NCBI GenBank assembly: GCA_965219855.1
Contig: CBDCOR010000026.1
Span: forward strand, 261,940-325,939
DNA length: 64,000 bases
DNA from: Acidobacteriota bacterium
GTDB lineage: Bacteria > Acidobacteriota > UBA6911 > RPQK01 > JAJDTT01
Direction of reading: 5' to 3'
Shown here piece after piece: positions 1-64,000 of this stretch. The stretch's first letter is position 1. Every line of letters starts with the position of its first letter. Made by a program: the position numbers and the translations under genes. The notes beneath the pieces were generated by a model. It was not told the origin of the DNA, ran no database searches, and was given only the letters and a program-made list of their open reading frames with translations.

Positions 1-1
1 C

Positions 2-835
2 AGTCGGATCCTCTGTCACTACTGCGGTCAATCTCGTCCCGTACCCGATCGCTGCAGTCAATGTGGCAAGCAATACATTTACTTTATTGGTGAGGGAACC
101 GAGAAGGTCCAAGGGCTTCTTCAGCAGCAGCTCCCCGATGCAGTAATCGATCGAATGGACCGGGATGCGGTGCGGAGAAAGGGCAGCATGCAGCGTATCC
201 TGGAACGCTTTGGAGCCGGAAAAACCGATATCCTGGTCGGGACGCAGATGATCGCCAAGGGACACCATTTTCCAAAGGTGACCCTGGTGGGAGTCCTCTC
301 GGCAGACCAGGGCCTGAGGCTGCCCGATTTTCGGGCCGCCGAGAGAACCTTTCAGCTCCTGACACAGGTCGCTGGAAGGGCGGGGAGAGGAGATCGAGAA
401 GGAGAGGTCGTAGTACAAACCTTCTATCCCAACCATTACAGTTTGAAGTCTTCTCATCTACAGGACTACTCGACTTTCTTTCAGAGAGAGATCCAGTTTC
501 GTCGCCGCTTTCAGTACCCTCCTTTTTCAGCCTTGGTGAATCTGCTAGTTCAGGATCGAGATCGGCAGAAGGCGAACCGGCTTGCCACCCAGCTGTGTGG
601 TTTGCTGGTTCATCATAGAAAGGTATGCTCGAGCGCGGAGCGGATGCGGGTTCTGGGTCCAGCTCCGGCCGCTTTAGAGCGTCTCAAGGGACAGTATCGG
701 TTTCAGATCCTGATCAAGACAATCCGGCGTCAGGAGGCCCATGAGGTGATTCGTCTCAGTCTGGCGAGTCTCCGAGAGAAGAAGTGGAACCTGAGCAAGG
801 TATCGGTTGACGTCGATCCCATCACTCTGATTTGA
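2..835 (+). CDS. priA: Primosomal protein N' (helicase), C-terminal part; begins upstream of window
   Basis: Frame 2 is open from the window edge: CHYCG...CSQCG zinc finger, DILVGTQMIAKGHHFP, QVAGRAGR, C-terminal VDVDP. Confidence 0.97.
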   Translation, partial: SRILCHYCGQSRPVPDRCSQCGKQYIYFIGEGTEKVQGLLQQQLPDAVIDRMDRDAVRRKGSMQRILERFGAGKTDILVGTQMIAKGHHFPKVTLVGVLSADQGLRLPDFRAAERTFQLLTQVAGRAGRGDREGEVVVQTFYPNHYSLKSSHLQDYSTFFQREIQFRRRFQYPPFSALVNLLVQDRDRQKANRLATQLCGLLVHHRKVCSSAERMRVLGPAPAALERLKGQYRFQILIKTIRRQEAHEVIRLSLASLREKKWNLSKVSVDVDPITLI

Positions 836-843
836 GATTCGAT

Positions 844-906
844 AGTGAGCAGTGAGCAGTGAGCAGTGAGCAGTGAGTAGTGAGCAGTAAGCAGTGAGCA
901 GTAAGT
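844..906 (+). repeat. Heptamer tandem repeat (AGTGAGC) x9, three units variant
   Basis: Read directly between the priA stop and the next start. Confidence 0.95.
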
Positions 907-1321
907 GAGGACGTCGATCGAGATCGAGTCAAGGGCTCTTCAGGGAATGATCGATCACGCTCAGGCCGAGTATCCCCTGGAGTGCTGCGGTCTTCTCTCG
1001 GGAATCGATTCTCTAATCGATGAAGTGACTCCGACGGCCAACCTGAAGCGGAGTCCCTGCGAGTTCTTCATCGCACCCGAGGACCTCTTCGCCTTCATGC
1101 GAAAGGTACGTTCTGAATCCAGAAACTTCCAGGGTATCTACCATTCCCACATCACCTCTTCGGTTTTCCCCTCCGAGCGTGATTTTGCCGAGTTTCACTA
1201 CCATGACGTGAGTTACTGGATCATTTTCCTAGAGGAACCGTCCCCCGAGGTGCGCTGTTTCGTCTGGCGGGAATCCGGATTCAGCGAAATCAGATACAAG
1301 ATCAAGAGAACGGCTTCATAA
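905..1321 (+). CDS. JAB/MPN (M67 family) metallopeptidase, Mec-like
   Basis: YPLECCGLL and GIYHSH-x7-S-x2-D JAMM motif. Confidence 0.9.
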   Translation: MRTSIEIESRALQGMIDHAQAEYPLECCGLLSGIDSLIDEVTPTANLKRSPCEFFIAPEDLFAFMRKVRSESRNFQGIYHSHITSSVFPSERDFAEFHYHDVSYWIIFLEEPSPEVRCFVWRESGFSEIRYKIKRTAS

Positions 1322-1390
1322 ACACCATTCAGGCCCGTTCGCCGCACCTTTTGGAATCTGTTTTGTGTCTCGTACCTTGTAATTTTCTCC

Positions 1391-1533
1391 AAGTTTCAGC
1401 TTAGTCGCGCCCCAGCCGGGCTGCCCCATTCGAGAAAGAAACTTGAAGCCTCTCGCCACACTGTCCAGTGGCAAGAGACGTGCGACGTTCGGACGTTCAG
1501 ACGTGCGACGATCCCAATGAAGTTTCAGCTTAG
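1391..1533 (+). repeat. Modular repeat array A: 54-bp unit (1391-1444), spacer S0 (1445-1519), half unit (1520-1533)
   Basis: AAGTTTCAGCTTAG...ATTCGAGAAAGAAACTT; near-identical reverse complement at 33078-33220. Confidence 0.9.
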
Positions 1534-1568
1534 CATAGCTTACGGTATACAATAGATCGGTCGAGAGC

Positions 1569-2657
1569 ATGAGCCAAGTACCTGACATTCAGCCCACAGA
1601 ATCCGGCTCCGAGCAGCATGACGTTTTTGCGAAGGTGCGGGGTTGGGCTCCGGCGGAAGCCTTGGAATTTCTGGATCAGGTACTGCTCTTTTTCCCCGAT
1701 GATTTCAAGTATCGCATCAAGCAGGTAATCGACTCTCTCCCGGCGGAGGCCGACAATCTTGACAAGGTCCTGGAGCTGGTTCGCAGACAGTGGCAGGACC
1801 TGCAGTCGGATGAGCATTTCCAGATAGCCGTAGCCGGCCTGCCCCGCACTGGCAAGTCCTCCCTGGTGAGAATGATCACCGCCAAGCAGGCCAACGGGTC
1901 GGATCCGATTTTCCTGCCGGTGAACCTTCCAGGGCTGCAGGAGTTCGTGGGATACGAATCAGAACAGAGTTTGCCGTCTGAGCTTCAGAAAGTGGACATG
2001 GTTTTATTGGTTCTAGATGGACGCTTTGAACTCTCCGAATCGACTCGGGATCTCCACCGCAGGCTTCAGAACTGTGGCAAGCCTCTATTGGTTGTCTTGA
2101 ACAAAATCGATTTGACTGAGCGTCCGGGTGATGCTCTGAAGGAGGCCAAACGGCTCCTAGCAACCACTGTCTTTCCGGCGTCGATTCAGAAGCCTGGAAC
2201 GGTTCGAAGGCTCCTCAAGGCGATTGTTGCAAGTGACCCGAGGTCCCTCTACGTCCTGACCCGCTACCTACCCGATTTCCGCCGCAGCATCTGTGATGCG
2301 GCGATCACCCAGTCTGCCCTCGCCAGTGGCATCGTGGGAGCCATTCCCATTCCTGTCAGCGACCTCCTGCCGATAGCAGCGATTCAGACCGCAATGCTTC
2401 TGAAGATAGCGAGGGCTTTCGGTTACCCGCTGAGCCACGAAAGAGCTCGAGAGCTGCTTCCTATGCTGGCTTCTGGTGTTGTGGTTCGAGAAGGGGGACA
2501 TCGGCTCGGTCGGAAATTTCCGGGACAGGAGCGGCTGATTTCGGTTTCGGTTGGAGGTGTCTGGACGTTTCTGGTAGGACAGCTCATGGTGCGCTATTTT
2601 GAGCAGCTGTGCCGATTGACAGAAAAGCGGGAGCCAGTGGTAGTACCGCTGAGGTGA
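1569..2657 (+). CDS. GTPase domain plus DUF697/YcjF-like protein
   Basis: GLPRTGKS P-loop, NKID G4 motif, GAIPIPVSDLLPIAAIQ DUF697-like segment. Confidence 0.8.
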   Translation: MSQVPDIQPTESGSEQHDVFAKVRGWAPAEALEFLDQVLLFFPDDFKYRIKQVIDSLPAEADNLDKVLELVRRQWQDLQSDEHFQIAVAGLPRTGKSSLVRMITAKQANGSDPIFLPVNLPGLQEFVGYESEQSLPSELQKVDMVLLVLDGRFELSESTRDLHRRLQNCGKPLLVVLNKIDLTERPGDALKEAKRLLATTVFPASIQKPGTVRRLLKAIVASDPRSLYVLTRYLPDFRRSICDAAITQSALASGIVGAIPIPVSDLLPIAAIQTAMLLKIARAFGYPLSHERARELLPMLASGVVVREGGHRLGRKFPGQERLISVSVGGVWTFLVGQLMVRYFEQLCRLTEKREPVVVPLR

Positions 2658-2738
2658 GGACTGCCGATACTGAAGAGGAGCGCGCCAACGGAGTCTGGCC
2701 GGCGGAGTGAAAACGACAGGCAAATCTGGGGAAGCTGA

Positions 2739-3119
2739 ATGAAGGATGACAGAACTGCGGTCCAGCGCTCTGGGGATGTGGTCCAGGGTGACCTTTACGA
2801 GGACCTATTGAACCGGTATGAGCGAGTTCTCGTATTCGCCGGTCAACTTCAGGAAAAGGCAAGACAGCAGAAGTTGCTAGCCGATCAGAATCAGTCCCTC
2901 GAGGGAGAAGTGAATCGCCTGAGCCGTCTGGTGGACCTCGAAAGATCCTACGTGCGCCTGCTGGAGGGTGCTTTGACATCGTTGGGTGTTCTCAAAGAGG
3001 ATACGGCTGTTTTTGAGCCCGAACCACCCGAACCAATTGAAGCAGAGCCTCTCCAGAACCTGCACGATGCTGATGATCGAACCGAGGAAGCGGCACCTGG
3101 CGAGGAGCAAGATCCCTAG
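2739..3119 (+). CDS. Hypothetical coiled-coil protein with acidic tail
   Basis: ORF co-oriented with neighbours, heptad-like composition. Confidence 0.65.
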   Translation: MKDDRTAVQRSGDVVQGDLYEDLLNRYERVLVFAGQLQEKARQQKLLADQNQSLEGEVNRLSRLVDLERSYVRLLEGALTSLGVLKEDTAVFEPEPPEPIEAEPLQNLHDADDRTEEAAPGEEQDP

Positions 3120-3230
3120 CTTTGTTGCTTGAATCCATTGCCAGCGTTTGGGTTGGCCCCGGTCTGAAGACGGGAACCGAAAACTGAAAACGCTCTTGCG
3201 AACGGGACGGCCTCTGAGATAGATTGGGTC

Positions 3231-5665
<2,435 letters not shown>

Positions 5666-5761
5666 AGGCACCAACTAAGAGAATTCTGATGTAGCGGGCC
5701 CTTTGTGATCTGGTGCCCTGGGATTTGGGATTCACCTGTTTCAGAGTATGATCTGGAGACC

Positions 5762-6610
5762 ATGGCGTCTCCTCGGATGATTCCCTTCGATGGATGGGAA
5801 GTAGGAGGGGGTAATCCCTTCTTTCTCATCGCGGGTCCCTGCGTGATCGAGAGTGAAGATCACTGCTTGCAGATGGCGACCCGCCTGAAAGGGATCACTT
5901 CCTCCCTCGGCATCCCCCTCATCTTCAAGGCCTCCTATGACAAGGCCAACCGAACCTCGAATCGATCCTATCGTGGACCTGGTTTGGATGAGGGTCTGAG
6001 AATTCTGGCTCGGGTTCGAGATGAGTTGGCGCTTCCCGTCCTCTCCGATGTCCACGAAGTCTCTCAGGTCACTCCTGCGGCGCAGGTACTAGAGGTGCTT
6101 CAAATCCCAGCTTTTCTCTGTCGGCAGACGGATCTGATCGTCGCCGCTGCGGCGACCGGGAAGGTGGTCAATATCAAGAAGGGCCAGTTTCTCGCTCCCT
6201 GGGACATTAGCCACGTCCTGGAGAAGGCAGAGAGCACAGGAAACTCCCGACTCATGGTGACGGAACGGGGAGTCGCTTTCGGATACAACAACCTGGTTGT
6301 CGACTTCAAGGGACTGACCACGATGCGACGGCTGGGCTTTCCGATTGTCTTCGATGCAACCCACAGTGTACAGCTGCCTGGAGGTGGCGGAAGTTCTAGC
6401 TCAGGTCAGCGTGAGTTCATCCCTGATTTGGCACGGGCCGCAGTTGCGGTTGGAACCGATGGACTGTTTCTAGAGGTCCACGATGACCCGGATCGGGCAT
6501 TGAGCGATGGTCCCAACGCTTTGCAGATCGACCTGCTTGAGGATATCTTGAAGGTCCTCAAGCCGATCGACGCGTTGGTGAAAGGTAGGAAAGATGAGGC
6601 CGAGAAGTAG
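5762..6610 (+). CDS. kdsA: KDO-8-phosphate synthase (start may be up to 5705)
   Basis: IAGPCVIES, KASYDKANRTS, QIPAFLCRQT, DATHSVQ, SDGPN. Confidence 0.97.
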   Translation: MASPRMIPFDGWEVGGGNPFFLIAGPCVIESEDHCLQMATRLKGITSSLGIPLIFKASYDKANRTSNRSYRGPGLDEGLRILARVRDELALPVLSDVHEVSQVTPAAQVLEVLQIPAFLCRQTDLIVAAAATGKVVNIKKGQFLAPWDISHVLEKAESTGNSRLMVTERGVAFGYNNLVVDFKGLTTMRRLGFPIVFDATHSVQLPGGGGSSSSGQREFIPDLARAAVAVGTDGLFLEVHDDPDRALSDGPNALQIDLLEDILKVLKPIDALVKGRKDEAEK

Positions 6611-7643
6611 CAGCAGCGGCGCCGAGGCGACTTCGGGCGACACCGAAAGGCTCGCCTCGGGAGTATCTGACCTTTCAGGCGGCGGCCCCCGGGAGACCGC
6701 CCGCCAGGTCTTAGAGATCGAGGCGGCCGCTATTTCTGGTCTGGTCTCCAGACTGGACGAGAAGTTTGATCGAGCAGTGGAATGGATGTCTGCCTGCCGG
6801 GGTCGGGTGGTCACGACAGGCATGGGCAAGTCCGGCATCATCAGCAGGAAGATTGCGGCGACGCTGGCCAGCACGGGTACTCCGGCACTCTTTCTCAGCC
6901 CGGCCGAAGCGATCCATGGTGATCTGGGTATGCTGGCCTCCGGGGATCTGGTGCTCGCCGTTTCCAACAGCGGAGAAACTGAGGAGATCGTCCGTTTGAT
7001 CCCAACGGTAAAACGTCTCGGCATCCCCCTGGTCAGTCTGGTTGGTGATGCGGAGTCGACCATTGCGCGCAACTCTGATCTGGCCCTCGACGTTGGTGTT
7101 GACCGAGAGGCTTGTCCCTTTGACCTGGCGCCGACTGCGTCCACCACGGCCTCGCTAGCGCTGGGAGATGCTTTGGCGATTGCCCTTTCCCAGAAGAAGG
7201 GGCTGAGTCTGAAGGAATTTGCGCGACTCCATCCGGGTGGAGAGCTGGGCAAGAAACTGGTATTGGTCGGCGATCTGATGCATACGGGATACGAGGTCCC
7301 CAAGGTACTGTCATCGACCCCGATGGACGAGGTGATTCGCGAGATCTCGCGAATGGCGTTTGGAATTGTTTGCGTCGTAGAGGAGCGGGATGTCCTTGCA
7401 GGAGTGATTTCTGATGGGGACCTGAGAAGACTGCTTCAGCACAAGCGGACTGCTCTTCTGGAGAAGACCGCCTTGGAATGCATGACCCCCAATCCGGCCA
7501 CGGTGGGACCGAAAGAATTGGCAGTCAAGGCACTCCACTTGATGGAGCAGAAAAAGATCACCTCCCTGGTTGTGCCTGACGAAGCCGGTCGGGTCATTGG
7601 CCTCATCCACCTCCACGATCTGTGGGGTACTGAAATGTTCTAG
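6594..7643 (+). CDS. kdsD: Arabinose-5-phosphate isomerase, KpsF/GutQ family (SIS + CBS)
   Basis: GMGKSG, EAIHGDLG, APTAST, HPGG, CBS pair. Confidence 0.95.
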   Translation: MRPRSSSSGAEATSGDTERLASGVSDLSGGGPRETARQVLEIEAAAISGLVSRLDEKFDRAVEWMSACRGRVVTTGMGKSGIISRKIAATLASTGTPALFLSPAEAIHGDLGMLASGDLVLAVSNSGETEEIVRLIPTVKRLGIPLVSLVGDAESTIARNSDLALDVGVDREACPFDLAPTASTTASLALGDALAIALSQKKGLSLKEFARLHPGGELGKKLVLVGDLMHTGYEVPKVLSSTPMDEVIREISRMAFGIVCVVEERDVLAGVISDGDLRRLLQHKRTALLEKTALECMTPNPATVGPKELAVKALHLMEQKKITSLVVPDEAGRVIGLIHLHDLWGTEMF

Positions 7644-7661
7644 TCCAGGCGTGGCAAGCTC

Positions 7662-8474
7662 TCACCCCAGGGATACGTCTAGGATCATCATCACCAAGAA
7701 CCCCAGGATGGCAAAGATGGTCGGCAGATCGGTATCCCCACCCCTTTGCGATTCGGGAATAACCTCTTCGACCACGACAAAGATCATGGCCCCGGCGGCG
7801 AATCCAAAGGCATAAGGTAGGAGCGGCTCGGCCAGGAGAACGGCGACGGCTCCAAGGACTCCGGCAACCGGTTCTACCACTCCCGATAGTTGCCCGTACC
7901 AGAAGCTTTTCAGCCGGGAAACGCCTTCACGACGCAGCGGCATCGAGACGGCGAGGCCCTCCGGGAAGTTCTGAATTCCGATGCCAAGGGCCAAGGCGAC
8001 CGCGCCGCCCAGAGATACAGAAGGGAATCCGGAGGCGACCGACCCGAAAGCGATGCCGACGGCGAGACCCTCGGGTATATTGTGCAAAGTGATGGCCAGA
8101 ACCAAGAGAGTGGCACGCTGCCAGGCGGTCTTGACACCCTCAGCCTCCCGCTGGGCAAATCCCGGGTGTAAGTGGGGCAGGATCTTGTCTATGCCCAAAA
8201 GAAACAGCGCTCCAGAAAGAAATCCGAGGGCAGCCGGAAACCAGGCCGGAACGCTCTTGCCCTCTGACATCTCGATGGCAGGGGCCAGAAGGGACCAGAA
8301 ACTCGCCGCTATCATTACCCCAGCAGCGAATCCAAGCATACCGTCCATGACCCTTCTACTGGGATGGCGACTGACAAACACCAATGATGCCCCGAGCGCT
8401 GTTAGTCCCCAGGTGAAAAGCGTAGCGATCAGCGCCTGGGTGATTGGGTTCAGTCCTTCGACCAGTTCGATCAT
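7662..8474 (-). CDS. ZIP family metal transporter (GufA-like)
   Basis: [22 protein letters not shown] motifs; multiple TM segments. Confidence 0.93.
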
Positions 8475-8827
8475 CTTGAGACTCTTTCGTTTGTATCCAT
8501 ACTCCGAATCCGAGGCACCTCCTTGCTGCATCGCTCAGTCTCAGTAGACCGGGAGGTATACAGCCAGGATATCCAACTCTAGCAGCCGGCCCTGAAAGCG
8601 ATTCCCCCTGAGCTTGTGGGATGGAGTGAGGGCGTAGCCCGAACGGAGCTCCCCCTCGCTCGCGCCGGCGTCGAGGGGAGTGGACCAGATCCACGAGGCT
8701 CCTGAGCGGCCTCTGTAGGGCGCTGTACGACCTCTCCCCTTGGCGGGCACTCGTCTATCGTCCCCACCAAGCACTTCCCAGGGGCCAATCAGCCGATTTG
8801 CCCGGATTTGAACTCCTCGCGGTTTCC

Positions 8828-9592
8828 TCATTTCGTGGTTTCCTGCTGTTTCTTCTTGGCGCTCTCCATTCGGTAGCTCGAGACGTTGAGTTCCAGAATC
8901 ACGCTGTGGTGCACCACCCGATCAATCGCCGCTACCGTCGTCATGGGGTCCTTGAAGATCCTCTCCCAGTCCGAGAAGATCAGGTTGCTGGTCAGCAAGA
9001 TGCTGCGGCGTTCGTAGCGATGGGCCAGCAGTGTGAAAAGAACCTCCATTTCCTCCCGACTTTGCTGAACGTAGCCGATGTCATCGACTATGAGAGCCTC
9101 GAAGCGATCCAGTTTCTTGAGCTCCTTCTCCAGAGTCAGATCGATTTTGGCCCGCAGCAATCGCTGTACCAGCAGGGCGCAGGTAGAGAATAGAACCCGG
9201 CGCCCCAGCAGAATCAACTCCTGCCCCAGAGCACAGACTAGATGCGTCTTGCCGCTTCCAGGGTTGCCGAAAGCCAAGACGTTCTCGGCGCGATCCAAAA
9301 ACGTACCTTCCAGCAGCGCCGTCAGTTGTCGATCCACGCTTTGGGGCAAGCGCGAGCGGTCCAACGCCGTCAGCGTTTTCTCCCAGGGAAGCTTCGAGAT
9401 TCGGCGCAGGCGCTGGATTTTGCGCTCGTGCCGCTCCGCCACTTCGATCTCAGATAACGACAAGAGAAACCGGGGATAGGACAGACTTTCCTGGGTAGCC
9501 AGTGCCGCCTGGGCGGCGGAGTGCTCCCGAAAGGCTGGTAGATGCAGCTGGACAAGGCACTCGCGAAGCCGGGTCAAGTTGCCTCCACTCAT
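8828..9592 (-). CDS. istB: IS21 helper ATPase IstB
   Basis: GNPGSGKTHL, LIVDDIGY, AAIDRVVHHS; ATGA overlap with istA stop. Confidence 0.96.
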   Translation of the reverse strand: MSGGNLTRLRECLVQLHLPAFREHSAAQAALATQESLSYPRFLLSLSEIEVAERHERKIQRLRRISKLPWEKTLTALDRSRLPQSVDRQLTALLEGTFLDRAENVLAFGNPGSGKTHLVCALGQELILLGRRVLFSTCALLVQRLLRAKIDLTLEKELKKLDRFEALIVDDIGYVQQSREEMEVLFTLLAHRYERRSILLTSNLIFSDWERIFKDPMTTVAAIDRVVHHSVILELNVSSYRMESAKKKQQETTK

Positions 9593-11061
9593 GATCTCAC
9601 CTTCCGGCTCTCCAGCAGCGTGTCGTAGACGCCCACGTCCATCTTCTCCACCGCCACTTCCCAGGGCTCCACCACCGGATCGACGAGGCATTCTCGTAGT
9701 GCTTCGAAACGGATTCTTTGTCCCCTCTCAATCAGCCCCTGAAGTGCCTCTCGCACTCGCTGCTCACCTTCCTGGGCAGCCAACTCGAGGATCTTCAGAT
9801 ACTGGCGATCCGCCGTGGCTGGACAATCTTGGCGCAGCTCGTCGTAGGCGACTCGAAACAAGATCCCCGGAAACAGATCCTCGCGCCAGCGATAGCGAGT
9901 GAACGCCCCCGGCTTGCGCACCAGGGAATGGATCACCTGCCGGTAGTCAATGCGATGCTTGCCTTCTCCTCGCAAGCGAGGCATGCGTGCCTGTGGCTGA
10001 CCCCCGTAGTAGACCTCCACCTGATCCGCCCACACCCTCACCTGCACCCGCTCGCCGATCAACCGGCTGTCCACCGAATAGGTGTTGTGGCGAACCCGGA
10101 TCGTACTGCTGGGGGAGACTCTCACCCACTGCCGGGTGAAGTCATCCAGACGGCGTGCCGGCAACGGGCGCATCACGGCCAGCTCTTCTCCCAGGCGCTT
10201 TTGCCGGGTCGCATTGCGCCGGTCCACAATCACCGCTACAAAACCCTCGTACTCTTCCCGGCTGGAAAAATCACGGCTACACCGCAGCAGCAGTTCCTGC
10301 TCGATGGCCCGTTTCAAGCGGTGATGGGCCTGTTCCACATCCCCGTTCTCGTGAGCCTTTCCTGCCTGGGTGCGACTCGAGCGCATCCCGAAGTGTCTCA
10401 GCAACCCTTGATAGCGCTCGGTGAACTCTTCCCGTTTCAGGTTGTTGACGGCCGCCGAAAGCCGGTCTGTTCGGTGTTCCTCGGGCAGCGCCCCCAACTC
10501 CCACAACGCGTTCTGAAGCCCCAGGCTGAGGCTCTCAAAGGACTCACTGAAACACAGCGTGGTCGCTTCCCAGTTCGAGTAGGCCAAAACAAAGTGGTAC
10601 AGCAGATGGGGAAACGGCTGGCCCTGGATCGTCACTCCCAGACGCCCCATAAACGTAAAGTCCGATTGAGCTTGATGTCCCGGCCGATACTTCTGCGGGA
10701 ACATCACCTCCTTCGCTTCTCCGTGTTGTGCCTTCCACTGCTTGATCCTGCGCTGCAGCGTCCTCAACTGACCTTGCTGGAAGGCCCCTTCCTGCTGGCG
10801 GCACAAATACTCGAACACCGCTGTCGCTTCCACCGTCGGAGATCGCTTCAGGATCTCTTCCACCTCTGGCCACACCGACTCGAACGGATCCGATCGAGTT
10901 CGCCAATATCGCTCCGGCTGACTCTGGCTCGGCAGCTTTCCCGACTTCAGGTACTTCCGAGCCGTCTTTCGCGACAGCCCCGCTTTGGCCGCCGCCATCG
11001 TTAGCGTCTTCTCGTTCTTTTGCAACTTTACTAACCTCCGCACTTGCTGATCCTTAACCAT
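9589..11061 (-). CDS. istA: IS21 transposase IstA
   Basis: HTH SRKTARKY, QSDFT, HRTDRLSAAV, HENGDVE, NTYSVDSRLIG. Confidence 0.95.
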   Translation of the reverse strand: MVKDQQVRRLVKLQKNEKTLTMAAAKAGLSRKTARKYLKSGKLPSQSQPERYWRTRSDPFESVWPEVEEILKRSPTVEATAVFEYLCRQQEGAFQQGQLRTLQRRIKQWKAQHGEAKEVMFPQKYRPGHQAQSDFTFMGRLGVTIQGQPFPHLLYHFVLAYSNWEATTLCFSESFESLSLGLQNALWELGALPEEHRTDRLSAAVNNLKREEFTERYQGLLRHFGMRSSRTQAGKAHENGDVEQAHHRLKRAIEQELLLRCSRDFSSREEYEGFVAVIVDRRNATRQKRLGEELAVMRPLPARRLDDFTRQWVRVSPSSTIRVRHNTYSVDSRLIGERVQVRVWADQVEVYYGGQPQARMPRLRGEGKHRIDYRQVIHSLVRKPGAFTRYRWREDLFPGILFRVAYDELRQDCPATADRQYLKILELAAQEGEQRVREALQGLIERGQRIRFEALRECLVDPVVEPWEVAVEKMDVGVYDTLLESRKVRS

Positions 11062-11146
11062 GCCCTCATGGTCAGGATCAGCCCTGAAAAAGTGGGGAAT
11101 TCTATTTGTCGTCGTGGGAAATTCTAACTGTCGCCAATCACCCGAC

Positions 11147-11270
11147 CTAGGAGCCTGTCCGAGTAATGGTCCGGGTTGCGAGAATGGGGCTTGCGAGGCG
11201 AGATCAAGGCAGGAGGAGGCAGTCGATGCTTGGTCATCTTCGACGACGACGAACGCAGAGATCGGCCGCA
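11147..11270 (+). mobile_element. Orphan MITE/IS end CTAGGAGCCTGTCCGAGTAATGGTCC
   Basis: Same ~30-bp terminus inverted at 60479-60512. Confidence 0.6.
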
Positions 11271-11358
11271 ACCCCCGATGGGGTTGGAATCAAAAGGGGG
11301 AATCGCTTACCCAGGGTTCGGAAACCCTGGGCTGATAGACGGAATCCCTTCAGGATTC
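11269..11358. repeat. REP-like triple hairpin cluster
   Basis: CAACCCC..GGGGTTG, CCCAGGGTT-CGGA-AACCCTGGG, GAATCC..GGATTC. Confidence 0.6.
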
Positions 11359-11575
11359 AGAGGCTCCCTGAGTGCTTGAGTTTGGTGTTAACGAGGTGAA
11401 TGCCGAGGGCAGACTTGTGCCCTTTGTTGCTACAGAAGTCTCCTTCTTGAAGGGATCAGTACCCTGGGGGATATGGTGCGAAGTCTCATTACACCGCTTG
11501 TTGGTCTGAGGCGATAACTCACTAGCTGTTGGACCTGCCCCGACCTGGGTAGATCGATGAGCGTCAAGGGCGGTT

Positions 11576-12490
11576 TCATGGATGGAGTCGCGACCGGTAG
11601 AGTTCGGCGCACTGGCCGCACAGGCTCTGATTGTGTTTCCACTCGGGAAAATCCCTTGAGATCTCCTGCCGGATGTCTTCGGATACATTGATTCCACTTT
11701 GCAGATCAAAGGACGGGAACTGGCAGAGCGAACAATGTCCCGCGCCTGGCTCGCCTTCGGGGCTCGCCAGCTCGCCGGTTTCGGGGTGCAAGGCAAAGTC
11801 GACCAGGGCCTGATGGCTGTGGAAGGGCTGGTCGAACCAATCCGCAAACAGATTCTCACATTGTTGCCCGAGCATCGGAAAGGTGGCCCTGAATTCTGCC
11901 AGGCGTTGATCCCGCACCTGTGGCGGCGCCCAGTCCCGGCGCAGCAGCCGCCCATCAATCCAGCAGTCCCACAGCACTCGATAGCGATCTCGAATCAGCC
12001 TATCCAGGGACGGAGTGGCTTCGAGTTGGGGTAGTTCGGGTTCATATCCAAAGCCTGGGTCCAACATGTCTGCCAGGTGCATCAGCTCGTGCCGAAGAAA
12101 GGCCAGGAGAGGCTCTCGATCCAGGACCTTGGAGGGCCGTAGCCTCATGACTACCCGCTTCGGTATCGATCCGAAGAGGTCAGCTCCTTCGTCCTTGGAG
12201 AAGATGGCCGGCAGCACCCTGCATCCCCGGGTGAGCTGGATCACCGTAGGCTGTTCTTCCAGGGCACGGACCACAGGATGTCCCAGTTCAAGCCGCTGGA
12301 ACCATCTCCGATGAAGCCGTTGAAATTGCCGCTCTCGCTCCTCTTCCTCGGCGACTTCGTAAATTCGATCGTGAGCTTGACGGAAGCGGCCTTCGTCAGG
12401 ATGACCGGGAAGGGCCAGGAGAACCGACTCTTCCACCAATCCAGAGTCAAACTGGGTCTGAAATGACGTTGGCAGGTTGGGGGTTTGCAT
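11576..12490 (-). CDS. Hypothetical protein of the nxr-like cluster with HExxH motif and C-terminal CxxC...CxxC
   Basis: HELMH, CSLC, CGQC; operon-like spacing after the chaperone gene. Confidence 0.75.
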   Translation of the reverse strand: MQTPNLPTSFQTQFDSGLVEESVLLALPGHPDEGRFRQAHDRIYEVAEEEERERQFQRLHRRWFQRLELGHPVVRALEEQPTVIQLTRGCRVLPAIFSKDEGADLFGSIPKRVVMRLRPSKVLDREPLLAFLRHELMHLADMLDPGFGYEPELPQLEATPSLDRLIRDRYRVLWDCWIDGRLLRRDWAPPQVRDQRLAEFRATFPMLGQQCENLFADWFDQPFHSHQALVDFALHPETGELASPEGEPGAGHCSLCQFPSFDLQSGINVSEDIRQEISRDFPEWKHNQSLCGQCAELYRSRLHP

Positions 12491-12505
12491 GTAGGCTCGC
12501 GAGAG

Positions 12506-13324
12506 TTAGCCTTCGAGCTGAACCAGGTCGGATCCGGTCGAGCAGGCCATTGGGACCTGGTCGTCCTCTGTCGATCTGAGAGACAAATGGGGACTTCCTA
12601 TCTGAACTCCCAGCCTTCGACACTCGAACCTTAGAAATTCGGAAAGGAGCGCTCCCGTGTTGCCCAGAAAACCTTCCGGATCATGCTTCTCCAATTGGAA
12701 ACCAAGGGCCCTCCCGAAGCGTCCCAGGTCTTCTCGCAAGAAAAGTTTCGTTACCCCGATGCTGGCTTCCGCCATCGCATCATCCCGCTGTTCCAGAGCA
12801 TAAGCCTCCTTTAGAGTCAGAAAGGCAGCGAATTCCAACTCACAGCTAATGTGATCGGATCGCTCCCGCTCCTCCACTCTCGGCTTGAGTCCGAAGACTG
12901 AGTAGAGTCCACTCAGGTTGGCTAGCTGTTGCGTCTGCTGAAACAGCTCCTTGTGTCCATACTCCGTCTCATAGGGGCAGACCAGCCCCCGCGCCGTGTG
13001 GCCGAACATTCGGCTGTGGAGGCTCTCGAAGGACTCCAGGCTGAGGTCGGAGGTTACTTTCGCCCAGGCGCTCGCTCGCCCAGTCAGATCGAGTTGGCAA
13101 GGCTCTTCGAAGCTGTCGAAGCTTTCCGGATCGATGTTCGGATCACTGGCATCCAGCAGGCAACTAGCCTCTATGACCCCCTGGCTCTGAAGTGATCGAA
13201 GGGTGTGAAGGGTGTCGACGGTTGGCTGGTAAAACGCCAGCGATAGGGTCTCGTACAGAGTGGATCGGCAGAGGGCAATATCTCTTTGAGCTGTCGGGGC
13301 GTCTTCAGTCAGTTGAACGCTCAT
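12506..13324 (-). CDS. TorD/DmsD-family molybdoenzyme maturation chaperone
   Basis: CPYETEY and ERSDHISCELEF motifs; next to the beta subunit. Confidence 0.9.
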   Translation of the reverse strand: MSVQLTEDAPTAQRDIALCRSTLYETLSLAFYQPTVDTLHTLRSLQSQGVIEASCLLDASDPNIDPESFDSFEEPCQLDLTGRASAWAKVTSDLSLESFESLHSRMFGHTARGLVCPYETEYGHKELFQQTQQLANLSGLYSVFGLKPRVEERERSDHISCELEFAAFLTLKEAYALEQRDDAMAEASIGVTKLFLREDLGRFGRALGFQLEKHDPEGFLGNTGALLSEFLRFECRRLGVQIGSPHLSLRSTEDDQVPMACSTGSDLVQLEG

Positions 13325-13384
13325 CAGTGTTCTCCTCCCGGGAAGCGACCCTTCGTTCGGTCGGGCGGTTCCGTCTCAGTACAC

Positions 13385-14653
13385 TCAGATCGAGTTGTGG
13401 TGTTTGGAGTTACGCACGTGGATCGGCTCTTCGATCTTGGTTCTAAAGAGTTCCTGGCCTTCCTTTCCGAAGGCGATTACAGTGTCGTCGTAGATTTGGA
13501 CCGGCTTTCCGCGGTAGGTTCCCTCATAGACCAAGGGGCCTTCCTCCATTTCATAGCGATAGATGATCAGGTTGGAACGGCGGAACAACTGAAGCACGGC
13601 CAGCAGCTCTCGGTCCGGATTGGTGTATCGTTCCACGGCCCGATCGACGCCTGGTCCGAACATTTGTTTGAGATAGGGTCTCGGAACCCAGCGCGGCGGG
13701 ATGTAGTAGCCGTTGGGAGCCGTGCCCAGTTGGGGGTACAGAGGCAGCGCCACTTTGGCTACGTGAATCAGGTAGTAGAGTGGATTCTGGCGGTCTTCGG
13801 CCCAGATCCCATCCGCTTTCATCTTCACCAGCCCTTGCATGCGCATCTGACCGATGCAGGCGGCCATGCACCGGGTTTCCATGGGCTGCCCGTCGCTTTC
13901 GGGGTCGGTTCCTTCGACTCGTGGATAGCAGGCCACACACTTCTCTGAAATCCGTGTATTGCCCCGATACATCACTTTCTTGTAGGGGCAGGCCTCGACG
14001 CACTTGCGATAGCCCCGGCACTCCTTCTGGTCTACCAGAACGATGCCGTCTTCGGCGCGCTTGTAGATCGCCTTTCGGGGGCACGCAGCCAGGCAGGCAG
14101 GATAGCTGCAATGGTTGCAGATACGGGCCAGATAGAAGAACCAGCTGCTGTGAACGGGAAGTTCGGCCCCGTTCGGATCGAACTGATTGGGCACTCCCTT
14201 CTTTCCAACTGGATTGTCTTCGTAGATGTTGGGAGAGTTCCACTCTTCGTCGCTGGGGAGATACCCCAAGACCCGCGCGCTCTCGGGATCGAGGGTCTTT
14301 TCGGCAGCTTCGAAGATGGTCTTGCCGCCAAACTCCCCATAGGGGGCCTCGACGTCATCGGCGACTGACCCTTTCCATTTCTGCCCATCGGGATTGGCCT
14401 GGTGGAGCTTTTCCAGAATTTTTACATCCCAGGACTGGGGGTATCCGCCGTAGGGTTTGGTCTCGACGTTGGCCCACCACATGTGCTCCTGACCCTTGCT
14501 GAAGGTCCAGGTTGATTTGCAGGCCATGGTGCAAGTCTGACAGGCGATACAGCGGTTGATGTTGAACACGAAGGCGAACTGACGATCCGGGAACTTCGCT
14601 TGGTAGGGGTAGCCCATCTCCCGTCCGAGTTGCCAGTTGTAGACTTCACTCAT
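13385..14653 (-). CDS. nxrB: Nitrite oxidoreductase/nitrate reductase beta (Fe-S) subunit, Nitrospira/anammox type
   Basis: EVYNWQLGR..YPY, FVFNINRCIACQTCTMACKSTW, RICNHCSYPAC, CRGYRKCVEACPYKK, EKCVACYPR. Confidence 0.88.
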   Translation of the reverse strand: MSEVYNWQLGREMGYPYQAKFPDRQFAFVFNINRCIACQTCTMACKSTWTFSKGQEHMWWANVETKPYGGYPQSWDVKILEKLHQANPDGQKWKGSVADDVEAPYGEFGGKTIFEAAEKTLDPESARVLGYLPSDEEWNSPNIYEDNPVGKKGVPNQFDPNGAELPVHSSWFFYLARICNHCSYPACLAACPRKAIYKRAEDGIVLVDQKECRGYRKCVEACPYKKVMYRGNTRISEKCVACYPRVEGTDPESDGQPMETRCMAACIGQMRMQGLVKMKADGIWAEDRQNPLYYLIHVAKVALPLYPQLGTAPNGYYIPPRWVPRPYLKQMFGPGVDRAVERYTNPDRELLAVLQLFRRSNLIIYRYEMEEGPLVYEGTYRGKPVQIYDDTVIAFGKEGQELFRTKIEEPIHVRNSKHHNSI

Positions 14654-14656
14654 ATG

Positions 14657-14989
14657 TCACCTCTCGCTTTCACTGTTGCTGGGCACCTGGAGTTGGATCA
14701 GGGGCGATTCGCTGATTTCCCGGTCGATTACTCGAATGTTTCCCCAGACCTGGCAGGCTTCGTTTACGATCGCCGTGATTCGATCTTCTCCCAACAGCCG
14801 CCAGGCCTGGTGGGCGCTTCTATAGAACGGGTTCCGGAACAGATGGACCAGTCGCTGCTCACTGAAGCCCAAGCGGGCAAATTCCTCGGCAAATACATAG
14901 GCCATGTCCAGGTGGGTTTCGGCGTCGGCTAGAAATCCAACTCCCACCAGTTCTTGTGGATCCTGTGGGTCCGCTTCCTTGTAGGGCAT
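14657..14989 (-). CDS. Small hypothetical protein between the alpha and beta subunit genes
   Basis: DPQELVGV, FAEEFARLG, LFRNPFY; GGAGG RBS. Confidence 0.75.
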   Translation of the reverse strand: MPYKEADPQDPQELVGVGFLADAETHLDMAYVFAEEFARLGFSEQRLVHLFRNPFYRSAHQAWRLLGEDRITAIVNEACQVWGNIRVIDREISESPLIQLQVPSNSESER

Positions 14990-14997
14990 CTGTCCTC

Positions 14998-17900
14998 CTA
15001 GGTGGTCAGCTCTCCAGCTAGATAGAGGGTCATCGTCTCGTTCTCGTTGTCGGGGGTGTAGCCGGTGGTGGCCGGCTTCCAGATTCCCTTGCCTCCCATC
15101 CCGCCGTGCTCAGCCTTGCTCACCCGTACCAGGGTCTCTTTGGGGACGGAGTTGATGGCATGGTTGTCGGTTTCGCCTCCGAACAGAAATCCCATGAAAA
15201 CCTTGGACTTGTGAAACAGGGTGTCGGTCTGGTGCATGGGCATATGCCAGTTGCGGGTCACCGACTGCTGCGAGCCGTAGCGTAGATTGGCTTGATATCC
15301 AGTGTTTTCTGAAAGAGCCCGTCCATCGGGACGCGTCTCGTGGGCCTTCACGCTCTTCTCCGTGGCAATGAAGGGAGCGTGCTTCATCATGATGGTGTTG
15401 TAGGGATAGGCGTGGTTGTATTTCACCCTCAGCATGCAGCGCGCCACCCGATAGAAGGGATCCTTGGGATTGGCGTTGAGATAGGGGCGGTCGGCCGGGT
15501 TGGCATCGACGTACACGTAGTCCCCATCATTGATCCCCAGATCGCGCGCCGTGGCTGGGTTGAGGTGCAGCTGATGTTCTCCGACGCAGGGAGCGCGTTT
15601 GTCCAGTCGATAGGGATCCCCGAAGTTCGAGTCGAACAGCATGTGCCAGTCCACGTTGGACCAACCACTGTGGACCCGATGACGCGTCTTGGGCGTCAGA
15701 CAGTAGAATTGGTAGCCCTTCTCCCAGAGAAAATTCTTGGTTTTCTTGGCTTGGGACCAGGGCATCTTGACGTTACGGATGGTGCGCCGATCCCAGTGTT
15801 CATCGGATGCCGATATTCCATAGTCCTCGGGGCGCACGTAGGGGTTGGAGCTGACGATCACATTGGGCATATAGGGAGTGGCCTCCGGGCCTTCCCGGTG
15901 CACAATGAAGTTCTCTCCATATTCGATGGCTTCGGGGATATCGGAATAGGTATGCAGCCTGCCCGTGTCGGTGTAGAAGGGCTCGCCGTCATGGATCTGT
16001 TCGTAGAAGGGAATCCGAGGATAGGTGCGGAAGTTCAGGAGCGCTCCTCCAGAGGGACCGTAGCGTCCGGCCAGGATGTCCTCTAGCTTGTATCCCGCCG
16101 TTGTGGTGCAGCTGTCGAGCAGTCTTTGGAGGTAGAGGTGGCGCTTTCCTTCCAGCTCGAATTTGAAATAGTCCCGGAAACGCTGATCACCGGTTAGCTC
16201 ATACAGGGCCTGGGCAATCCCAGCCAGGATGCTTAGATCATCCTTGCTGTTAAAGACGGGGGAAATACCTCCCTTCCAGATTTGCAGGAACGGATTGGAG
16301 CAGCTGGCGGTGACCTCCAGGTCTTCGAATTCCAGCCAGGAGTTCGCCGGCAGGGCCAGGTCGGCGTACTCGATCGAGGCGGTCATCTGGATGTCCAGGG
16401 AGACGATCATCTCGATATTGGGATTGACGTTCTTGATCATCTCATAGGCCCACTTGGCGTTGTTGATGAGGTTGACGTTGTTGAAGATGATGGCCTTGGT
16501 GGGCGTCGGCATGTGGGTTTCCCCGGTGAAGTTCTTGCGCCCAAACCGGGGAGTGTCGACGATGAGCGCCTTGTCGCCGTGATTCCAGTAGGCCGGTTCC
16601 TCGCCCTTGGCGCAGGGTCGCAGGCGGACGTCCTTTCCGGAAGCCTCGGGGTCCAGTTGAGGATCGAAGGGATCTTCTGCCACCCAACCTTTGAACCCCG
16701 GACCGCTCCAGGCAGACCCCTGAAATATGGCGGCCTTGTAGTTCCCGGCCCAGGTATGAGAGCCGGCACCAGGCTTCCCGATGTTTCCGGTCAACATCAG
16801 CGGAAGGTAGGAGGTGCGGTTCATTTCTGTGGCATGAAACCAGTGGTTGATTCCCTCACCCTGGTGTATGGCTACCGGCTTGATCTGAGCGATGTCCTCG
16901 GCCAATCGCTCTACCAGCTTGCGGGGAGCGGAGGTGATTTCACAGACAGTATCCAGGTCGTAATCCTTCAGGTGGGTTTGGTACAGGGTCCAGAGGCTGG
17001 CCACCCGAACCTTGCCACCATCGGCCAGGGGCACGGTCCAGGTCCCATCCAGCACCGGATCATGCGGCATTTGCTGGTTTATCTGATCCCGGGTAATGGC
17101 TCGAGGCGCGTCCGCTTTGGCGTCCCACACCACGAAATCCCCCAGCTTCTGGTGCTGCTCCTCAGTGAAGCCATGGATCTTCATCGACGGTCCTTGGGCA
17201 GACAGCTCACTCTTGTAGTCGGCAAAGATCTCGTGAGCGCGCAGGCGCTTCAGGTTGTCGGTTCGCACCAGGAGGGGGAAATCAGTGAAGCGCTTGACGA
17301 AATCTTCGTCGTATTCCTTGCGATCGATCAGCAGTTTGGTGATACCCAGCCAAAGGGCCGCGTCCGAGGCAGGTCGAATGGGAATCCAATAGTCAGCCTT
17401 GGTCGAAGGTGGGCTGTACTCGGGGGAGATGACGACGATTTTTCCCCCTCGCTCCATGCACTCGATAAACCAGTGGGAATCGGTGAGCTTGTTTTCGACC
17501 AGGTTCTTCCCATCCATGATGATCAGCTTGGAGAAGCGCAGGTCGTTGAAATCGCAGTCCGAGGTCTGGAGTCCATGAACCCAGGGATGCCCCGGTGCCT
17601 GATCTCCGTGCCAGGTATAGTTGGACCAGTTTCGGCCAGCCTTGGCCTCCTCCGGCTTTACCTTGCGAACCAGGGTATCGAGCAGGGCCAGGGAATTGTT
17701 GAGACGGTACAACCCATACTTCCCCAAGACCCCCAACAGGCCCATCCCTCCACGCATCTTGATGCAGCGGGTTCCCGCGCCACCGGCGGCCTCCACCATT
17801 TCAGGCTGGTATCCCTGCGCCAGGAGCCTTTTCTTGCCTACCTCACCGCTGTAGCTATTGGCGATGGCGTGCAAGGTCTTGGCGACGCTCCGAAACGCGT

Positions 17901-18220
17901 TTTCCCATGTGATCTGGACGAATTCGTCCTGGCCCCGTGCATCGAAGAGGTATTTCGATTTCAGCTCAGGGGTCAAGGGCGGGCAGCCCGCATCCACCCA
18001 GGATTTCCAGCCCCTGCGCACGATGGGATGGCGGAGCCGGTAGGGTCCGTACAAGACCCGGTGAAAGGTGTAGCCTTTGGCGCACTGGCGTGGGTTCCAG
18101 TTGGCGGTGGCATGGTTGCCGTAAAGATCTGCGTAGTTCTGGTAGTCGTAGGTCGATCCGCTGCGCGTCACGATCCCGTTGCGTACGTAGGCCCGTATGC
18201 GGCAGGCGTGGGTGTCGTTG
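14998..18220 (-). pseudogene. nxrA: Nitrite oxidoreductase/nitrate reductase alpha (Mo-bisPGD) subunit, Nitrospira/anammox type, 5'-truncated
   Basis: NDTHACRIRAYVRNG, NPRQCAKGYTFHR, NYTWHGDQAPG, TPKTRHRVHS; homology stops at 18220 with no Tat leader or C-S-P preceding NDTH. Confidence 0.85.
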
Positions 18221-18640
18221 TCGTTACCCAGGTGGCCCCGTTCGGTCAGGTGGCATGGTCGCTGCTCAATCCGGGTAAGGAGTGCCAAGGCCTGACTCCC
18301 CATCTGTTCCGTAACCAGTCCGGCGGCAGTTTTATCGAGCTCACGGCCGAGGTGGGTTTGTCTCGCTGCTACGGCACGGTCGACGCGGCCGCGGTCGATG
18401 TGGACGCCGACGGATGGACCGACCTGATACTGGCCAATGGGGGTTTCGACGAGGATCTGGTTCAGCCTAGCGTCCTCTTACACAACCAGCAAGGAAAGAG
18501 CTTCTCGGAGATCTATCTGCCTTCCTTCGACAGGCCAGCTCGGGCACAAGGAGTCCGTGCACGAGACCCGGGCAAAGACGGCCTTCCCCAGATCTATCTC
18601 GAAGAAGTGGGGGCGTTTCAGCGTCGCAAGCGCTGTTCTG
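18221..18640 (+). pseudogene. C-terminal fragment of an FG-GAP/VCBS (CRTAC1-like) repeat protein
   Basis: LFRNQSGGSFIELTAEVGL, DVDADGWTDLILANG, LLHNQQGKSF. Confidence 0.75.
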
Positions 18641-18712
18641 GAACTGCTTACGACCGATCGGAGCCCACCCAGGCCAATTGGCCCCGGAACTGCTGTCAGA
18701 CTTCGTTAGCTA

Positions 18713-20391
18713 GTGCCCGTCCGGAAATGTGTAAGTAATTGATAAGGAAGGGGAAAGAGGGCTTTTTCAAGCTCCGAAACTGTCAGGGCCGTTTGCTAGA
18801 CTATTTGGTGCAAACAATTAGACTAAAACGACTTACGACGATTTCAGGAGTTCGAAGATGCGTAAAAAGCGTGAAAAACAACGCCCCCTTTCCCCGCAAT
18901 GGCCCGATCACCAGCTGGCCCATGAATTGAAGGTGATCTCGCGCATCCTGGACGACAATCCCCAGACGCTGGAGCTGATAGTACAAGATCTCTCTGACAG
19001 GGTCGATTCCGGTGTTGGCGCCCCCGGTTTGACGGCCGAGCAGGTGCTGCGTTGCGCCGTCATCAAACAGCTGCATCAGTTCAGCTATCGCAAGCTGGAG
19101 TTTCATCTGGTGGATTCGCAAAGCTGTCAGAGGTTCTGTCGCTTGCCCTATGGGGCGTCGATCAGCAAAGCCACCCTGGCGGAGAACCTGGGGAAGATTG
19201 AGCCGGGGACTTGGAAGGCGATCAACGACCACTTGGTGCTCTGGGCGCAGGCTCGGGGTCTGGAAAAAGGCCAACGGATTCGGGTCGATGCCACGGCGGT
19301 CGAGACGAACATCCACTATCCGCTCGACAGTGAGCTGTTGTACGACGGCATTCGAGTCGTGACCCAGTGGCTGGGGCGGCTGCGGGAGCGGGAAGGGATC
19401 GGCTTCGTCGATCATACGCGGCGGGCCAAGCGGCGCGTCCTGAACATCCGCAACCGCCGCGGCAAGAAGCGCCTGGACAGTTACCGCGATCTGATCAAAG
19501 TGGCGTCCAAGACGGCTCACTATGCCGAGCAGGCGCTGGCAGCTTCCGCGCAGTGGAGCGATCCCCTCAGTCTGGCCGTGGCGGCGCAACTGGCCCACTA
19601 TCTGGGGCTGTTGCACAAAGTCATCGAGCAGACTCAACGACGGGTCCTTTCGGGCGAGGCCGTCGCGGCCCAGGAGAAGATCTGTTCCCTCTTCGAAGAG
19701 CACACCGATATTATCAAGAAGAGCCCTCGGGAAACGGTCTTCGGCCACAAGGTGTTTGTCAGCACGGGCGCCTCGTCGCTGATCCTGGATTGTGTGGTGG
19801 AACGGGGGAATCCGGCCGACAGCAACTATGTGCAACCCTTCTTAGAGCGGCATCGACAGCTGTACGGGAAGGTCCCCCGCCAGAGCGCCTGGGATGGTGG
19901 TTTTGCCTCGGCTGCCAACCTGCGCTGGGCCAAAGAGCAGGGGGTACAGGATGTGGCCTTTTCCAAAAAGTGTGGGTTGACGGTTGAGAGCATGGTGCGT
20001 TCCAGTTGGGTCTACAAACAACTCAAACGCTTCCGCGCCGGGATTGAGGGGTGCATTGGGACCCTCAAGCACACCTTCGGTCTCCACCGCTGTAGCTGGA
20101 AAGGCTGGCCTCACTTTCAAAGCTACGTCCATGCCAGCGTCCTGACCTATAACCTGGTCGTCCTGGCCCGACTCCTGTTGTAGCCTTTTGTGGCTGACCG
20201 TACTGCCTTGTGGCTCCGACTCGGGGAGAGGTCTGCGCCGAACCGCTGCTTTTTGGCCCGCGTGCCCTCGCTCGAGGGTCCTTGCTCTGGATCGAGCTGG
20301 GTCGAGCCGGTCTGTCAGCAGTCTCAAGTATAATAAGTGTTTACGATTCAACAGATTACAGTTCTGAAAACCCCGGTTTTCGGACGGGCAC
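18713..20391 (+). mobile_element. ISNCY-family (ISDol1-like) IS, copy 1, 1679 bp, 6-bp TSD TAGCTA
   Basis: TIRs GTGCCCGTCCGGAAA / TTTTCGGACGGGCAC; TAGCTA at 18707-18712 and 20392-20397. Confidence 0.92.
18858..20183 (+). CDS. DDE transposase (ISNCY / IS5-like)
   Basis: RVDATAVETNIHYPLDS, FGHKV, WDGGF, RAGIEG. Confidence 0.93.
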   Translation: MRKKREKQRPLSPQWPDHQLAHELKVISRILDDNPQTLELIVQDLSDRVDSGVGAPGLTAEQVLRCAVIKQLHQFSYRKLEFHLVDSQSCQRFCRLPYGASISKATLAENLGKIEPGTWKAINDHLVLWAQARGLEKGQRIRVDATAVETNIHYPLDSELLYDGIRVVTQWLGRLREREGIGFVDHTRRAKRRVLNIRNRRGKKRLDSYRDLIKVASKTAHYAEQALAASAQWSDPLSLAVAAQLAHYLGLLHKVIEQTQRRVLSGEAVAAQEKICSLFEEHTDIIKKSPRETVFGHKVFVSTGASSLILDCVVERGNPADSNYVQPFLERHRQLYGKVPRQSAWDGGFASAANLRWAKEQGVQDVAFSKKCGLTVESMVRSSWVYKQLKRFRAGIEGCIGTLKHTFGLHRCSWKGWPHFQSYVHASVLTYNLVVLARLLL

Positions 20392-20396
20392 TAGCT

Positions 20397-20538
20397 AGTG
20401 GCATTGGTGCTGCAATTCTGCTCGTGATCAGCATGCGAAGTGGCAAGTTCCGGCACCAATCCCTACTCGGCTGCTGCGGCTGCCGTTGCTGCCCTCTATG
20501 GTCCCTTGCACGGCGGAGCCAACGAGGCGGTGCTGTAG
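20397..20538. pseudogene. gltA: Citrate synthase fragment with an internal micro-inversion
   Basis: Minus strand 20397-20435 [13 protein letters not shown]; plus strand ~20437-20535 [33 protein letters not shown]. Confidence 0.85.
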
Positions 20539-20594
20539 CTAGTATTCTGATTTCAATCCTTTGGCCTGGAAGGGCAGCTGATACACCAGGCCCG

Positions 20595-20852
20595 AAGTTT
20601 CTTTCTCGAATGATCCGGCGGTCCGCAGCCGGGGGCTCGGCTAACCTGAAACTTCATTGGCGAATGTAGCTTTGGCCTCCAGGCCGAAGTCTTATTTTTC
20701 CGAGCCTTTGGCTCGGACGGCGGCCTGGAGCCCACCGCTACGCCGGGACCCGGAGTTCGTTCTCGAATGGGACAGCACCGCTGGAGGGCCACTAACCTGA
20801 AACTTGATTTGGCAAGTCTGCAGGGAAGCGGGATATATCCCATTGATTTAGT
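20595..20852 (-). repeat. Modular repeat array B: unit 20595-20654, spacer S1, degenerate unit 20753-20805, S3-like spacer interrupted by IS4
   Basis: AAGTTTCTTTCTCGAAT...CTAACCTGAAACTT twice; S1 matches 34959-35057 and 55057-55153. Confidence 0.88.
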
Positions 20853-22024
20853 CAGTAGCGTCCCAGCGTTAGTCGAATAACATCAACTGTTTATGAATGT
20901 CACTATTCTGAGTAATGTAATGCATGTCCTGAAAGGCCTGTAAAATTGGGGTTTTCTCGAAGAGCGAGACACTCAGGACCTGGAGAATTGTGTAGAGCGG
21001 CAACTCGAGATAGAGGCGCTTGCGGATGATGGCGATGAGCAGGTAGGTACTGAGGGCGATCCAGATTTGTGTTTTCACGGCATTGGGACTGGTGCCGTAA
21101 AAGGCCTTGATGCGACGCAAAGGTTCGGGGTAGGCCTTGGCCGGATAGAAGGTGCTCAGCAGGACAGTTTGGTCGCAGATCAGTCCCGTCGTTCTGTCCA
21201 CCGGGTGGGAGTAGCGGCGGCGGAACTTGAAGTTGGCCTTGGCGCGGGTCACGAATAACGACCGGGCAGAATGGAGTCGGTACAGGCGCCCGAAATCCAG
21301 GTATCCGCGATCCATGATGTAGTAGGCACCGGGACAAGGAATCAGGTGGTCCAAGGCGTGGACATCGTGCAGTTTTCCGTCCGAGATCAGAACGAACTCG
21401 GGAATGGCGCCGTGCAGGTTGAGCAAGGTATGCAGTTTGATCGCCCCCTTGGTACGGCGGAAGCGCGCCCAGGGGAAGACCGAGAGGCACAGGTCGATGG
21501 TCGTGGAGTCCAAGGCATAGACGGTCGCGTTCAGGTCGACTCCCAGGTCCTCGTCGGTGTACAGGCGGCGCGCTTCGGCGATAAGCACTTGGGCAAACTC
21601 GGCATAGATGCGCCAGTCGCGCCTCTCGTTGGCATTGGACAGATTGTTGCGGGAGACCGTGGAGCGAATGCCCATGTGGAAGAGCTTGGATCTCATGGCC
21701 CGTAGGCAGGCTTCGATATCGCGCAAGCTCTCGCGATAGGTCAACTGTGCAAAGGCCATGACCCGGTAATGGTCGGCACAGCGGAACGACTTGACCTTGT
21801 AGTCGCCTCCGTAGTGCTGAACAATGCGATGAAAATGATGCCAGGGAAGATGCCGCATCACCTGAGAAAAAATCGTCGTGCCCGTGTACATGCTCGCCCT
21901 CCTTATGAACTGAAGGGCGTGAGCGTACACTCACTTTCAAGTCGGAAACACCCATTATCTTCTCTAACATATTACTCATTAATACTTTACAGAGATTAGA
22001 AACCCAAACGTTGGGACACTACTG
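20853..22024 (-). mobile_element. IS4-family IS with 8-bp TSD GATTTAGT
   Basis: TIRs CAGTAGCGTCCCAGCGTT / AACGTTGGGACACTACTG; TSD at 20845-20852 and 22025-22032. Confidence 0.92.
20869..21891 (-). pseudogene. IS4 transposase (DUF4372 + DDE) with an in-frame internal deletion
   Basis: ALDSTTIDL and MDRGY present; EPLRRIK joins directly to AFYGTS, so the Y-x2-R-x3-E-x6-K segment is absent. Confidence 0.82.
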
Positions 22025-22102
22025 GATTTAGTTATGGATTAGGGGTATTCAGGGAATCTCCCCGTCGACGGTTGTTTCCCCGAATGAACCCGCATTGCTG
22101 GC

Positions 22103-22855
22103 TCAGAGAAGGGTGGCTTTCACGTATTCGGAGCGCATGCGTGCGATGTTGGAAATCGAAATCTCCTTGGGACAAACGGCCTCACATTCACCGTGATTGG
22201 AGCAGCTCCCGAATTGCTCTTCGTCCATTCGGGCAACCATCCGGCGCACCCGCTTCTTGCCCTCGATCCTTCCCTGGGGAAGAAGGCTGAAATGGGACAC
22301 CTTGGCTCCCACGAACAGGGCCGCAGAGGCATTGGGACAGGCGGCGACGCAGGCCCCACAGCCGATGCAGGCAGATGAGTCCAGGGCTCGACCCGTCTCC
22401 TCCCTTGAAATCAGGACACTGTTGGCATCGGGCGCGGAGCCTGTGTTCACCGAGACGTACCCGCCTGCCGCCACGATTCGGTCGAAGGCACTGCGATCCA
22501 CTATCAGGTCCTTGACGATCGGAAAAGCCTTGGCTCTCCAGGGTTCTACGATGATCGTGTCCCCGTCCTGGAAATGCCGCATGTGGAGCTGACATACGCT
22601 GGTCGCCCGCAGCGGACCGTGTGCAACTCCGTTGATGACCATGCCACAGCTCCCACAGATCCCCTCCCGACAGTCGCTGTCGTACTCCAGCGCTTCTTCC
22701 CCTTTTTGAAGCAGGTCCTGGTTGAGCATATCCAACATTTCCAGGAAGGACATACTTGGCGAGATTTCCGTTACCTTGTAATCGACCAGTTTTCCAGGCG
22801 CATCAGGGCCCGGTTGTCGCCAGATCCTTAGAGTGAGAGCGAGACCTTTCCCCAT
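22103..22855 (-). CDS. sdhB: Succinate dehydrogenase/fumarate reductase Fe-S subunit
   Basis: [34 protein letters not shown]. Confidence 0.96.
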
Positions 22856-22865
22856 GGAACCTCCG

Positions 22866-24779
22866 CTAATAGTAACTCCTGCGCATCAGAGCAATTGATT
22901 CAAAGGACAGTTCCTCTTTATGGAGAAGCGGGTCCTGGTTGTCTCCAGTGAACTCCCAGGCAGAAACGTGGCTGGAATGGACATCATCTCGCTGTGCCTC
23001 GCCTTCAGCCGTCTGGTATTCCTCTCGGAAATGACTGCCACAGGATTCTTTTCGCTCGAGGGCATCCCGAGCCATCAGTTCGCCCAACTCCATAAAATCA
23101 GCCACCCTTCCTGCGAATTCCAGGTTCCTGTTGAGCGTGTCGCGCCGGCCAGGCACCTTGAGGTTTTGCCAGAACTCGTCTCTGAGCTCAGCTATCTGTT
23201 GCAGTGCGCTCTTCAGCCCTTCCTCGTTTCGAGACATCCCCACCTGGTCCCACAGAACCTGACCCAGGCGGCGGTGGTAATCGGTTGGACTCTGGCTGCC
23301 GTCGATGGAGAGCAGCCGCTTCAGTCGAGTTTCCGACTCCTGAGCCGTGTCCGCGAATTCTCCCTGTTGCATAGAGACATCACTGAACCTGGTCCCCGCA
23401 AAGTAGTCTCCGATCGTAGCCGGCAGGACGAAGTAACCATCCGCCAGGCCCTGCATCAGGGCGCTGGCGCCGAGTCGATTGGCTCCGTGGTCAGAGAAGT
23501 TGGCCTCGCCGAGCACGTAGAGTCCCGGGATCGTGGCCATCAAGTTGTAGTCGACCCAGAGCCCCCCCATGGTGTAGTGCACTGCCGGGTAGATCCGCAT
23601 GGGGACCTGATAAGGATCCTCCCCGGTGATTCGGTTGTAGAGCTCGAAGAGATTGCTATATCTGTCTTTTACGACCTCCAGGCCTAATCTTTGAAATGTG
23701 TCCGTGAAATCCAGGTAAACTGCCAGTCTAGTTTCTCCGACGCCTCGTCCTTCGTCGCAGGCTGCTTTGGCGGCTCGAGAGGCCACGTCCCGGGGCACAA
23801 GATTCCCGAAAGCGGGGTATCTTCGCTCGAGATAGTAGTCGCGGTCCTCTTCCGGAATCTGGTCCGGTGGTCGAAAGTCGCCCTGCTCTTTGGGCACCCA
23901 TACCCGTCCGTCGTTACGGAGACTCTCACTCATCAGCGTGAGCTTTGATTGGTGTTGACCGGATACGGGTAAACAGGTGGGATGGATCTGAGTGAAACAG
24001 GGGTTGGCAAACGCAGCGCCTCTTCTGTAACAGCGCCAGGCCGCCGTGACGTTCGAGCTCATGGCGTTGGTGGACAGGTAGTAGGCGTTGCCATAGCCGC
24101 CAGTAGCCAAAACCACTGCGTACCCTAGATGTCTCTCGATCGCACCGGTCAATAGATTCCGAACAACGATTCCGCGTGCCTTTCCATCCACCAGCACCAG
24201 ATCCAACATCTCTCGCCTGGGGAGCAGTTGAACTCCGCCCAGGTCCACCTGGCGCATCAAAGCGCCGTACACACCCAGGAGCAGTTGCTGTCCGGTTTGT
24301 CCTCGAGCATAAAAGGTCCGCGAGACCTGGGCACCCCCAAAGGAGCGGTTGGCCAGGTAGCCTCCATATTCCCGGGCGAAGGGGACCCCTTGAGCCACGC
24401 ACTGGTCGATGATGTTGCCGCTCACATCGGCAAGCCGATAGACGTTGGCCTCCCTGGATCGATAATCGCCGCCTTTGATGGTGTCGAAGAAGAGGCGCCA
24501 GACACTGTCTCCGTCGTTCTGGTAGTTCTTGGCGGCGTTGATTCCCCCTTGAGCTGCCACGCTGTGAGCTCGTCGGGGCGAGTCCTGAATGCAGAAACTG
24601 AGGACGCGATATCCCAACTCAGCCAGGCTGGCCGCTGCCGATCCCCCGGCCAGACCGGTGCCCACGACGATGATGGTGAAGTTTTTCCGGTTGGCTGGGC
24701 TGATCAGTCCCAGTTCCGACTTGTGCTTTTCCCACTTCGATACCAATGGCCCTCTGGGGACCCCCGCGTCAAGCTGCAT
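22866..24779 (-). CDS. sdhA: Succinate dehydrogenase/fumarate reductase flavoprotein
   Basis: [36 protein letters not shown]. Confidence 0.97.
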
Positions 24780-25474
24780 CAGTAGACTTCTTGTAAATAG
24801 ACCCAGAGCGGGATCCCCAGGAATCCAAGTCCCAGGATTACCGCTGAGATGTATCCGACTGTGAAGATCAGGGGTGTGTAGCGCGGATGCTGCAGACCCA
24901 GGGACTGAAACGCGCTCCAGAAACCATGGCGCAAATGGAAACCCAGGAATATCATCGCTCCCACATACCAGCAGACGTAGAGGGGGTCCCTGAAGACTTC
25001 CATCACCAGTCGGTGGAGATCTCGAATTCGCTGACCGTCTATCTCCGACACATAACCTTCCTCAACACCGGGACCGTACTTGAATGTGTAGATGTGAAGA
25101 ACGGTGAATACCAGAAGAACCAGGCCTGTCCAGATCATGGTTGAGGAGGCAAGTGATTTCTGACTCGGCTCTCCAGCGCTCTTGAACTTCTGGTAGCCGA
25201 TTGGACGGGCCTTGCGGTTCCTCCAGGTTACCGAGACCGCCGCCGCGATGTGAGCGATGAATGCGGCCAGGAGAAAGATTTCTACCAGGATGAGAGGCCA
25301 TCCCAGGTTCACCAGCGTATCGGCATAGCGATTGAAGGGGCTGGGATCCTCTAGAAAGAGCAGAAGATTCCCCAGGAGGTGACCGATCAGGAAGGCGAAA
25401 AGAAGCAATCCTGTCAAGGCCAGCAACAGCTTCTGGCCTACCGTTGTTCCAAATCCCGGGGGATTAGGGGACAT
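24779..25474 (-). CDS. sdhC: Succinate dehydrogenase cytochrome b558 subunit
   Basis: Five TM helices with HLLGN and [14 protein letters not shown]; in operon with sdhAB. Confidence 0.93.
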
Positions 25475-25546
25475 AGCGGACTACCGTCAAGTGCAGCAAG
25501 CACCGAATCTCAGGCATCAGGTGCGCAGCCGTTCCAACCGAAATTC

Positions 25547-26000
25547 TTACTCAAGAAACTGCTGGGAGATGTCTTCGGTCCTTGGTCGAAGACGCCAGTC
25601 ACTGATCGTTCGAGCACAGCTGTTCCAGCGCAGGATTGCATCATCGTTCCCCTGGGGACGGATCTTCTCAGCCTTCTCGTACCATTCCATGGCCTCACGA
25701 AACAGATCGTAGGCATTGTGCTGAGATCCAGGGGCACTCTGTTTGAGCTTTGCCCTGGCCTGTCTCTCAGAGATGACACCCGTGTAGTAGGAACGCTTAT
25801 ACTCGTCCTGAAGTTGGCCGATTATCTCTTCAGCCCTTGCCAACCGTCCCACACCATAGCCGAACTGGTCAGTCAGACTGAGCAGTAGCTCTGTCAGTGC
25901 CTGCTGGTTCTCAGGGTCGATTCTGAGAATGTCGCGGCAGACGCTTTCGGCCTGCTCAGGTTCGTTGAGCAGCCGATAGTGTTCCGCTCGATCCAGCGGA
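25547..26000 (-). CDS. Conserved hypothetical TPR-like protein; N-terminus appears degraded
   Basis: RAEHYRLLNEPEQAESVCRDIL, YYTGVISER, DDAILRWNSCAR. Confidence 0.65.
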
Positions 26001-26043
26001 GGAAGACGAAGGAGAGAGCCTTTGACGTTCACTGTTCGTGCAG

Positions 26044-26082
26044 AAGTTTCTTTCTCGAATGGGGCCAGCACCGCTGGGGGCG
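26044..26082 (-). repeat. Partial modular repeat unit (C)
   Basis: AAGTTTCTTTCTCGAATGGGGCCAGCACCGCTGG. Confidence 0.8.
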
Positions 26083-26203
26083 GTACCAATATAGAACACA
26101 AGGGAGGTCCCACCAGGCAGGTCGACTGTGGCAAATCACGTGCTTGCCTATCGCAGGATGGGTGATATTACCCGATTTGGAAGAACAGCAGCCGACTGAG
26201 GGC

Positions 26204-27420
26204 CTATTCTCTCTCGGTTTCTCGAATCCACAAGAACAGAGCCCCGATGACAAACCCTATGACAGCCAGGGACAGATACAGGCCCCGCCTGCGAAAGCGG
26301 AGGTCTTTAAATGCCTGGACACCCTCAGCATGCGCGTCTTCCCCGATTTCGAGACCTTCGGCGACAATCGCACCCAGCTTCTCGAGATCCAGGGAGTGAA
26401 CTTCGTGGCGGGCGAAAATGACCTTTTCCCGGGCCTCGTGGAGGTGGTAGATGGGACGGCTCACCTCCATTCCTGCCTGCTCGGCTCTCTCCAGAATCGC
26501 TTCAGCCGAACCGATGCGTTCCTGCAGCCGGACCAGTTGTGTCGCCATGCTGTCGGCGGCCTCACTTCCCTGATCTGACTCGTGGCAGGCACTACACACG
26601 GCGTCCTCACCCACCAGCTGGGATTCGTCGGCAGCAGCAACAGCATGATTCCCATGACAGGTCACGCACCCTGCTAAATCCATCAGTGTGAACATTTCGC
26701 CGTGCGGACTCTGCTGAAACAGGCTGCGTTGGGTGCCGTGGCAGTTGCCGCACACCTGAGCTACCGAGGCGGCCTGAGGAGGGACAGCTCCATGGTTGCC
26801 GTGACAGTCGTTACAGGTGGGCGCAGACAGATCTCTCTTCTCGAAAAGTGCCAGCGCGTGCACGCTTGTTCTATATTCGGCGACCTGGTTGTGGGGAACT
26901 CCATGAGCCTCCATGCGCTTGGGATCGGAGTGGCAACTGCCGCAGGTATCCGCCACTTTGGTGGGATATGTCGGCGACAGCGGATCGTTCACCTTCCGAA
27001 TGTCGTGCACCGAATGACAACTGATACAGGTAGCTACGTCGGTATGTCCCTCGGCGCCCAACTTCCCGTGGACACTGGTCCGGTATTCGGAGACCTGGTC
27101 GATCCGGAGTGACGGATTGTACTGCCGCATGAACTCAGCAGAGGAATGGCAAGAGCCGCAGAGGTCGGAGATTCCCTTGAAGCCAGGCGCGCCGACGTAG
27201 CCCGTATCGGACCCTTTTGCGCCTTCCATGTCATTGTTGGAAGGGTCGCCCCCATGACAGGACGCGCAGGAGAGTCCAACCTGGTGGTGGATGTCATTCA
27301 CGAAGATTTCCGAGGCTCACCCAGGCTGTCTCCCAGCTCCAGGTGGCAGCTGATGCAGCTGTCACTCGCCAGAGCAGGAGCCGCCGACACGAGTAGGATC
27401 AGAACGACAACGACACTCAT
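26204..27420 (-). pseudogene. Membrane-anchored multiheme cytochrome c (9 CxxCH), frameshifted near 27310
   Basis: Signal peptide plus CISCH from ATG 27420 in one frame; 8 further CxxCH and a C-terminal TM in another frame. Confidence 0.85.
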
Positions 27421-27430
27421 TGTGTAAGGC

Positions 27431-28531
27431 CTACCAGACCGCATACAGGGTCAGTCCCAAGATGTACAGAATCAGGGCTCCGCCGATGATATCCACCAAG
27501 AAGGTCCACCCTCTTTTGACCAGGAACGAATCCCAGAAGGGCACCAGGAGCCAGAGCAGACCGCCCAGTGAGAAGGCCATTATCCCCACGACTTCGCCTT
27601 CGAAGGCAAGAATGTGGCTGGGAAGAAACTTCAGGGTTTCGAACATGAAAAGAAAGTACCACTCGGGCTGAATTCCGACCGGCGCCGGGGCAAAGGGATC
27701 CGCCTTGCTGCCCAGTTCCCAGGGAGAATAAACGCAAAGAAAAACGAGCAGACCAAGGACGACGTACCAGGCTGCCAAGTCGCGGAGAAAAGCTCCGGGA
27801 AAGAAGGGGAGGGTTCGCAGATTCTTGCTTTGCAGTCGAGGTGGGACCGACATGCCATGCTTTTGGACCAGACTGATGTGGAACAGAATCAGAATCGTCG
27901 TGAGGGCCGGCAGAACTGCCACGTGGAAGCCAAAAAAGCGGGTCAGGGTAGCACCGGTTACCTGCTCACCCCCTCGGAAAAAGACAGCCAAGGCGCCGCC
28001 GACCAGGGGAATCGCCCCGAGGACGTCGGTCCCGACCTGGGTGGCGAAGTAGGCCAGTTCGTTCCAGGGAAGGAGGTAGCCGCTGAAGCCGAAACCCAGC
28101 ATCAGGTAGAAGAGGAGTACGCCGGTGATCCAGGTCAGCTCACGCGGTCTGCGGTAGGCTTTCATGAAGAACGTGCTGAACATGTGCAGGAAGGCAAACC
28201 CGACCAGCAGGTTGGCCGACCAGCTGTGGAGGGAGCGGATGAGCCACCCGAATTCGACCTCGGAGACGATGAACTGGACGCTCTCGAAGGCCTCCTCGGC
28301 GCTGGGTCGGTAGTACAGCAGCAGAAGAATCCCGCTCCCGAGCTGAATCATCAGCAGAAACATTACGATTCCGCCCAGGAAGTAGGCTATCGAGAAGCGG
28401 TGAACCGGCACCTCCTTCTTCAATGCCAGCTTCGTGAAATAGGAGAGGTCGATCCGTTCGTCGAACCAGCGAAATAGCGCAGACGACCCCAAGCCAGCTT
28501 CAGCCGATTCTTGAGACCGAGACTTCCCCAT
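27431..28531 (-). CDS. petB: Cytochrome b of a Rieske/cytb complex
   Basis: [29 protein letters not shown]. Confidence 0.94.
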
Positions 28532-28952
28532 GACTCTCCTTGACTGCGTATTCTTCCAGCGGCCGTGGAGGGGGCCCCGCCGTTGGGGTCCCGTTCAGGT
28601 CATACAGACCCTCGTGACAGGCGCAGTAGATGTCCTGCCTATCCGATCGGTACTGGACAGTGCAGTTCAGATGGGTGCAGATGGCAGCAAAAGCTTTCAG
28701 TTCTCCTGAGGATGTCCGGACCACGAGTCCGGGGCGGGTGCCGAACTTGAAGATGCGACCCGAGTTAGGCGGTAACTGGTCCGATTTTGCAGCCACCACG
28801 GTCAGGGTTGCCGCTTCCGGATTACTCGGGGGGATGAGATAGCGAACAATAGGATAGAGGATGGTGACGAGAGAAGCGCCGATGGAACTCGAGAGAAGAT
28901 ACCCCAGGATCTTGCGGCGGGTGGGCACTGGTCCTCCTTGGCCTGAATTCAA
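28500..28952 (-). CDS. Rieske [2Fe-2S] protein
   Basis: TRRK leader plus TM, CTHLNC, CACHEG, GPPPRPL. Confidence 0.94.
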
Positions 28953-29026
28953 GGTCGTCGTCCCTTGAAAGCAAGTTTGCTGCCCTTGAAGGGACAGTGC
29001 GCCTCCCAGCCGGTCACTGCTCGAAG

Positions 29027-29080
29027 AAGTTTCAGGCTCGTGGGGCCCCCAGCCGCCGGCCCCATTCGAGAAAGAAACTT
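29027..29080 (+). repeat. Modular repeat unit D, preceded by the end of an S2-like spacer
   Basis: AAGTTTCAGGCTCG...ATTCGAGAAAGAAACTT; upstream GCCGGTCACTGCTCGA shared with 35158-35173. Confidence 0.85.
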
Positions 29081-29393
29081 GGGTTTGAGGCAGAGACCCC
29101 CCTCCGCTCTCTCTCCTCGGGGCTTGGCTTCATGATGCTGACATTTGGCCCCGTGCGCGGTACTGTGTTGCTCTTGCTTCCATCGTTGTGAGGGAAGCCT
29201 CTCGCCAGGCTGTCCCGTGACAAGAGACTTGCGACGTGCGACCTGCGACCTCTTCTTGAATTAGCGTCATATCCCCCATACGAACGGGGACTTTGCCCCA
29301 GGTTTCTACTCTGCAGAGTCCACATCAAGAAGGTTCGGATAAGGATCTTTGGCACCCATCTTGCTCATTCTCGAGACAAGACAGGAGGTGGTC

Positions 29394-29753
29394 ATGCTTA
29401 GCAGACAGGAAATGCAGAGTTTGCAGCGGCGTCTCATGGATGCTGTCTGCCCAGTTTGTATCCATAACAGCGTCGATGGTACTTGCGCTCTCTGGTCTCT
29501 CGAAGAATGTCCCATCTCGTCGCATCTGACTCGTCTGACGGGGGTCGTGCAGGCGGTCCAAAGCAACCTGATGGAGGACTATGTAGCAAGGATACGGCAA
29601 GATGTCTGCTCGGTCTGCAGGAGTGCGGAGTTCCACAACCAGGCGTGCGATATGAGGGAAGAAGGCCAGTGTGCCCTCGATGCCTATCTCTCTTTGATTG
29701 TGGACACCATCGACGATTTCTTGAAAGAGCGAGACTCAAAAGCGCCCCTCTGA
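29394..29753 (+). CDS. Small Cys-rich hypothetical protein
   Basis: GGAGGTG RBS; two similar CxxC...C...C halves. Confidence 0.7.
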   Translation: MLSRQEMQSLQRRLMDAVCPVCIHNSVDGTCALWSLEECPISSHLTRLTGVVQAVQSNLMEDYVARIRQDVCSVCRSAEFHNQACDMREEGQCALDAYLSLIVDTIDDFLKERDSKAPL

Positions 29754-29790
29754 GTGAGAATCTGAAGGCTGAACAGGACGGGAGACGACC

Positions 29791-30975
29791 ATGCATGGGA
29801 CCCATCAGAACAGATCTTCTCTACTCCATCCCTCCGAGATCGACTTCACACGTACTCCTTTCGTTGCCATCTGGGAAATCACCCGCGCTTGTGATCTAGC
29901 TTGCCGTCACTGCCGCGCCGAGGCAATTCCCCAGGCCCTTCCCGGCGAACTGACCGAGCAGGAAGGGCAGGATCTGCTTCAGTCCCTGTCGGATATGGGC
30001 ACGCCGATTTGTGTGCTTTCCGGCGGTGACCCCGCCAAGCGCCAAGACCTGTGTGCCCTGGTCGAGCATGGCAATCGACTGGGCATGCGCATGGCCACCA
30101 TTCCAGCTGCGACCCCGCTGCTCACCGGCGAATTGGTAAAGAGTCTGAAGGATGCTGGCCTGGCGCAGATGGCCTTGAGTCTGGATGGTCCGACCGCTGA
30201 AGTCCATGACAAGTTTCGCGGTGTCCCAGGGGCCTTTGATCTTACGCTTGAGGGCGCTCGCTATGCACGGGAGGTCGAACTCCCGCTGTAGATCAACACC
30301 ACCTTCAGCGCCTACAACAGGCAGTATTTCGAGAGCATGGCCGAGTTGGTCCTGAGCCTGGGTGTGGTGTTCTGGGAGGTCTTCTTTCTGGTACCGATGG
30401 GACGAGGGCGCGAGCTCGGCCTGCTCAACGCGGAAGAGTTTGAGCGCTTGTTCGAGCAGCTTGCCCACTTCGCGCGCCGGGTCGACTTCATTGTCAAGAT
30501 CACGGAGGGGCCACACTACCGGCGTTACTTGATGCAGGAACGTTCCCGCGCCCGAAAGAGCAGTCCAGGGGGCAAGAGTCTCGGACCAGCAACACACCCG
30601 AAGGGCGGGCAGCTGCCTTCTCACATGACTCGCGACTTCGGCCCTGGCGGGAGCATCGGACTCGCGCCGAAGGGGGTCAACTCCGGAAACGGATTCGTTT
30701 TTGTCAACTACCGTGGTGACATCTACCCCAGCGGGTTTCTTCCCCTCTCCTGCGGCAACGTCCGCTCCGATTCAATCGGGGAAGTCTATCGATCTCATCC
30801 CGTCTTTCGGGAGCTGCGAGAGCCCGATCTGCTCAAGGGGAAATGCGGGATCTGCGAGTTTCGTCACATTTGTGGAGGCTCCAGAGCCCGCGCCTACGCG
30901 CTGACGGGAGACTATATGGAAGCGGAACGCTTCTGTCTTTACGAGCCGAACGGGTCTCGTCAGTCGGTTCGCTAG
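29791..30975 (+). pseudogene. Radical SAM/SPASM protein (TIGR04053 / AhbD-NirJ-like) with internal TAG
   Basis: CDLACRHC; KGKCGICEFRHICGGSRARAY; TAG at 30289-30291 where QINTT is expected. Confidence 0.88.
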
Positions 30976-30989
30976 ATGATTAAGTGAGG

Positions 30990-31138
30990 CTCCATTCAGC
31001 GTCCCGGATGAACCTGAAGAGTACGAAAACATCAAACAGGGTTCAGAATCTCGGATGGTCGAATACGGCGATGTGATGACGATCAAAGACTGGGTGGACA
31101 TCGTTGCTTATCTCGAAGCACGCCGCCAGGGTAAGTAG
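30990..31138 (+). pseudogene. C-terminal fragment of a c-type cytochrome
   Basis: SRMVEYGDVMTIKDWVDIVAYL. Confidence 0.55.
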
Positions 31139-31255
31139 AGAAATGTGGACGTCCTTTACCTCCGCCAGGGTAGCTGGAGTGGTTCAATCAGCCGGATAAG
31201 TGGTCAAGTTTGGGTCTGCAGCCTCGACTCAAATCGCCAGGAGGCGAAACTGAAA

Positions 31256-31550
31256 ATGATCAACAAGATTATATTTGCAACGGATTTTTCGAAACTATCC
31301 CACCAGGCCTTCGACTACACGCTGAAGGTGGCTCAGAAGACCTGAGCCAAAGTCATCGCTGCACATGTGTTGAAGTCGACGCCACCGCTCTTCGCACCCT
31401 TTGAGTTTCCCGATGACTACAGGTGCCGACTCGAGCAGCAGAGTCGATCCAATCTGGAAGACTTTATTTCTTCGGGATCATTGCCGAGAGCTCTCGAACT
31501 GGAAAATCGCTTGTGCTGGGGAATCCCAGAGCACGCATTGACCGAACCCT
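31256..31550 (+). pseudogene. Universal stress protein, with internal stop and truncation
   Basis: MINKIIFATDFS; TGA at 31343; continues AKVIAAHV. Confidence 0.75.
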
Positions 31551-31596
31551 TAGAACGGGGTAGGAGGTGTCTCGGGGCTAGCTCGGTCAGGGTTGG

Positions 31597-32346
31597 TTGA
31601 TATCCATGGAATTGCGTGACCCAGTATTGACTGTGTTGCTTTGCAGTTCGGTTGCCGCTGCAACCGCAGTATTTGGCGTACTTCCCTTTGCTTTCCACAA
31701 AAGAGTGGGCCTTGAGTGGATTGGAGGTGCCTACGCGCTGGCTTCCGGGCTGATGCTGGGCGTTGCGTATCTTCTCATGACTCGTGGGCTGGAGCGAGGG
31801 TTGCTCCTGGCGATGGCTGGGGCCGGTCTGGGAGTAGCGTACACATACTGGGTCCAGTCCTACGCTGGGATTACCCAGCTGGACACAATGCCGGGTAGGG
31901 GAGCTGAGCCGGACTATGGCTACAGGATCATCCTTCAGAACACACTGCATTCTGCTTCCGAGGGCGTTGCCATCGGTGTTGCCATGCTGGTGAGTCTGAA
32001 GTTGGGTATCTTCATGGCTTTTGCTCTTGCCATCCACAACATCGGCGAAGCCATGGCGTTGACCGCTTTCCTGCGGGACCGAGGCATGTCCACGGGAGAG
32101 TCGGCCGGACTCTGTGTGGTCACCAACGTTGGCCAGGTCCTCCTGGCCATAGTGGCCTTTGCTGTGGGGCCGATGCTCGGCGATCGCCTTCCGGCAGCCT
32201 TGGGATTCGCCGCTGGGGCATTGCTCTTCCTGGTCATGACGGAACTGTTGCCAGCGTCCTACCAGCGTGCGAAGAGTGAGTCCGTTGCCTTTCTGTTGAG
32301 TTTCTCCGTGGCAGCAGTGGTACTGCTGGAAAGCTTCTTTCTCTAG
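31597..32346 (+). CDS. ZIP family metal transporter
   Basis: LASGLMLG, HSASEG, HNIGE, ELLP. Confidence 0.85.
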   Translation: MISMELRDPVLTVLLCSSVAAATAVFGVLPFAFHKRVGLEWIGGAYALASGLMLGVAYLLMTRGLERGLLLAMAGAGLGVAYTYWVQSYAGITQLDTMPGRGAEPDYGYRIILQNTLHSASEGVAIGVAMLVSLKLGIFMAFALAIHNIGEAMALTAFLRDRGMSTGESAGLCVVTNVGQVLLAIVAFAVGPMLGDRLPAALGFAAGALLFLVMTELLPASYQRAKSESVAFLLSFSVAAVVLLESFFL

Positions 32347-32354
32347 CCAAGGTC

Positions 32355-33081
32355 ATGCCGCTATCCATTGCTCTTGTATGGTTCTACGAGCTGATGACCG
32401 CGGCCGCCACCAGCCTCGGAGCAATTCCCTTCGCTTTTTCCAGGACTGTCTCATCAAGAACCGCAGCGTTCAGCAATGCTGCGGCCTCAGGTCTCATGCT
32501 AGGGGCCAGCTTCGGACTCATCTCAGAAGCAACGTCCTACGGCATTTGGCAAACCATCGCTGGAGGGTTGTTGGGTGTCGTCTTCATCTTCGTCGGGGAG
32601 AGGTTGCTCCAACAGAAAGAGGTCCACTTTGGAAACTTTCAGGGAGTAGGAGCCCGCCGGATCCTGCTGCTCATAGGCACGATGACTCTCCACTCCTTTG
32701 CCGAAGGAGTATCCGTCGGTGTGGCCTTCGGTGCAGGTGAGAAACTGGGTATTCTGATAGCTATCGCCATCGCGGTACACAACATTCCAGTTCAGTGCGG
32801 TGATGCGCCCCAACGGTGCGACGCTTTGGGCATGCGCCGGTTGGAGTGCCCTCTCGTCACTACCTCAGCCTCTCATGGCGGTCCCCGCCTTCTTGTTCGT
32901 CGAAACATTTCGCCCCATCTTGCCCTTCGGGTTGGGATTTGCCGCAGGGGCGATGGTTTTTATGGTCTTTCTTCAGCTCCTGCCCGAGGCCTACGAGAGT
33001 GCCAAGACGAGCACCGTGGGCGTATTGGTGTGTGTAACACTCGGTGCAATGATCCTGTTACAGCGTTTGCTTTTGACCTAA
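32355..33081 (+). pseudogene. ZIP family transporter, frameshift/deletion near 32790
   Basis: HSFAEG, HNIP then loss of EG..; C-terminus (SSLPQP, GFAAGAM) in another frame. Confidence 0.82.
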
Positions 33082-33306
33082 CCTGAAACTTCATTGGTAT
33101 CGTCGCACGTCTGAACGTCCGAACGTCGCACGTCTCTTGCCACTGGACAGTGTGGCGAGAGGCTTCAAGTTTCTTTCTCGAATGGGGCAGCCCGGCTGGG
33201 GAGCTACTAAGCTGAAACTTGATTGGCGAATGTAGCTTTGGCCTCCAGGCCGAAGTCTTATTTTTCCGAGCCTTTGGCTCGGACGGCGGCCTGGAGGCCG
33301 CCGCTA
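33078..33306 (-). repeat. Modular repeat array E: half unit, S0, unit 33167-33220, S1 (cut by intron)
   Basis: Near-identical inverse of 1391-1533, followed by S1. Confidence 0.9.
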
Positions 33307-34790
33307 GTGCGCCTGTGAAGGCGTTTGATCAGAAGGGTGAAAGTCCCTTCCAGGCTAACGTTACCGGCCTGAAGTCGACAGTGGTAACTGCGTTTCCGTG
33401 AGGAAGGGTGGAGAGCAACCTGAGACGAACGACCAATCCGTAACGCAAGTGAACTCGATTCGGCCAAGCCTGTCGGGGAGGGTCCTGGCAAAGCCCGAAC
33501 CCTTGACCGCGCGACGGCCATCCCTCCGACCTGAACGGTCTGCCCGGGGGGATAGACGCGGCAAGTCACGGCGGTGAAGTAACGTGACAAAGCGACCGTG
33601 ACGAAATGGCAATGCGGTGGTTGGAGATGGAGAGGTCGGAAGGTCAAACGAGATAAGCAGGGAGATCTGTCGGGTGAGGGACGTGGACGACCCATCGTGA
33701 GAGCTCGCAGTGGGGGACGCTGCGTGAGCAATGGCCCAGGCCCGCGGTGCAGTATCGCCCGCCGAAGGGGAGCGAACCTGGCGATACCGGTGAGGTCGGT
33801 TGAAGCGGCTCGACAGAAGTCAGAGCTCCCATAGTAGCGGGGAAGCCGTGCAGCAAAACGCGGTGGAGCGAAGGGGAGCAGGAAGGTAGATGCGAAATGA
33901 CTAAATCGCGGAAACGTAACTCCGCCCAAAGGCGGGACTACATCCCGGTCACAGTGCCGTTTTCGGCTAGCCCGGCTGGAGAGCCCGCTGGCATCGAACA
34001 GTGGGCTCATCGCGCGGTTTGGACGGATCGCATGTTGGAGACACTTTTGAAAGGAAAGGTGAGAGGAGGGAAATGGCACACGCTGATCGATAAGGTGTTT
34101 TGCAGCCGGAACCTTTCCAGCTCGGCCGAGAAGGTCTTGGGCAGGAAAGGAGCGGCGGGAGTGGACCGGCAAACGTGGGGGGATTTCGCCGAACACGAGC
34201 GGGAGGAACTCGAATGGTTGCAGGAAGAACTGCGTGAGGGGACCTATCGTCCGGCAGCGGTGCTGCGGAGGTGGATTCCCAAAACAGGCAGTTCGGAAAA
34301 GCGACCGCTGGGGATTCCGACCGTGCGGGATCGAGTCGTGCAAACGGCTTTGGTCCACGGGATCGAGCCGATTCTGGAGGCCACGTTCCATGATCGAAGC
34401 TACGGCTTTCGTCATGGGCGAGGGTGCCACGGCGCACTGCGGTACGTCGAAGAGCTGCTCGAAGCCGGTTATGTGTATGTCGTCGACGCGGATCTGAAGG
34501 GTTACTTCGATACGATCCCGAAAGATCGACTGTTGGACCTGATCCAACAGAAGATATCGGATCGCCGCGTGCTGGGCCTGGTTCAGCTGTTTCTGAATCA
34601 GGGGATACTGGAAGAGCTGCGTAAGTGGATTCCGGAAGCCGGAGTCCCCCAAGGCGCCGTTCTTTCTCCGGTGTTGTCGAATGCCTACCTCAATCCCCTG
34701 GACCATCGGATGGCCGATCTGGGCTTCCAGATGGTGCGCTACGCGGATGACTTTGTCCTGCTGTGTCGCGCACCCGAGGAGGCTGAAGCG
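33307..34790 (+). mobile_element. Group II intron, 3'-truncated
   Basis: GTGCG 5' boundary, GGTGAAAGTCC and GAAGTCAG..CATAGTA intron RNA motifs, RT ORF; no DV/DVI seen. Confidence 0.88.
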
Positions 34791-34853
34791 AGGGGTTGGG
34801 AGCTGCACAAATGTTCCCAACTCGTCTGCTGCCTTCCGTTCAAAGCCCGTTAG
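33897..34853 (+). pseudogene. Group II intron reverse transcriptase/maturase, truncated just after YADD
   Basis: RPLGIPTVRDRVVQ, SYGFR, DADLKGYFD, PQGAVLSP, RYADDF; only 318 aa. Confidence 0.9.
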
Positions 34854-35316
34854 TCGAAATATGGCGCTGCGGCCCAACCCCTCAATCTGAGAGCTACCTA
34901 TCGAAGTTTCAGCTTAACCCCGCCACCGGCTGCGCCGGATCGTACCTGAAAGAAACTTCAGTCGAGGGACGTAGCGGTGGGCTCCAGGCCGCCGTCCGAG
35001 CCAAAGGCTCGGAAAAATGAGACTTCGGCCTGGAGGCCAAAGCTACATTCGCCAATGAAGTTTCAGGTTAGTGGCCCCCCGGCGTTGCTGCCGCATTCGA
35101 GAACGAAACTTTGGTTGTCTTTAGCCACGAACATCGATAGCAGCATGCCCATCCTACGCCGGTCACTGCTCGATCAAGTTTCAGCTTAGCCCCGCCTCCG
35201 GCTGCAGAATCGTACAGGAAAGAAACTTCTTGAGTCATAAACATGACCTAAAAATCACTGAATCAATGGGTTACACCCTTGCACCTCAGGAATGGCCAAA
35301 TCAAGTTTCAGCTCAA
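34791..35316 (+). repeat. Modular repeat array F: hairpin spacer, unit 34904-34958, S1, unit 35058-35111, S2, unit 35176-35228, S3, half unit 35303-35316
   Basis: Three full AAGTTTCAGSTTAR...GAAACTT units separated by 99, 64 and 74 bp spacers. Confidence 0.92.
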
Positions 35317-36564
35317 CGCGCTGGCTCGGTCATTTCCAAGGGGTAGACGCGATCCTTAAGTGGGAGATCTACTCGCTTTCCCGAAAAGTGTGAGGCATAG
35401 ACCCCTTGGACCACTTCCGTGATCTGAACGGCATGTTCGAGTCCCGAAAGGGGTGGGCGATCCTCTTGGATGGCATCAATCAGATCGTTGGCCAGGGTGT
35501 TGTTGAAGACTTGCCGCCAACGCTTGTTTTCTAGCTGGGGGTTGGGTTCGCCCTCAGGCGTGAAGTGCCAATCGTCAAGCACTAGCTTCTCCCATTGCAG
35601 ATTCTGATTGTCTGCCAGGACGGTAGGTGCGTCGTAAAGGTAGACATCGCCTGGCGAGCGGAGTTGGATCCGCTTCTTCTCGCACTCGAGCATTATGCCG
35701 AACAGATGTGTGAAGGGTCTGGTCTTTTTCCACGGATAGGCCCGCCGTGCTGTCGAAGAACACGCGCGTGCCGTTGTCGAAGCCGATGACAGCTGACACC
35801 GAATCCCCCGCGATGGGACCCAGGAATTCGGGCTCTGTCTGACGGTCCGTCCGGGTGATGTCTCGGCCATTTACCTGAACATTGCCGAACACCCAGCGAG
35901 GCCAGCCGGCAATCGTGAAGAGCAGCGTGAAGTGGTGGGTACCGTGGAGAATCAGCTCGTGGCCGCCTCCACGTGCGTCGTCCTTGGGGCGGATGTATGC
36001 CCGCAGCAGTTTTCCGTACTTGCCGGCGCGAATCTCGTGGATGATCTTCCGGACGGGAGGCGCGGCGGCCCACTGGTGTGCCATCGCCAACTTGATCCCG
36101 GCACGACGGCAAGCGGCGGCTATCCGGTCGGCCTTGGCAAGGGTGGAGACGAACGGTTTCTCGCAGAAGATGTGGGCACCGACCTCAGCCGCAGCCGAAA
36201 TCATTTCGACCCGCTGGTTCAGCCAGGATAGCCCGATGCACACGATGTCGGGCCTCACGACCTGCAACATCTGTCGATAGTCACCGAAAGTGGTTGCCAG
36301 ATTCAGCCGCGACGCTGTTTCCTTTCGACCTTCTGCCGAGGGGTCAGCCAAGGCCACAATCTCCGCCCGTTCAACACCCACGAACGCCGTGTCCAAACCG
36401 TGACCATTGTTCCCCCGCCCGGTAGAACCGATCACGGCGACGCGGTACTTTCGCTTCTTACGCGCCATCAGATCCTGGTCTTGGCCAATCATGGCGCCAC
36501 TCGCTAAGGGGATGGCAGCCCCGCTGAGTTTCAGAAACTGTCGTCGCCCAGTGCGATGAAGCAT
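35313..36564 (-). pseudogene. Tat-exported Gfo/Idh/MocA oxidoreductase, frameshift near 35730
   Basis: RRQFLK leader, HIFCEKP; C-terminus (DLIDAIQEDRPPLS, VDLPL) in another frame. Confidence 0.82.
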
Positions 36565-36578
36565 GGTTCTCTCTAGCG

Positions 36579-39500
36579 CTATTTGGCCCTGCCGACTGCC
36601 AGAGTGGGCTTGAGTCCGCCTCCCGTTGCGACGTAGGCGATCAGGTCCAGGATATCCTTGGAGGAAGCAGTGTTGAGCAGCCCTTCCGGCATCACGGAAA
36701 TCGTCGATTCCCACCTCTCCTTGATCCTGTCCTTGGCGATCTCTTCGGGCTCCTCGCTTTCCAGAGGGTTGGCTACCAGGCGAACCACATGCTTGTCCTC
36801 GTAGGTTACGACGCCGCTGAGGATGACACCTTTTTTCGTCGTGATTACCTGGACCTTATACTTCTCGTCTATGACAGCGGAGGGTTCGACGACCTCTTTG
36901 AGCAGAGCCAGCCGGTCGAGCTCTCCCGAGGCCAATTTCTCCGAAACCAGGGTGAGATCAGGACCCGTTTGACCTCCACTGCCGTTCATCTGATGGCACC
37001 GATTACAGGAGAGATCCGTGAACAAGTGGGCCCCATTCTCGAAGTTCCGGTCTGCGTCCAGACGTCCCAAGGATCCGACCAGGTCGCTTAGCTTCCAAGC
37101 CTTTACGAACTCCCTGGAGTCGATCTCGGTGGGCTCGGCCGCGGACAACACGTCTGCGGAGATCTTCTCAAGATCGTCGACGACGTGCATGGTCCCGACC
37201 ATGGTTCGCCAGTGACCTGGGAAGGTGCAGACGTAGGGGTAATCTCCCAATTCTCCAGGGGCCGTGAATTGAAGCTTCTCCAGCTGCTGGGGTTGGAGCA
37301 GCTTGGTGGCGTAGAGGACGTTTCGCGTCTTGGGCACGAACTGCAACTCGAAGGCATCGGGACGCGTCGCCATCCGCTCGGCGGCCATACCCACTTCGAC
37401 CAGCGAACCGGGCGTGGTGATCAGCAGGTTGTGGGGCATGATATCGATGTTCTCGAACACGATCTCGACTGGGCGTCCCGCCTCGACGAAGATTTCCTTC
37501 CGATCGTATTGCATCCGGTTCGGGAGGGGTTTGATGGCGATCACCGTAACGGCCAGATCCGCCAATCGGTCCCGATATCCGCCGGACTGATCGGAAGGAA
37601 GCAGGTCTGCGAGCTCCCCTGCTAGCTTGGCCGCATTCAGGGCATCCTCTGAGGTGCGACGCCGAGGCGGAAGCGAGGCCAGGTGATCCACGATTCCTGC
37701 TAGCAGTGGGAGAAGATCTTGTTGGGAGATCCTTTCCCTGGTCAGCTTCTGAACCGCTTTAATGGCTGCTACACGCATCCTGTCCGAGGAGATGAGCTCC
37801 GCCAGCAAATGAAGCGATTTGGCCTGATAACTGGGGATCGAGGGCAGCGCCTCGATGGCAGCCGTGCGGACGACTTCGGCGCGGGACCTTGACTTTGCCG
37901 TCCTCCCAGCCAGCTGAGGAGGAAAGTGGCGGAGGAGCCCCTCCAGTCTCGGGTGATTCAGGGAACGCAACCGAGGATCCGAGATGAGGGGGATACTCTC
38001 GGCCAGGTCCTGCAGCGCTTGGAGTGAGCCCGAGGAGCGCTTCCACGAGTCTTCCACTCCCTGATCTGCGACGATCAGGGCCACGTTGGCAAGCCGGTGC
38101 GTTGGCGCTAGCCTTGCAGAGCCCGCGAGCCGCTCCAGGTCGCCGCGGTTGGAATTCAGCTCCGCACCAGATCGCCGTTCCAGAAGCCGGCCCAGATCCA
38201 GCAGGACCGGCTCAGCCTGGGATAGGTCTCCTCCATCGACCAGTTGAATGGCCGAAAGAAGCTCCAATATCTCACTCGACTGATTCAGCCCGGCCAGCCC
38301 GCTCAGAGCCTCCAGTCGGTACTGCTCTCTTATTCCGGCAGTAGAGAGCAAAGCCGTGTAGACAGACCGATTCCGTGACGCTTTCTGGAGCTCGCCGGGG
38401 CTCAGGCGCTCCAGCAGATACTCCGTCCCTTTCGGGTTGTCCGGCAGGAAGGACTGGCCCGAGGTAAGGATCGGGTGCCAATGAGGCTTGAGCGTCTGGA
38501 TCGTTTCTCCCAGCGTGTAGTTGAGATAATCGTCCATGGGGTGCCGCACGACTTCCAATGCGACATCGGCAGCCCGCGGACTTTCGAAGAAACTGGAGGC
38601 TCGCACTGCCTCCAGCCGGACTCGTGGATGGTCGTCCCCTGCCTGGAACAGGAGCAGATCGAGCGCATCTTCGATCTGATCGCGCCAGTAAGCCAGGACG
38701 CGAGTGGCTGCGGCTCTTGCCCGATAATCCGATGAGCGCAGTAACTGTTTCAGGAGCCGGGTGTTGACGGCGTTATGATGCTGATGCACCCAGAGTGCCT
38801 CCAGACGGTGGTGTTCGTAGTCCTTGTCCGTTGGGTCGAGGCCCTCAATCCATGCTTTCAGCGCGGCAACGACCTTTTCTCGATCGTGCTCTCTCAACTC
38901 CAACCTCACCCGGTAGCGCGTCCGGTCTTCATAAGTCTTCAGCAGCTCTAAGAGCGCCTCGATTGGCTCGCCCGCGATCTTGGCAGGCTGCAGCAGGGGC
39001 CTGCTAGGATAGGTGATTCTCCAGACCCGGCCATGAGTCGCATCTCGGTTGGGGTCTCGAAGGTTGTGCTGCATGTGGCCGACCAGGGGATTGAACCAGT
39101 CAACCACGTAGAGCGCCCCATCTGGACCGAACTGCAAATCGGTGGGGCGAAAGTTTCGGTCGGAGGAAAATAGGATTGGCTCGATCTCGGTTCCCACAAA
39201 ACCGGACCCCTCCTCCTTGACCCGGTGCTGCAGAATTCCCTGGAAACCGATGACGTTGTTCAGCAAGAAGTTCCCCTGAGCCGAAGGAGGAAAGTGGCGG
39301 CTGGAGACGAACTCGCATCCCGCGGTTGGACGTACTCGCTTGACGATGAACTGCTTCATCTGGGAGCGATAGGTGTATTTAAAGGGACCGAAGTCGGGCT
39401 GACCGGTAAAGGGGGAAGCCTTTCCGGAGAAGGCCGTGCCAAAGTAGTTGCGTCCGCCAGAGGCGTCGGCTACGAAGTTCTGTCCCCAGGCATTGAAGAC

Positions 39501-41132
39501 GTGTCCCCAGGGATTGGCAAAGTTGTAGGAGACGAAAGTCTCGAAGTTCTGTGTCGTAGCATCGTAGCGATAGACACCGCCGTGAGCGTTTCGCACCGGG
39601 CCCGAATGGGTTTCGACCGAGGTGTGATGGAAGGTGCCCTCGTGCATGTAGAGACCGCCGCCCGGGCCCCAGGTGAAAGCGCCGATGGAGTGATGCGAGT
39701 CGGCGGAGTCGAAACCATGAAGGATCAGCTTCCGGACGTCAGCCTTGTCGTCACCATCGGTATCCCGCAGGAACATGAGGTTCGGCTGCTGTGAGATGTA
39801 GACGCCCCCATCGCCCAGCTCGAAGCCGGTAGGGACGTGCAGGCCGTCCGCGAAGACGGTGAGCTTGTCAGCTCGGCCGTCGTGGTCGCTGTCCTCCAGG
39901 ATGAGCAGCCGGTCGCTGGGACGGTTGGGGGGCTGGAACATCGGGTAATCGGGCATCGTCAAGATCCAGAGCCGACCCTTGCTGTCGAAGGTCAGCTGGA
40001 CCGGATTCTTCAGCTCTGGGAACTCCGACTCGCTGGCAAAGAGATTGGCGGCGTATCCGGGAGCCAGTTTGAAATGCTTCCGGGCCTGCTCCGGCGGCAG
40101 GATCTCGATCGGCTCTTTGAAGTTGGTGGGGACGTCGTACAAAGGCCTGGTTTCGCTGTCATCGATTTCGGCTCTGACGGGTAGTCCCTGGGTGACTTTC
40201 CAGACGCGCTTGTCTCTGGCCGCAGCAATATCGTCTAGCTTGCCTCGCTCATTCTCAAGCACGTAGGCATCGGTGAAGGGAGGATTGCCGTGATCTCGCT
40301 GGGATCGGCCTCCATAGATGTAGTAGCCGTTGACGGCCCGGTAGCGGTGAAAGAAAAAGAGATTCTTCTCATTCACTTCGGCCCGAAGCTTCGCAGCTGC
40401 GGTTTCGATGTTGGGGTGGGCGCCGAAGAGCGCCTGGTCCAGGAGCGGCGCCACCTCGGCATAGCCCGACTCGCTCAAATGCACTCCGTTGATGGTCAGC
40501 GGCTGGGTGGAGTTGTTCATCCGATCACGTGAGGGCTCGAACAGATCGACGAACGGCACCTCATACTCATAGGCGATCTCGGCCATGGCTCTGGTGTAGA
40601 GCTCCAGGTTGTGGTTGTTCTGGGTGCCGTCTGGAAGGTTGGCATTCCCCAGATCCTCATGGGCGATCGGTGAAATCAGAGCCATTCGAGGAGCGGATTC
40701 GCCGTTGTATCTACGATCTCTGGTATGCCGGATGAAATCGATCAGTTCTGTCTTGAAATCTTCCAGTCCTTCAGGTCCTGCGAAGGACTCGTTGAAGCCG
40801 AAGAAGGCGAGTATGACGTCGGTCTGCGCCATCGAGAGATGGTCGTCGGGGCTCCCCCAGTTCAAGGATCGAGACCTGAAGGCAATCTCGTCGGCGGAGT
40901 AACCGAGGTTCCTGACGACGAGCTGGTGTCGGGGAAACCGGGCGTGCAAAAGCGTCTCGAAGTACCCGAAGTACTGCATTCGCTCCGCCAGCGTGTTGCC
41001 TATGATTGAGATGTGGTCGCCTTCGCGGATCTCGAGAGTCGCTTCGCGGCTGAGACAGGAGCTCAGGAGGAGAAGGCCCAGGACAATAACCGCTCCACGG
41101 ACGCACGGAATTGGAGGTAGGACCCTTCTCAT
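36579..41132 (-). CDS. PVC-type heme-binding CxxCH protein (SGNH + beta-propeller + HEAT + cupredoxin + cytochrome c)
   Basis: GNTLAER, FGFNES, GVHL; GPDGALY; MPHN...CTFPGHWRTM copper site; CNRCH; SVMPEGL. Confidence 0.9.
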   Translation of the reverse strand: MRRVLPPIPCVRGAVIVLGLLLLSSCLSREATLEIREGDHISIIGNTLAERMQYFGYFETLLHARFPRHQLVVRNLGYSADEIAFRSRSLNWGSPDDHLSMAQTDVILAFFGFNESFAGPEGLEDFKTELIDFIRHTRDRRYNGESAPRMALISPIAHEDLGNANLPDGTQNNHNLELYTRAMAEIAYEYEVPFVDLFEPSRDRMNNSTQPLTINGVHLSESGYAEVAPLLDQALFGAHPNIETAAAKLRAEVNEKNLFFFHRYRAVNGYYIYGGRSQRDHGNPPFTDAYVLENERGKLDDIAAARDKRVWKVTQGLPVRAEIDDSETRPLYDVPTNFKEPIEILPPEQARKHFKLAPGYAANLFASESEFPELKNPVQLTFDSKGRLWILTMPDYPMFQPPNRPSDRLLILEDSDHDGRADKLTVFADGLHVPTGFELGDGGVYISQQPNLMFLRDTDGDDKADVRKLILHGFDSADSHHSIGAFTWGPGGGLYMHEGTFHHTSVETHSGPVRNAHGGVYRYDATTQNFETFVSYNFANPWGHVFNAWGQNFVADASGGRNYFGTAFSGKASPFTGQPDFGPFKYTYRSQMKQFIVKRVRPTAGCEFVSSRHFPPSAQGNFLLNNVIGFQGILQHRVKEEGSGFVGTEIEPILFSSDRNFRPTDLQFGPDGALYVVDWFNPLVGHMQHNLRDPNRDATHGRVWRITYPSRPLLQPAKIAGEPIEALLELLKTYEDRTRYRVRLELREHDREKVVAALKAWIEGLDPTDKDYEHHRLEALWVHQHHNAVNTRLLKQLLRSSDYRARAAATRVLAYWRDQIEDALDLLLFQAGDDHPRVRLEAVRASSFFESPRAADVALEVVRHPMDDYLNYTLGETIQTLKPHWHPILTSGQSFLPDNPKGTEYLLERLSPGELQKASRNRSVYTALLSTAGIREQYRLEALSGLAGLNQSSEILELLSAIQLVDGGDLSQAEPVLLDLGRLLERRSGAELNSNRGDLERLAGSARLAPTHRLANVALIVADQGVEDSWKRSSGSLQALQDLAESIPLISDPRLRSLNHPRLEGLLRHFPPQLAGRTAKSRSRAEVVRTAAIEALPSIPSYQAKSLHLLAELISSDRMRVAAIKAVQKLTRERISQQDLLPLLAGIVDHLASLPPRRRTSEDALNAAKLAGELADLLPSDQSGGYRDRLADLAVTVIAIKPLPNRMQYDRKEIFVEAGRPVEIVFENIDIMPHNLLITTPGSLVEVGMAAERMATRPDAFELQFVPKTRNVLYATKLLQPQQLEKLQFTAPGELGDYPYVCTFPGHWRTMVGTMHVVDDLEKISADVLSAAEPTEIDSREFVKAWKLSDLVGSLGRLDADRNFENGAHLFTDLSCNRCHQMNGSGGQTGPDLTLVSEKLASGELDRLALLKEVVEPSAVIDEKYKVQVITTKKGVILSGVVTYEDKHVVRLVANPLESEEPEEIAKDRIKERWESTISVMPEGLLNTASSKDILDLIAYVATGGGLKPTLAVGRAK

Positions 41133-41265
41133 CTTCGCTTCTCGATCGTGAATGTGTCGAGGGAGTGTAGCGGTCCAGCGCTCGAGAGGTCAATCTACGG
41201 GACGGTGGATCTCTTCGAATGTAGAGATCTGGATAGGAAATTTTAGAAGGGATTGTCTGGAAACC

Positions 41266-41371
41266 GTGGCGGTGGCCTCCGGGCCGCCGTTTTTCGAGCC
41301 AAAGGCTCGAAGGAAACAACACGGCGGCCCGGAGGCCGCCACCACGTCTCTCGACTGACGTTTCTTTCTCG
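41266..41371. repeat. Palindromic S1 variant followed by a repeat half (H)
   Basis: GTGGCGGTGGCCTCCGGGCCGCCGT...CGAGCCAAAGGCTCG...ACGGCGGCCCGGAGGCCGCCACCAC, then CTCGACTGACGTTTCTTTCTCG. Confidence 0.8.
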
Positions 41372-41491
41372 GCTGGTGCCAGCGCGGTTGGCAAAGGGAC
41401 TGCTCTGCGCCCATCTTTCCTTGACCGACTTCCCAGGCCTGCATAGAATGAGCTCCGGTCAAGTATTGAAGTCCCTCTCTTCAGAGTACTG

Positions 41492-42310
41492 ATGTCCTTC
41501 GTTATTTTCACGATTGTTCTATGGATGCTTCTACTGCCTGCCCACCCACAGGAGGCAGGCTCCAAGAACAAGAACCCGAGGCTGGGAGATCCGGTTGCCA
41601 TCGCTGGGGGCCGGGCGCTGTTCCGGATCTATTGCTCCTTCTGCCATGGTCTGAAAGCCGAGGGAGGCCTGACCGGTCCCGAACTGACCCGTCCCGACTT
41701 GACCCACAGCTCCACGGATCAACAGATGTTTCAGGTGATCAGTCAGGGCGTCCTGGGTACGGATATGCCCCCCTACGACCTACCCGAGGATCAGATCTGG
41801 CAAATCATGGCTTTTCTCGCTCAAACTCGTTCGGAGAGGCAGGCTGTCGGAGCGGATGGCGACTGGCAAGTTGGGAAGACCCTCTACTTTGGCAAGGGCT
41901 TGTGCGCGAGCTGCCACATGGTGGGTGGCGAGGGGGGGCGTCTGGGTCCCGACCTGACACGAATTGGGGCGATGCGCTCCCTGGAGGATCTGCGGGAATC
42001 CATCAGAGATCCCAGCGCCGATTTCAGGACACGGACCATCCTCGATCGGCCCTGGACCAACTATGAGCCGGTCACCCTGGTCGCTGCAGACGGTAGGATT
42101 ACCGGTGTGATCAGAAACGAGGATACCTTCACGATCCAGATCATGGATCAGAAGGAGGCCCTTCACAGCCGACAGAAGAGTTCGCTCAAGGAGATCGTTC
42201 GACTTGACCACTCGTTGATGCCCGCGTACTCGAGAAGCATGCTTTCCGATACAGAGCTGCGCGATTTGTTGACGTTTCTTGCCCAGCAACAACCCGGGAA
42301 GAAGGATTGA
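41492..42310 (+). CDS. Diheme c-type cytochrome
   Basis: Signal peptide, CSFCH, CASCH, GPDLT, SLMP. Confidence 0.9.
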   Translation: MSFVIFTIVLWMLLLPAHPQEAGSKNKNPRLGDPVAIAGGRALFRIYCSFCHGLKAEGGLTGPELTRPDLTHSSTDQQMFQVISQGVLGTDMPPYDLPEDQIWQIMAFLAQTRSERQAVGADGDWQVGKTLYFGKGLCASCHMVGGEGGRLGPDLTRIGAMRSLEDLRESIRDPSADFRTRTILDRPWTNYEPVTLVAADGRITGVIRNEDTFTIQIMDQKEALHSRQKSSLKEIVRLDHSLMPAYSRSMLSDTELRDLLTFLAQQQPGKKD

Positions 42311-43956
42311 TGAGAGGCTATCTATCCATGGGGCCTGCGAACTCCGCAGGATGCCGACGTCCGCTTCGAGTGTGGATCCTGATGCTGCTGGTAACCGGGT
42401 TGGCCGGGGCTTCGTGGCTGGAGGCCCAAGTCACATCCGAGCGACTGGTAAAGGCCCTCGATGAGCCCTCCAACTGGCTTCACTATCGGGGGGACTACAG
42501 CGGTCAGAATCACCGTCCTCTGGATCAGATCACCACAGAAAACGTGAAGAATCTGAAGGTCAAGTGGGTCTTCCAGACCGGCGATGGGAACAAGGCAAGG
42601 TTCGAGACGGTGCCCCTGGTTCTGGACGAGGTCATGTACCTCACCGCTGCCCACAACAACGGGTATGCCCTGGACGCCAGGACCGGGAGAGTCTTGTGGC
42701 GATATCAGCGGCAGATCCCCTCACAGAGCCGCTGCTGCGGACCCATCAACCGGGGCTTCGCCATACTCGGTGAGAAACTCTACATGGCGACCCTGGACGG
42801 CCATCTGGTCGCCCTCGACAGAAGGACAGGAAACGTCCTCTGGGATGTTGAAGTGGGCGACTACCGGAAAGGATACAGTTCCACGCTGGCTCCGCTGGTG
42901 GTGAAGGACAAGGTGATCGTGGGAACCTCCGGAGGCGAGTACGGCGTCCGCGGTATTCTGGACGCTTACGATGCTGAGTCCGGAGAGCGTGAATGGCGCT
43001 TCTGGACCATTCCCGCTCCCGGAGAGCCGGGCTCCGATACCTGGGCAGGAGATTCCTGGAAGACTGGGGGGGCTCCGACCTGGATGACCGGGACCTATGA
43101 TCCGGAGCTCGATCTTCTCTATTGGTGTGCGGGCAACCCGGCCCCGGATTTCGACGGTAAGGATCGGCTCGGAGACAATCTGTACTCGAACACCGTGCTG
43201 GCGCTGGATCCGGACGATGGCAAGCTGCGCTGGCACTATCAGTTCACGCCCCATGACGTTCACGACTGGGATGCGAATGAGGTGCCGGTGCTTCTGGATC
43301 GGGAGTTCCAGGGAAAAAAGAGGAAGCTGCTGGTACAGGCCAACCGGAACGGCTTCTACTATGTCCTGGACCGGGAAACGGGAGAGTTTCTCCTGGGCAA
43401 GCCGTTCGCCCGGATGACCTGGGCCTCGGGAATTGGATCAGATGGGCGCCCCCAGGTGCTTCCCGATACCGATCCCACCGAGGAGGGCAACTACCAGTGT
43501 CCAGGCGTCGGTGGAGCTACCAACTGGATGGCTCCTGCCTATAATCCCGATAGCGGGTTGCTGAATGTCACCATCCGGGAGGAGTGTACGACCTACTACA
43601 CCTCCGAGCAGGAGTTTCAGGAAGGACACTTCTTCACCGGCAGCACCTTCCAGGTACCCGACGAGGACACCTGGGGAGGTGTCAAGGCCCTGGACCCGAC
43701 CTCAGGAGAGACTCGCTGGGAGTTCAGATTCTATGCTCCCTCCTGGGGAGGGATCCTTTCGACCGCCGGCGGACTCCTGTTCACCGGGGATATGCAGGGC
43801 TATTTCATGGCCCTTGACGCCAAGACCGGTAAGGACCTTTGGCGATTCCAGACGGGAGGAGCCATCATCTCGGCTCCCATCACCTACCTGATGGACGGAA
43901 AACAGGTCCTTGCTATCGCGGCGGGCAGTTCTCTATTCACCTTCGGGCTGGACTGA
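42307..43956 (+). CDS. PQQ-dependent dehydrogenase, methanol/ethanol family (start uncertain)
   Basis: Vicinal CC (RCCGPINRG), GGEYG, GNPAP, HDVHDWD, Trp-docking repeats. Confidence 0.92.
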   Translation: MMRGYLSMGPANSAGCRRPLRVWILMLLVTGLAGASWLEAQVTSERLVKALDEPSNWLHYRGDYSGQNHRPLDQITTENVKNLKVKWVFQTGDGNKARFETVPLVLDEVMYLTAAHNNGYALDARTGRVLWRYQRQIPSQSRCCGPINRGFAILGEKLYMATLDGHLVALDRRTGNVLWDVEVGDYRKGYSSTLAPLVVKDKVIVGTSGGEYGVRGILDAYDAESGEREWRFWTIPAPGEPGSDTWAGDSWKTGGAPTWMTGTYDPELDLLYWCAGNPAPDFDGKDRLGDNLYSNTVLALDPDDGKLRWHYQFTPHDVHDWDANEVPVLLDREFQGKKRKLLVQANRNGFYYVLDRETGEFLLGKPFARMTWASGIGSDGRPQVLPDTDPTEEGNYQCPGVGGATNWMAPAYNPDSGLLNVTIREECTTYYTSEQEFQEGHFFTGSTFQVPDEDTWGGVKALDPTSGETRWEFRFYAPSWGGILSTAGGLLFTGDMQGYFMALDAKTGKDLWRFQTGGAIISAPITYLMDGKQVLAIAAGSSLFTFGLD

Positions 43957-44014
43957 AGTAGTCCATGTCGCCCTTCTGCTTAGTGGCGGCCGCCCCAACC
44001 ATAGGGAGTAAAAA

Positions 44015-44779
44015 ATGACAGATTCAAAGAAGAAAGTACTCATCACCGGGGCTAGTGGAGACATCGGTGGCCTCACCTGGAGGAATCTGGGACACAAATA
44101 CGAATTCAGCGGACTCAATCGGAGCCATGTAGAGGGGATCCCGAACACCAGGGCCAGCATCGCCAACTTCGAGGCCATTCTACCGGCCTTCGAAGGAATG
44201 GATATGGTGCTTCATCTCTCAGCCGAGAACCGAAATGTCCACAGCTGGGAAGGCAACCTGGAGATCAACATCAAGGGCTGCCGCAACGTCTACGAGGCCG
44301 CACGAATTCAGGGCGTCAAGCGCGTCGTCTACGCCAGCAGCGGCGCGGTCTCCTGAGGCCCCCATCTCTCCCCTTACAAGGAAATCGTGGCGGGCGAATA
44401 TGGCAAGGTTCCCGAAAAATGGGACATGTTGGACCAGACTTCGTCCTACTGGCCTTATGATCTATACGGGGTTACCAAGGCATTCAGTGAGGTATTGGGT
44501 CGCATGTACGCCGCTGAGTGGAACATGTCGATCATCTGTCTGAGGATCGGCGCCCTGTTGAAGAGCAACCGTCCGGAGATCCAGCGTCACGTGTCGGGCT
44601 GGCTCAGTCACGGGGACTGCGTCCAGATGATCGATCTGTGCTTGAGTGCTCCAGAGTCGCTACGATTCGATATCTTCGACACGGTTTCCAACAACAAGTG
44701 GGCCATCCGAGACACCACCCACGCGCAAGAGGTGTTGGGGTACAAGCCGCAGGACAGCTCGGATGGCTTTACGTTTTGA
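44015..44779 (+). pseudogene. NAD-dependent epimerase/uronate dehydrogenase-like, disrupted near 44354
   Basis: ITGASGDIG, VVYASS, TGA at 44354; YGVTKAF and LRIG downstream. Confidence 0.82.
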
Positions 44780-44781
44780 TT

Positions 44782-44817
44782 CGTCTGAACGTCTGAACGT
44801 CTGAACGTCTGAACGTC
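44782..44817 (+). repeat. Octamer tandem repeat (CGTCTGAA) x4.5
   Basis: Read directly; same motif occurs inside spacer S0. Confidence 0.9.
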
Positions 44818-44835
44818 GGCCGGCGGCGCTGACTC

Positions 44836-45178
44836 CTAGAACTTGTAGGCGAAGAGTTTCGCTTGAAACATCTTGACGCAGATCGCTCCGGCGTCGCCGA
44901 TCCCTGAAATGTCGCTCTTGCCCTTCCAGGTCACGACTCGGTCGGATTCATCACCCGTCAGGCGCTCGCAGTCGGCGAAGCTGAATCCCTCAACGGGACC
45001 CAGATCGGCCTGGTTCATGGAGGGACTCTTGCGCAGGAGCTCCACCTGTATCCAGCCGCCTACCGCGCAGCGATAGTTCAACCTCAGCTGATTCCCGTGG
45101 CGGTAGATGGTCGGTATCGTGAACCGGCCTTCGCTCTCTGCCTCCATTCCAATGAAGCGGTGCGGACCCCAGAGGGCG
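44836..45178 (-). pseudogene. C-terminal fragment of an uncharacterised beta-propeller glycoside-hydrolase-like protein
   Basis: ALWGPHRFIGMEA, LRLN, IQVEL, EGFSFADCERLTGD, VTWKG. Confidence 0.65.
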
Positions 45179-45290
45179 TCGAGAAGTTCCGACGGCTACC
45201 ACTGGGAACGGCCCAATCTGGGTGAGTTCGAGTTCGAGGGCTCGACGAAAAACAATATTCTCCGCAATGGCATCAAAGGCGCGACGAACA
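45179..45290 (+). pseudogene. N-terminal-region fragment of the same protein family, on the opposite strand
   Basis: SSDGYHWERPNLGEFEFEGSTKNNIL. Confidence 0.6.
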
Positions 45291-46875
45291 GCACGACATC
45301 AACCTCGAGCCTGGCACACCGCTGGAGTTTTCCTTTGTACGGTCAATCGCCAAGGATTCCCAGAAGGCTCGGGAAGACGCTGCCTCTATCCTGTCCAACC
45401 CCAAGGCGCGCTTGAACGAAGCGACCGACTACTGGAACAGGTTCCTGCGGGAGATTCCCCAATTCAGCTGTCCGGATGAGCAGTTCGTGAAGGCGCACTA
45501 CTGGATGTGGTCGAACTTCAGGATCAACCAATGGGAGATCGACGACGATGCGCTGCCAAACGGGCAGTGGAGCACCAACTACGGCAGTTATCTACACGAT
45601 CAGGTGATTGGAAACATAGACAACATGGAGGCCGCCGCCGCAGTCATCTATTGGACGCCTCAGACGGTGAAGGACTTCGTCCGAATCATGTGGTCGACGC
45701 AGCGGGCTGACGGGCAGGTGCCGGGCGTCAGGGGCGTCTATTTCGACAGCGGAAAAGGGCGCGTTCAGAAGGATCCATTCATGATGGATGGGGGCCCGAG
45801 CACGCTCCTCCAGATCACGAAAAAGTACGTGGAGTTCGCAGGGGACACGACCTTTCTGCAGCAAAAGATTGAAGGTGTCCCTTTGATCGAGCGGTTGGAA
45901 AAGGGTCTCGAGTGGTACGGCGAGAATCGGTTCAACCAGGCGTTAGGACTCTACTGGACGATTGGAGGAGATTACGCCTGGATGGACCTGGCCGAAAAGT
46001 ACAGGGGGAGCCACTCCAGCTACTGCGATCACAACGCGTTCCTGGTTGGGGCACTGGCGGATCTGGCTTTTCTGGAAGAGGCCCTTGGACGTTCCCAGAA
46101 GGCCCGGGTCTATTCAGAGAAGTCGAAGGCTCTAGCAGAGCAGGTGAATCGTCTGATGTGGAACTCCGAACTGGGGATGTACGTCGACGTGGACTCCGAC
46201 GGACAGCAGATCGTTTCCAAGCATGCTTTCTCCTTCACTACCGGCTTCCTGGCTTCCTTCTTCATGAATGGAGTGCGCGGTCTGGCCGACGACGCCAAGG
46301 CCAGGGCCTTGGTCAAGAACCTCGAATCGAAGGCCTTCAACAGACCCTACGGCCTTCCTTCCCTGGCCTGGGACAGTCCCTACTACGATCCTGACAACCA
46401 CGAGATCGTGGGTTTGGTCTGGCACTATCAGATGGAGGTGGTTCGGGGGCTCTATTGGGCGGGACAGACCGAGATGGCCCACTTCATGTTGAAGAAGCTC
46501 TTCAAGCTGCACTGGTGGAGTGAGGGCCTCGGTCCAAGGTATATGGCGGAGGCATACAGTGCCGAAACCGGTGAGATGTTTGCCGGAGGGAGATACCGTC
46601 CCGCGCCGAGGTCCTTCAACTATCCAGCCAATTTCAATCTGATACTGGGGCTCTACGAAGGCGTCTTCGGTCTGAGGGTAGCCGAGGGCATCGAGGTGAA
46701 CGTCAACAGCCCCTGGCGGGAGGCGTCGGTCTCAAATCTGAGGGTGTTGGGTCACAACGTCTCCGTGAGCTGGAGTAAGGAGAAAGGCACCACGCTCAAA
46801 GTTGATGGTAAGGAGGTAGTGACGAACTCGCCGAAAGGGAGAATCCACCATCGCCTGGAGCCGCTCCAAGAGTGA
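45290..46875 (+). pseudogene. Six-hairpin glycoside hydrolase-like protein (MGH1/amylo-alpha-1,6-glucosidase-like), 5'-truncated
   Basis: Frame open upstream of 45412 with no clear start; QRADGQVPG, WMD, MWNSELGMYVD, EAYSAETG. Confidence 0.65.
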
Positions 46876-46913
46876 TGTGAACCAACCGGACCGGATCTGT
46901 TTCTCTCCTCTGA

Positions 46914-47834
46914 TCAAGATTGGAGCGGGTTGGCAGCTCCGGAGGTTTCCCTGCAGAAGTGCTCAACGCAGGAACGCTCCCTCCCCTTGGGCACGAAGCC
47001 ACGATGTCGGTAGCTTGCAGTTAGACCCAGCCTCTCCAGTTTGTCCTGCCAGAGTGGGTTGTAGCGCATCAGGGAGCAACTCGCGACCTGGTGTCGGCTG
47101 AGAAATCCTGCCAGACCAGACAGGTTCTCCGCCGTATCGGTGAGCCCCGGAATCAACGGAATACGCGGGATCACCGGAATACGTGCGACCTCGACCAGAC
47201 GCAGGAAATTCTCCAGGATCAGGCGGTTCGATTGACCGGTGTGCTTGCGGCTCTCTGCCTCATCGAAGAGCTTGAGATCGAAGTAGACCAGGTCCAGATA
47301 GGGCAGAGCCATCTGATTGAATCGATCAAAGTTGAAGAAACCGCAGGTTTCAATGGCGGTGTGAACCCCATGCTGCTTAAGGCCTGCCAGAAAGTGGGAA
47401 ATGAAGCTCATCTGCTGTGTGGGTTCACCGCCAGATAGGGTGACCCCGCCGCCGGTGGCGAGAAAGAAGGGCTTGTCGATGAGGGTCTTGTAGAGAAGTG
47501 TCTCGAGGGAAACCCGATAACCGACTGGCTCCAGGGCGCTGCTCCGGCAAACCGAGAAGCAGAGATCGCAGCGGGTACAAACGGATCGGTCGACTGTCAG
47601 AGATTCTGCCAGTCTGAGTGCGCCGGCAGGACACGTCTCCACACATGGAGCGCCACAGCTGGAAGGCGTACAGAGGTCGCTCCGGAAAGAAATCGAGGGC
47701 TGGCGGGCCATTCCCTCGGGGTTCTGACACCAGACACAGGAGAGAGGGCAGCCCTTGAAAAAAACCGTGGTGCGGACACCGGGACCGTCTTCGCTACAGT
47801 TGCGCTTGATATCAAAGATGAGTGCCTCTTCCAC
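46914..47834 (-). CDS. Glycyl-radical enzyme activating enzyme with ferredoxin insert
   Basis: DGPGVRTTVFFKGCPLSCVWCQNPE, two Cys clusters, GGVTLSGGEP, AIETCG. Confidence 0.93.
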   Translation of the reverse strand: MEEALIFDIKRNCSEDGPGVRTTVFFKGCPLSCVWCQNPEGMARQPSISFRSDLCTPSSCGAPCVETCPAGALRLAESLTVDRSVCTRCDLCFSVCRSSALEPVGYRVSLETLLYKTLIDKPFFLATGGGVTLSGGEPTQQMSFISHFLAGLKQHGVHTAIETCGFFNFDRFNQMALPYLDLVYFDLKLFDEAESRKHTGQSNRLILENFLRLVEVARIPVIPRIPLIPGLTDTAENLSGLAGFLSRHQVASCSLMRYNPLWQDKLERLGLTASYRHRGFVPKGRERSCVEHFCRETSGAANPLQS

Positions 47835-47878
47835 AGTTTCCCTTCAGCGTGAGTTCAGGAATGCTTGCCTTTCGCCTC

Positions 47879-48535
47879 TCAACCTACACCGAGAGCGAGC
47901 TGGATATTCCTCGCAATGGCTCCGAACTTGAACAGGTGGCCGATGTTCCCGCTGACCTGGGCGACGTTGGCGAGGAGGAGCTCTCCCGAGTCGACTCTGG
48001 GGCGACCGACCAGGCCCACGATGGTCTCGACATCCCTGAAGCTGATCACCAGGTCCACCCTCTCCGGATCCTTCTTTAGCTGCTCAGCCTCCTCCTCCTT
48101 CAACACGTCGGTGGAGACGACGGCAGCCGTGTTCAGAGCCGTGCCGCACAGCGCTTTCCTGAGCCATTCAATCAGCCCCTTCTGGAAGAGCGTCTCCGGA
48201 TCAGGGCAGAACCTCAAGTAGACGTTCATGTCGTCCTCGGGCCGGTCGGTCCTCATCAGGATCTTGCCCTGGTAGTACCGGATCCCATTGGGTGCATCCG
48301 GGTCCCTGATCTCGAAGTTGTCATGGAAGAACCCGTCTGCCTTCCTGCCCTTCTTTCTACCTATGAAGCTACGATACATGGCAAGCCGCAGCCCTGCCTC
48401 CAGCGCCAAGGCCATACCGTGGGCGGCAAGAGTCCCGCCGACCCGATCCAGAAGCCCTTCGACCTTTGCTTCCTTTGCCCCCAGCCTGAAGAGGTCGTTC
48501 ATCTCCTGCGTAAGGCACGGAAATCCAGCATGCAT
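47879..48535 (-). CDS. Hypothetical protein, C-terminus SCP2 sterol-carrier-like
   Basis: GGAGGAGG RBS; VDLVISFRD...LLLAN..QVSGNIGHLFKFG resembles SCP2 folds (by eye). Confidence 0.6.
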   Translation of the reverse strand: MHAGFPCLTQEMNDLFRLGAKEAKVEGLLDRVGGTLAAHGMALALEAGLRLAMYRSFIGRKKGRKADGFFHDNFEIRDPDAPNGIRYYQGKILMRTDRPEDDMNVYLRFCPDPETLFQKGLIEWLRKALCGTALNTAAVVSTDVLKEEEAEQLKKDPERVDLVISFRDVETIVGLVGRPRVDSGELLLANVAQVSGNIGHLFKFGAIARNIQLALGVG

Positions 48536-48559
48536 GGCGAACCTCCTCCAGTTTAGTTA

Positions 48560-50238
48560 GTGCCCGTCCGGAAATGTGTAAGTAATTGATAAGGAAGGGG
48601 AAAGAGGGCTTTTTCAAGCTCCGAAACTGTCAGGGCCGTTTGCTAGACTATTTGGTACAAACAATTAGACTAAAACGACTTACGACGATTTCAGGAGTTC
48701 GAAGATGCGTAAAAAGCGTGAAAAACAACGCCCCCTTTCCCCGCAATGGCCCGATCACCAGCTGGCCCATGAATTGAAGGTGATCTCGCGCATCCTGGAC
48801 GACAATCCCCAGACGCTGGAGCTGATAGTACAAGATCTCTCTGACAGGGTCGATTCCGGTGTTGGCGCCCCCGGTTTGACGGCCGAGCAGGTGCTGCGTT
48901 GCGCCGTCATCAAACAGCTGCATCAGTTCAGCTATCGCAAGCTGGAGTTTCATCTGGTGGATTCGCAAAGCTGTCAGAGGTTCTGTCGCTTGCCCTATGG
49001 GGCGTCGATCAGCAAAGCCACCCTGGCGGAGAACCTGGGGAAGATTGAGCCGGGGACTTGGAAGGCGATCAACGACCACTTGGTGCTCTGGGCGCAGGCT
49101 CGGGGTCTGGAAAAAGGCCAACGGATTCGGGTCGATGCCACGGCGGTCGAGACGAACATCCACTATCCGCTCGACAGTGAGCTGTTGTACGACGGCATTC
49201 GAGTCGTGACCCAGTCGCTGGGGCGGCTGCGGGAGCGGGAAGGGATCGGCTTCGTCGATCATACGCGGCGGGCCAAGCGGCGCGTCCTGAACATCCGCAA
49301 CCGCCGCGGCAAGAAGCGCCTGGACAGTTACCGCGATCTGATCAAAGTGGCGTCCAAGACGGCTCACTATGCCGAGCAGGCGCTGGCAGCTTCCGCGCAG
49401 TGGAGCGATCCCCTCAGTCTGGCCGTGGCGGCGCAACTGGCCCACTATCTGGGGCTGTTGCACAAAGTCATCGAGCAGACTCAACGACGGGTCCTTTCGG
49501 GCGAGGCCGTCGCGGCCCAGGAGAAGATCTGTTCCCTCTTCGAAGAGCACACCGATATTATCAAGAAGAGCCCTCGGGAAACGGTCTTCGGCCACAAGGT
49601 GTTTGTCAGCACGGGCGCCTCGTCGCTGATCCTGGATTGTGTGGTGGAACGGGGGAATCCGGCCGACAGCAACTATGTGCAACCCTTCTTAGAGCGGCAT
49701 CGACAGCTGTACGGGAAGGTCCCCCGCCAGAGCGCCTGGGATGGTGGTTTTGCCTCGGCTGCCAACCTGCGCTGGGCCAAAGAGCAGGGGGTACAGGATG
49801 TGGCCTTTTCCAAAAAGTGTGGGTTGACGGTTGAGAGCATGGTGCGTTCCAGTTGGGTCTACAAACAACTCAAACGCTTCCGCGCCGGGATTGAGGGGTG
49901 CATTGGGACCCTCAAGCACACCTTCGGTCTCCACCGCTGTAGCTGGAAAGGCTGGCCTCACTTTCAAAGCTACGTCCATGCCAGCGTCCTGACCTATAAC
50001 CTGGTCGTCCTGGCCCGACTCCTGTTGTAGCCTTTTGTGGCTGACCGTACTGCCTTGTGGCTCCGACTCGGGGAGAGGTCTGCGCCGAACCGCTGCTTTT
50101 TGGCCCGCGTGCCCTCGCTCGAGGGTCCTTGCTCTGGATCGAGCTGGGTCGAGCCGGTCTGTCAGCAGTCTCAAGTATAATAAGTGTTTACGATTCAACA
50201 GATTACAGTTCTGAAAACCCCGGTTTTCGGACGGGCAC
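48560..50238 (+). mobile_element. ISNCY-family IS, copy 2, 1679 bp, 6-bp TSD TAGTTA
   Basis: Same TIRs as copy 1; TAGTTA at 48554-48559 and 50239-50244. Confidence 0.92.
48705..50030 (+). CDS. DDE transposase (ISNCY), one W>S difference from copy 1
   Basis: VVTQSLG versus VVTQWLG. Confidence 0.93.
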   Translation: MRKKREKQRPLSPQWPDHQLAHELKVISRILDDNPQTLELIVQDLSDRVDSGVGAPGLTAEQVLRCAVIKQLHQFSYRKLEFHLVDSQSCQRFCRLPYGASISKATLAENLGKIEPGTWKAINDHLVLWAQARGLEKGQRIRVDATAVETNIHYPLDSELLYDGIRVVTQSLGRLREREGIGFVDHTRRAKRRVLNIRNRRGKKRLDSYRDLIKVASKTAHYAEQALAASAQWSDPLSLAVAAQLAHYLGLLHKVIEQTQRRVLSGEAVAAQEKICSLFEEHTDIIKKSPRETVFGHKVFVSTGASSLILDCVVERGNPADSNYVQPFLERHRQLYGKVPRQSAWDGGFASAANLRWAKEQGVQDVAFSKKCGLTVESMVRSSWVYKQLKRFRAGIEGCIGTLKHTFGLHRCSWKGWPHFQSYVHASVLTYNLVVLARLLL

Positions 50239-51971
50239 TAGTTAGTTACAGACACCCGATCGGAATGCTGCTCCCGGCCATGAGCCAGGTCAAAGTTGGA
50301 GCGACGGATGATCTCCCGCCTCATCTCCGGGCTCAGGGTGACATAGTAGGCCGAGTAGCCTGCTACCCGGATCATGAGGTCCTTGTAGGGCGCTAATGCA
50401 GCTTCCGCTGTGTCGAGTTCTGCTTGGCTGGCTCCTTGACTGCGGGACTCTTCGAGTTCGCTGGCAGCCCGATGGGCTTTTTCGAAGTCCTCAATCGAGG
50501 AGACGCAGAGCTGAACCAGGACGCCGTCATGGTCCATAAAGGTTTTCATGTATTTGGCAAAGAGGTCGTTGTCCTGCTTGAAGTGGCCACGATCTCGGGT
50601 CGTCAAACTCAGGTTGTAGGTGTAGCCGTTCTGTACGGTGTTGGCGTCGACCTCAGCCACCGAGAGGATGTGGTCGAGAATGAGTACCGGATCTCCATTG
50701 GCCTTGACCACACCGGGGCAGGGCGTGATGCCGCTGGCGAAGGCCTCCCCGGTGCGGCGGCCATTGGGAGTAGCGCGGGTGAGCGTGCCGAAACCGGCGT
50801 GGTTGGTCATGCTCCAGTAGCCCGGCAGGTAGCGCCCACCGCGGTGGGTGCGGTACTTGAAGAAGACATCCTGGATCATCTCGGTCAGCAGATGGGTGTA
50901 CTTGACCGCAGTTGCGTTGTTGTACTCCCCACCCGGGGTTTGATCCACTCCGGCGCCGTACTTGGGTGCCAGTCGGATCAGATCGACGATCTCACGGAGT
51001 CGATCTTCAGAGAGCCTGGGATGCGCATCGGGATCCTCCTTCCTGAGCTTGTCCAGAAAAGATGTCAGGAAGTTGCCGGCGCCATTGCCGGAAGAGGATT
51101 CGTCGGTGCCGAAATTGGCATCCATCGCGGCGAGCAACTCTTCAGCGGACATCTTGCCGCCGAAAACCAGGGCGTCCATAACGCAGAATGAATCGATGAC
51201 GTCAGCCAGACCGATAACCGCAATGCCAGCCGAGTTGTACTTGGCGCCACCCCAGGATAAATCTCTGAAGCTGGCCCCACTGCTGTCAGGCAGATTGGTG
51301 GGGCCCACGAATAGACCCGAAAGCAGCGGCGATGGACGCACCTCGCGCAGGAAACGTCCGAGATAGTTGTTGCACTGCACAGTGTGTCGGGCCATCTCAT
51401 CCAGTTGTTTGCGAAATGCCTGGGTGAACTCCTCCATCGACTTCATCTGGGTCAGGGGCGGCGAGGTGTAGTCTTTGCTGTCGTAGAAGAGGTTGGGCGA
51501 TTCGCTTTCGATTCCCGTGCTCCGATGCTTGCCGCCGAAGAGTGCCAGCTCGAGGACGGCGGGTAGCACCATCAGAATCGACCCGGTGTGACCGTAGTGC
51601 TTGGCGGCGGAGTTCTCTTCGATGCAGCCAATCGAGGCGTAGTCGTGGGCGTCGGTCAGGGCATCTTCCGGGTCGATACCGTCGAAGGCCCGGTAGTAGT
51701 TCGCCATCGAAGGGATCACCGCCGCATCGCCGTGAATAGCAGGCGTCGCCCGGGTTACGATGTTGACCTGGCACACCCTCTGGAGGTAGGGGTCCATCAC
51801 GTCAACCGGAAGCGGGTCTCCAGCGGCATCACGGTGATGCACTTCCTTGTGATAGCGGACGTGAACGTTGGGGTCGCGGATCGCCAGGATCTCTGTGGCC
51901 TTGAGAATGATATAGGTCATATCATTCACGGCGTCCACGGTTTTCCCGTTTTCATAGCGCGTGCCACCAAC
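50238..51971 (-). pseudogene. Glycyl radical enzyme (PFL superfamily), C-terminal half
   Basis: VGGTRYENGKTVDAVNDMTY, Cys loop SIGCIEE, ATPNGR, glycyl loop IRVAGYSAYY. Confidence 0.92.
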
Positions 51972-53183
51972 CTGAGGAAACGGGTGTGTTCCCGATTCCG
52001 AACAACAACTTCCAAAACGTTCGTTCCCTCAATGACCTGGCTTTGAGCAGCGTCACTCTGGATCAGTTTCCGGATGTCGCAAAATGGCGTAAACGTCTTT
52101 TCGATCCGCAATGGATTCCGGAAATCTGCGACGAGCTTCCACGTCTCTATACCGAGTTCGTACGTCGACCTGAAGCTCAGCTCTTGTCCCCCATCATGCG
52201 CAGGTCCAAGGCCCTTCAACATGTCTTCTCCAATAAGACCCCCATCGTCAAAAAGACCGACCTGCTCCCGGGCCAGACCACCACCAGCTTCGTGGGTCCG
52301 ATCGTGTATCCCGACGCTTCCGTGGCCGCCACCATCTGGCCCGAACTAAAGACCATCTCAAAACGACCCTTCAATCCCTTCAAGATCCGGCCCGAGGTGG
52401 CCGACAGACTGAACAAGGAGATTTTCCCTTATTGGCTAGAGCGCAGGATTGTCCACGAGGTTGCTCGCTACAGCGATTACGACACTAGCGACTACGAGAA
52501 TGAGCTCCCCGATCCGGTCAACGGAGGGCTCTACAACGGCCATGCTTCGATCGATCCTCCCCTCAAGAAGCGGCTGGGAGAAACGCCAAAGTGCCAGCAA
52601 CTAGTGGAACGGGTCTTCTTCTATCTAGTGGACAAGTATGGTGCAGTATCTCATACGGTTGCCGACTTCGACCGATTGCTCCAGTTTGGCCTGTGTCGGC
52701 TCATCGGCCAGATCAAGCAGGACATTCAGAACGAGGGAGACACGACCGAAAAGCAGGTGGAGTTCCTAGAGGGTGTAATCGCGGTCTTCGAGGGAGCACT
52801 CAGCTACGCAGAGCACCTGGCTGAGGAGGCCGAGCGGCAAGGGAACACTGAGCTGGCGAGAATCTGCCGAAAAGTTCCAGCTCAGCCTGCCGAGACCCTC
52901 CACGAGGCCTTGGTCGCCGTTTGGATCGCCTACCATCTACTCCTCCAGGAGAACTCCAACTTCGGCTTTTCCGTTGCCAGACTGGATCAGGTTCTCAACC
53001 CCTACTACCTGGCGGATTGGGAAAAGCTCTCAGATGCAGCCGAGGAGGAAAAGGAGGCCTATACCCGTCGAGCGGTCGAGCTGGTCTGTCATTTCTTTCT
53101 GCACTGCTTCGGACCACGTCCCTTTGACTCCCGAGACTTCGGAGGTCCTCTTCGCCGGGAGCGGCTCCAACCAGGCTCTCACG
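51972..53183 (+). pseudogene. Glycyl radical enzyme N-terminal half, inverted relative to the rest; +1 frameshift near 53108
   Basis: SHTVADF, ICRKVPAQPAETLHEAL, SVARLDQVLNPYY, ending SNQALT, which completes QALT-VGG. Confidence 0.9.
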
Positions 53184-53788
53184 TGTAGAAGTGGCCTTCG
53201 ACATCCTCTGGGGTCAGTCCAAAGCTGAAACAGTTGCCTGAGTTTCACGAGAGGCTCGGCGTCATTGTCCAGGTTTCCCTTCAGGGCATCGAGGTAGCTC
53301 TTCATCAACTCCAGCACGGAGGCCCTTTGGGAGAGTTCGCCGCGTAATTGGGACGCCACTTCGCCTCTGTCGTCTCCATCGACGCGCCAGGTCTAGGTCG
53401 CCAGAGCCCTGGCCTCTGCGGGGTCGACCTCGCGCATCCACTCAGCGGTTAAAGGCCTGGCGAGTCCCGCCTCGGCGAGCGCAGCGTGGGTGACGTGAAC
53501 ATCTAGTTCAAGGTCGCCCTTCACGTCGGCCAGGATCTCATCTCTGGTTGTGGTCAGGGTCCTGCCCCCAGAATCCTCGACCACAACATAGACGTCCGGC
53601 CGATCTGCAAACAGGTCACGGCTGGCTTGGTCGCCAAATTCGACTCGGAAGGCTCCACTCGCATCGCTGCGGCATTCACCCAGCGGATCGTCGTGGAACA
53701 AGTCCCTGTCCATGACCCGGACAACGACGTCAGGAACAGCCTGTGAGGTGTCGACGTCCAGAACCTTTCCGCTAATTCTCAAAGCCAT
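53184..53788 (-). pseudogene. Protein with N-terminal carboxypeptidase-regulatory/transthyretin-like domain; TAG at 53393, frameshift near 53222, cut at the inversion
   Basis: GGAGG RBS; DRDLFHDDPLG..SDASGAF, PDVY; continues LRQLFQLGLTPEDVEGHFY. Confidence 0.7.
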
Positions 53789-53871
53789 GATCTACCTCCT
53801 ATGTGTGCGATCACACCACACTCACACCCGACCTGAGGCAGGCGGAAACCCACCTCCAGATAAACCCCTTA

Positions 53872-54050
53872 GGGTCTGTCAGGGAATAACCGATGCACTT
53901 TGCTGGGGTCCCCAGGTTCGCTGGCTAGGCACGAGCGACGCGCATACCCGCTGCGGTATTTAAGAAGCGAGCAACAACGCCAGCGTGCCTGCGGACCCCA
54001 GCCCTCAGGGGCGCATCGCCAAAGCGCATCGGTTATTTCCTGACAGACCC
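53872..54050. mobile_element. 179-bp MITE with ~31-bp TIRs and TTA target duplication
   Basis: GGGTCTGTCAGGGAATAACCGATGCACTTTG / CAAAGCGCATCGGTTATTTCCTGACAGACCC, TTA on both sides. Confidence 0.9.
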
Positions 54051-54212
54051 TTAGTGCAAGTCCCGGACCAGAAGCCGTACTTCACTTGCCTGGCCAACCT
54101 ACTGAAACTCCTCGTTGCATCAATCCTGCATCTCGCTTCTTGCTGGGAGACCAACGCGAAAGCACGGCAGTGGCACGTTTCTTGCTTAGATTGGGTGTTA
54201 ATTACTTACCGG

Positions 54213-54252
54213 ATGGTTGTGCTCCCAAAGCTATGGTTGTGCTCCCAAAGCT
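54213..54252 (+). repeat. Perfect 20-bp tandem duplication ATGGTTGTGCTCCCAAAGCT
   Basis: Read directly. Confidence 0.95.
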
Positions 54253-54287
54253 GGAGCGGGGACCATCTTTGAAAAGGAGAGCCTGCC

Positions 54288-55046
54288 ATGAGCCTTTCAA
54301 ACCCCAACGTCGGCGGTATTCCTATCCGCCTTGGAGATGTCCCACCGATGTTCTTGCGTCTGCAGGAGCTGTTCAATCGAGGGATTGGCATTCCCACGCT
54401 CGAAGGGCGTTTTCGCGGTGCCTTGGTTTCCTGGCACTCGGATGGGTTGACTCGCTTTCTCGACCTCAACACGCTCAACCTTGCCTGGATGCGCATGGGC
54501 GCCAGCTTCAGCACCTGGACCGGCAAGACCTTTGAGAAGGTCTCCCCGGCCAGACTCAGGGAGCTCACGGACGGCTGGGAGACCGGGGAGCAGCCGACGG
54601 TCTGGGGTACCAACACCCAGGCTTTGCGCACGCCCCGCGAGCGTCTTGCTGGCAAGATGATGAAGCTTGCTGGAGTGTGGAGCGAAACGGTTCCCGCAGA
54701 AGAGGCACGGCAGTTCGGTTATGACCTGAAGAACTTCTTTTTCATTGCATGCCAGGCTGAATCGGTGAATTCACACAACGCAGGCAAGACCTTGCTGCAA
54801 TTCAACTACCGATGGCCCAAGCTGAGGACGATCATTCCCGATCGTTACTGCGTCGACGAATTGGTGCAGATCGCCGATGGGCTCTACCTAGGGCAACTGA
54901 TGTATGCAACCAACCTGCTCAAGCCCTACGACCCTCAGGTGAACCCAGCAGAGTACCAATATGGCCACTTCGGATACTTCCTCCTGATGGACGACGAGTG
55001 GCACCGGATCCGTGTGGACCTCGGCTTCGACCTGGCCAACGTCTGA
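54288..55046 (+). CDS. Hypothetical protein with WxGKxF and DE...GLYLG motifs (possibly a gene fragment)
   Basis: LQELFNRG..LEGRFRG, WTGKTF, VDELVQIADGLYLG. Confidence 0.65.
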   Translation: MSLSNPNVGGIPIRLGDVPPMFLRLQELFNRGIGIPTLEGRFRGALVSWHSDGLTRFLDLNTLNLAWMRMGASFSTWTGKTFEKVSPARLRELTDGWETGEQPTVWGTNTQALRTPRERLAGKMMKLAGVWSETVPAEEARQFGYDLKNFFFIACQAESVNSHNAGKTLLQFNYRWPKLRTIIPDRYCVDELVQIADGLYLGQLMYATNLLKPYDPQVNPAEYQYGHFGYFLLMDDEWHRIRVDLGFDLANV

Positions 55047-55153
55047 CCTGAAACTTCATTGGCGAATGTAGCTTTGGCCTCCAGGCCGAAGTCTTATTTT
55101 TCCGAGCCTTTGGCTCGGACGGCGGCCTGGAGCCCACCGCTACGTCCCTCGAC
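55043..55153 (-). repeat. Modular repeat G: half unit plus S1
   Basis: CTGACCTGAAACTT followed by S1 essentially identical to 20655-20742. Confidence 0.9.
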
Positions 55154-55464
55154 CAGCCAGGGCGGATGATTGCGGCGTCGCAGTAGACCAGCGATGAGAA
55201 ATGCGGGTTAGGTCATTTCCCCCAACAAGTGGGTGCTTTCACGCAGGCCTTGAAGATCCGTCTAGGACCCGAGAGCTGCCAATCTTCAGTTTGATTGCTC
55301 CTGAAAGTTGGATCTGCGACCGGGACGCCCTGGGAAAAGTGGCACGAACGTTGCTTATGGTCGACACGGTTGTGGTCCAGATCGCAGAAGCATTCCCACT
55401 ATCGATGGCCTTGCAGCAGGCTGGAAAGTGCCAGAAGCAGCTCGGCCAGTAAAACATCGGGAGG

Positions 55465-56619
55465 TTGACTATGGCGTTGCCCAGTTCGGTAGAGAGGGCA
55501 CTGGCTGCCAAGGGCGACAGGAAGACGGACTTCGAACGTCTCAAGATTGCCTTGGGGCGTCGGGAACCGGACTACGTCCCCATTTTTGAATTGACGGTGG
55601 AGCCGGAGATCAAAGAGCAGTTCATGGGGCGGCCCATCAGGGGATTCGCGGAGGAGATCGAGTTTTACCGTACGGCAGGCTACGACGTCTATCCGGTCTC
55701 CCTGACTGTCATCAGCGTCAATCTGCGGCCGGTGGAGGGGACGCACAGAGGTTCGGGCGACGGGGTCACGGACGTGGCCCTCAAGACTCATACCACGACG
55801 ACCTACAAGGCAGAAATGGAGGCCTATACGGAGCGGTATTGGGCCGAAATGCACAAGGGGGTTATCACCAGCAAAGATGAATTCGCCGACTATCCCTGGC
55901 CCGACCCCGACCACCTCGACTTTTCGATCCTCGACGAGGTCGGGGCCTTGCTTCCTCGAGGGATGAAAATCGGGGTCGTCATCGGCAAGATCTTCACTGG
56001 GGTCTGGTTCATGATGGGCATGGAATCCTTCATGCTGGCTTACATCGACGATCCGGAACTCATTGAACTCATGTACAGCAAGATCGTTCCCCTGCAGCTA
56101 CGAGCCATGGAAGCGGCCATGGAACATCCCGCGGTAGGTCTCAGCTTTCATGCCGACGATCTGGCGGGCAAGAATGGTCCGCTGGTCCACCCGGACCATT
56201 ACCGCAAGTACGCCTTCCCCTGTTACCGGCAGATGTGTGACATGGCCAAAGCCGCCGACAAACCACTGATCTACCACACCGATGGGGACGTCTCCATGGT
56301 CATCGATGACCTGATCGGCTTGGGCATCAGCGGCTGGCATCCAGTAGAGAAGCAGGCCCATGACATCAACCAGATGAAGGCCGACTATGGTGATCGGATT
56401 GCGCTATTGGGAAACATCGACCTCCAGTACACGCTGACCAAGGGGACACCTCAGGAAGTGGACGAAGAGGTCCATACCCGGATTCGAGATCTGGCTCCTG
56501 GAGGTGGATACTGTGTCTCCTCCGGAAATTCCATTCCCGAGTACGTCCCAATCGACAACTATGCGGCCATGTTGGAAGCCTGCTTCAAGTACGGCAAGTA
56601 TCCGATCGAGCTGGATTAA
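55465..56619 (+). CDS. Uroporphyrinogen decarboxylase-like (MtaA/CmuA, MT2) methyltransferase family protein
   Basis: REPDYVP, YPWPDP, ADDLA, YHTDG, LLGNID, APGGGYCVSSGNSI. Confidence 0.88.
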   Translation: MTMALPSSVERALAAKGDRKTDFERLKIALGRREPDYVPIFELTVEPEIKEQFMGRPIRGFAEEIEFYRTAGYDVYPVSLTVISVNLRPVEGTHRGSGDGVTDVALKTHTTTTYKAEMEAYTERYWAEMHKGVITSKDEFADYPWPDPDHLDFSILDEVGALLPRGMKIGVVIGKIFTGVWFMMGMESFMLAYIDDPELIELMYSKIVPLQLRAMEAAMEHPAVGLSFHADDLAGKNGPLVHPDHYRKYAFPCYRQMCDMAKAADKPLIYHTDGDVSMVIDDLIGLGISGWHPVEKQAHDINQMKADYGDRIALLGNIDLQYTLTKGTPQEVDEEVHTRIRDLAPGGGYCVSSGNSIPEYVPIDNYAAMLEACFKYGKYPIELD

Positions 56620-56629
56620 GGGGGGAACC

Positions 56630-57391
56630 GTGCCGATTGTCAATGAAGAACTGCTGAAGGAGTTCCAGTGGGTCACCCGGCCTCACGAGAACCAACGTAT
56701 CCGAGAAGTGTTCGAAGGAGTCGAGCCTCTGTTTCAGGAGATGGCCTACAGCCTGATCGTGGGTAACCAGATCGAGGTCGACCGCCTCACCAGGGAGGCC
56801 CTCGATCTGGGTTTCTCGGCCAACACTATCTTGGACGATGGACTCATCTCCGGTATGGCGGTGGTGGGGGTCAAGTTTCGAGACAACATCATCTTCGTCC
56901 CCGAGGTGTTGGTGGCAGCCAGGGCAATGAAGGCGGCTATGGTCCACCTGGAGCCGATTTTATCCGCCTCCGATGTGAAGCCGCTGGGGACAGTCATCAT
57001 GGGGACGGTCAAAGGGGACCTGCACGACATAGGCAAGAATCTGTGCACGATGCTACTCAGGGGCGCCGGATTCAAGGTCCATGACCTGGGCGTGAATACC
57101 AAGCCGGAAGAGTTCGTCGATGCCATACGAGATCACGACCCGCAGATTGTGGGAATGTCGGCTCTCTTGACGACTACCATGAACAATATCGGGGAGACTA
57201 TCCAGGTTCTCGATCAGGCCGGCCTTCGTCAGAAGGTGAAAGTGATGGCTGGAGGTGCGGCTCTGACGGAGACGCTGGCTCGGGAATTGGAAGCGGACGG
57301 CTATGGACGAGATGCCCTGGGCTGTGTTGAGACCGCCAAAGCCCTATTGGGCATAGAAGATGGGGAGGTTCCAGCCCCCTCGGCGAAGTAA
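56630..57391 (+). CDS. Corrinoid (B12-binding) protein, MtaC-like
   Basis: FVPEVLVAARAM, GTVKGDLHDIGKN, GMSALLTTTM. Confidence 0.93.
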   Translation: MPIVNEELLKEFQWVTRPHENQRIREVFEGVEPLFQEMAYSLIVGNQIEVDRLTREALDLGFSANTILDDGLISGMAVVGVKFRDNIIFVPEVLVAARAMKAAMVHLEPILSASDVKPLGTVIMGTVKGDLHDIGKNLCTMLLRGAGFKVHDLGVNTKPEEFVDAIRDHDPQIVGMSALLTTTMNNIGETIQVLDQAGLRQKVKVMAGGAALTETLARELEADGYGRDALGCVETAKALLGIEDGEVPAPSAK

Positions 57392-57811
57392 GGCGACATT
57401 CTATTCCAGGAGTATCAGATCGCCTGGCCAAGGGAGAACCCACGTGTTTTTCGAGGCTACGCCGGTATCGCCGAGATTTTGGGGATTGTGGGCCGATGCT
57501 AGCCCTCTCGGAGTTGATCAGTTCTGGTTCGAGGAGGCTCCTACCACCGACCACGGCACTTTCGGTTTACCAGCCGGTTGGTCATAATGCCGGGAGGCAA
57601 TGCCTGGGGCAATCGGTTGTCCGATTAGGTGCTCAACGTGATAGAGATTTCAGGAACAGCTCTAGTCTTCGTTCATGTAGTTGGCATTCTGCTGGTTTTC
57701 ACGCTCGGTTACGTTCTCGGTTCACGAAGCCAGTGAGATCGCCTGGACAGAATCCAAGCTGTGGCGGCCCATCCGAGAACTTCCAAAACCGAGTGCCGGC
57801 TACTCTTGGGG

Positions 57812-58163
57812 GGCGATGAGTGGCGATCACGATCAAGTCCACTTTCTCCTCAGTTGCCACTCGGACGATCTCTTCTGCTGCCAGACCGTAAGCCACCAGA
57901 GGACGAGCCGGCACTTTTTTTTCTATTCGTCCTGAGATCAATTCCCTGAGTCGCTCCTGGGCGTCGTCTTGGAGAGTCTCCTCATACTTGGGGACGTGGA
58001 AGGAATAGTCGGATGCCAGTAGCGGTGTGGGAACGGGGGCCACGACGTGGAGGACGCAGAGTTCGGCGTGGAAGTGGTTCGACAGCTCGACGGCGTGCTC
58101 CAAGGCCACGTACGAAGCCTCGCTGAAATCGACCGGTGCGAGAATATGTTTCATGGGAAGCAT
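57812..58163 (-). pseudogene. Universal stress protein, 3'-truncated
   Basis: HILAPVDFS, LHVV, DLIVIATH, then unrelated sequence. Confidence 0.8.
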
Positions 58164-58569
58164 GTCATCCGCTCCTCTCAGATCAGTCCGTCTTGATGCC
58201 CCAATTCGACTTCCAAACGGACTCGCCAGACAAAGGCACTTGCCAGGCACGATAGTCTTAGCAACTTCAGAACCACTTCGCGGCGCGGAGCGCGGCTCAA
58301 TCGCAGCTATTCGTTTCCTGCGACCCGGATCGGGAACAGGTTTGGGATAGGCAAAATCCCCACAACGTGGGTGATGTAACCCTCAGAGGACCCTTCCAAT
58401 CCGATTGGAGTTCGGCTCTGATCCACTTCCAGGTTGGGAGGTCGGACTTTGGTCTTGTCCGTGCTTACATCTTTGTGGCGAGTCCGCGAGCTAGTCGAGC
58501 AGGATTCACTAGGATGATGGGCTGCGGTCGGCCAGCACGGATTCGCTAGTCGTGAGAAGGAGGTTCGAA

Positions 58570-58908
58570 ATGAGCAGTAAGAACAATCAGGCTGTCCGGA
58601 CGACTCTGCTGGTGGCTTCAGCCACATTGGCAGGATTGACCATTGGTGTGTTGTTCGCCCCTCAGGCCGGTCAAAGAACCCGCCGTGATGTGAAGAAGTT
58701 CGGCTCCAGGCTGGCTGACCAGGCCGAGGCTCTCTCAGAAGATCTGAAGGACCGTGTGGATGACCTCACCGCCTGCGTCTCCTCTGTCTCCGAACAGGGG
58801 ATTGACAAAGGCAAGGAGATCCACAAGCGGGTGAAGAGCACACTGGAGAGCTCCCGAGATTCCATCGCTCGACAAATCCAACTGATGGAGAAGCTGGTGA
58901 AGGGGTAG
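58570..58908 (+). CDS. YtxH-domain protein
   Basis: GVLFAPQAGQRTR plus amphipathic helix. Confidence 0.85.
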   Translation: MSSKNNQAVRTTLLVASATLAGLTIGVLFAPQAGQRTRRDVKKFGSRLADQAEALSEDLKDRVDDLTACVSSVSEQGIDKGKEIHKRVKSTLESSRDSIARQIQLMEKLVKG

Positions 58909-59209
58909 AGAAAAGCAGCGCTACCGGAGTTTCCAGGTCCAAATCTACAGGGTCAGTCAACGGGAGCGGATTTCGATCAAGAAAGGCTCCAGCTTGACTG
59001 CCAGGGGCAGGTCAGGGTGCTTCCGGTTCGATTCGTCGCGGTCCTTATTGCTCTCCTTTTCTCCCCGGCGACTCTCCGTGCATTGAAGGCAGCGGTGGTT
59101 GCCCGAAGATGACAAACATTCGGCGCGGACAGGCTGGAAAAGACGACATTCTACTGGCACAGGATTGGAGAAGTGTAGGCCTGGAGTGAGCTTATGAGAG
59201 GAGGGGAAC

Positions 59210-59671
59210 GTGTCCTTTGAGCGTATCCTGTGTGCCATCGATTTTTCGGAAGGATCTCTAGCCGCTTTCCACAAGGCAGTCGAGCTCACCTTGCAGGACT
59301 CAGCCAGGCTATTCGTTTTGCACGCATTGGAGGCTCAGCCCGTGACCTCCGATTGGCTGGGTCCGGACAACCTGGGTGAGGAAACCGTCAAGCTGGAACA
59401 GGAGGCCCTGGACTCGATGAACTCGGTTCTGAGCCTTGTGGCTTCCAGGCTCGAAGGGCGTTGGGTTCACTCGGAGGTAACCAACGGTACTGCCTTCATG
59501 GAGATCCTTGAAAATGCTCGCGTCTGGGAAGCCGATCTGATCGTTCTGGGAGCTAAAGGGGCAACATCGTTGGAGCAGGTTCTGTACGGAAGTACTGCCG
59601 GGCGAGTTGTGCGAGAGGCAGAGTGCTCGGTCCTGGTGGTGAGACCGACGCAAGAGGGCTCGGTAGGTTGA
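59210..59671 (+). CDS. Universal stress protein
   Basis: ILCAIDFS, DLIVLGAKG, GSTAGRVVREAECSVLVV. Confidence 0.92.
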   Translation: MSFERILCAIDFSEGSLAAFHKAVELTLQDSARLFVLHALEAQPVTSDWLGPDNLGEETVKLEQEALDSMNSVLSLVASRLEGRWVHSEVTNGTAFMEILENARVWEADLIVLGAKGATSLEQVLYGSTAGRVVREAECSVLVVRPTQEGSVG

Positions 59672-59750
59672 GGTTTGTCCCATTGGCACCGTTGTTGCCC
59701 AGAGTTTAGGTAGCAATGGTCCAGGAGTTCTCCCCTAATGGAGGTGTCCC

Positions 59751-60215
59751 ATGAGCGTAGCAGCCAAACTGAAGACCTGTCTGGATGAGCATGGTGTCGA
59801 GTACACCGTCTCATCGCATGGCGCGGCCTACACGGCCCAGGAGATCGCTGCCCGAGCCCACATCCCGGGCAAAGAACTAGCGAAGTCGGTGATCGCTTGT
59901 CGCGGCAAGGACATACTGATGTTCGTTCTGGCAGCACCCGCGAAGGTCGACTTCGAAGCTTTGTCCAGGGCGCTCGAGGGAGAGGAGATTCGACTCGCCA
60001 CCGAGCTGGAGTTCAAGGATCTTTTCCCCGACTGCGAAGTAGGAGCCATGCCGCCTTTTGGAAATCTCTACAACCTTCCCGTGTACGTGGACGAGACCCT
60101 GCAGGAGGATGAAGAGATCGCATTCAATGCGGGCAACCATCGAGAGGTCATCCGGATGAAGTATCAGGATTTCGAGCAGCTGGTCCAACCCAAGCACTTG
60201 AAGTTCGCGGCCTGA
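59751..60215 (+). CDS. YbaK/EbsC family aminoacyl-tRNA deacylase
   Basis: LAKSV, FPDCEVGAMPPFG, FNAGNH. Confidence 0.92.
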   Translation: MSVAAKLKTCLDEHGVEYTVSSHGAAYTAQEIAARAHIPGKELAKSVIACRGKDILMFVLAAPAKVDFEALSRALEGEEIRLATELEFKDLFPDCEVGAMPPFGNLYNLPVYVDETLQEDEEIAFNAGNHREVIRMKYQDFEQLVQPKHLKFAA

Positions 60216-60242
60216 TGACTCAGGGCCCCTTCAGGCTAGACG

Positions 60243-60415
60243 ATGTCAAGCTTTGCCAGACGTATCCTCGGAGCCAGTACCTTTGACGGAGCCAGTACCT
60301 TCGACGTAGAGATCTACGAAGAAGTCGAGGCCGATAGGAGCGCTCTGGGTCAAGCTGCGGTGGTGGTGGTTCTGAGCAGCGTGGCCGCTGGCATAGGCAC
60401 GTCCGGGGGAGATCT
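60243..60415 (+). pseudogene. YIP1-like membrane protein, N-terminal fragment with an 18-bp in-frame duplication
   Basis: YEEVEADRSALGQAAVVVVLSSVAAGIG; GASTFD duplicated at 60270-60305. Confidence 0.65.
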
Positions 60416-60512
60416 CCACGATTCTCCGAGCATCGCCTGTGTCGCCCTGACTCGCATCTGGACTAACGGCGCCTGTAACGCAACTCGGACCATTACTCGG
60501 ACAGGCTCCTAG
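60415..60512 (-). mobile_element. Orphan MITE/IS end (same terminus as 11147)
   Basis: GGACCATTACTCGGACAGGCTCCTAG. Confidence 0.6.
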
Positions 60513-60559
60513 CTCACAGAACAACGGAGTCGCTCGTTCCGAGAGGATGGGTTGTGTAC

Positions 60560-61042
60560 ATGAAACACTGGACTGCCAAGGACCTCATGAACCGGGAGTT
60601 GCTCACCGTCACCGACGAGATGTCGGTGCGAGAGGCAGCCGATTTCCTGACCCGGAAAAACATTTCTGGAGCGCCGGTCGTTGATAGCTGAGGAAATCTG
60701 GCGGGTGTGCTCTCGGTCACGGACATCGCCCAGAATGCAGCCAGAAAGCGAGATCCCTTCCTCACTGAACACAACCCCGACGTCTACTTCCAAGATTGGG
60801 AGGAGACCCTGAACCTGAGCAAATGGGAGCCCTTCAGGGTCGAGCGTGAGAACTTGTTGGTGCGGGACGTCATGACGCCGGAAGTTTTTTCGGTTTCTCA
60901 GGAGACCAGCTTGCCTGAAATGGCCGCGGTCATGTCAGAAAACCGGCTTCATCGGCTTTTCGTGACCCATGGGAACCGGCTGGTTGGGATCGTTAGCACT
61001 CTGGACATCCTCAAGGTCCTGGCGGGTGAGAAGGACGGGTGA
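60560..61042 (+). pseudogene. CBS-pair protein with internal TGA
   Basis: AKDLMN, ISGAPVVDS*GNLAGVLSVTD, VRDVMTP, LVGIVSTLD; TGA at 60689. Confidence 0.85.
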
Positions 61043-61208
61043 GGGACTGACACACTGAGGCGACAACCAAGGTCCTGTGATCAGTTGGGGGAGATTCTCA
61101 AGAGGGGAGAATATCCTAGCCAAGTTCTGCAAGCAGTTGCAGTCAGGCCAAGCCATCATGTCCTTCCACCAGTTGGGTCGTCCTTGAATCCTCAGCCGGG
61201 CCCGGTTA

Positions 61209-61586
61209 TTACACTCCTTCCCCAAGGATGCCGTCCTCGATGGCAGACTGGCGCCACCTGGCGCCATCCCCGTTCCCTGCGATTCCCGCTCTCTCTCCGG
61301 TGGCGTATAGGACCTCGTAGGTTTGGTACTGATTGTGAGCCCCGGTTTCTGGATCTCTCGGACTCGCATGATCGGCTTTACAGTACTCGACGCGGTTGCG
61401 TATGCCGAGCAGCTGGTGGCTTGCCATGATAGAGTCCACAACCCGAAACACGAAAAGAGCAATCTGTGCTGCGAGCCTGCCGGCATCGGCCAAGCGGGCG
61501 ACCTCGCTGAAGTAACAGCGCTGGGTGGTTGCCGAATAGCCGGCCAATCGCATATCCTCGATCATGCGTAAACGTAACGGTGTCAT
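61209..61586 (-). pseudogene. Degenerate tyrosine recombinase/integrase remnant
   Basis: MTPLRLRMIEDMRLAGYSATTQRCY N-terminus; LYATGER...ARW-like segment. Confidence 0.6.
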
Positions 61587-61729
61587 ACCGTATCTCCTTT
61601 CTTGGGAGGGGTTGGGTCCCTCCCTAAAGGAGATCTTCTCGCCAACTGCGATCGAAGGAAACCAAAACACGACAGCCAGGCCTCTCGGTGCAGGCTCTAT
61701 CTATCCGCCGCAGGCGGATTTAGTTCAAC

Positions 61730-62072
61730 TTGCCTTTGCCTTTGCCTGTGCCTCCCTATTACGCTTCCACCTTCCTTTCCGGCTATCCAAGAACAATCTT
61801 TATCCCGCGTTTCCCCAGCCGAGAGCGTTGGTAATAGGCAATGGCAGGGTCAAAAAATACTGCGGTATCTCCCCTGCAATTCGAGCAAAAGTGGCGTTTG
61901 AATGCCGTTGCCGGGATCTGACTCAAGAGGAAAAGATCCTGCTTGAAACTGTTTCTATGCTGACCGGGTTGATCGAGAGCCTGGATGCAGGGAAGGGATG
62001 AGGTAAGGTCAAGGGGGAAGGCAAAGGCACAGGCAGAGGCAAGTTTGAAGGCGAGGGCGAGGGCAAGGGTAG
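61730..62072 (+). pseudogene. Probable four-helix-bundle protein remnant flanked by inverted hexamer-like repeats
   Basis: GNGR...AFEC...VSMLTGLIESL; (TGCCTT)n on the left and (GGCARA/GGCGAG)n on the right. Confidence 0.45.
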
Positions 62073-62531
62073 GACAAAACACTGCCGAAGCCTCGGGGAG
62101 AAAGGCGGGTCTCCATGATGCGGGCCTCCAGATTTGCCTCCCGCTCCGAATGCATTCCATCCCCACGGTGTCTCTGGCTCGCGGACTCCTGCGGTCTTTT
62201 TCTCCCTGACCAGACCGAGAATCCACCGCCTCGGGTGTGGCTTAGGGTCGGGTGAGATCACTCTGAAGAAGGGCCAAATAGCCAAGACGGTTGCCTTGTC
62301 CCGCATCGAGAGTTGCCTCTTCAGCGCACATAGGTGCAGTGAGTTCGACTGGCACGTCTCTTGCGAATAGTTTGCGTGCTGGGCTGGCTTGGTCAGCCGG
62401 CCGGACTCGAAAGAGGAGCGTGAAAGGCCCAGACATTCAAGCACCCAGAAAGCGCGGGTGCTACAGTGTCACAAGGCGCCGCGTCAGTTTCATTCCCGGA
62501 CGGTGTTTATGATTTGGGGACGGGCCGACGG

Positions 62532-63596
62532 ATGAAGATTCTGGTCTACGGTGCCGGCAGTATCGGAAGTCTCTACGCGGGTCTGTTGACGGGGTCTGGT
62601 CAAGACGTTTCCATCCTGGCGAGGGGAAGGCGTCTGGCCGATATCCGGGAACGTGGGATCTGCCTTGAGAACGTCGTCACCGGAAAACAGACGACGATGC
62701 GGGTCAAATCGGTCGAGCACCTCGAACGTGATGACGACTATGACCTCGTCTTCGTGATCCTACCCAAGGACCACATTGCCGAAGTGTTGCCGATACTGGC
62801 AGCAAACCGGCAAACCCCAAGCGTTATGTTCTTCGGCAACAATGCCGCAGGCACTCGCGAGATGACAGAAGTGCTCGGCCGCGACCGAGTGCTCCTCGGG
62901 TTTCCCGGTGCTGCCGCGGTGGCCAACGATAACCGACTCCGCTATCTGATCCTTTCGGCGCGGGAGCAGCCTACGACAATCGGCGAGCTCACCGGTACCA
63001 GTTCTCCACGGATCGAGGCAATTGCGGACGTCCTCAAAGCCGCGGGGTTCCCTGTCTCGATTTGCTCGAACATGGACGCGTGGCTGAAGACCCACGTCGC
63101 CGAGATCAGTCCCACAGCCAACGCCCTGTACATGGCCGGAGTTGACGTGCGTCGGCTGGCGCGCACTCGCGATGCGCTGGTGCTCATGCTCCGAGCGATT
63201 CGCGAGGGTTACCGAGTGCTGAGTGCGCACGCCATCCCCATCACACCGAAGAGCCATAGGATCTTCCAATGGCTTCCCGAGCCGCTGCTCCTGGTTCTCA
63301 TGAGACGAATGGTCGAGAGCGATACGACCAGCATCAAGATCGGTCACGCGCTTGGAGCACGGAGTGAGATGAAGACCATCGCCGATGAGTTTCGTTCACT
63401 GGCCTCATCCACGTCGATCCTCACACCAGCCATGGATCGTCTCCACAAGTATGTCGATTCGTCTGCAGAACCCCTTAGGGACGGTTGTGCCGCGCTTCCG
63501 CTCGATTGGGGCGGGGTGTGGGCGCTCGGTGTCACACTGGCGGTTTTGGCGGTACTGATGTTCATGCTTTGGAAAGGGGCGGCCATAACGTTGTGA
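62532..63596 (+). CDS. Ketopantoate reductase (PanE/ApbA) family protein; last codons probably from a fused fragment
   Basis: ILVYGAGSIG, LLGFPG, PTTIGE, AWLKTH. Confidence 0.85.
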   Translation: MKILVYGAGSIGSLYAGLLTGSGQDVSILARGRRLADIRERGICLENVVTGKQTTMRVKSVEHLERDDDYDLVFVILPKDHIAEVLPILAANRQTPSVMFFGNNAAGTREMTEVLGRDRVLLGFPGAAAVANDNRLRYLILSAREQPTTIGELTGTSSPRIEAIADVLKAAGFPVSICSNMDAWLKTHVAEISPTANALYMAGVDVRRLARTRDALVLMLRAIREGYRVLSAHAIPITPKSHRIFQWLPEPLLLVLMRRMVESDTTSIKIGHALGARSEMKTIADEFRSLASSTSILTPAMDRLHKYVDSSAEPLRDGCAALPLDWGGVWALGVTLAVLAVLMFMLWKGAAITL

Positions 63597-63690
63597 CGCT
63601 GGTTGCCTCGCCACTTGCCGAAGGCTTGTTCCATCGCGCCATCGTGCAATCCGGCAGTTTCGACAGTGTCTCCGTCGCCGCTTCACAAAC
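63578..63690 (+). pseudogene. Carboxylesterase (type B) internal fragment
   Basis: GGHNVVTLVASPLAEGLFHRAIVQSGS. Confidence 0.7.
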
Positions 63691-63824
63691 GCGGTCCTTC
63701 GATCGGGTGATTCTGCTTTCGAATTGGGCCGGTACACGCCACCGGGTCAGCCAGGCATGCAGGACCCAGCTGGCACAGTTCTTGCTTTTCGGAAACAGCG
63801 GAGTCTCTCTCGCCGAGAATAGAT

Positions 63825-64000
63825 ATGAAAGAGCTGGCCACCACCAATCATGTGGACGAGGTCGGGACGATTCTCGATGCGGCGCCCTTCCCGCTCTTGA
63901 GCAGCCGAGCGGAGGACGGCACGGTTCTCTACGCAAACGACCGGCTGGCGGTACTCGTGGGCCTGACTTCAGAAGAGCTGATCGGGAATAGAACGCCCGA
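63825..64000 (+). CDS. PAS-domain protein, N-terminus; runs off the window
   Basis: ILDAAPFPL...DGTVLYAN...LVGLTSEELIG. Confidence 0.65.
   Translation, partial: MKELATTNHVDEVGTILDAAPFPLLSSRAEDGTVLYANDRLAVLVGLTSEELIGNRTP

Follow-up and report, generated by a model that had tools for sequence, protein, structure and literature searches.

What kind of element is the array of short repeats at 34904-35316, and how do such arrays come to stand behind genes? The array lies in a 64,000-nt stretch (C26:261940-325939; hereafter the window) of contig CBDCOR010000026.1 from the genome G000. The preliminary description had counted 3.5 copies of a repeat unit in 34791-35316, alternating with reused spacers. 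From 34904 onwards we found three full units and a terminal half-unit, separated by spacers of 99, 64 and 74 bp (Table 1). The segment 34791-34903, however, contained no unit and is part of another palindromic module. The units are 54-60 bp long with variable cores, begin with AAGTTTCAG... and end with ...GAAAGAAACTT. The claimed recurrence of the unit was borne out. For its 14-nt left end, AAGTTTCAGSTTAG, the window has 11 occurrences where chance would give 0.06; the matches were to AAGTTTCAGSTTAR with at most one mismatch, and 11 was reached in 0/100 shuffles (shuffle mean, 0.06). In the whole genome there were 575 unit matches in 383 arrays, and mixed orientation was seen in 0/138 multi-unit arrays. 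The other loci listed earlier (1391-1533, 20595-20852, 26044, 29027, 33078-33306, 41266-41371 and 55043-55153) were all recovered.

The reuse of spacers was likewise confirmed. The spacer first called S0 links 1390-1533 to 33078-33221 (144 nt at 97%), the one first called S1 was found at 20638, 33204, 34961 and 55040 and, in variant form, at 41265-41346, and the tail of S2 was found at 29009 and 35158. The S3-like link from 20806 to 35229 was weak, consisting of a 14-mer with 2 mismatches at 20835, and as many matches occurred in 2/100 shuffles. The arrays were absent from the output of Tandem Repeats Finder. A known RNA family was ruled out as their identity by the missing Rfam matches, both in the window at gathering scores and in 34700-35400 at E <= 1. 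We conclude that the repeats are genuine members of a numerous family of short mobile cassettes without coding content, stacked head to tail behind genes. The hosts are a group of probable Acidobacteria. Motif copies numbered 94-258 in all 5 genus-mates, 155 in one genome of another family and 0-1 in 9 sister-genus genomes. No description of the family turned up in a literature search on Acidobacteria and MITEs, REPs or group II introns, and one with the 14-mers gave a single unrelated paper; the supplements of REP papers may list acidobacterial repeat families.

Table 1. Repeat units, modules and adjoining features in the window
Feature	Position	Strand	Remarks
Single cassette, 14-nt end on both sides	1391..1533	+	
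Two-unit array	20595..20852	-	
Solitary unit, 5'-truncated	26044..26089	-	profile positions 11-55
S2-type module tail, then full unit	29009..29080	+	
Terminal half-unit (3' end, Lh) of minus-strand array	33078..33091	-	+ strand TAA and TGA stops close ORFs 32800..33081 and 32355..33086
Cargo module S5 (module cluster 1), family GAAGCCTCTCGCC...	33092..33166	-	first called S0; 97% to 1390-1533
Full unit: 3' end of upstream cassette (33207-33220), then core and right arm of next cassette	33167..33220	-	
Hairpin part of REPIN-like module S0	33221..33306	-	first called S1; cut at 33306/33307 by group II intron
Group II intron, 5' 1484 nt of ~2026 nt	33307..34790	+	starts GTGCG; 3'-truncated at 34790
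Part of long palindromic module (GAGGGGTTGGG...CCCAACCCCTC), S10 family	34791..34903	+	meets intron at common GCTGAAGCG
Unit 1: left-end variant AAGTTTCAGCTTAA, then type-B core and right arm	34904..34958	+	
REPIN-like module S0: two inverted GTAG-tagged arms	34959..35057	+	with flanking arms, predicted fold of -36.6 kcal/mol (z = -7.9)
Unit 2, type-A core	35058..35111	+	
Module S2, 117-bp family TGGTTGTCTTTAGCC..., internally deleted copy	35112..35175	+	tail first called S2 end
Unit 3, type-B core variant	35176..35228	+	
Module S8, family with AATCAATGGGTTAC	35229..35302	+	first called S3-like
Terminal half-unit AAGTTTCAGCTCAA	35303..35316	+	35313-35315 is TGA stop of convergent ORF 35313..35870; G001 orthologue has intact AAGTTCCAGCTTAG, its TAA ending the gene at the same place
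S0-variant hairpin and degenerate unit	41265..41391	-	G001: unit kept, module different, ~230 bp
Terminal half-unit and S0 module	55043..55153	-	stop codon of ORF 54288..55046 inside half-unit

CRISPR arrays are built from identical direct repeats of about 24-48 bp and unique spacers of similar length. The present arrays were rejected as CRISPR on three grounds: the length of the units and their variable cores, the spacers, of which 162/189 fall into 11 repeated families and are thus not unique, as had been claimed, and the cas genes. Cas1 (PF01867) gave no match in the whole genome, which is 95.5% complete; the same search matched 7/14 control genomes.

The preliminary description placed the module boundaries at the unit, and this parse did not hold. 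The core of a unit is linked to the module that follows it (AMI 0.30, reached by 0/300 permutations). Core type 0 was followed by module 1 in 37/43 cases and type-B cores by module 0 in 33/33 and 9/10, while the link across the junction was weaker (AMI 0.147). The core travels with the module after it. The left end was often missing from the first unit of an array: profile position 1 was reached in 195/383 first units versus 179/192 later units. The left end lies outside the first cassette. Since the core is linked to the following module and first units often lack the left end, we shifted the parse to the joints. The 55-bp unit is the joint at which the 3' end of one cassette meets the 5' hairpin of the next. 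This joint, written as ..AAGTTTCAGCTTAG followed by core..GAAACTT, is an imperfect hairpin in which the ends are conserved and the centre varies.

On the strand first described, a cassette consists of a GC-rich REP-like hairpin core of 25-30 nt, a right arm ending in ..GAAAGAAACTT, one cargo module and the 3' end (CCAATG)AAGTTTCAGSTTAG. Spacer clustering (189 spacers) gave about 10 module families, one of which forms the cargo in each case; several are GTAG-tagged REPIN-like palindromes, and modules S0 and S2 are such palindromes in inverted pairs. Internal deletion variants at hairpins were observed within modules (290 versus 169 bp, 117 versus 60 bp). The AAGTTTC of the cassette 3' end would pair back to the right arm across the module. 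In the folding analysis that had been suggested for the unit, the unit alone folded no better than shuffles (z = -0.4 to -1.6), but the right arm, module and 3' end together folded into a stem with AGSTTAG left unpaired. In 14 units, covariation was limited to a single pair.

The boundaries of the arrays are sharp. The 217 terminal half-units have repeat on the upstream side and unique DNA beyond, where the 14 positions past TTAG each hold 0.0-0.1 bits of information. At the other end, the tetranucleotide before the core in 116 first units with a degenerate left end was TTAG in 36 and TCAG in 28 (T[TC]AG in 64/116). When first units with unique upstream DNA and at most 5/10 matches to AAGTTTCAGS were considered, T[TC]AG was present in 18/42, compared with 0.45% of random genome positions. 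A short target is enough, and insertion takes place 3' of a fixed tetranucleotide. The cassettes in G028 have the same ends with a different module and equally sharp boundaries. It is worth noting that a full left end is present in about half of the first units, as well as in 4/4 single G028 cassettes read, and that first-unit left ends grade continuously in their match to the motif, without falling into two classes. Because of these two facts, decay of a left repeat borne by the element itself is a possible alternative source of the missing left ends.

We propose that a single cassette or a run of neighbours would insert directly 3' of TTAG, sometimes of TCAG, without terminal inverted repeats and with no need for a target duplication. 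Each cassette would end in TTAG and would thereby recreate a target. As every cassette ends in TTAG, later insertions would therefore stack head to tail in one orientation. That the arrays consist of mobile cassettes joined at TTAG seems to us highly probable.

The same tetranucleotide would fit nested MITEs of the DDE type, that is, miniature derivatives of YTAR-targeting IS5- or IS1380-like elements that duplicate TTAG and land in the TTAG of earlier copies. YTAR agrees with TTAG, several insertion-sequence families of the genome (0, 5 and others) sit exactly at the TTAG of a joint or at CTAG, and the arrays resemble such MITEs in being abundant, hairpin-forming and non-coding, with YTAG-like sites and stop codons as landing places. 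These MITEs, however, have terminal inverted repeats and a 4-bp duplication, whereas the conserved cassette ends are direct. By inspection, the cassette ends show no inverted repeats (5' ends TGGGGCC.., TCCCGCC.. or CAGCGCC..; complement of the 3' end, SCTGAAACTTSATTGG), and they match none of the 14 insertion-sequence termini compared. The sequence repeated directly at both ends is 14-20 nt long, not 4 nt. In 92 arrays with a left tetranucleotide other than TTAG, the terminal one was equal in 6 and TTAG in 65. The flanking tetranucleotides thus do not covary, which speaks against a four-base duplication, although an invariant TTAG target would mask one. Taking these facts together, we consider DDE-type MITEs decidedly unlikely.

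The cassettes described above have moved recently and independently of one another. A full-length relative at >=98% identity exists for 97/217 cassettes. Among 718 cassette pairs at >=97% identity, both flanks differ in 449 and both are common in only 7. No single element of fixed order emerged: the commonest modules occur in both orders, near-identical cassettes stand in different contexts, and different cassettes occupy orthologous sites. At the site of 1391..1533, between the same two genes, G000 has one cassette, G001 the 14-nt end alone, G004 two other cassettes and G003 one long cassette; at 35303 the terminal end is kept in G001 and the cassettes upstream differ. The free assortment of spacers supposed earlier was not found either, since there are preferred orders (0->1 in 12 cases and 1->0 in 2; 2->0 in 13 and 0->2 in 5) and 241/718 near-identical pairs have a common upstream neighbour. 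No contig from four sequencing runs bridges an array in an alternative form, and short contigs break at the repeats; the apparent joints in these contigs join different copies of the family and are uninformative on gain or loss of cassettes.

The preferred orders and common upstream neighbours would be expected if the arrays were a mosaic of REP-like repeats, shuffled, amplified and deleted in the manner of BIMEs by homologous or slipped-strand recombination at the 55-bp joints, with no insertion specific to cassettes. The internal module deletions located at hairpins point in the same direction, and the solitary half-unit in G001 is the remnant expected from recombination between flanking copies. 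Recombination, however, cannot seed about 380 dispersed intergenic loci. It also does not account for boundaries that are exact at TTAG at 217 termini, for some first cassettes that have T[TC]AG before them but lack the remainder of the repeat, or for the near-identical pairs that differ on both flanks. A mosaic made by recombination therefore appears unlikely, and insertion of TTAG cassettes remains our preferred reading.

Since the same 14-16 nt stand in direct orientation around the cassettes, exchange by a site-specific recombinase was also considered. In this scheme, a tyrosine or serine recombinase encoded elsewhere would act on circular cassettes at a conserved site of 14-20 nt, as in integrons or dif modules. 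The fixed terminal site with cassette content that differs in sister species is consistent with such exchange, as are the hairpin joint and the 39 tyrosine-recombinase (PF00589) matches in the genome. Integron attC arrays have a similar appearance: co-oriented cassettes, imperfect hairpins of about 55-60 nt with inverse conserved ends and a variable centre, and a boundary inside the hairpin. In the attC consensus, the R''/R' boxes read RYYYAAC ... GTTRRRY, with the crossover between G and TT. By inspection the present ends are unlike these boxes, and the boundary lies after TTAG, 7 nt past GTT.

Other features also set the arrays apart from integrons. There is no integrase, attI or promoter platform; the arrays are dispersed at hundreds of loci, and their cassettes are non-coding and repeated. 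As had been stated, the window contains no integrase, with 0/39 of the tyrosine-recombinase matches inside it and the only match on C26 at 370835. About 380 loci lack an adjacent integrase, and T[TC]AG alone is enough for some first cassettes. An element with three recombinases lies near an array in only 1/3 of its copies, which we take as coincidence. An integron cassette array was rejected on the window matches, the 383 loci and the ends outside the R''/R' consensus, and site-specific exchange in general is highly improbable.

The arrays are almost entirely intergenic (375/383), and next to the terminal end the gene runs convergently in 251/374 cases. The stop codon of the neighbouring gene lies inside the half-unit at 58/217 termini (TAA in 46, TGA in 12). 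This position would follow from insertion at TTAG. Since TTAG complements CTAA, insertions would land on TAA stops and restore them, and arrays would therefore stand directly behind convergent genes.

It would also be conceivable that the arrays are kept behind genes as RNA or transcription signals, serving as terminators or 3'-end stabilisers, and that their mobility is secondary. The orientation bias toward the abutting gene is in line with this idea, and S0 read in the direction of the gene is a hairpin followed by a T-run, with one terminator-like hit at 35043-35022. One such hit, however, is at the level of shuffles (mean 0.9), a third of the arrays have the other orientation, and Rfam gave no match at E <= 1. 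Moreover, the exact TTAG boundaries and the spread of the family are left unexplained by a function as RNA or transcription signal, which we consider very unlikely as the main reason for the persistence of the arrays.

The group II intron beside the array bears on this point. Its RT ORF starts at 33897 and includes a YADD motif; the RT/maturase scored 336.9 bits with TIGR04416 (cut-off 300), and domains V-VI scored 56.1 bits with RF00029 (gathering score 40). About 79 copies are present in the genome, and a hairpin arm of S0 lies directly before 72/78 of the intron 5' ends. The S0 hairpin is the homing site of this intron, which behaves like class C in its insertion at a stem-loop. According to PMC4424553, class C introns insert just downstream of terminator-like stem-loops, not at a long homing site, and also home into attC sites. 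The homing of such a terminator-seeking intron type into S0 could be taken in favour of the signal function discussed above. The truncated RT gene stands beside the array because the intron homes into the S0 module.

The cassettes are selfish DNA of the REP/BIME and miniature-transposon type in a new variant, and the CRISPR- or integron-like reading is set aside. REPs and BIMEs with the Y1 protein RAYT (TnpA-REP) of E. coli, Pseudomonas and Stenotrophomonas are GC-rich palindromes that abound between genes, bear a tetranucleotide tag on the 5' side and form mosaics with variable linkers. They are likewise placed behind genes, vary in copy number and content at orthologous sites, and are targeted by insertion sequences. 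The present repeats too are abundant GC-rich extragenic palindromes with a terminal tetranucleotide, the core hairpin coming directly after TTAG, and the GTAG-tagged inverted pairs S0 and S2 resemble REPINs. In PMC3333891 and PMC3733652, REPs are modelled as single-stranded circles that are excised and reinserted at alternative cleavage sites, which could yield such variety. There are also clear differences. In BIMEs the REPs alternate in orientation (PMC2817692), whereas no array here is mixed; the tag at the joint is TTAG, not GTAG; the cassettes hold 50-300 bp of cargo from about 10 families; and no Y1 gene is flanked by the repeat as in a REPtron.

A second comparison is with IS200/IS605, which, according to PMC7290912 and PMC3333891, have no inverted repeats, make no duplication, insert 3' of a tetra- or pentanucleotide and are acted on in one strand. 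The cassettes resemble these elements, and the PATEs that retain their ends only, in having no terminal inverted repeats, no evident target duplication, insertion 3' of a tetranucleotide, hairpins near the ends and a single polarity. Unlike in IS200/IS605, the 3' cleavage sequence of the cassette equals its target, which forms arrays, and one cargo can take the place of another. G000 yielded no autonomous copy with these ends. The lagging-strand bias of IS200/IS605 was not detected: array orientation was against the local GC-skew sign in 147 cases and with it in 116 (p = 0.066), giving no clear replication-strand bias. A third parallel is ISPpu9 (IS110) of Pseudomonas putida with its ssr9 module, where, according to PMC12288879, modules bounded by boxes excise as separate circles, occur singly or together, and insert into REPs. 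Our modules likewise have repeated boxes at their ends and are found singly or in combination, but in ISPpu9 a known transposase lies inside the element and there are only two modules, whereas here no IS110-type features and no conservation 3' of the insertion point were seen.

The likeliest chemistry would be a strand-specific, single-strand "peel and paste" reaction in which an HUH/Y1 enzyme related in kind to those of IS200/IS605 and RAYT acts in trans. Indirect support comes from cassette ends without inverted repeats, flanking tetranucleotides that do not covary, the 5' hairpin and the stem with AGSTTAG unpaired, as well as from the IS200/IS605 parallels, the G028 element after CTTAG and the Y1_Tnp matches of G000 described below. 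We put forward an HUH-type enzyme tentatively, as a possibility that falls short of an even chance. The whole explanation, namely mobile TTAG cassettes with a self-renewing target and HUH-type chemistry as the likeliest, we hold to be evenly balanced between right and wrong.

The search for a recombinase or transposase with the same ends, which the preliminary description had anticipated, identified none. Of its cassette-like or BIME-like proposal, the shared pool of modules, the joints at a conserved repeat, and gain and loss by a non-local enzyme or a BIME/REP-like mosaic stood; the parse and the free assortment did not. G000 has six Y1_Tnp matches, among them the TIR-flanked type at C26:73.8 kb and C6:3.8 kb and a 218-aa type at C30:68.5 kb. 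No unit lies within 6 kb of these genes and no S0 arm within 5 kb, and a linkage in the style of RAYT was rejected for this reason. The sole Y1 gene with its ends read (L008) has inverted repeats of its own on either side, 151 nt in length. The phyletic profile of Y1_Tnp, present in 27/31 genomes, gave no discrimination, and the distribution of the repeat is matched by neither Y1 lineage. In G028, an IS200-type element stands directly after CTTAG in both copies read. This TTAG-inserting type occurs in G028, G005 and G030 with no match in G000, and was rejected as enzyme source on account of that absence. Conversely, no match as strong as the Y1 genes of the G000 type (TIR-flanked) was seen in G028. 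Other ends, and no unit motifs, were found in the IS200 elements of G001, G004, G005 and G028.

Other candidates were also rejected. An autonomous cassette was not found, since no long gene-bearing cassette exists in G000 and each "module" above 400 bp is an intron-bearing S0, an insertion sequence or an ordinary gene beside an array missed by the pattern. IS91-like Y2 elements, in four near-identical copies, lack the unit motif and have unrelated ends. The zinc ribbon of TnpB (PF07282) gave no matches. In 16 other long repeat families the motif stood at the ends of at most 27% of copies (intron: 52/74).

A bolder reading is that the cassettes represent a form of DNA movement not described before. 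Any one of a dozen non-coding cargoes would be carried with a REP-like hairpin on its 5' side and, on its 3' side, a 14-nt end by which the TTAG target is rebuilt. A single-strand enzyme acting in trans would excise a cassette, or a few adjacent ones, and paste this DNA in after any TTAG. A candidate for such an enzyme is a TIR-flanked Y1 transposase of the type with 151-nt repeats that contain hairpins with a TTTAG loop. We regard this reading as rather unlikely. If it were true, arrays would grow as in integrons or CRISPR at hundreds of gene ends, the stop codon being repaired each time, and they would serve as landing pads for a group II intron that seeks stem-loops.

In practical terms, the neighbouring gene takes its stop codon from the array end in about one quarter of cases, which matters for annotation, and the repeats together with the ~79-copy intron break short-read contigs in assembly. 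For the debated question of how repeats of the REP/BIME kind spread and become diverse, this cassette family is clean test material, with exact boundaries, a 4-nt target, distinguishable cargo, many copies at >=98% identity, and presence or absence between sister species. The cassettes provide specific substrates for Y1/HUH enzymes, and with them it may be asked whether a self-renewing target alone can build arrays without a dedicated platform.

The array at 34904-35316 had the structure attributed to it in the preliminary description, with three units, three spacers (99, 64 and 74 bp) and a closing half-unit, AAGTTTCAGCTCAA. The left-end motif, that is, the first 14 nt of the unit, was matched 11 times in the window with at most one mismatch, against 0.06 expected from shuffles. 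All of the other loci reported earlier, together with the reuse of their spacers, were recovered by a repeat finder, which gave a 97% match across 144 nt between 1390-1533 and 33078-33221 and a 98% match between 34961-35071 and 55043-55153. Tandem Repeats Finder and an Rfam search reported nothing in the array region of the window.

Coordinates of the array and of the neighbouring intron copy (window positions)
Feature	Position	Remark
Unit 1	34904-34958	53-55 bp class
Unit 2	35058-35111	53-55 bp class
Unit 3	35176-35228	53-55 bp class
Final half-unit AAGTTTCAGCTCAA	35303-35316	
Group II intron copy	33307-34790	3' 540 nt missing

Two further repeats were noted in the window. The heptamer AGTGAGC is tandemly repeated at 844-902 (8.4 copies); similar tracts, CACTGCT/CACTATT, recur throughout the genus and lie directly 5' of the first unit in several arrays of the genome under study (G000) and of its genus-mates G001 and G004. 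A 300-nt direct repeat (99% identity; 18706-19005 and 48553-48852) overlaps the starts of the 442-aa ORFs 18858..20183 and 48705..50030, and probably represents two copies of another mobile element.

The G000 assembly (8.35 Mb, 32 contigs, 58% G+C), in which the window occupies C26:261940-325939, contained 340 full units by a strict pattern, mostly of 54-56 bp. A profile made from these units gave 575 matches, which were grouped into 383 arrays with one unit (245 arrays), two (99), three (30) or four to seven (9). None of the 138 multi-unit arrays showed mixed orientation. The 189 inter-unit spacers fell into 38 clusters, eleven of which, with 80, 22, 14, 14, 9, 8, 6, 3, 2, 2 and 2 members, held 162 spacers; some clusters were deletion variants of each other (290 versus 169 bp and 117 versus 60 bp). 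Two modules were inverted pairs of GTAG-tagged palindromes, and in this respect resemble REPINs. The commonest hairpin had 766 arms and 333 paired copies, 157 of which were flanked by a right arm on one side and a left end on the other; 68 were solitary. The genome carries an extreme load of insertion sequences: together, the 25 largest families of repeats of at least 600 bp (e.g. L060, L061 and L063-L070) amount to 1.51 Mb out of 8.35 Mb. In the largest family there are 150 copies, each of about 1.88 kb and located at CTAG/TTAG sites; the longest ORF of this family, with 651 aa, gave no Pfam or NCBIfam match.

When the arrays were printed with unique DNA marked, they started with a full unit and ended with the first 14 nt of the unit, followed immediately by unique sequence. 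Of 595 left-end motifs in G000 (at most one mismatch), 297 began full units and 217 were terminal half-units with repeat upstream and unique DNA downstream; at these 217 termini, each of the 14 positions 3' of TTAG carried 0.0-0.1 bits of information. Profile position 1 was reached in 195 of 383 first units versus 179 of 192 later units. Where the left end of a first unit was degenerate (116 units), the core was preceded by TTAG in 36 and by TCAG in 28. T[TC]AG also preceded the core in 18 of the 42 first units whose unique upstream DNA had near-random similarity to AAGTTTCAGS, against a background of 0.45% at randomly sampled genome positions. From these boundary counts and first-unit differences, we concluded that TTAG and the core meet at a real junction, and that the 55-bp "unit" is therefore a joint of two things.

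The type of core predicted the downstream module; the three clearest types did so in 37 of 43, 33 of 33 and 9 of 10 cases. This linkage had an adjusted mutual information of 0.30, a value reached in none of 300 permutations; the linkage across the TTAG junction was weaker (0.147). Since the junction lies at TTAG and the core is linked to its module, the cassette consists of a hairpin core, a right arm, a cargo module and the 3' end (CCAATG)AAGTTTCAGSTTAG. We regard this description, cassettes joined at TTAG, as highly probable. Less probably, the arrays could be built from an element that has direct terminal repeats of 14 nt and is moved by a site-specific recombinase. The left repeat is complete in about half of the first units of G000 and in all four single cassettes read in G028, a genome from another family, and first-unit left ends grade continuously in their similarity to the motif; the recombinase reading therefore stays viable as a less likely alternative.

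The cassettes joined at TTAG were also compared with each other. A full-length relative was present for 217 of 245 cassettes, at least 98% identical for 97 of these. Among 718 cassette pairs of at least 97% identity, both flanks differed in 449; the upstream neighbour alone was shared in 241, the downstream neighbour alone in 21 and both flanks in 7. Segmental duplication is rejected as the source of these near-identical cassettes. The asymmetry between upstream and downstream sharing suggests that neighbouring cassettes travel as runs, always ending at the same 3' end. Modules were found in both orders, with preferences (0 to 1 in 12 cases and 1 to 0 in 2; 2 to 0 in 13 and 0 to 2 in 5). The alternative named in the preliminary description, a single element of fixed order, therefore fails.

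Orthologous sites differ among the genus-mates. Between a gene ending in GGTTCATAA and a conserved GGTATACAAT, G001 has AAGTTTCAGCTTAG alone, G000 one cassette, G004 two different ones, G003 one long cassette, and G002 and G005 remnants. The terminal 14 nt at this site are identically placed in G000, G001 and G004, with diverged copies in G002 and G003. At the right edge of the array at 34904-35316, G001 has AAGTTCCAGCTTAG against the same gene end, with different upstream modules, and at 41266 G001 keeps the unit but with another module, about 230 bp long. As judged from sequence comparison, the recent copies, differing contexts, both module orders and orthologous-site differences indicate that the cassettes are mobile. 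They constitute an abundant, recently active modular non-coding family with a self-renewing TTAG junction.

By our own rough gene calls, 375 of 383 arrays were intergenic, and the gene adjoining the terminal half-unit was convergent in 251 of 374 cases. The stop codon lay inside the half-unit at 58 of 217 termini, as TAA, the complement of TTA(G), in 46 and as TGA, the complement of TCA, in 12; the window has three such cases (33079-33086, 35313-35315 and 55044-55046). Insertion after TTAG by an element that itself ends in TTAG would regenerate the CTAA stop. TTAG is rare in G000 (7 of 20,000 sampled positions versus roughly 0.27% expected from base composition), and this depletion may reflect pressure from many TTAG/YTAG-targeting elements. 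Long ORFs overlapping in different frames within 35313-36714 on the minus strand (35313..35870 and 35575..36714) and within 32355-33086 on the plus strand (32355..33086 and 32800..33081) suggest frameshifted genes adjoining arrays.

Exact copies of the 14-mer numbered 437 in G000, 94-258 in all five genus-mates, 0-1 in nine sister-genus genomes and 155 in a single genome belonging to another family within the same order (reversed-14-mer controls: 0-1 copies). The G028 cassettes have the same ends and a different module of about 300 bp. Among the matches listed, the full unit also occurred in public MAGs titled Acidobacteria or Acidobacteriota, which makes an acidobacterial host probable. Comparison with defining features excluded a CRISPR array, an integron and a DDE-type MITE as the identity of the arrays. 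The closest known systems are REP/BIME sequences with RAYTs and ends-only IS200/IS605 derivatives. In the former, however, the repeats alternate in orientation and a RAYT gene is flanked by REPs, both features being missing from the cassette arrays, and the latter have ends in common with an autonomous element, which is missing for the cassettes. A literature search of main texts for the 14-mers, or for descriptions of REPs, MITEs or introns in Acidobacteria, found no account of the cassette family.

As to the mobilising enzyme, one of the IS200/IS605-RAYT-like kind (HUH, Y1) may move the cassettes. Compared with these systems as portrayed in excerpts of PMC7290912 and PMC3333891, the cassettes share asymmetric ends, a hairpin just after the left cleavage point, single polarity, a fixed 4-nt target and a stem between right arm and 3' end that leaves AGSTTAG unpaired. 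The last feature appeared in the predicted fold of the cassette with S0, a REPIN-like hairpin module (-36.6 kcal/mol, z = -7.9). The nearest published idea to cassette movement is the model of PMC3333891, in which BIMEs diversify through excision followed by reinsertion at alternative sites.

The cassette ends carry no inverted repeats and matched none of 14 insertion-sequence termini. In 92 arrays with a left tetranucleotide other than TTAG, the terminal one was equal in 6 and TTAG in 65, with no covariation; a duplication at YTAG sites was not confirmed for the cassettes. Array orientation had no clear tie to the replication strand. An enzyme gene bounded by the cassette ends, as the preliminary description had envisaged, was not found among Y1, TnpB, IS91-like and tyrosine recombinase candidates. 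There were no TnpB matches and no tyrosine recombinases linked to arrays; IS91-like elements were rejected as the cassette source, their ends being unrelated. Neither units within 6 kb nor S0 arms within 5 kb accompanied the six Y1 genes of G000, and the distribution of both Y1 lineages across genomes does not follow the cassette repeat. We consider an HUH mechanism possible, at a probability well short of even.

Two IS200-type elements deserve mention in their own right. The Y1 (IS200-like) transposase gene at L008:1207-2050 (G000:C26:73522-74365), the one of the six whose ends were read, lies between its own 151-nt inverted repeats, whose four TTTAG motifs resemble, by eye, short-hairpin loops. 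There are approximately 58 matches genome-wide. Many gene-less, MITE-like pairs of these repeats are spaced 200-350 bp apart, some of them a few hundred bp or less from a cassette array. A 600-bp element of G028 (L075, L076), in about 10 identical copies, is located directly 3' of CTTAG in both copies read; it is also present in G005 (L073) and has no match in G000.

The ORF at 33897-34853, with a YADD motif, is the reverse transcriptase of a group II intron present in G000 at about 99% identity among copies. A full copy (L062:228-2253, about 2026 nt) begins with GTGCG and closes with domains V-VI (RF00029, 56.1 bits); the intron-encoded reverse transcriptase/maturase has 452 aa (TIGR04416, 336.9 bits). 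The intron is antisense to the cassettes and, alone among the long repeat families, is tied to the arrays (52 of 74 copies). In 72 of 78 cases, its 5' end is placed a single base within the 3' foot of the S0 hairpin, a likeness to class C introns, which, according to the excerpted part of PMC4424553, insert likewise at terminators and attC sites. The window copy abuts a palindromic module at a common GCTGAAGCG, a join that would be due to illegitimate recombination. The approximately 79 copies in G000 are a very high number for a bacterial intron, with a dispersed repeat, S0, serving as the homing site.
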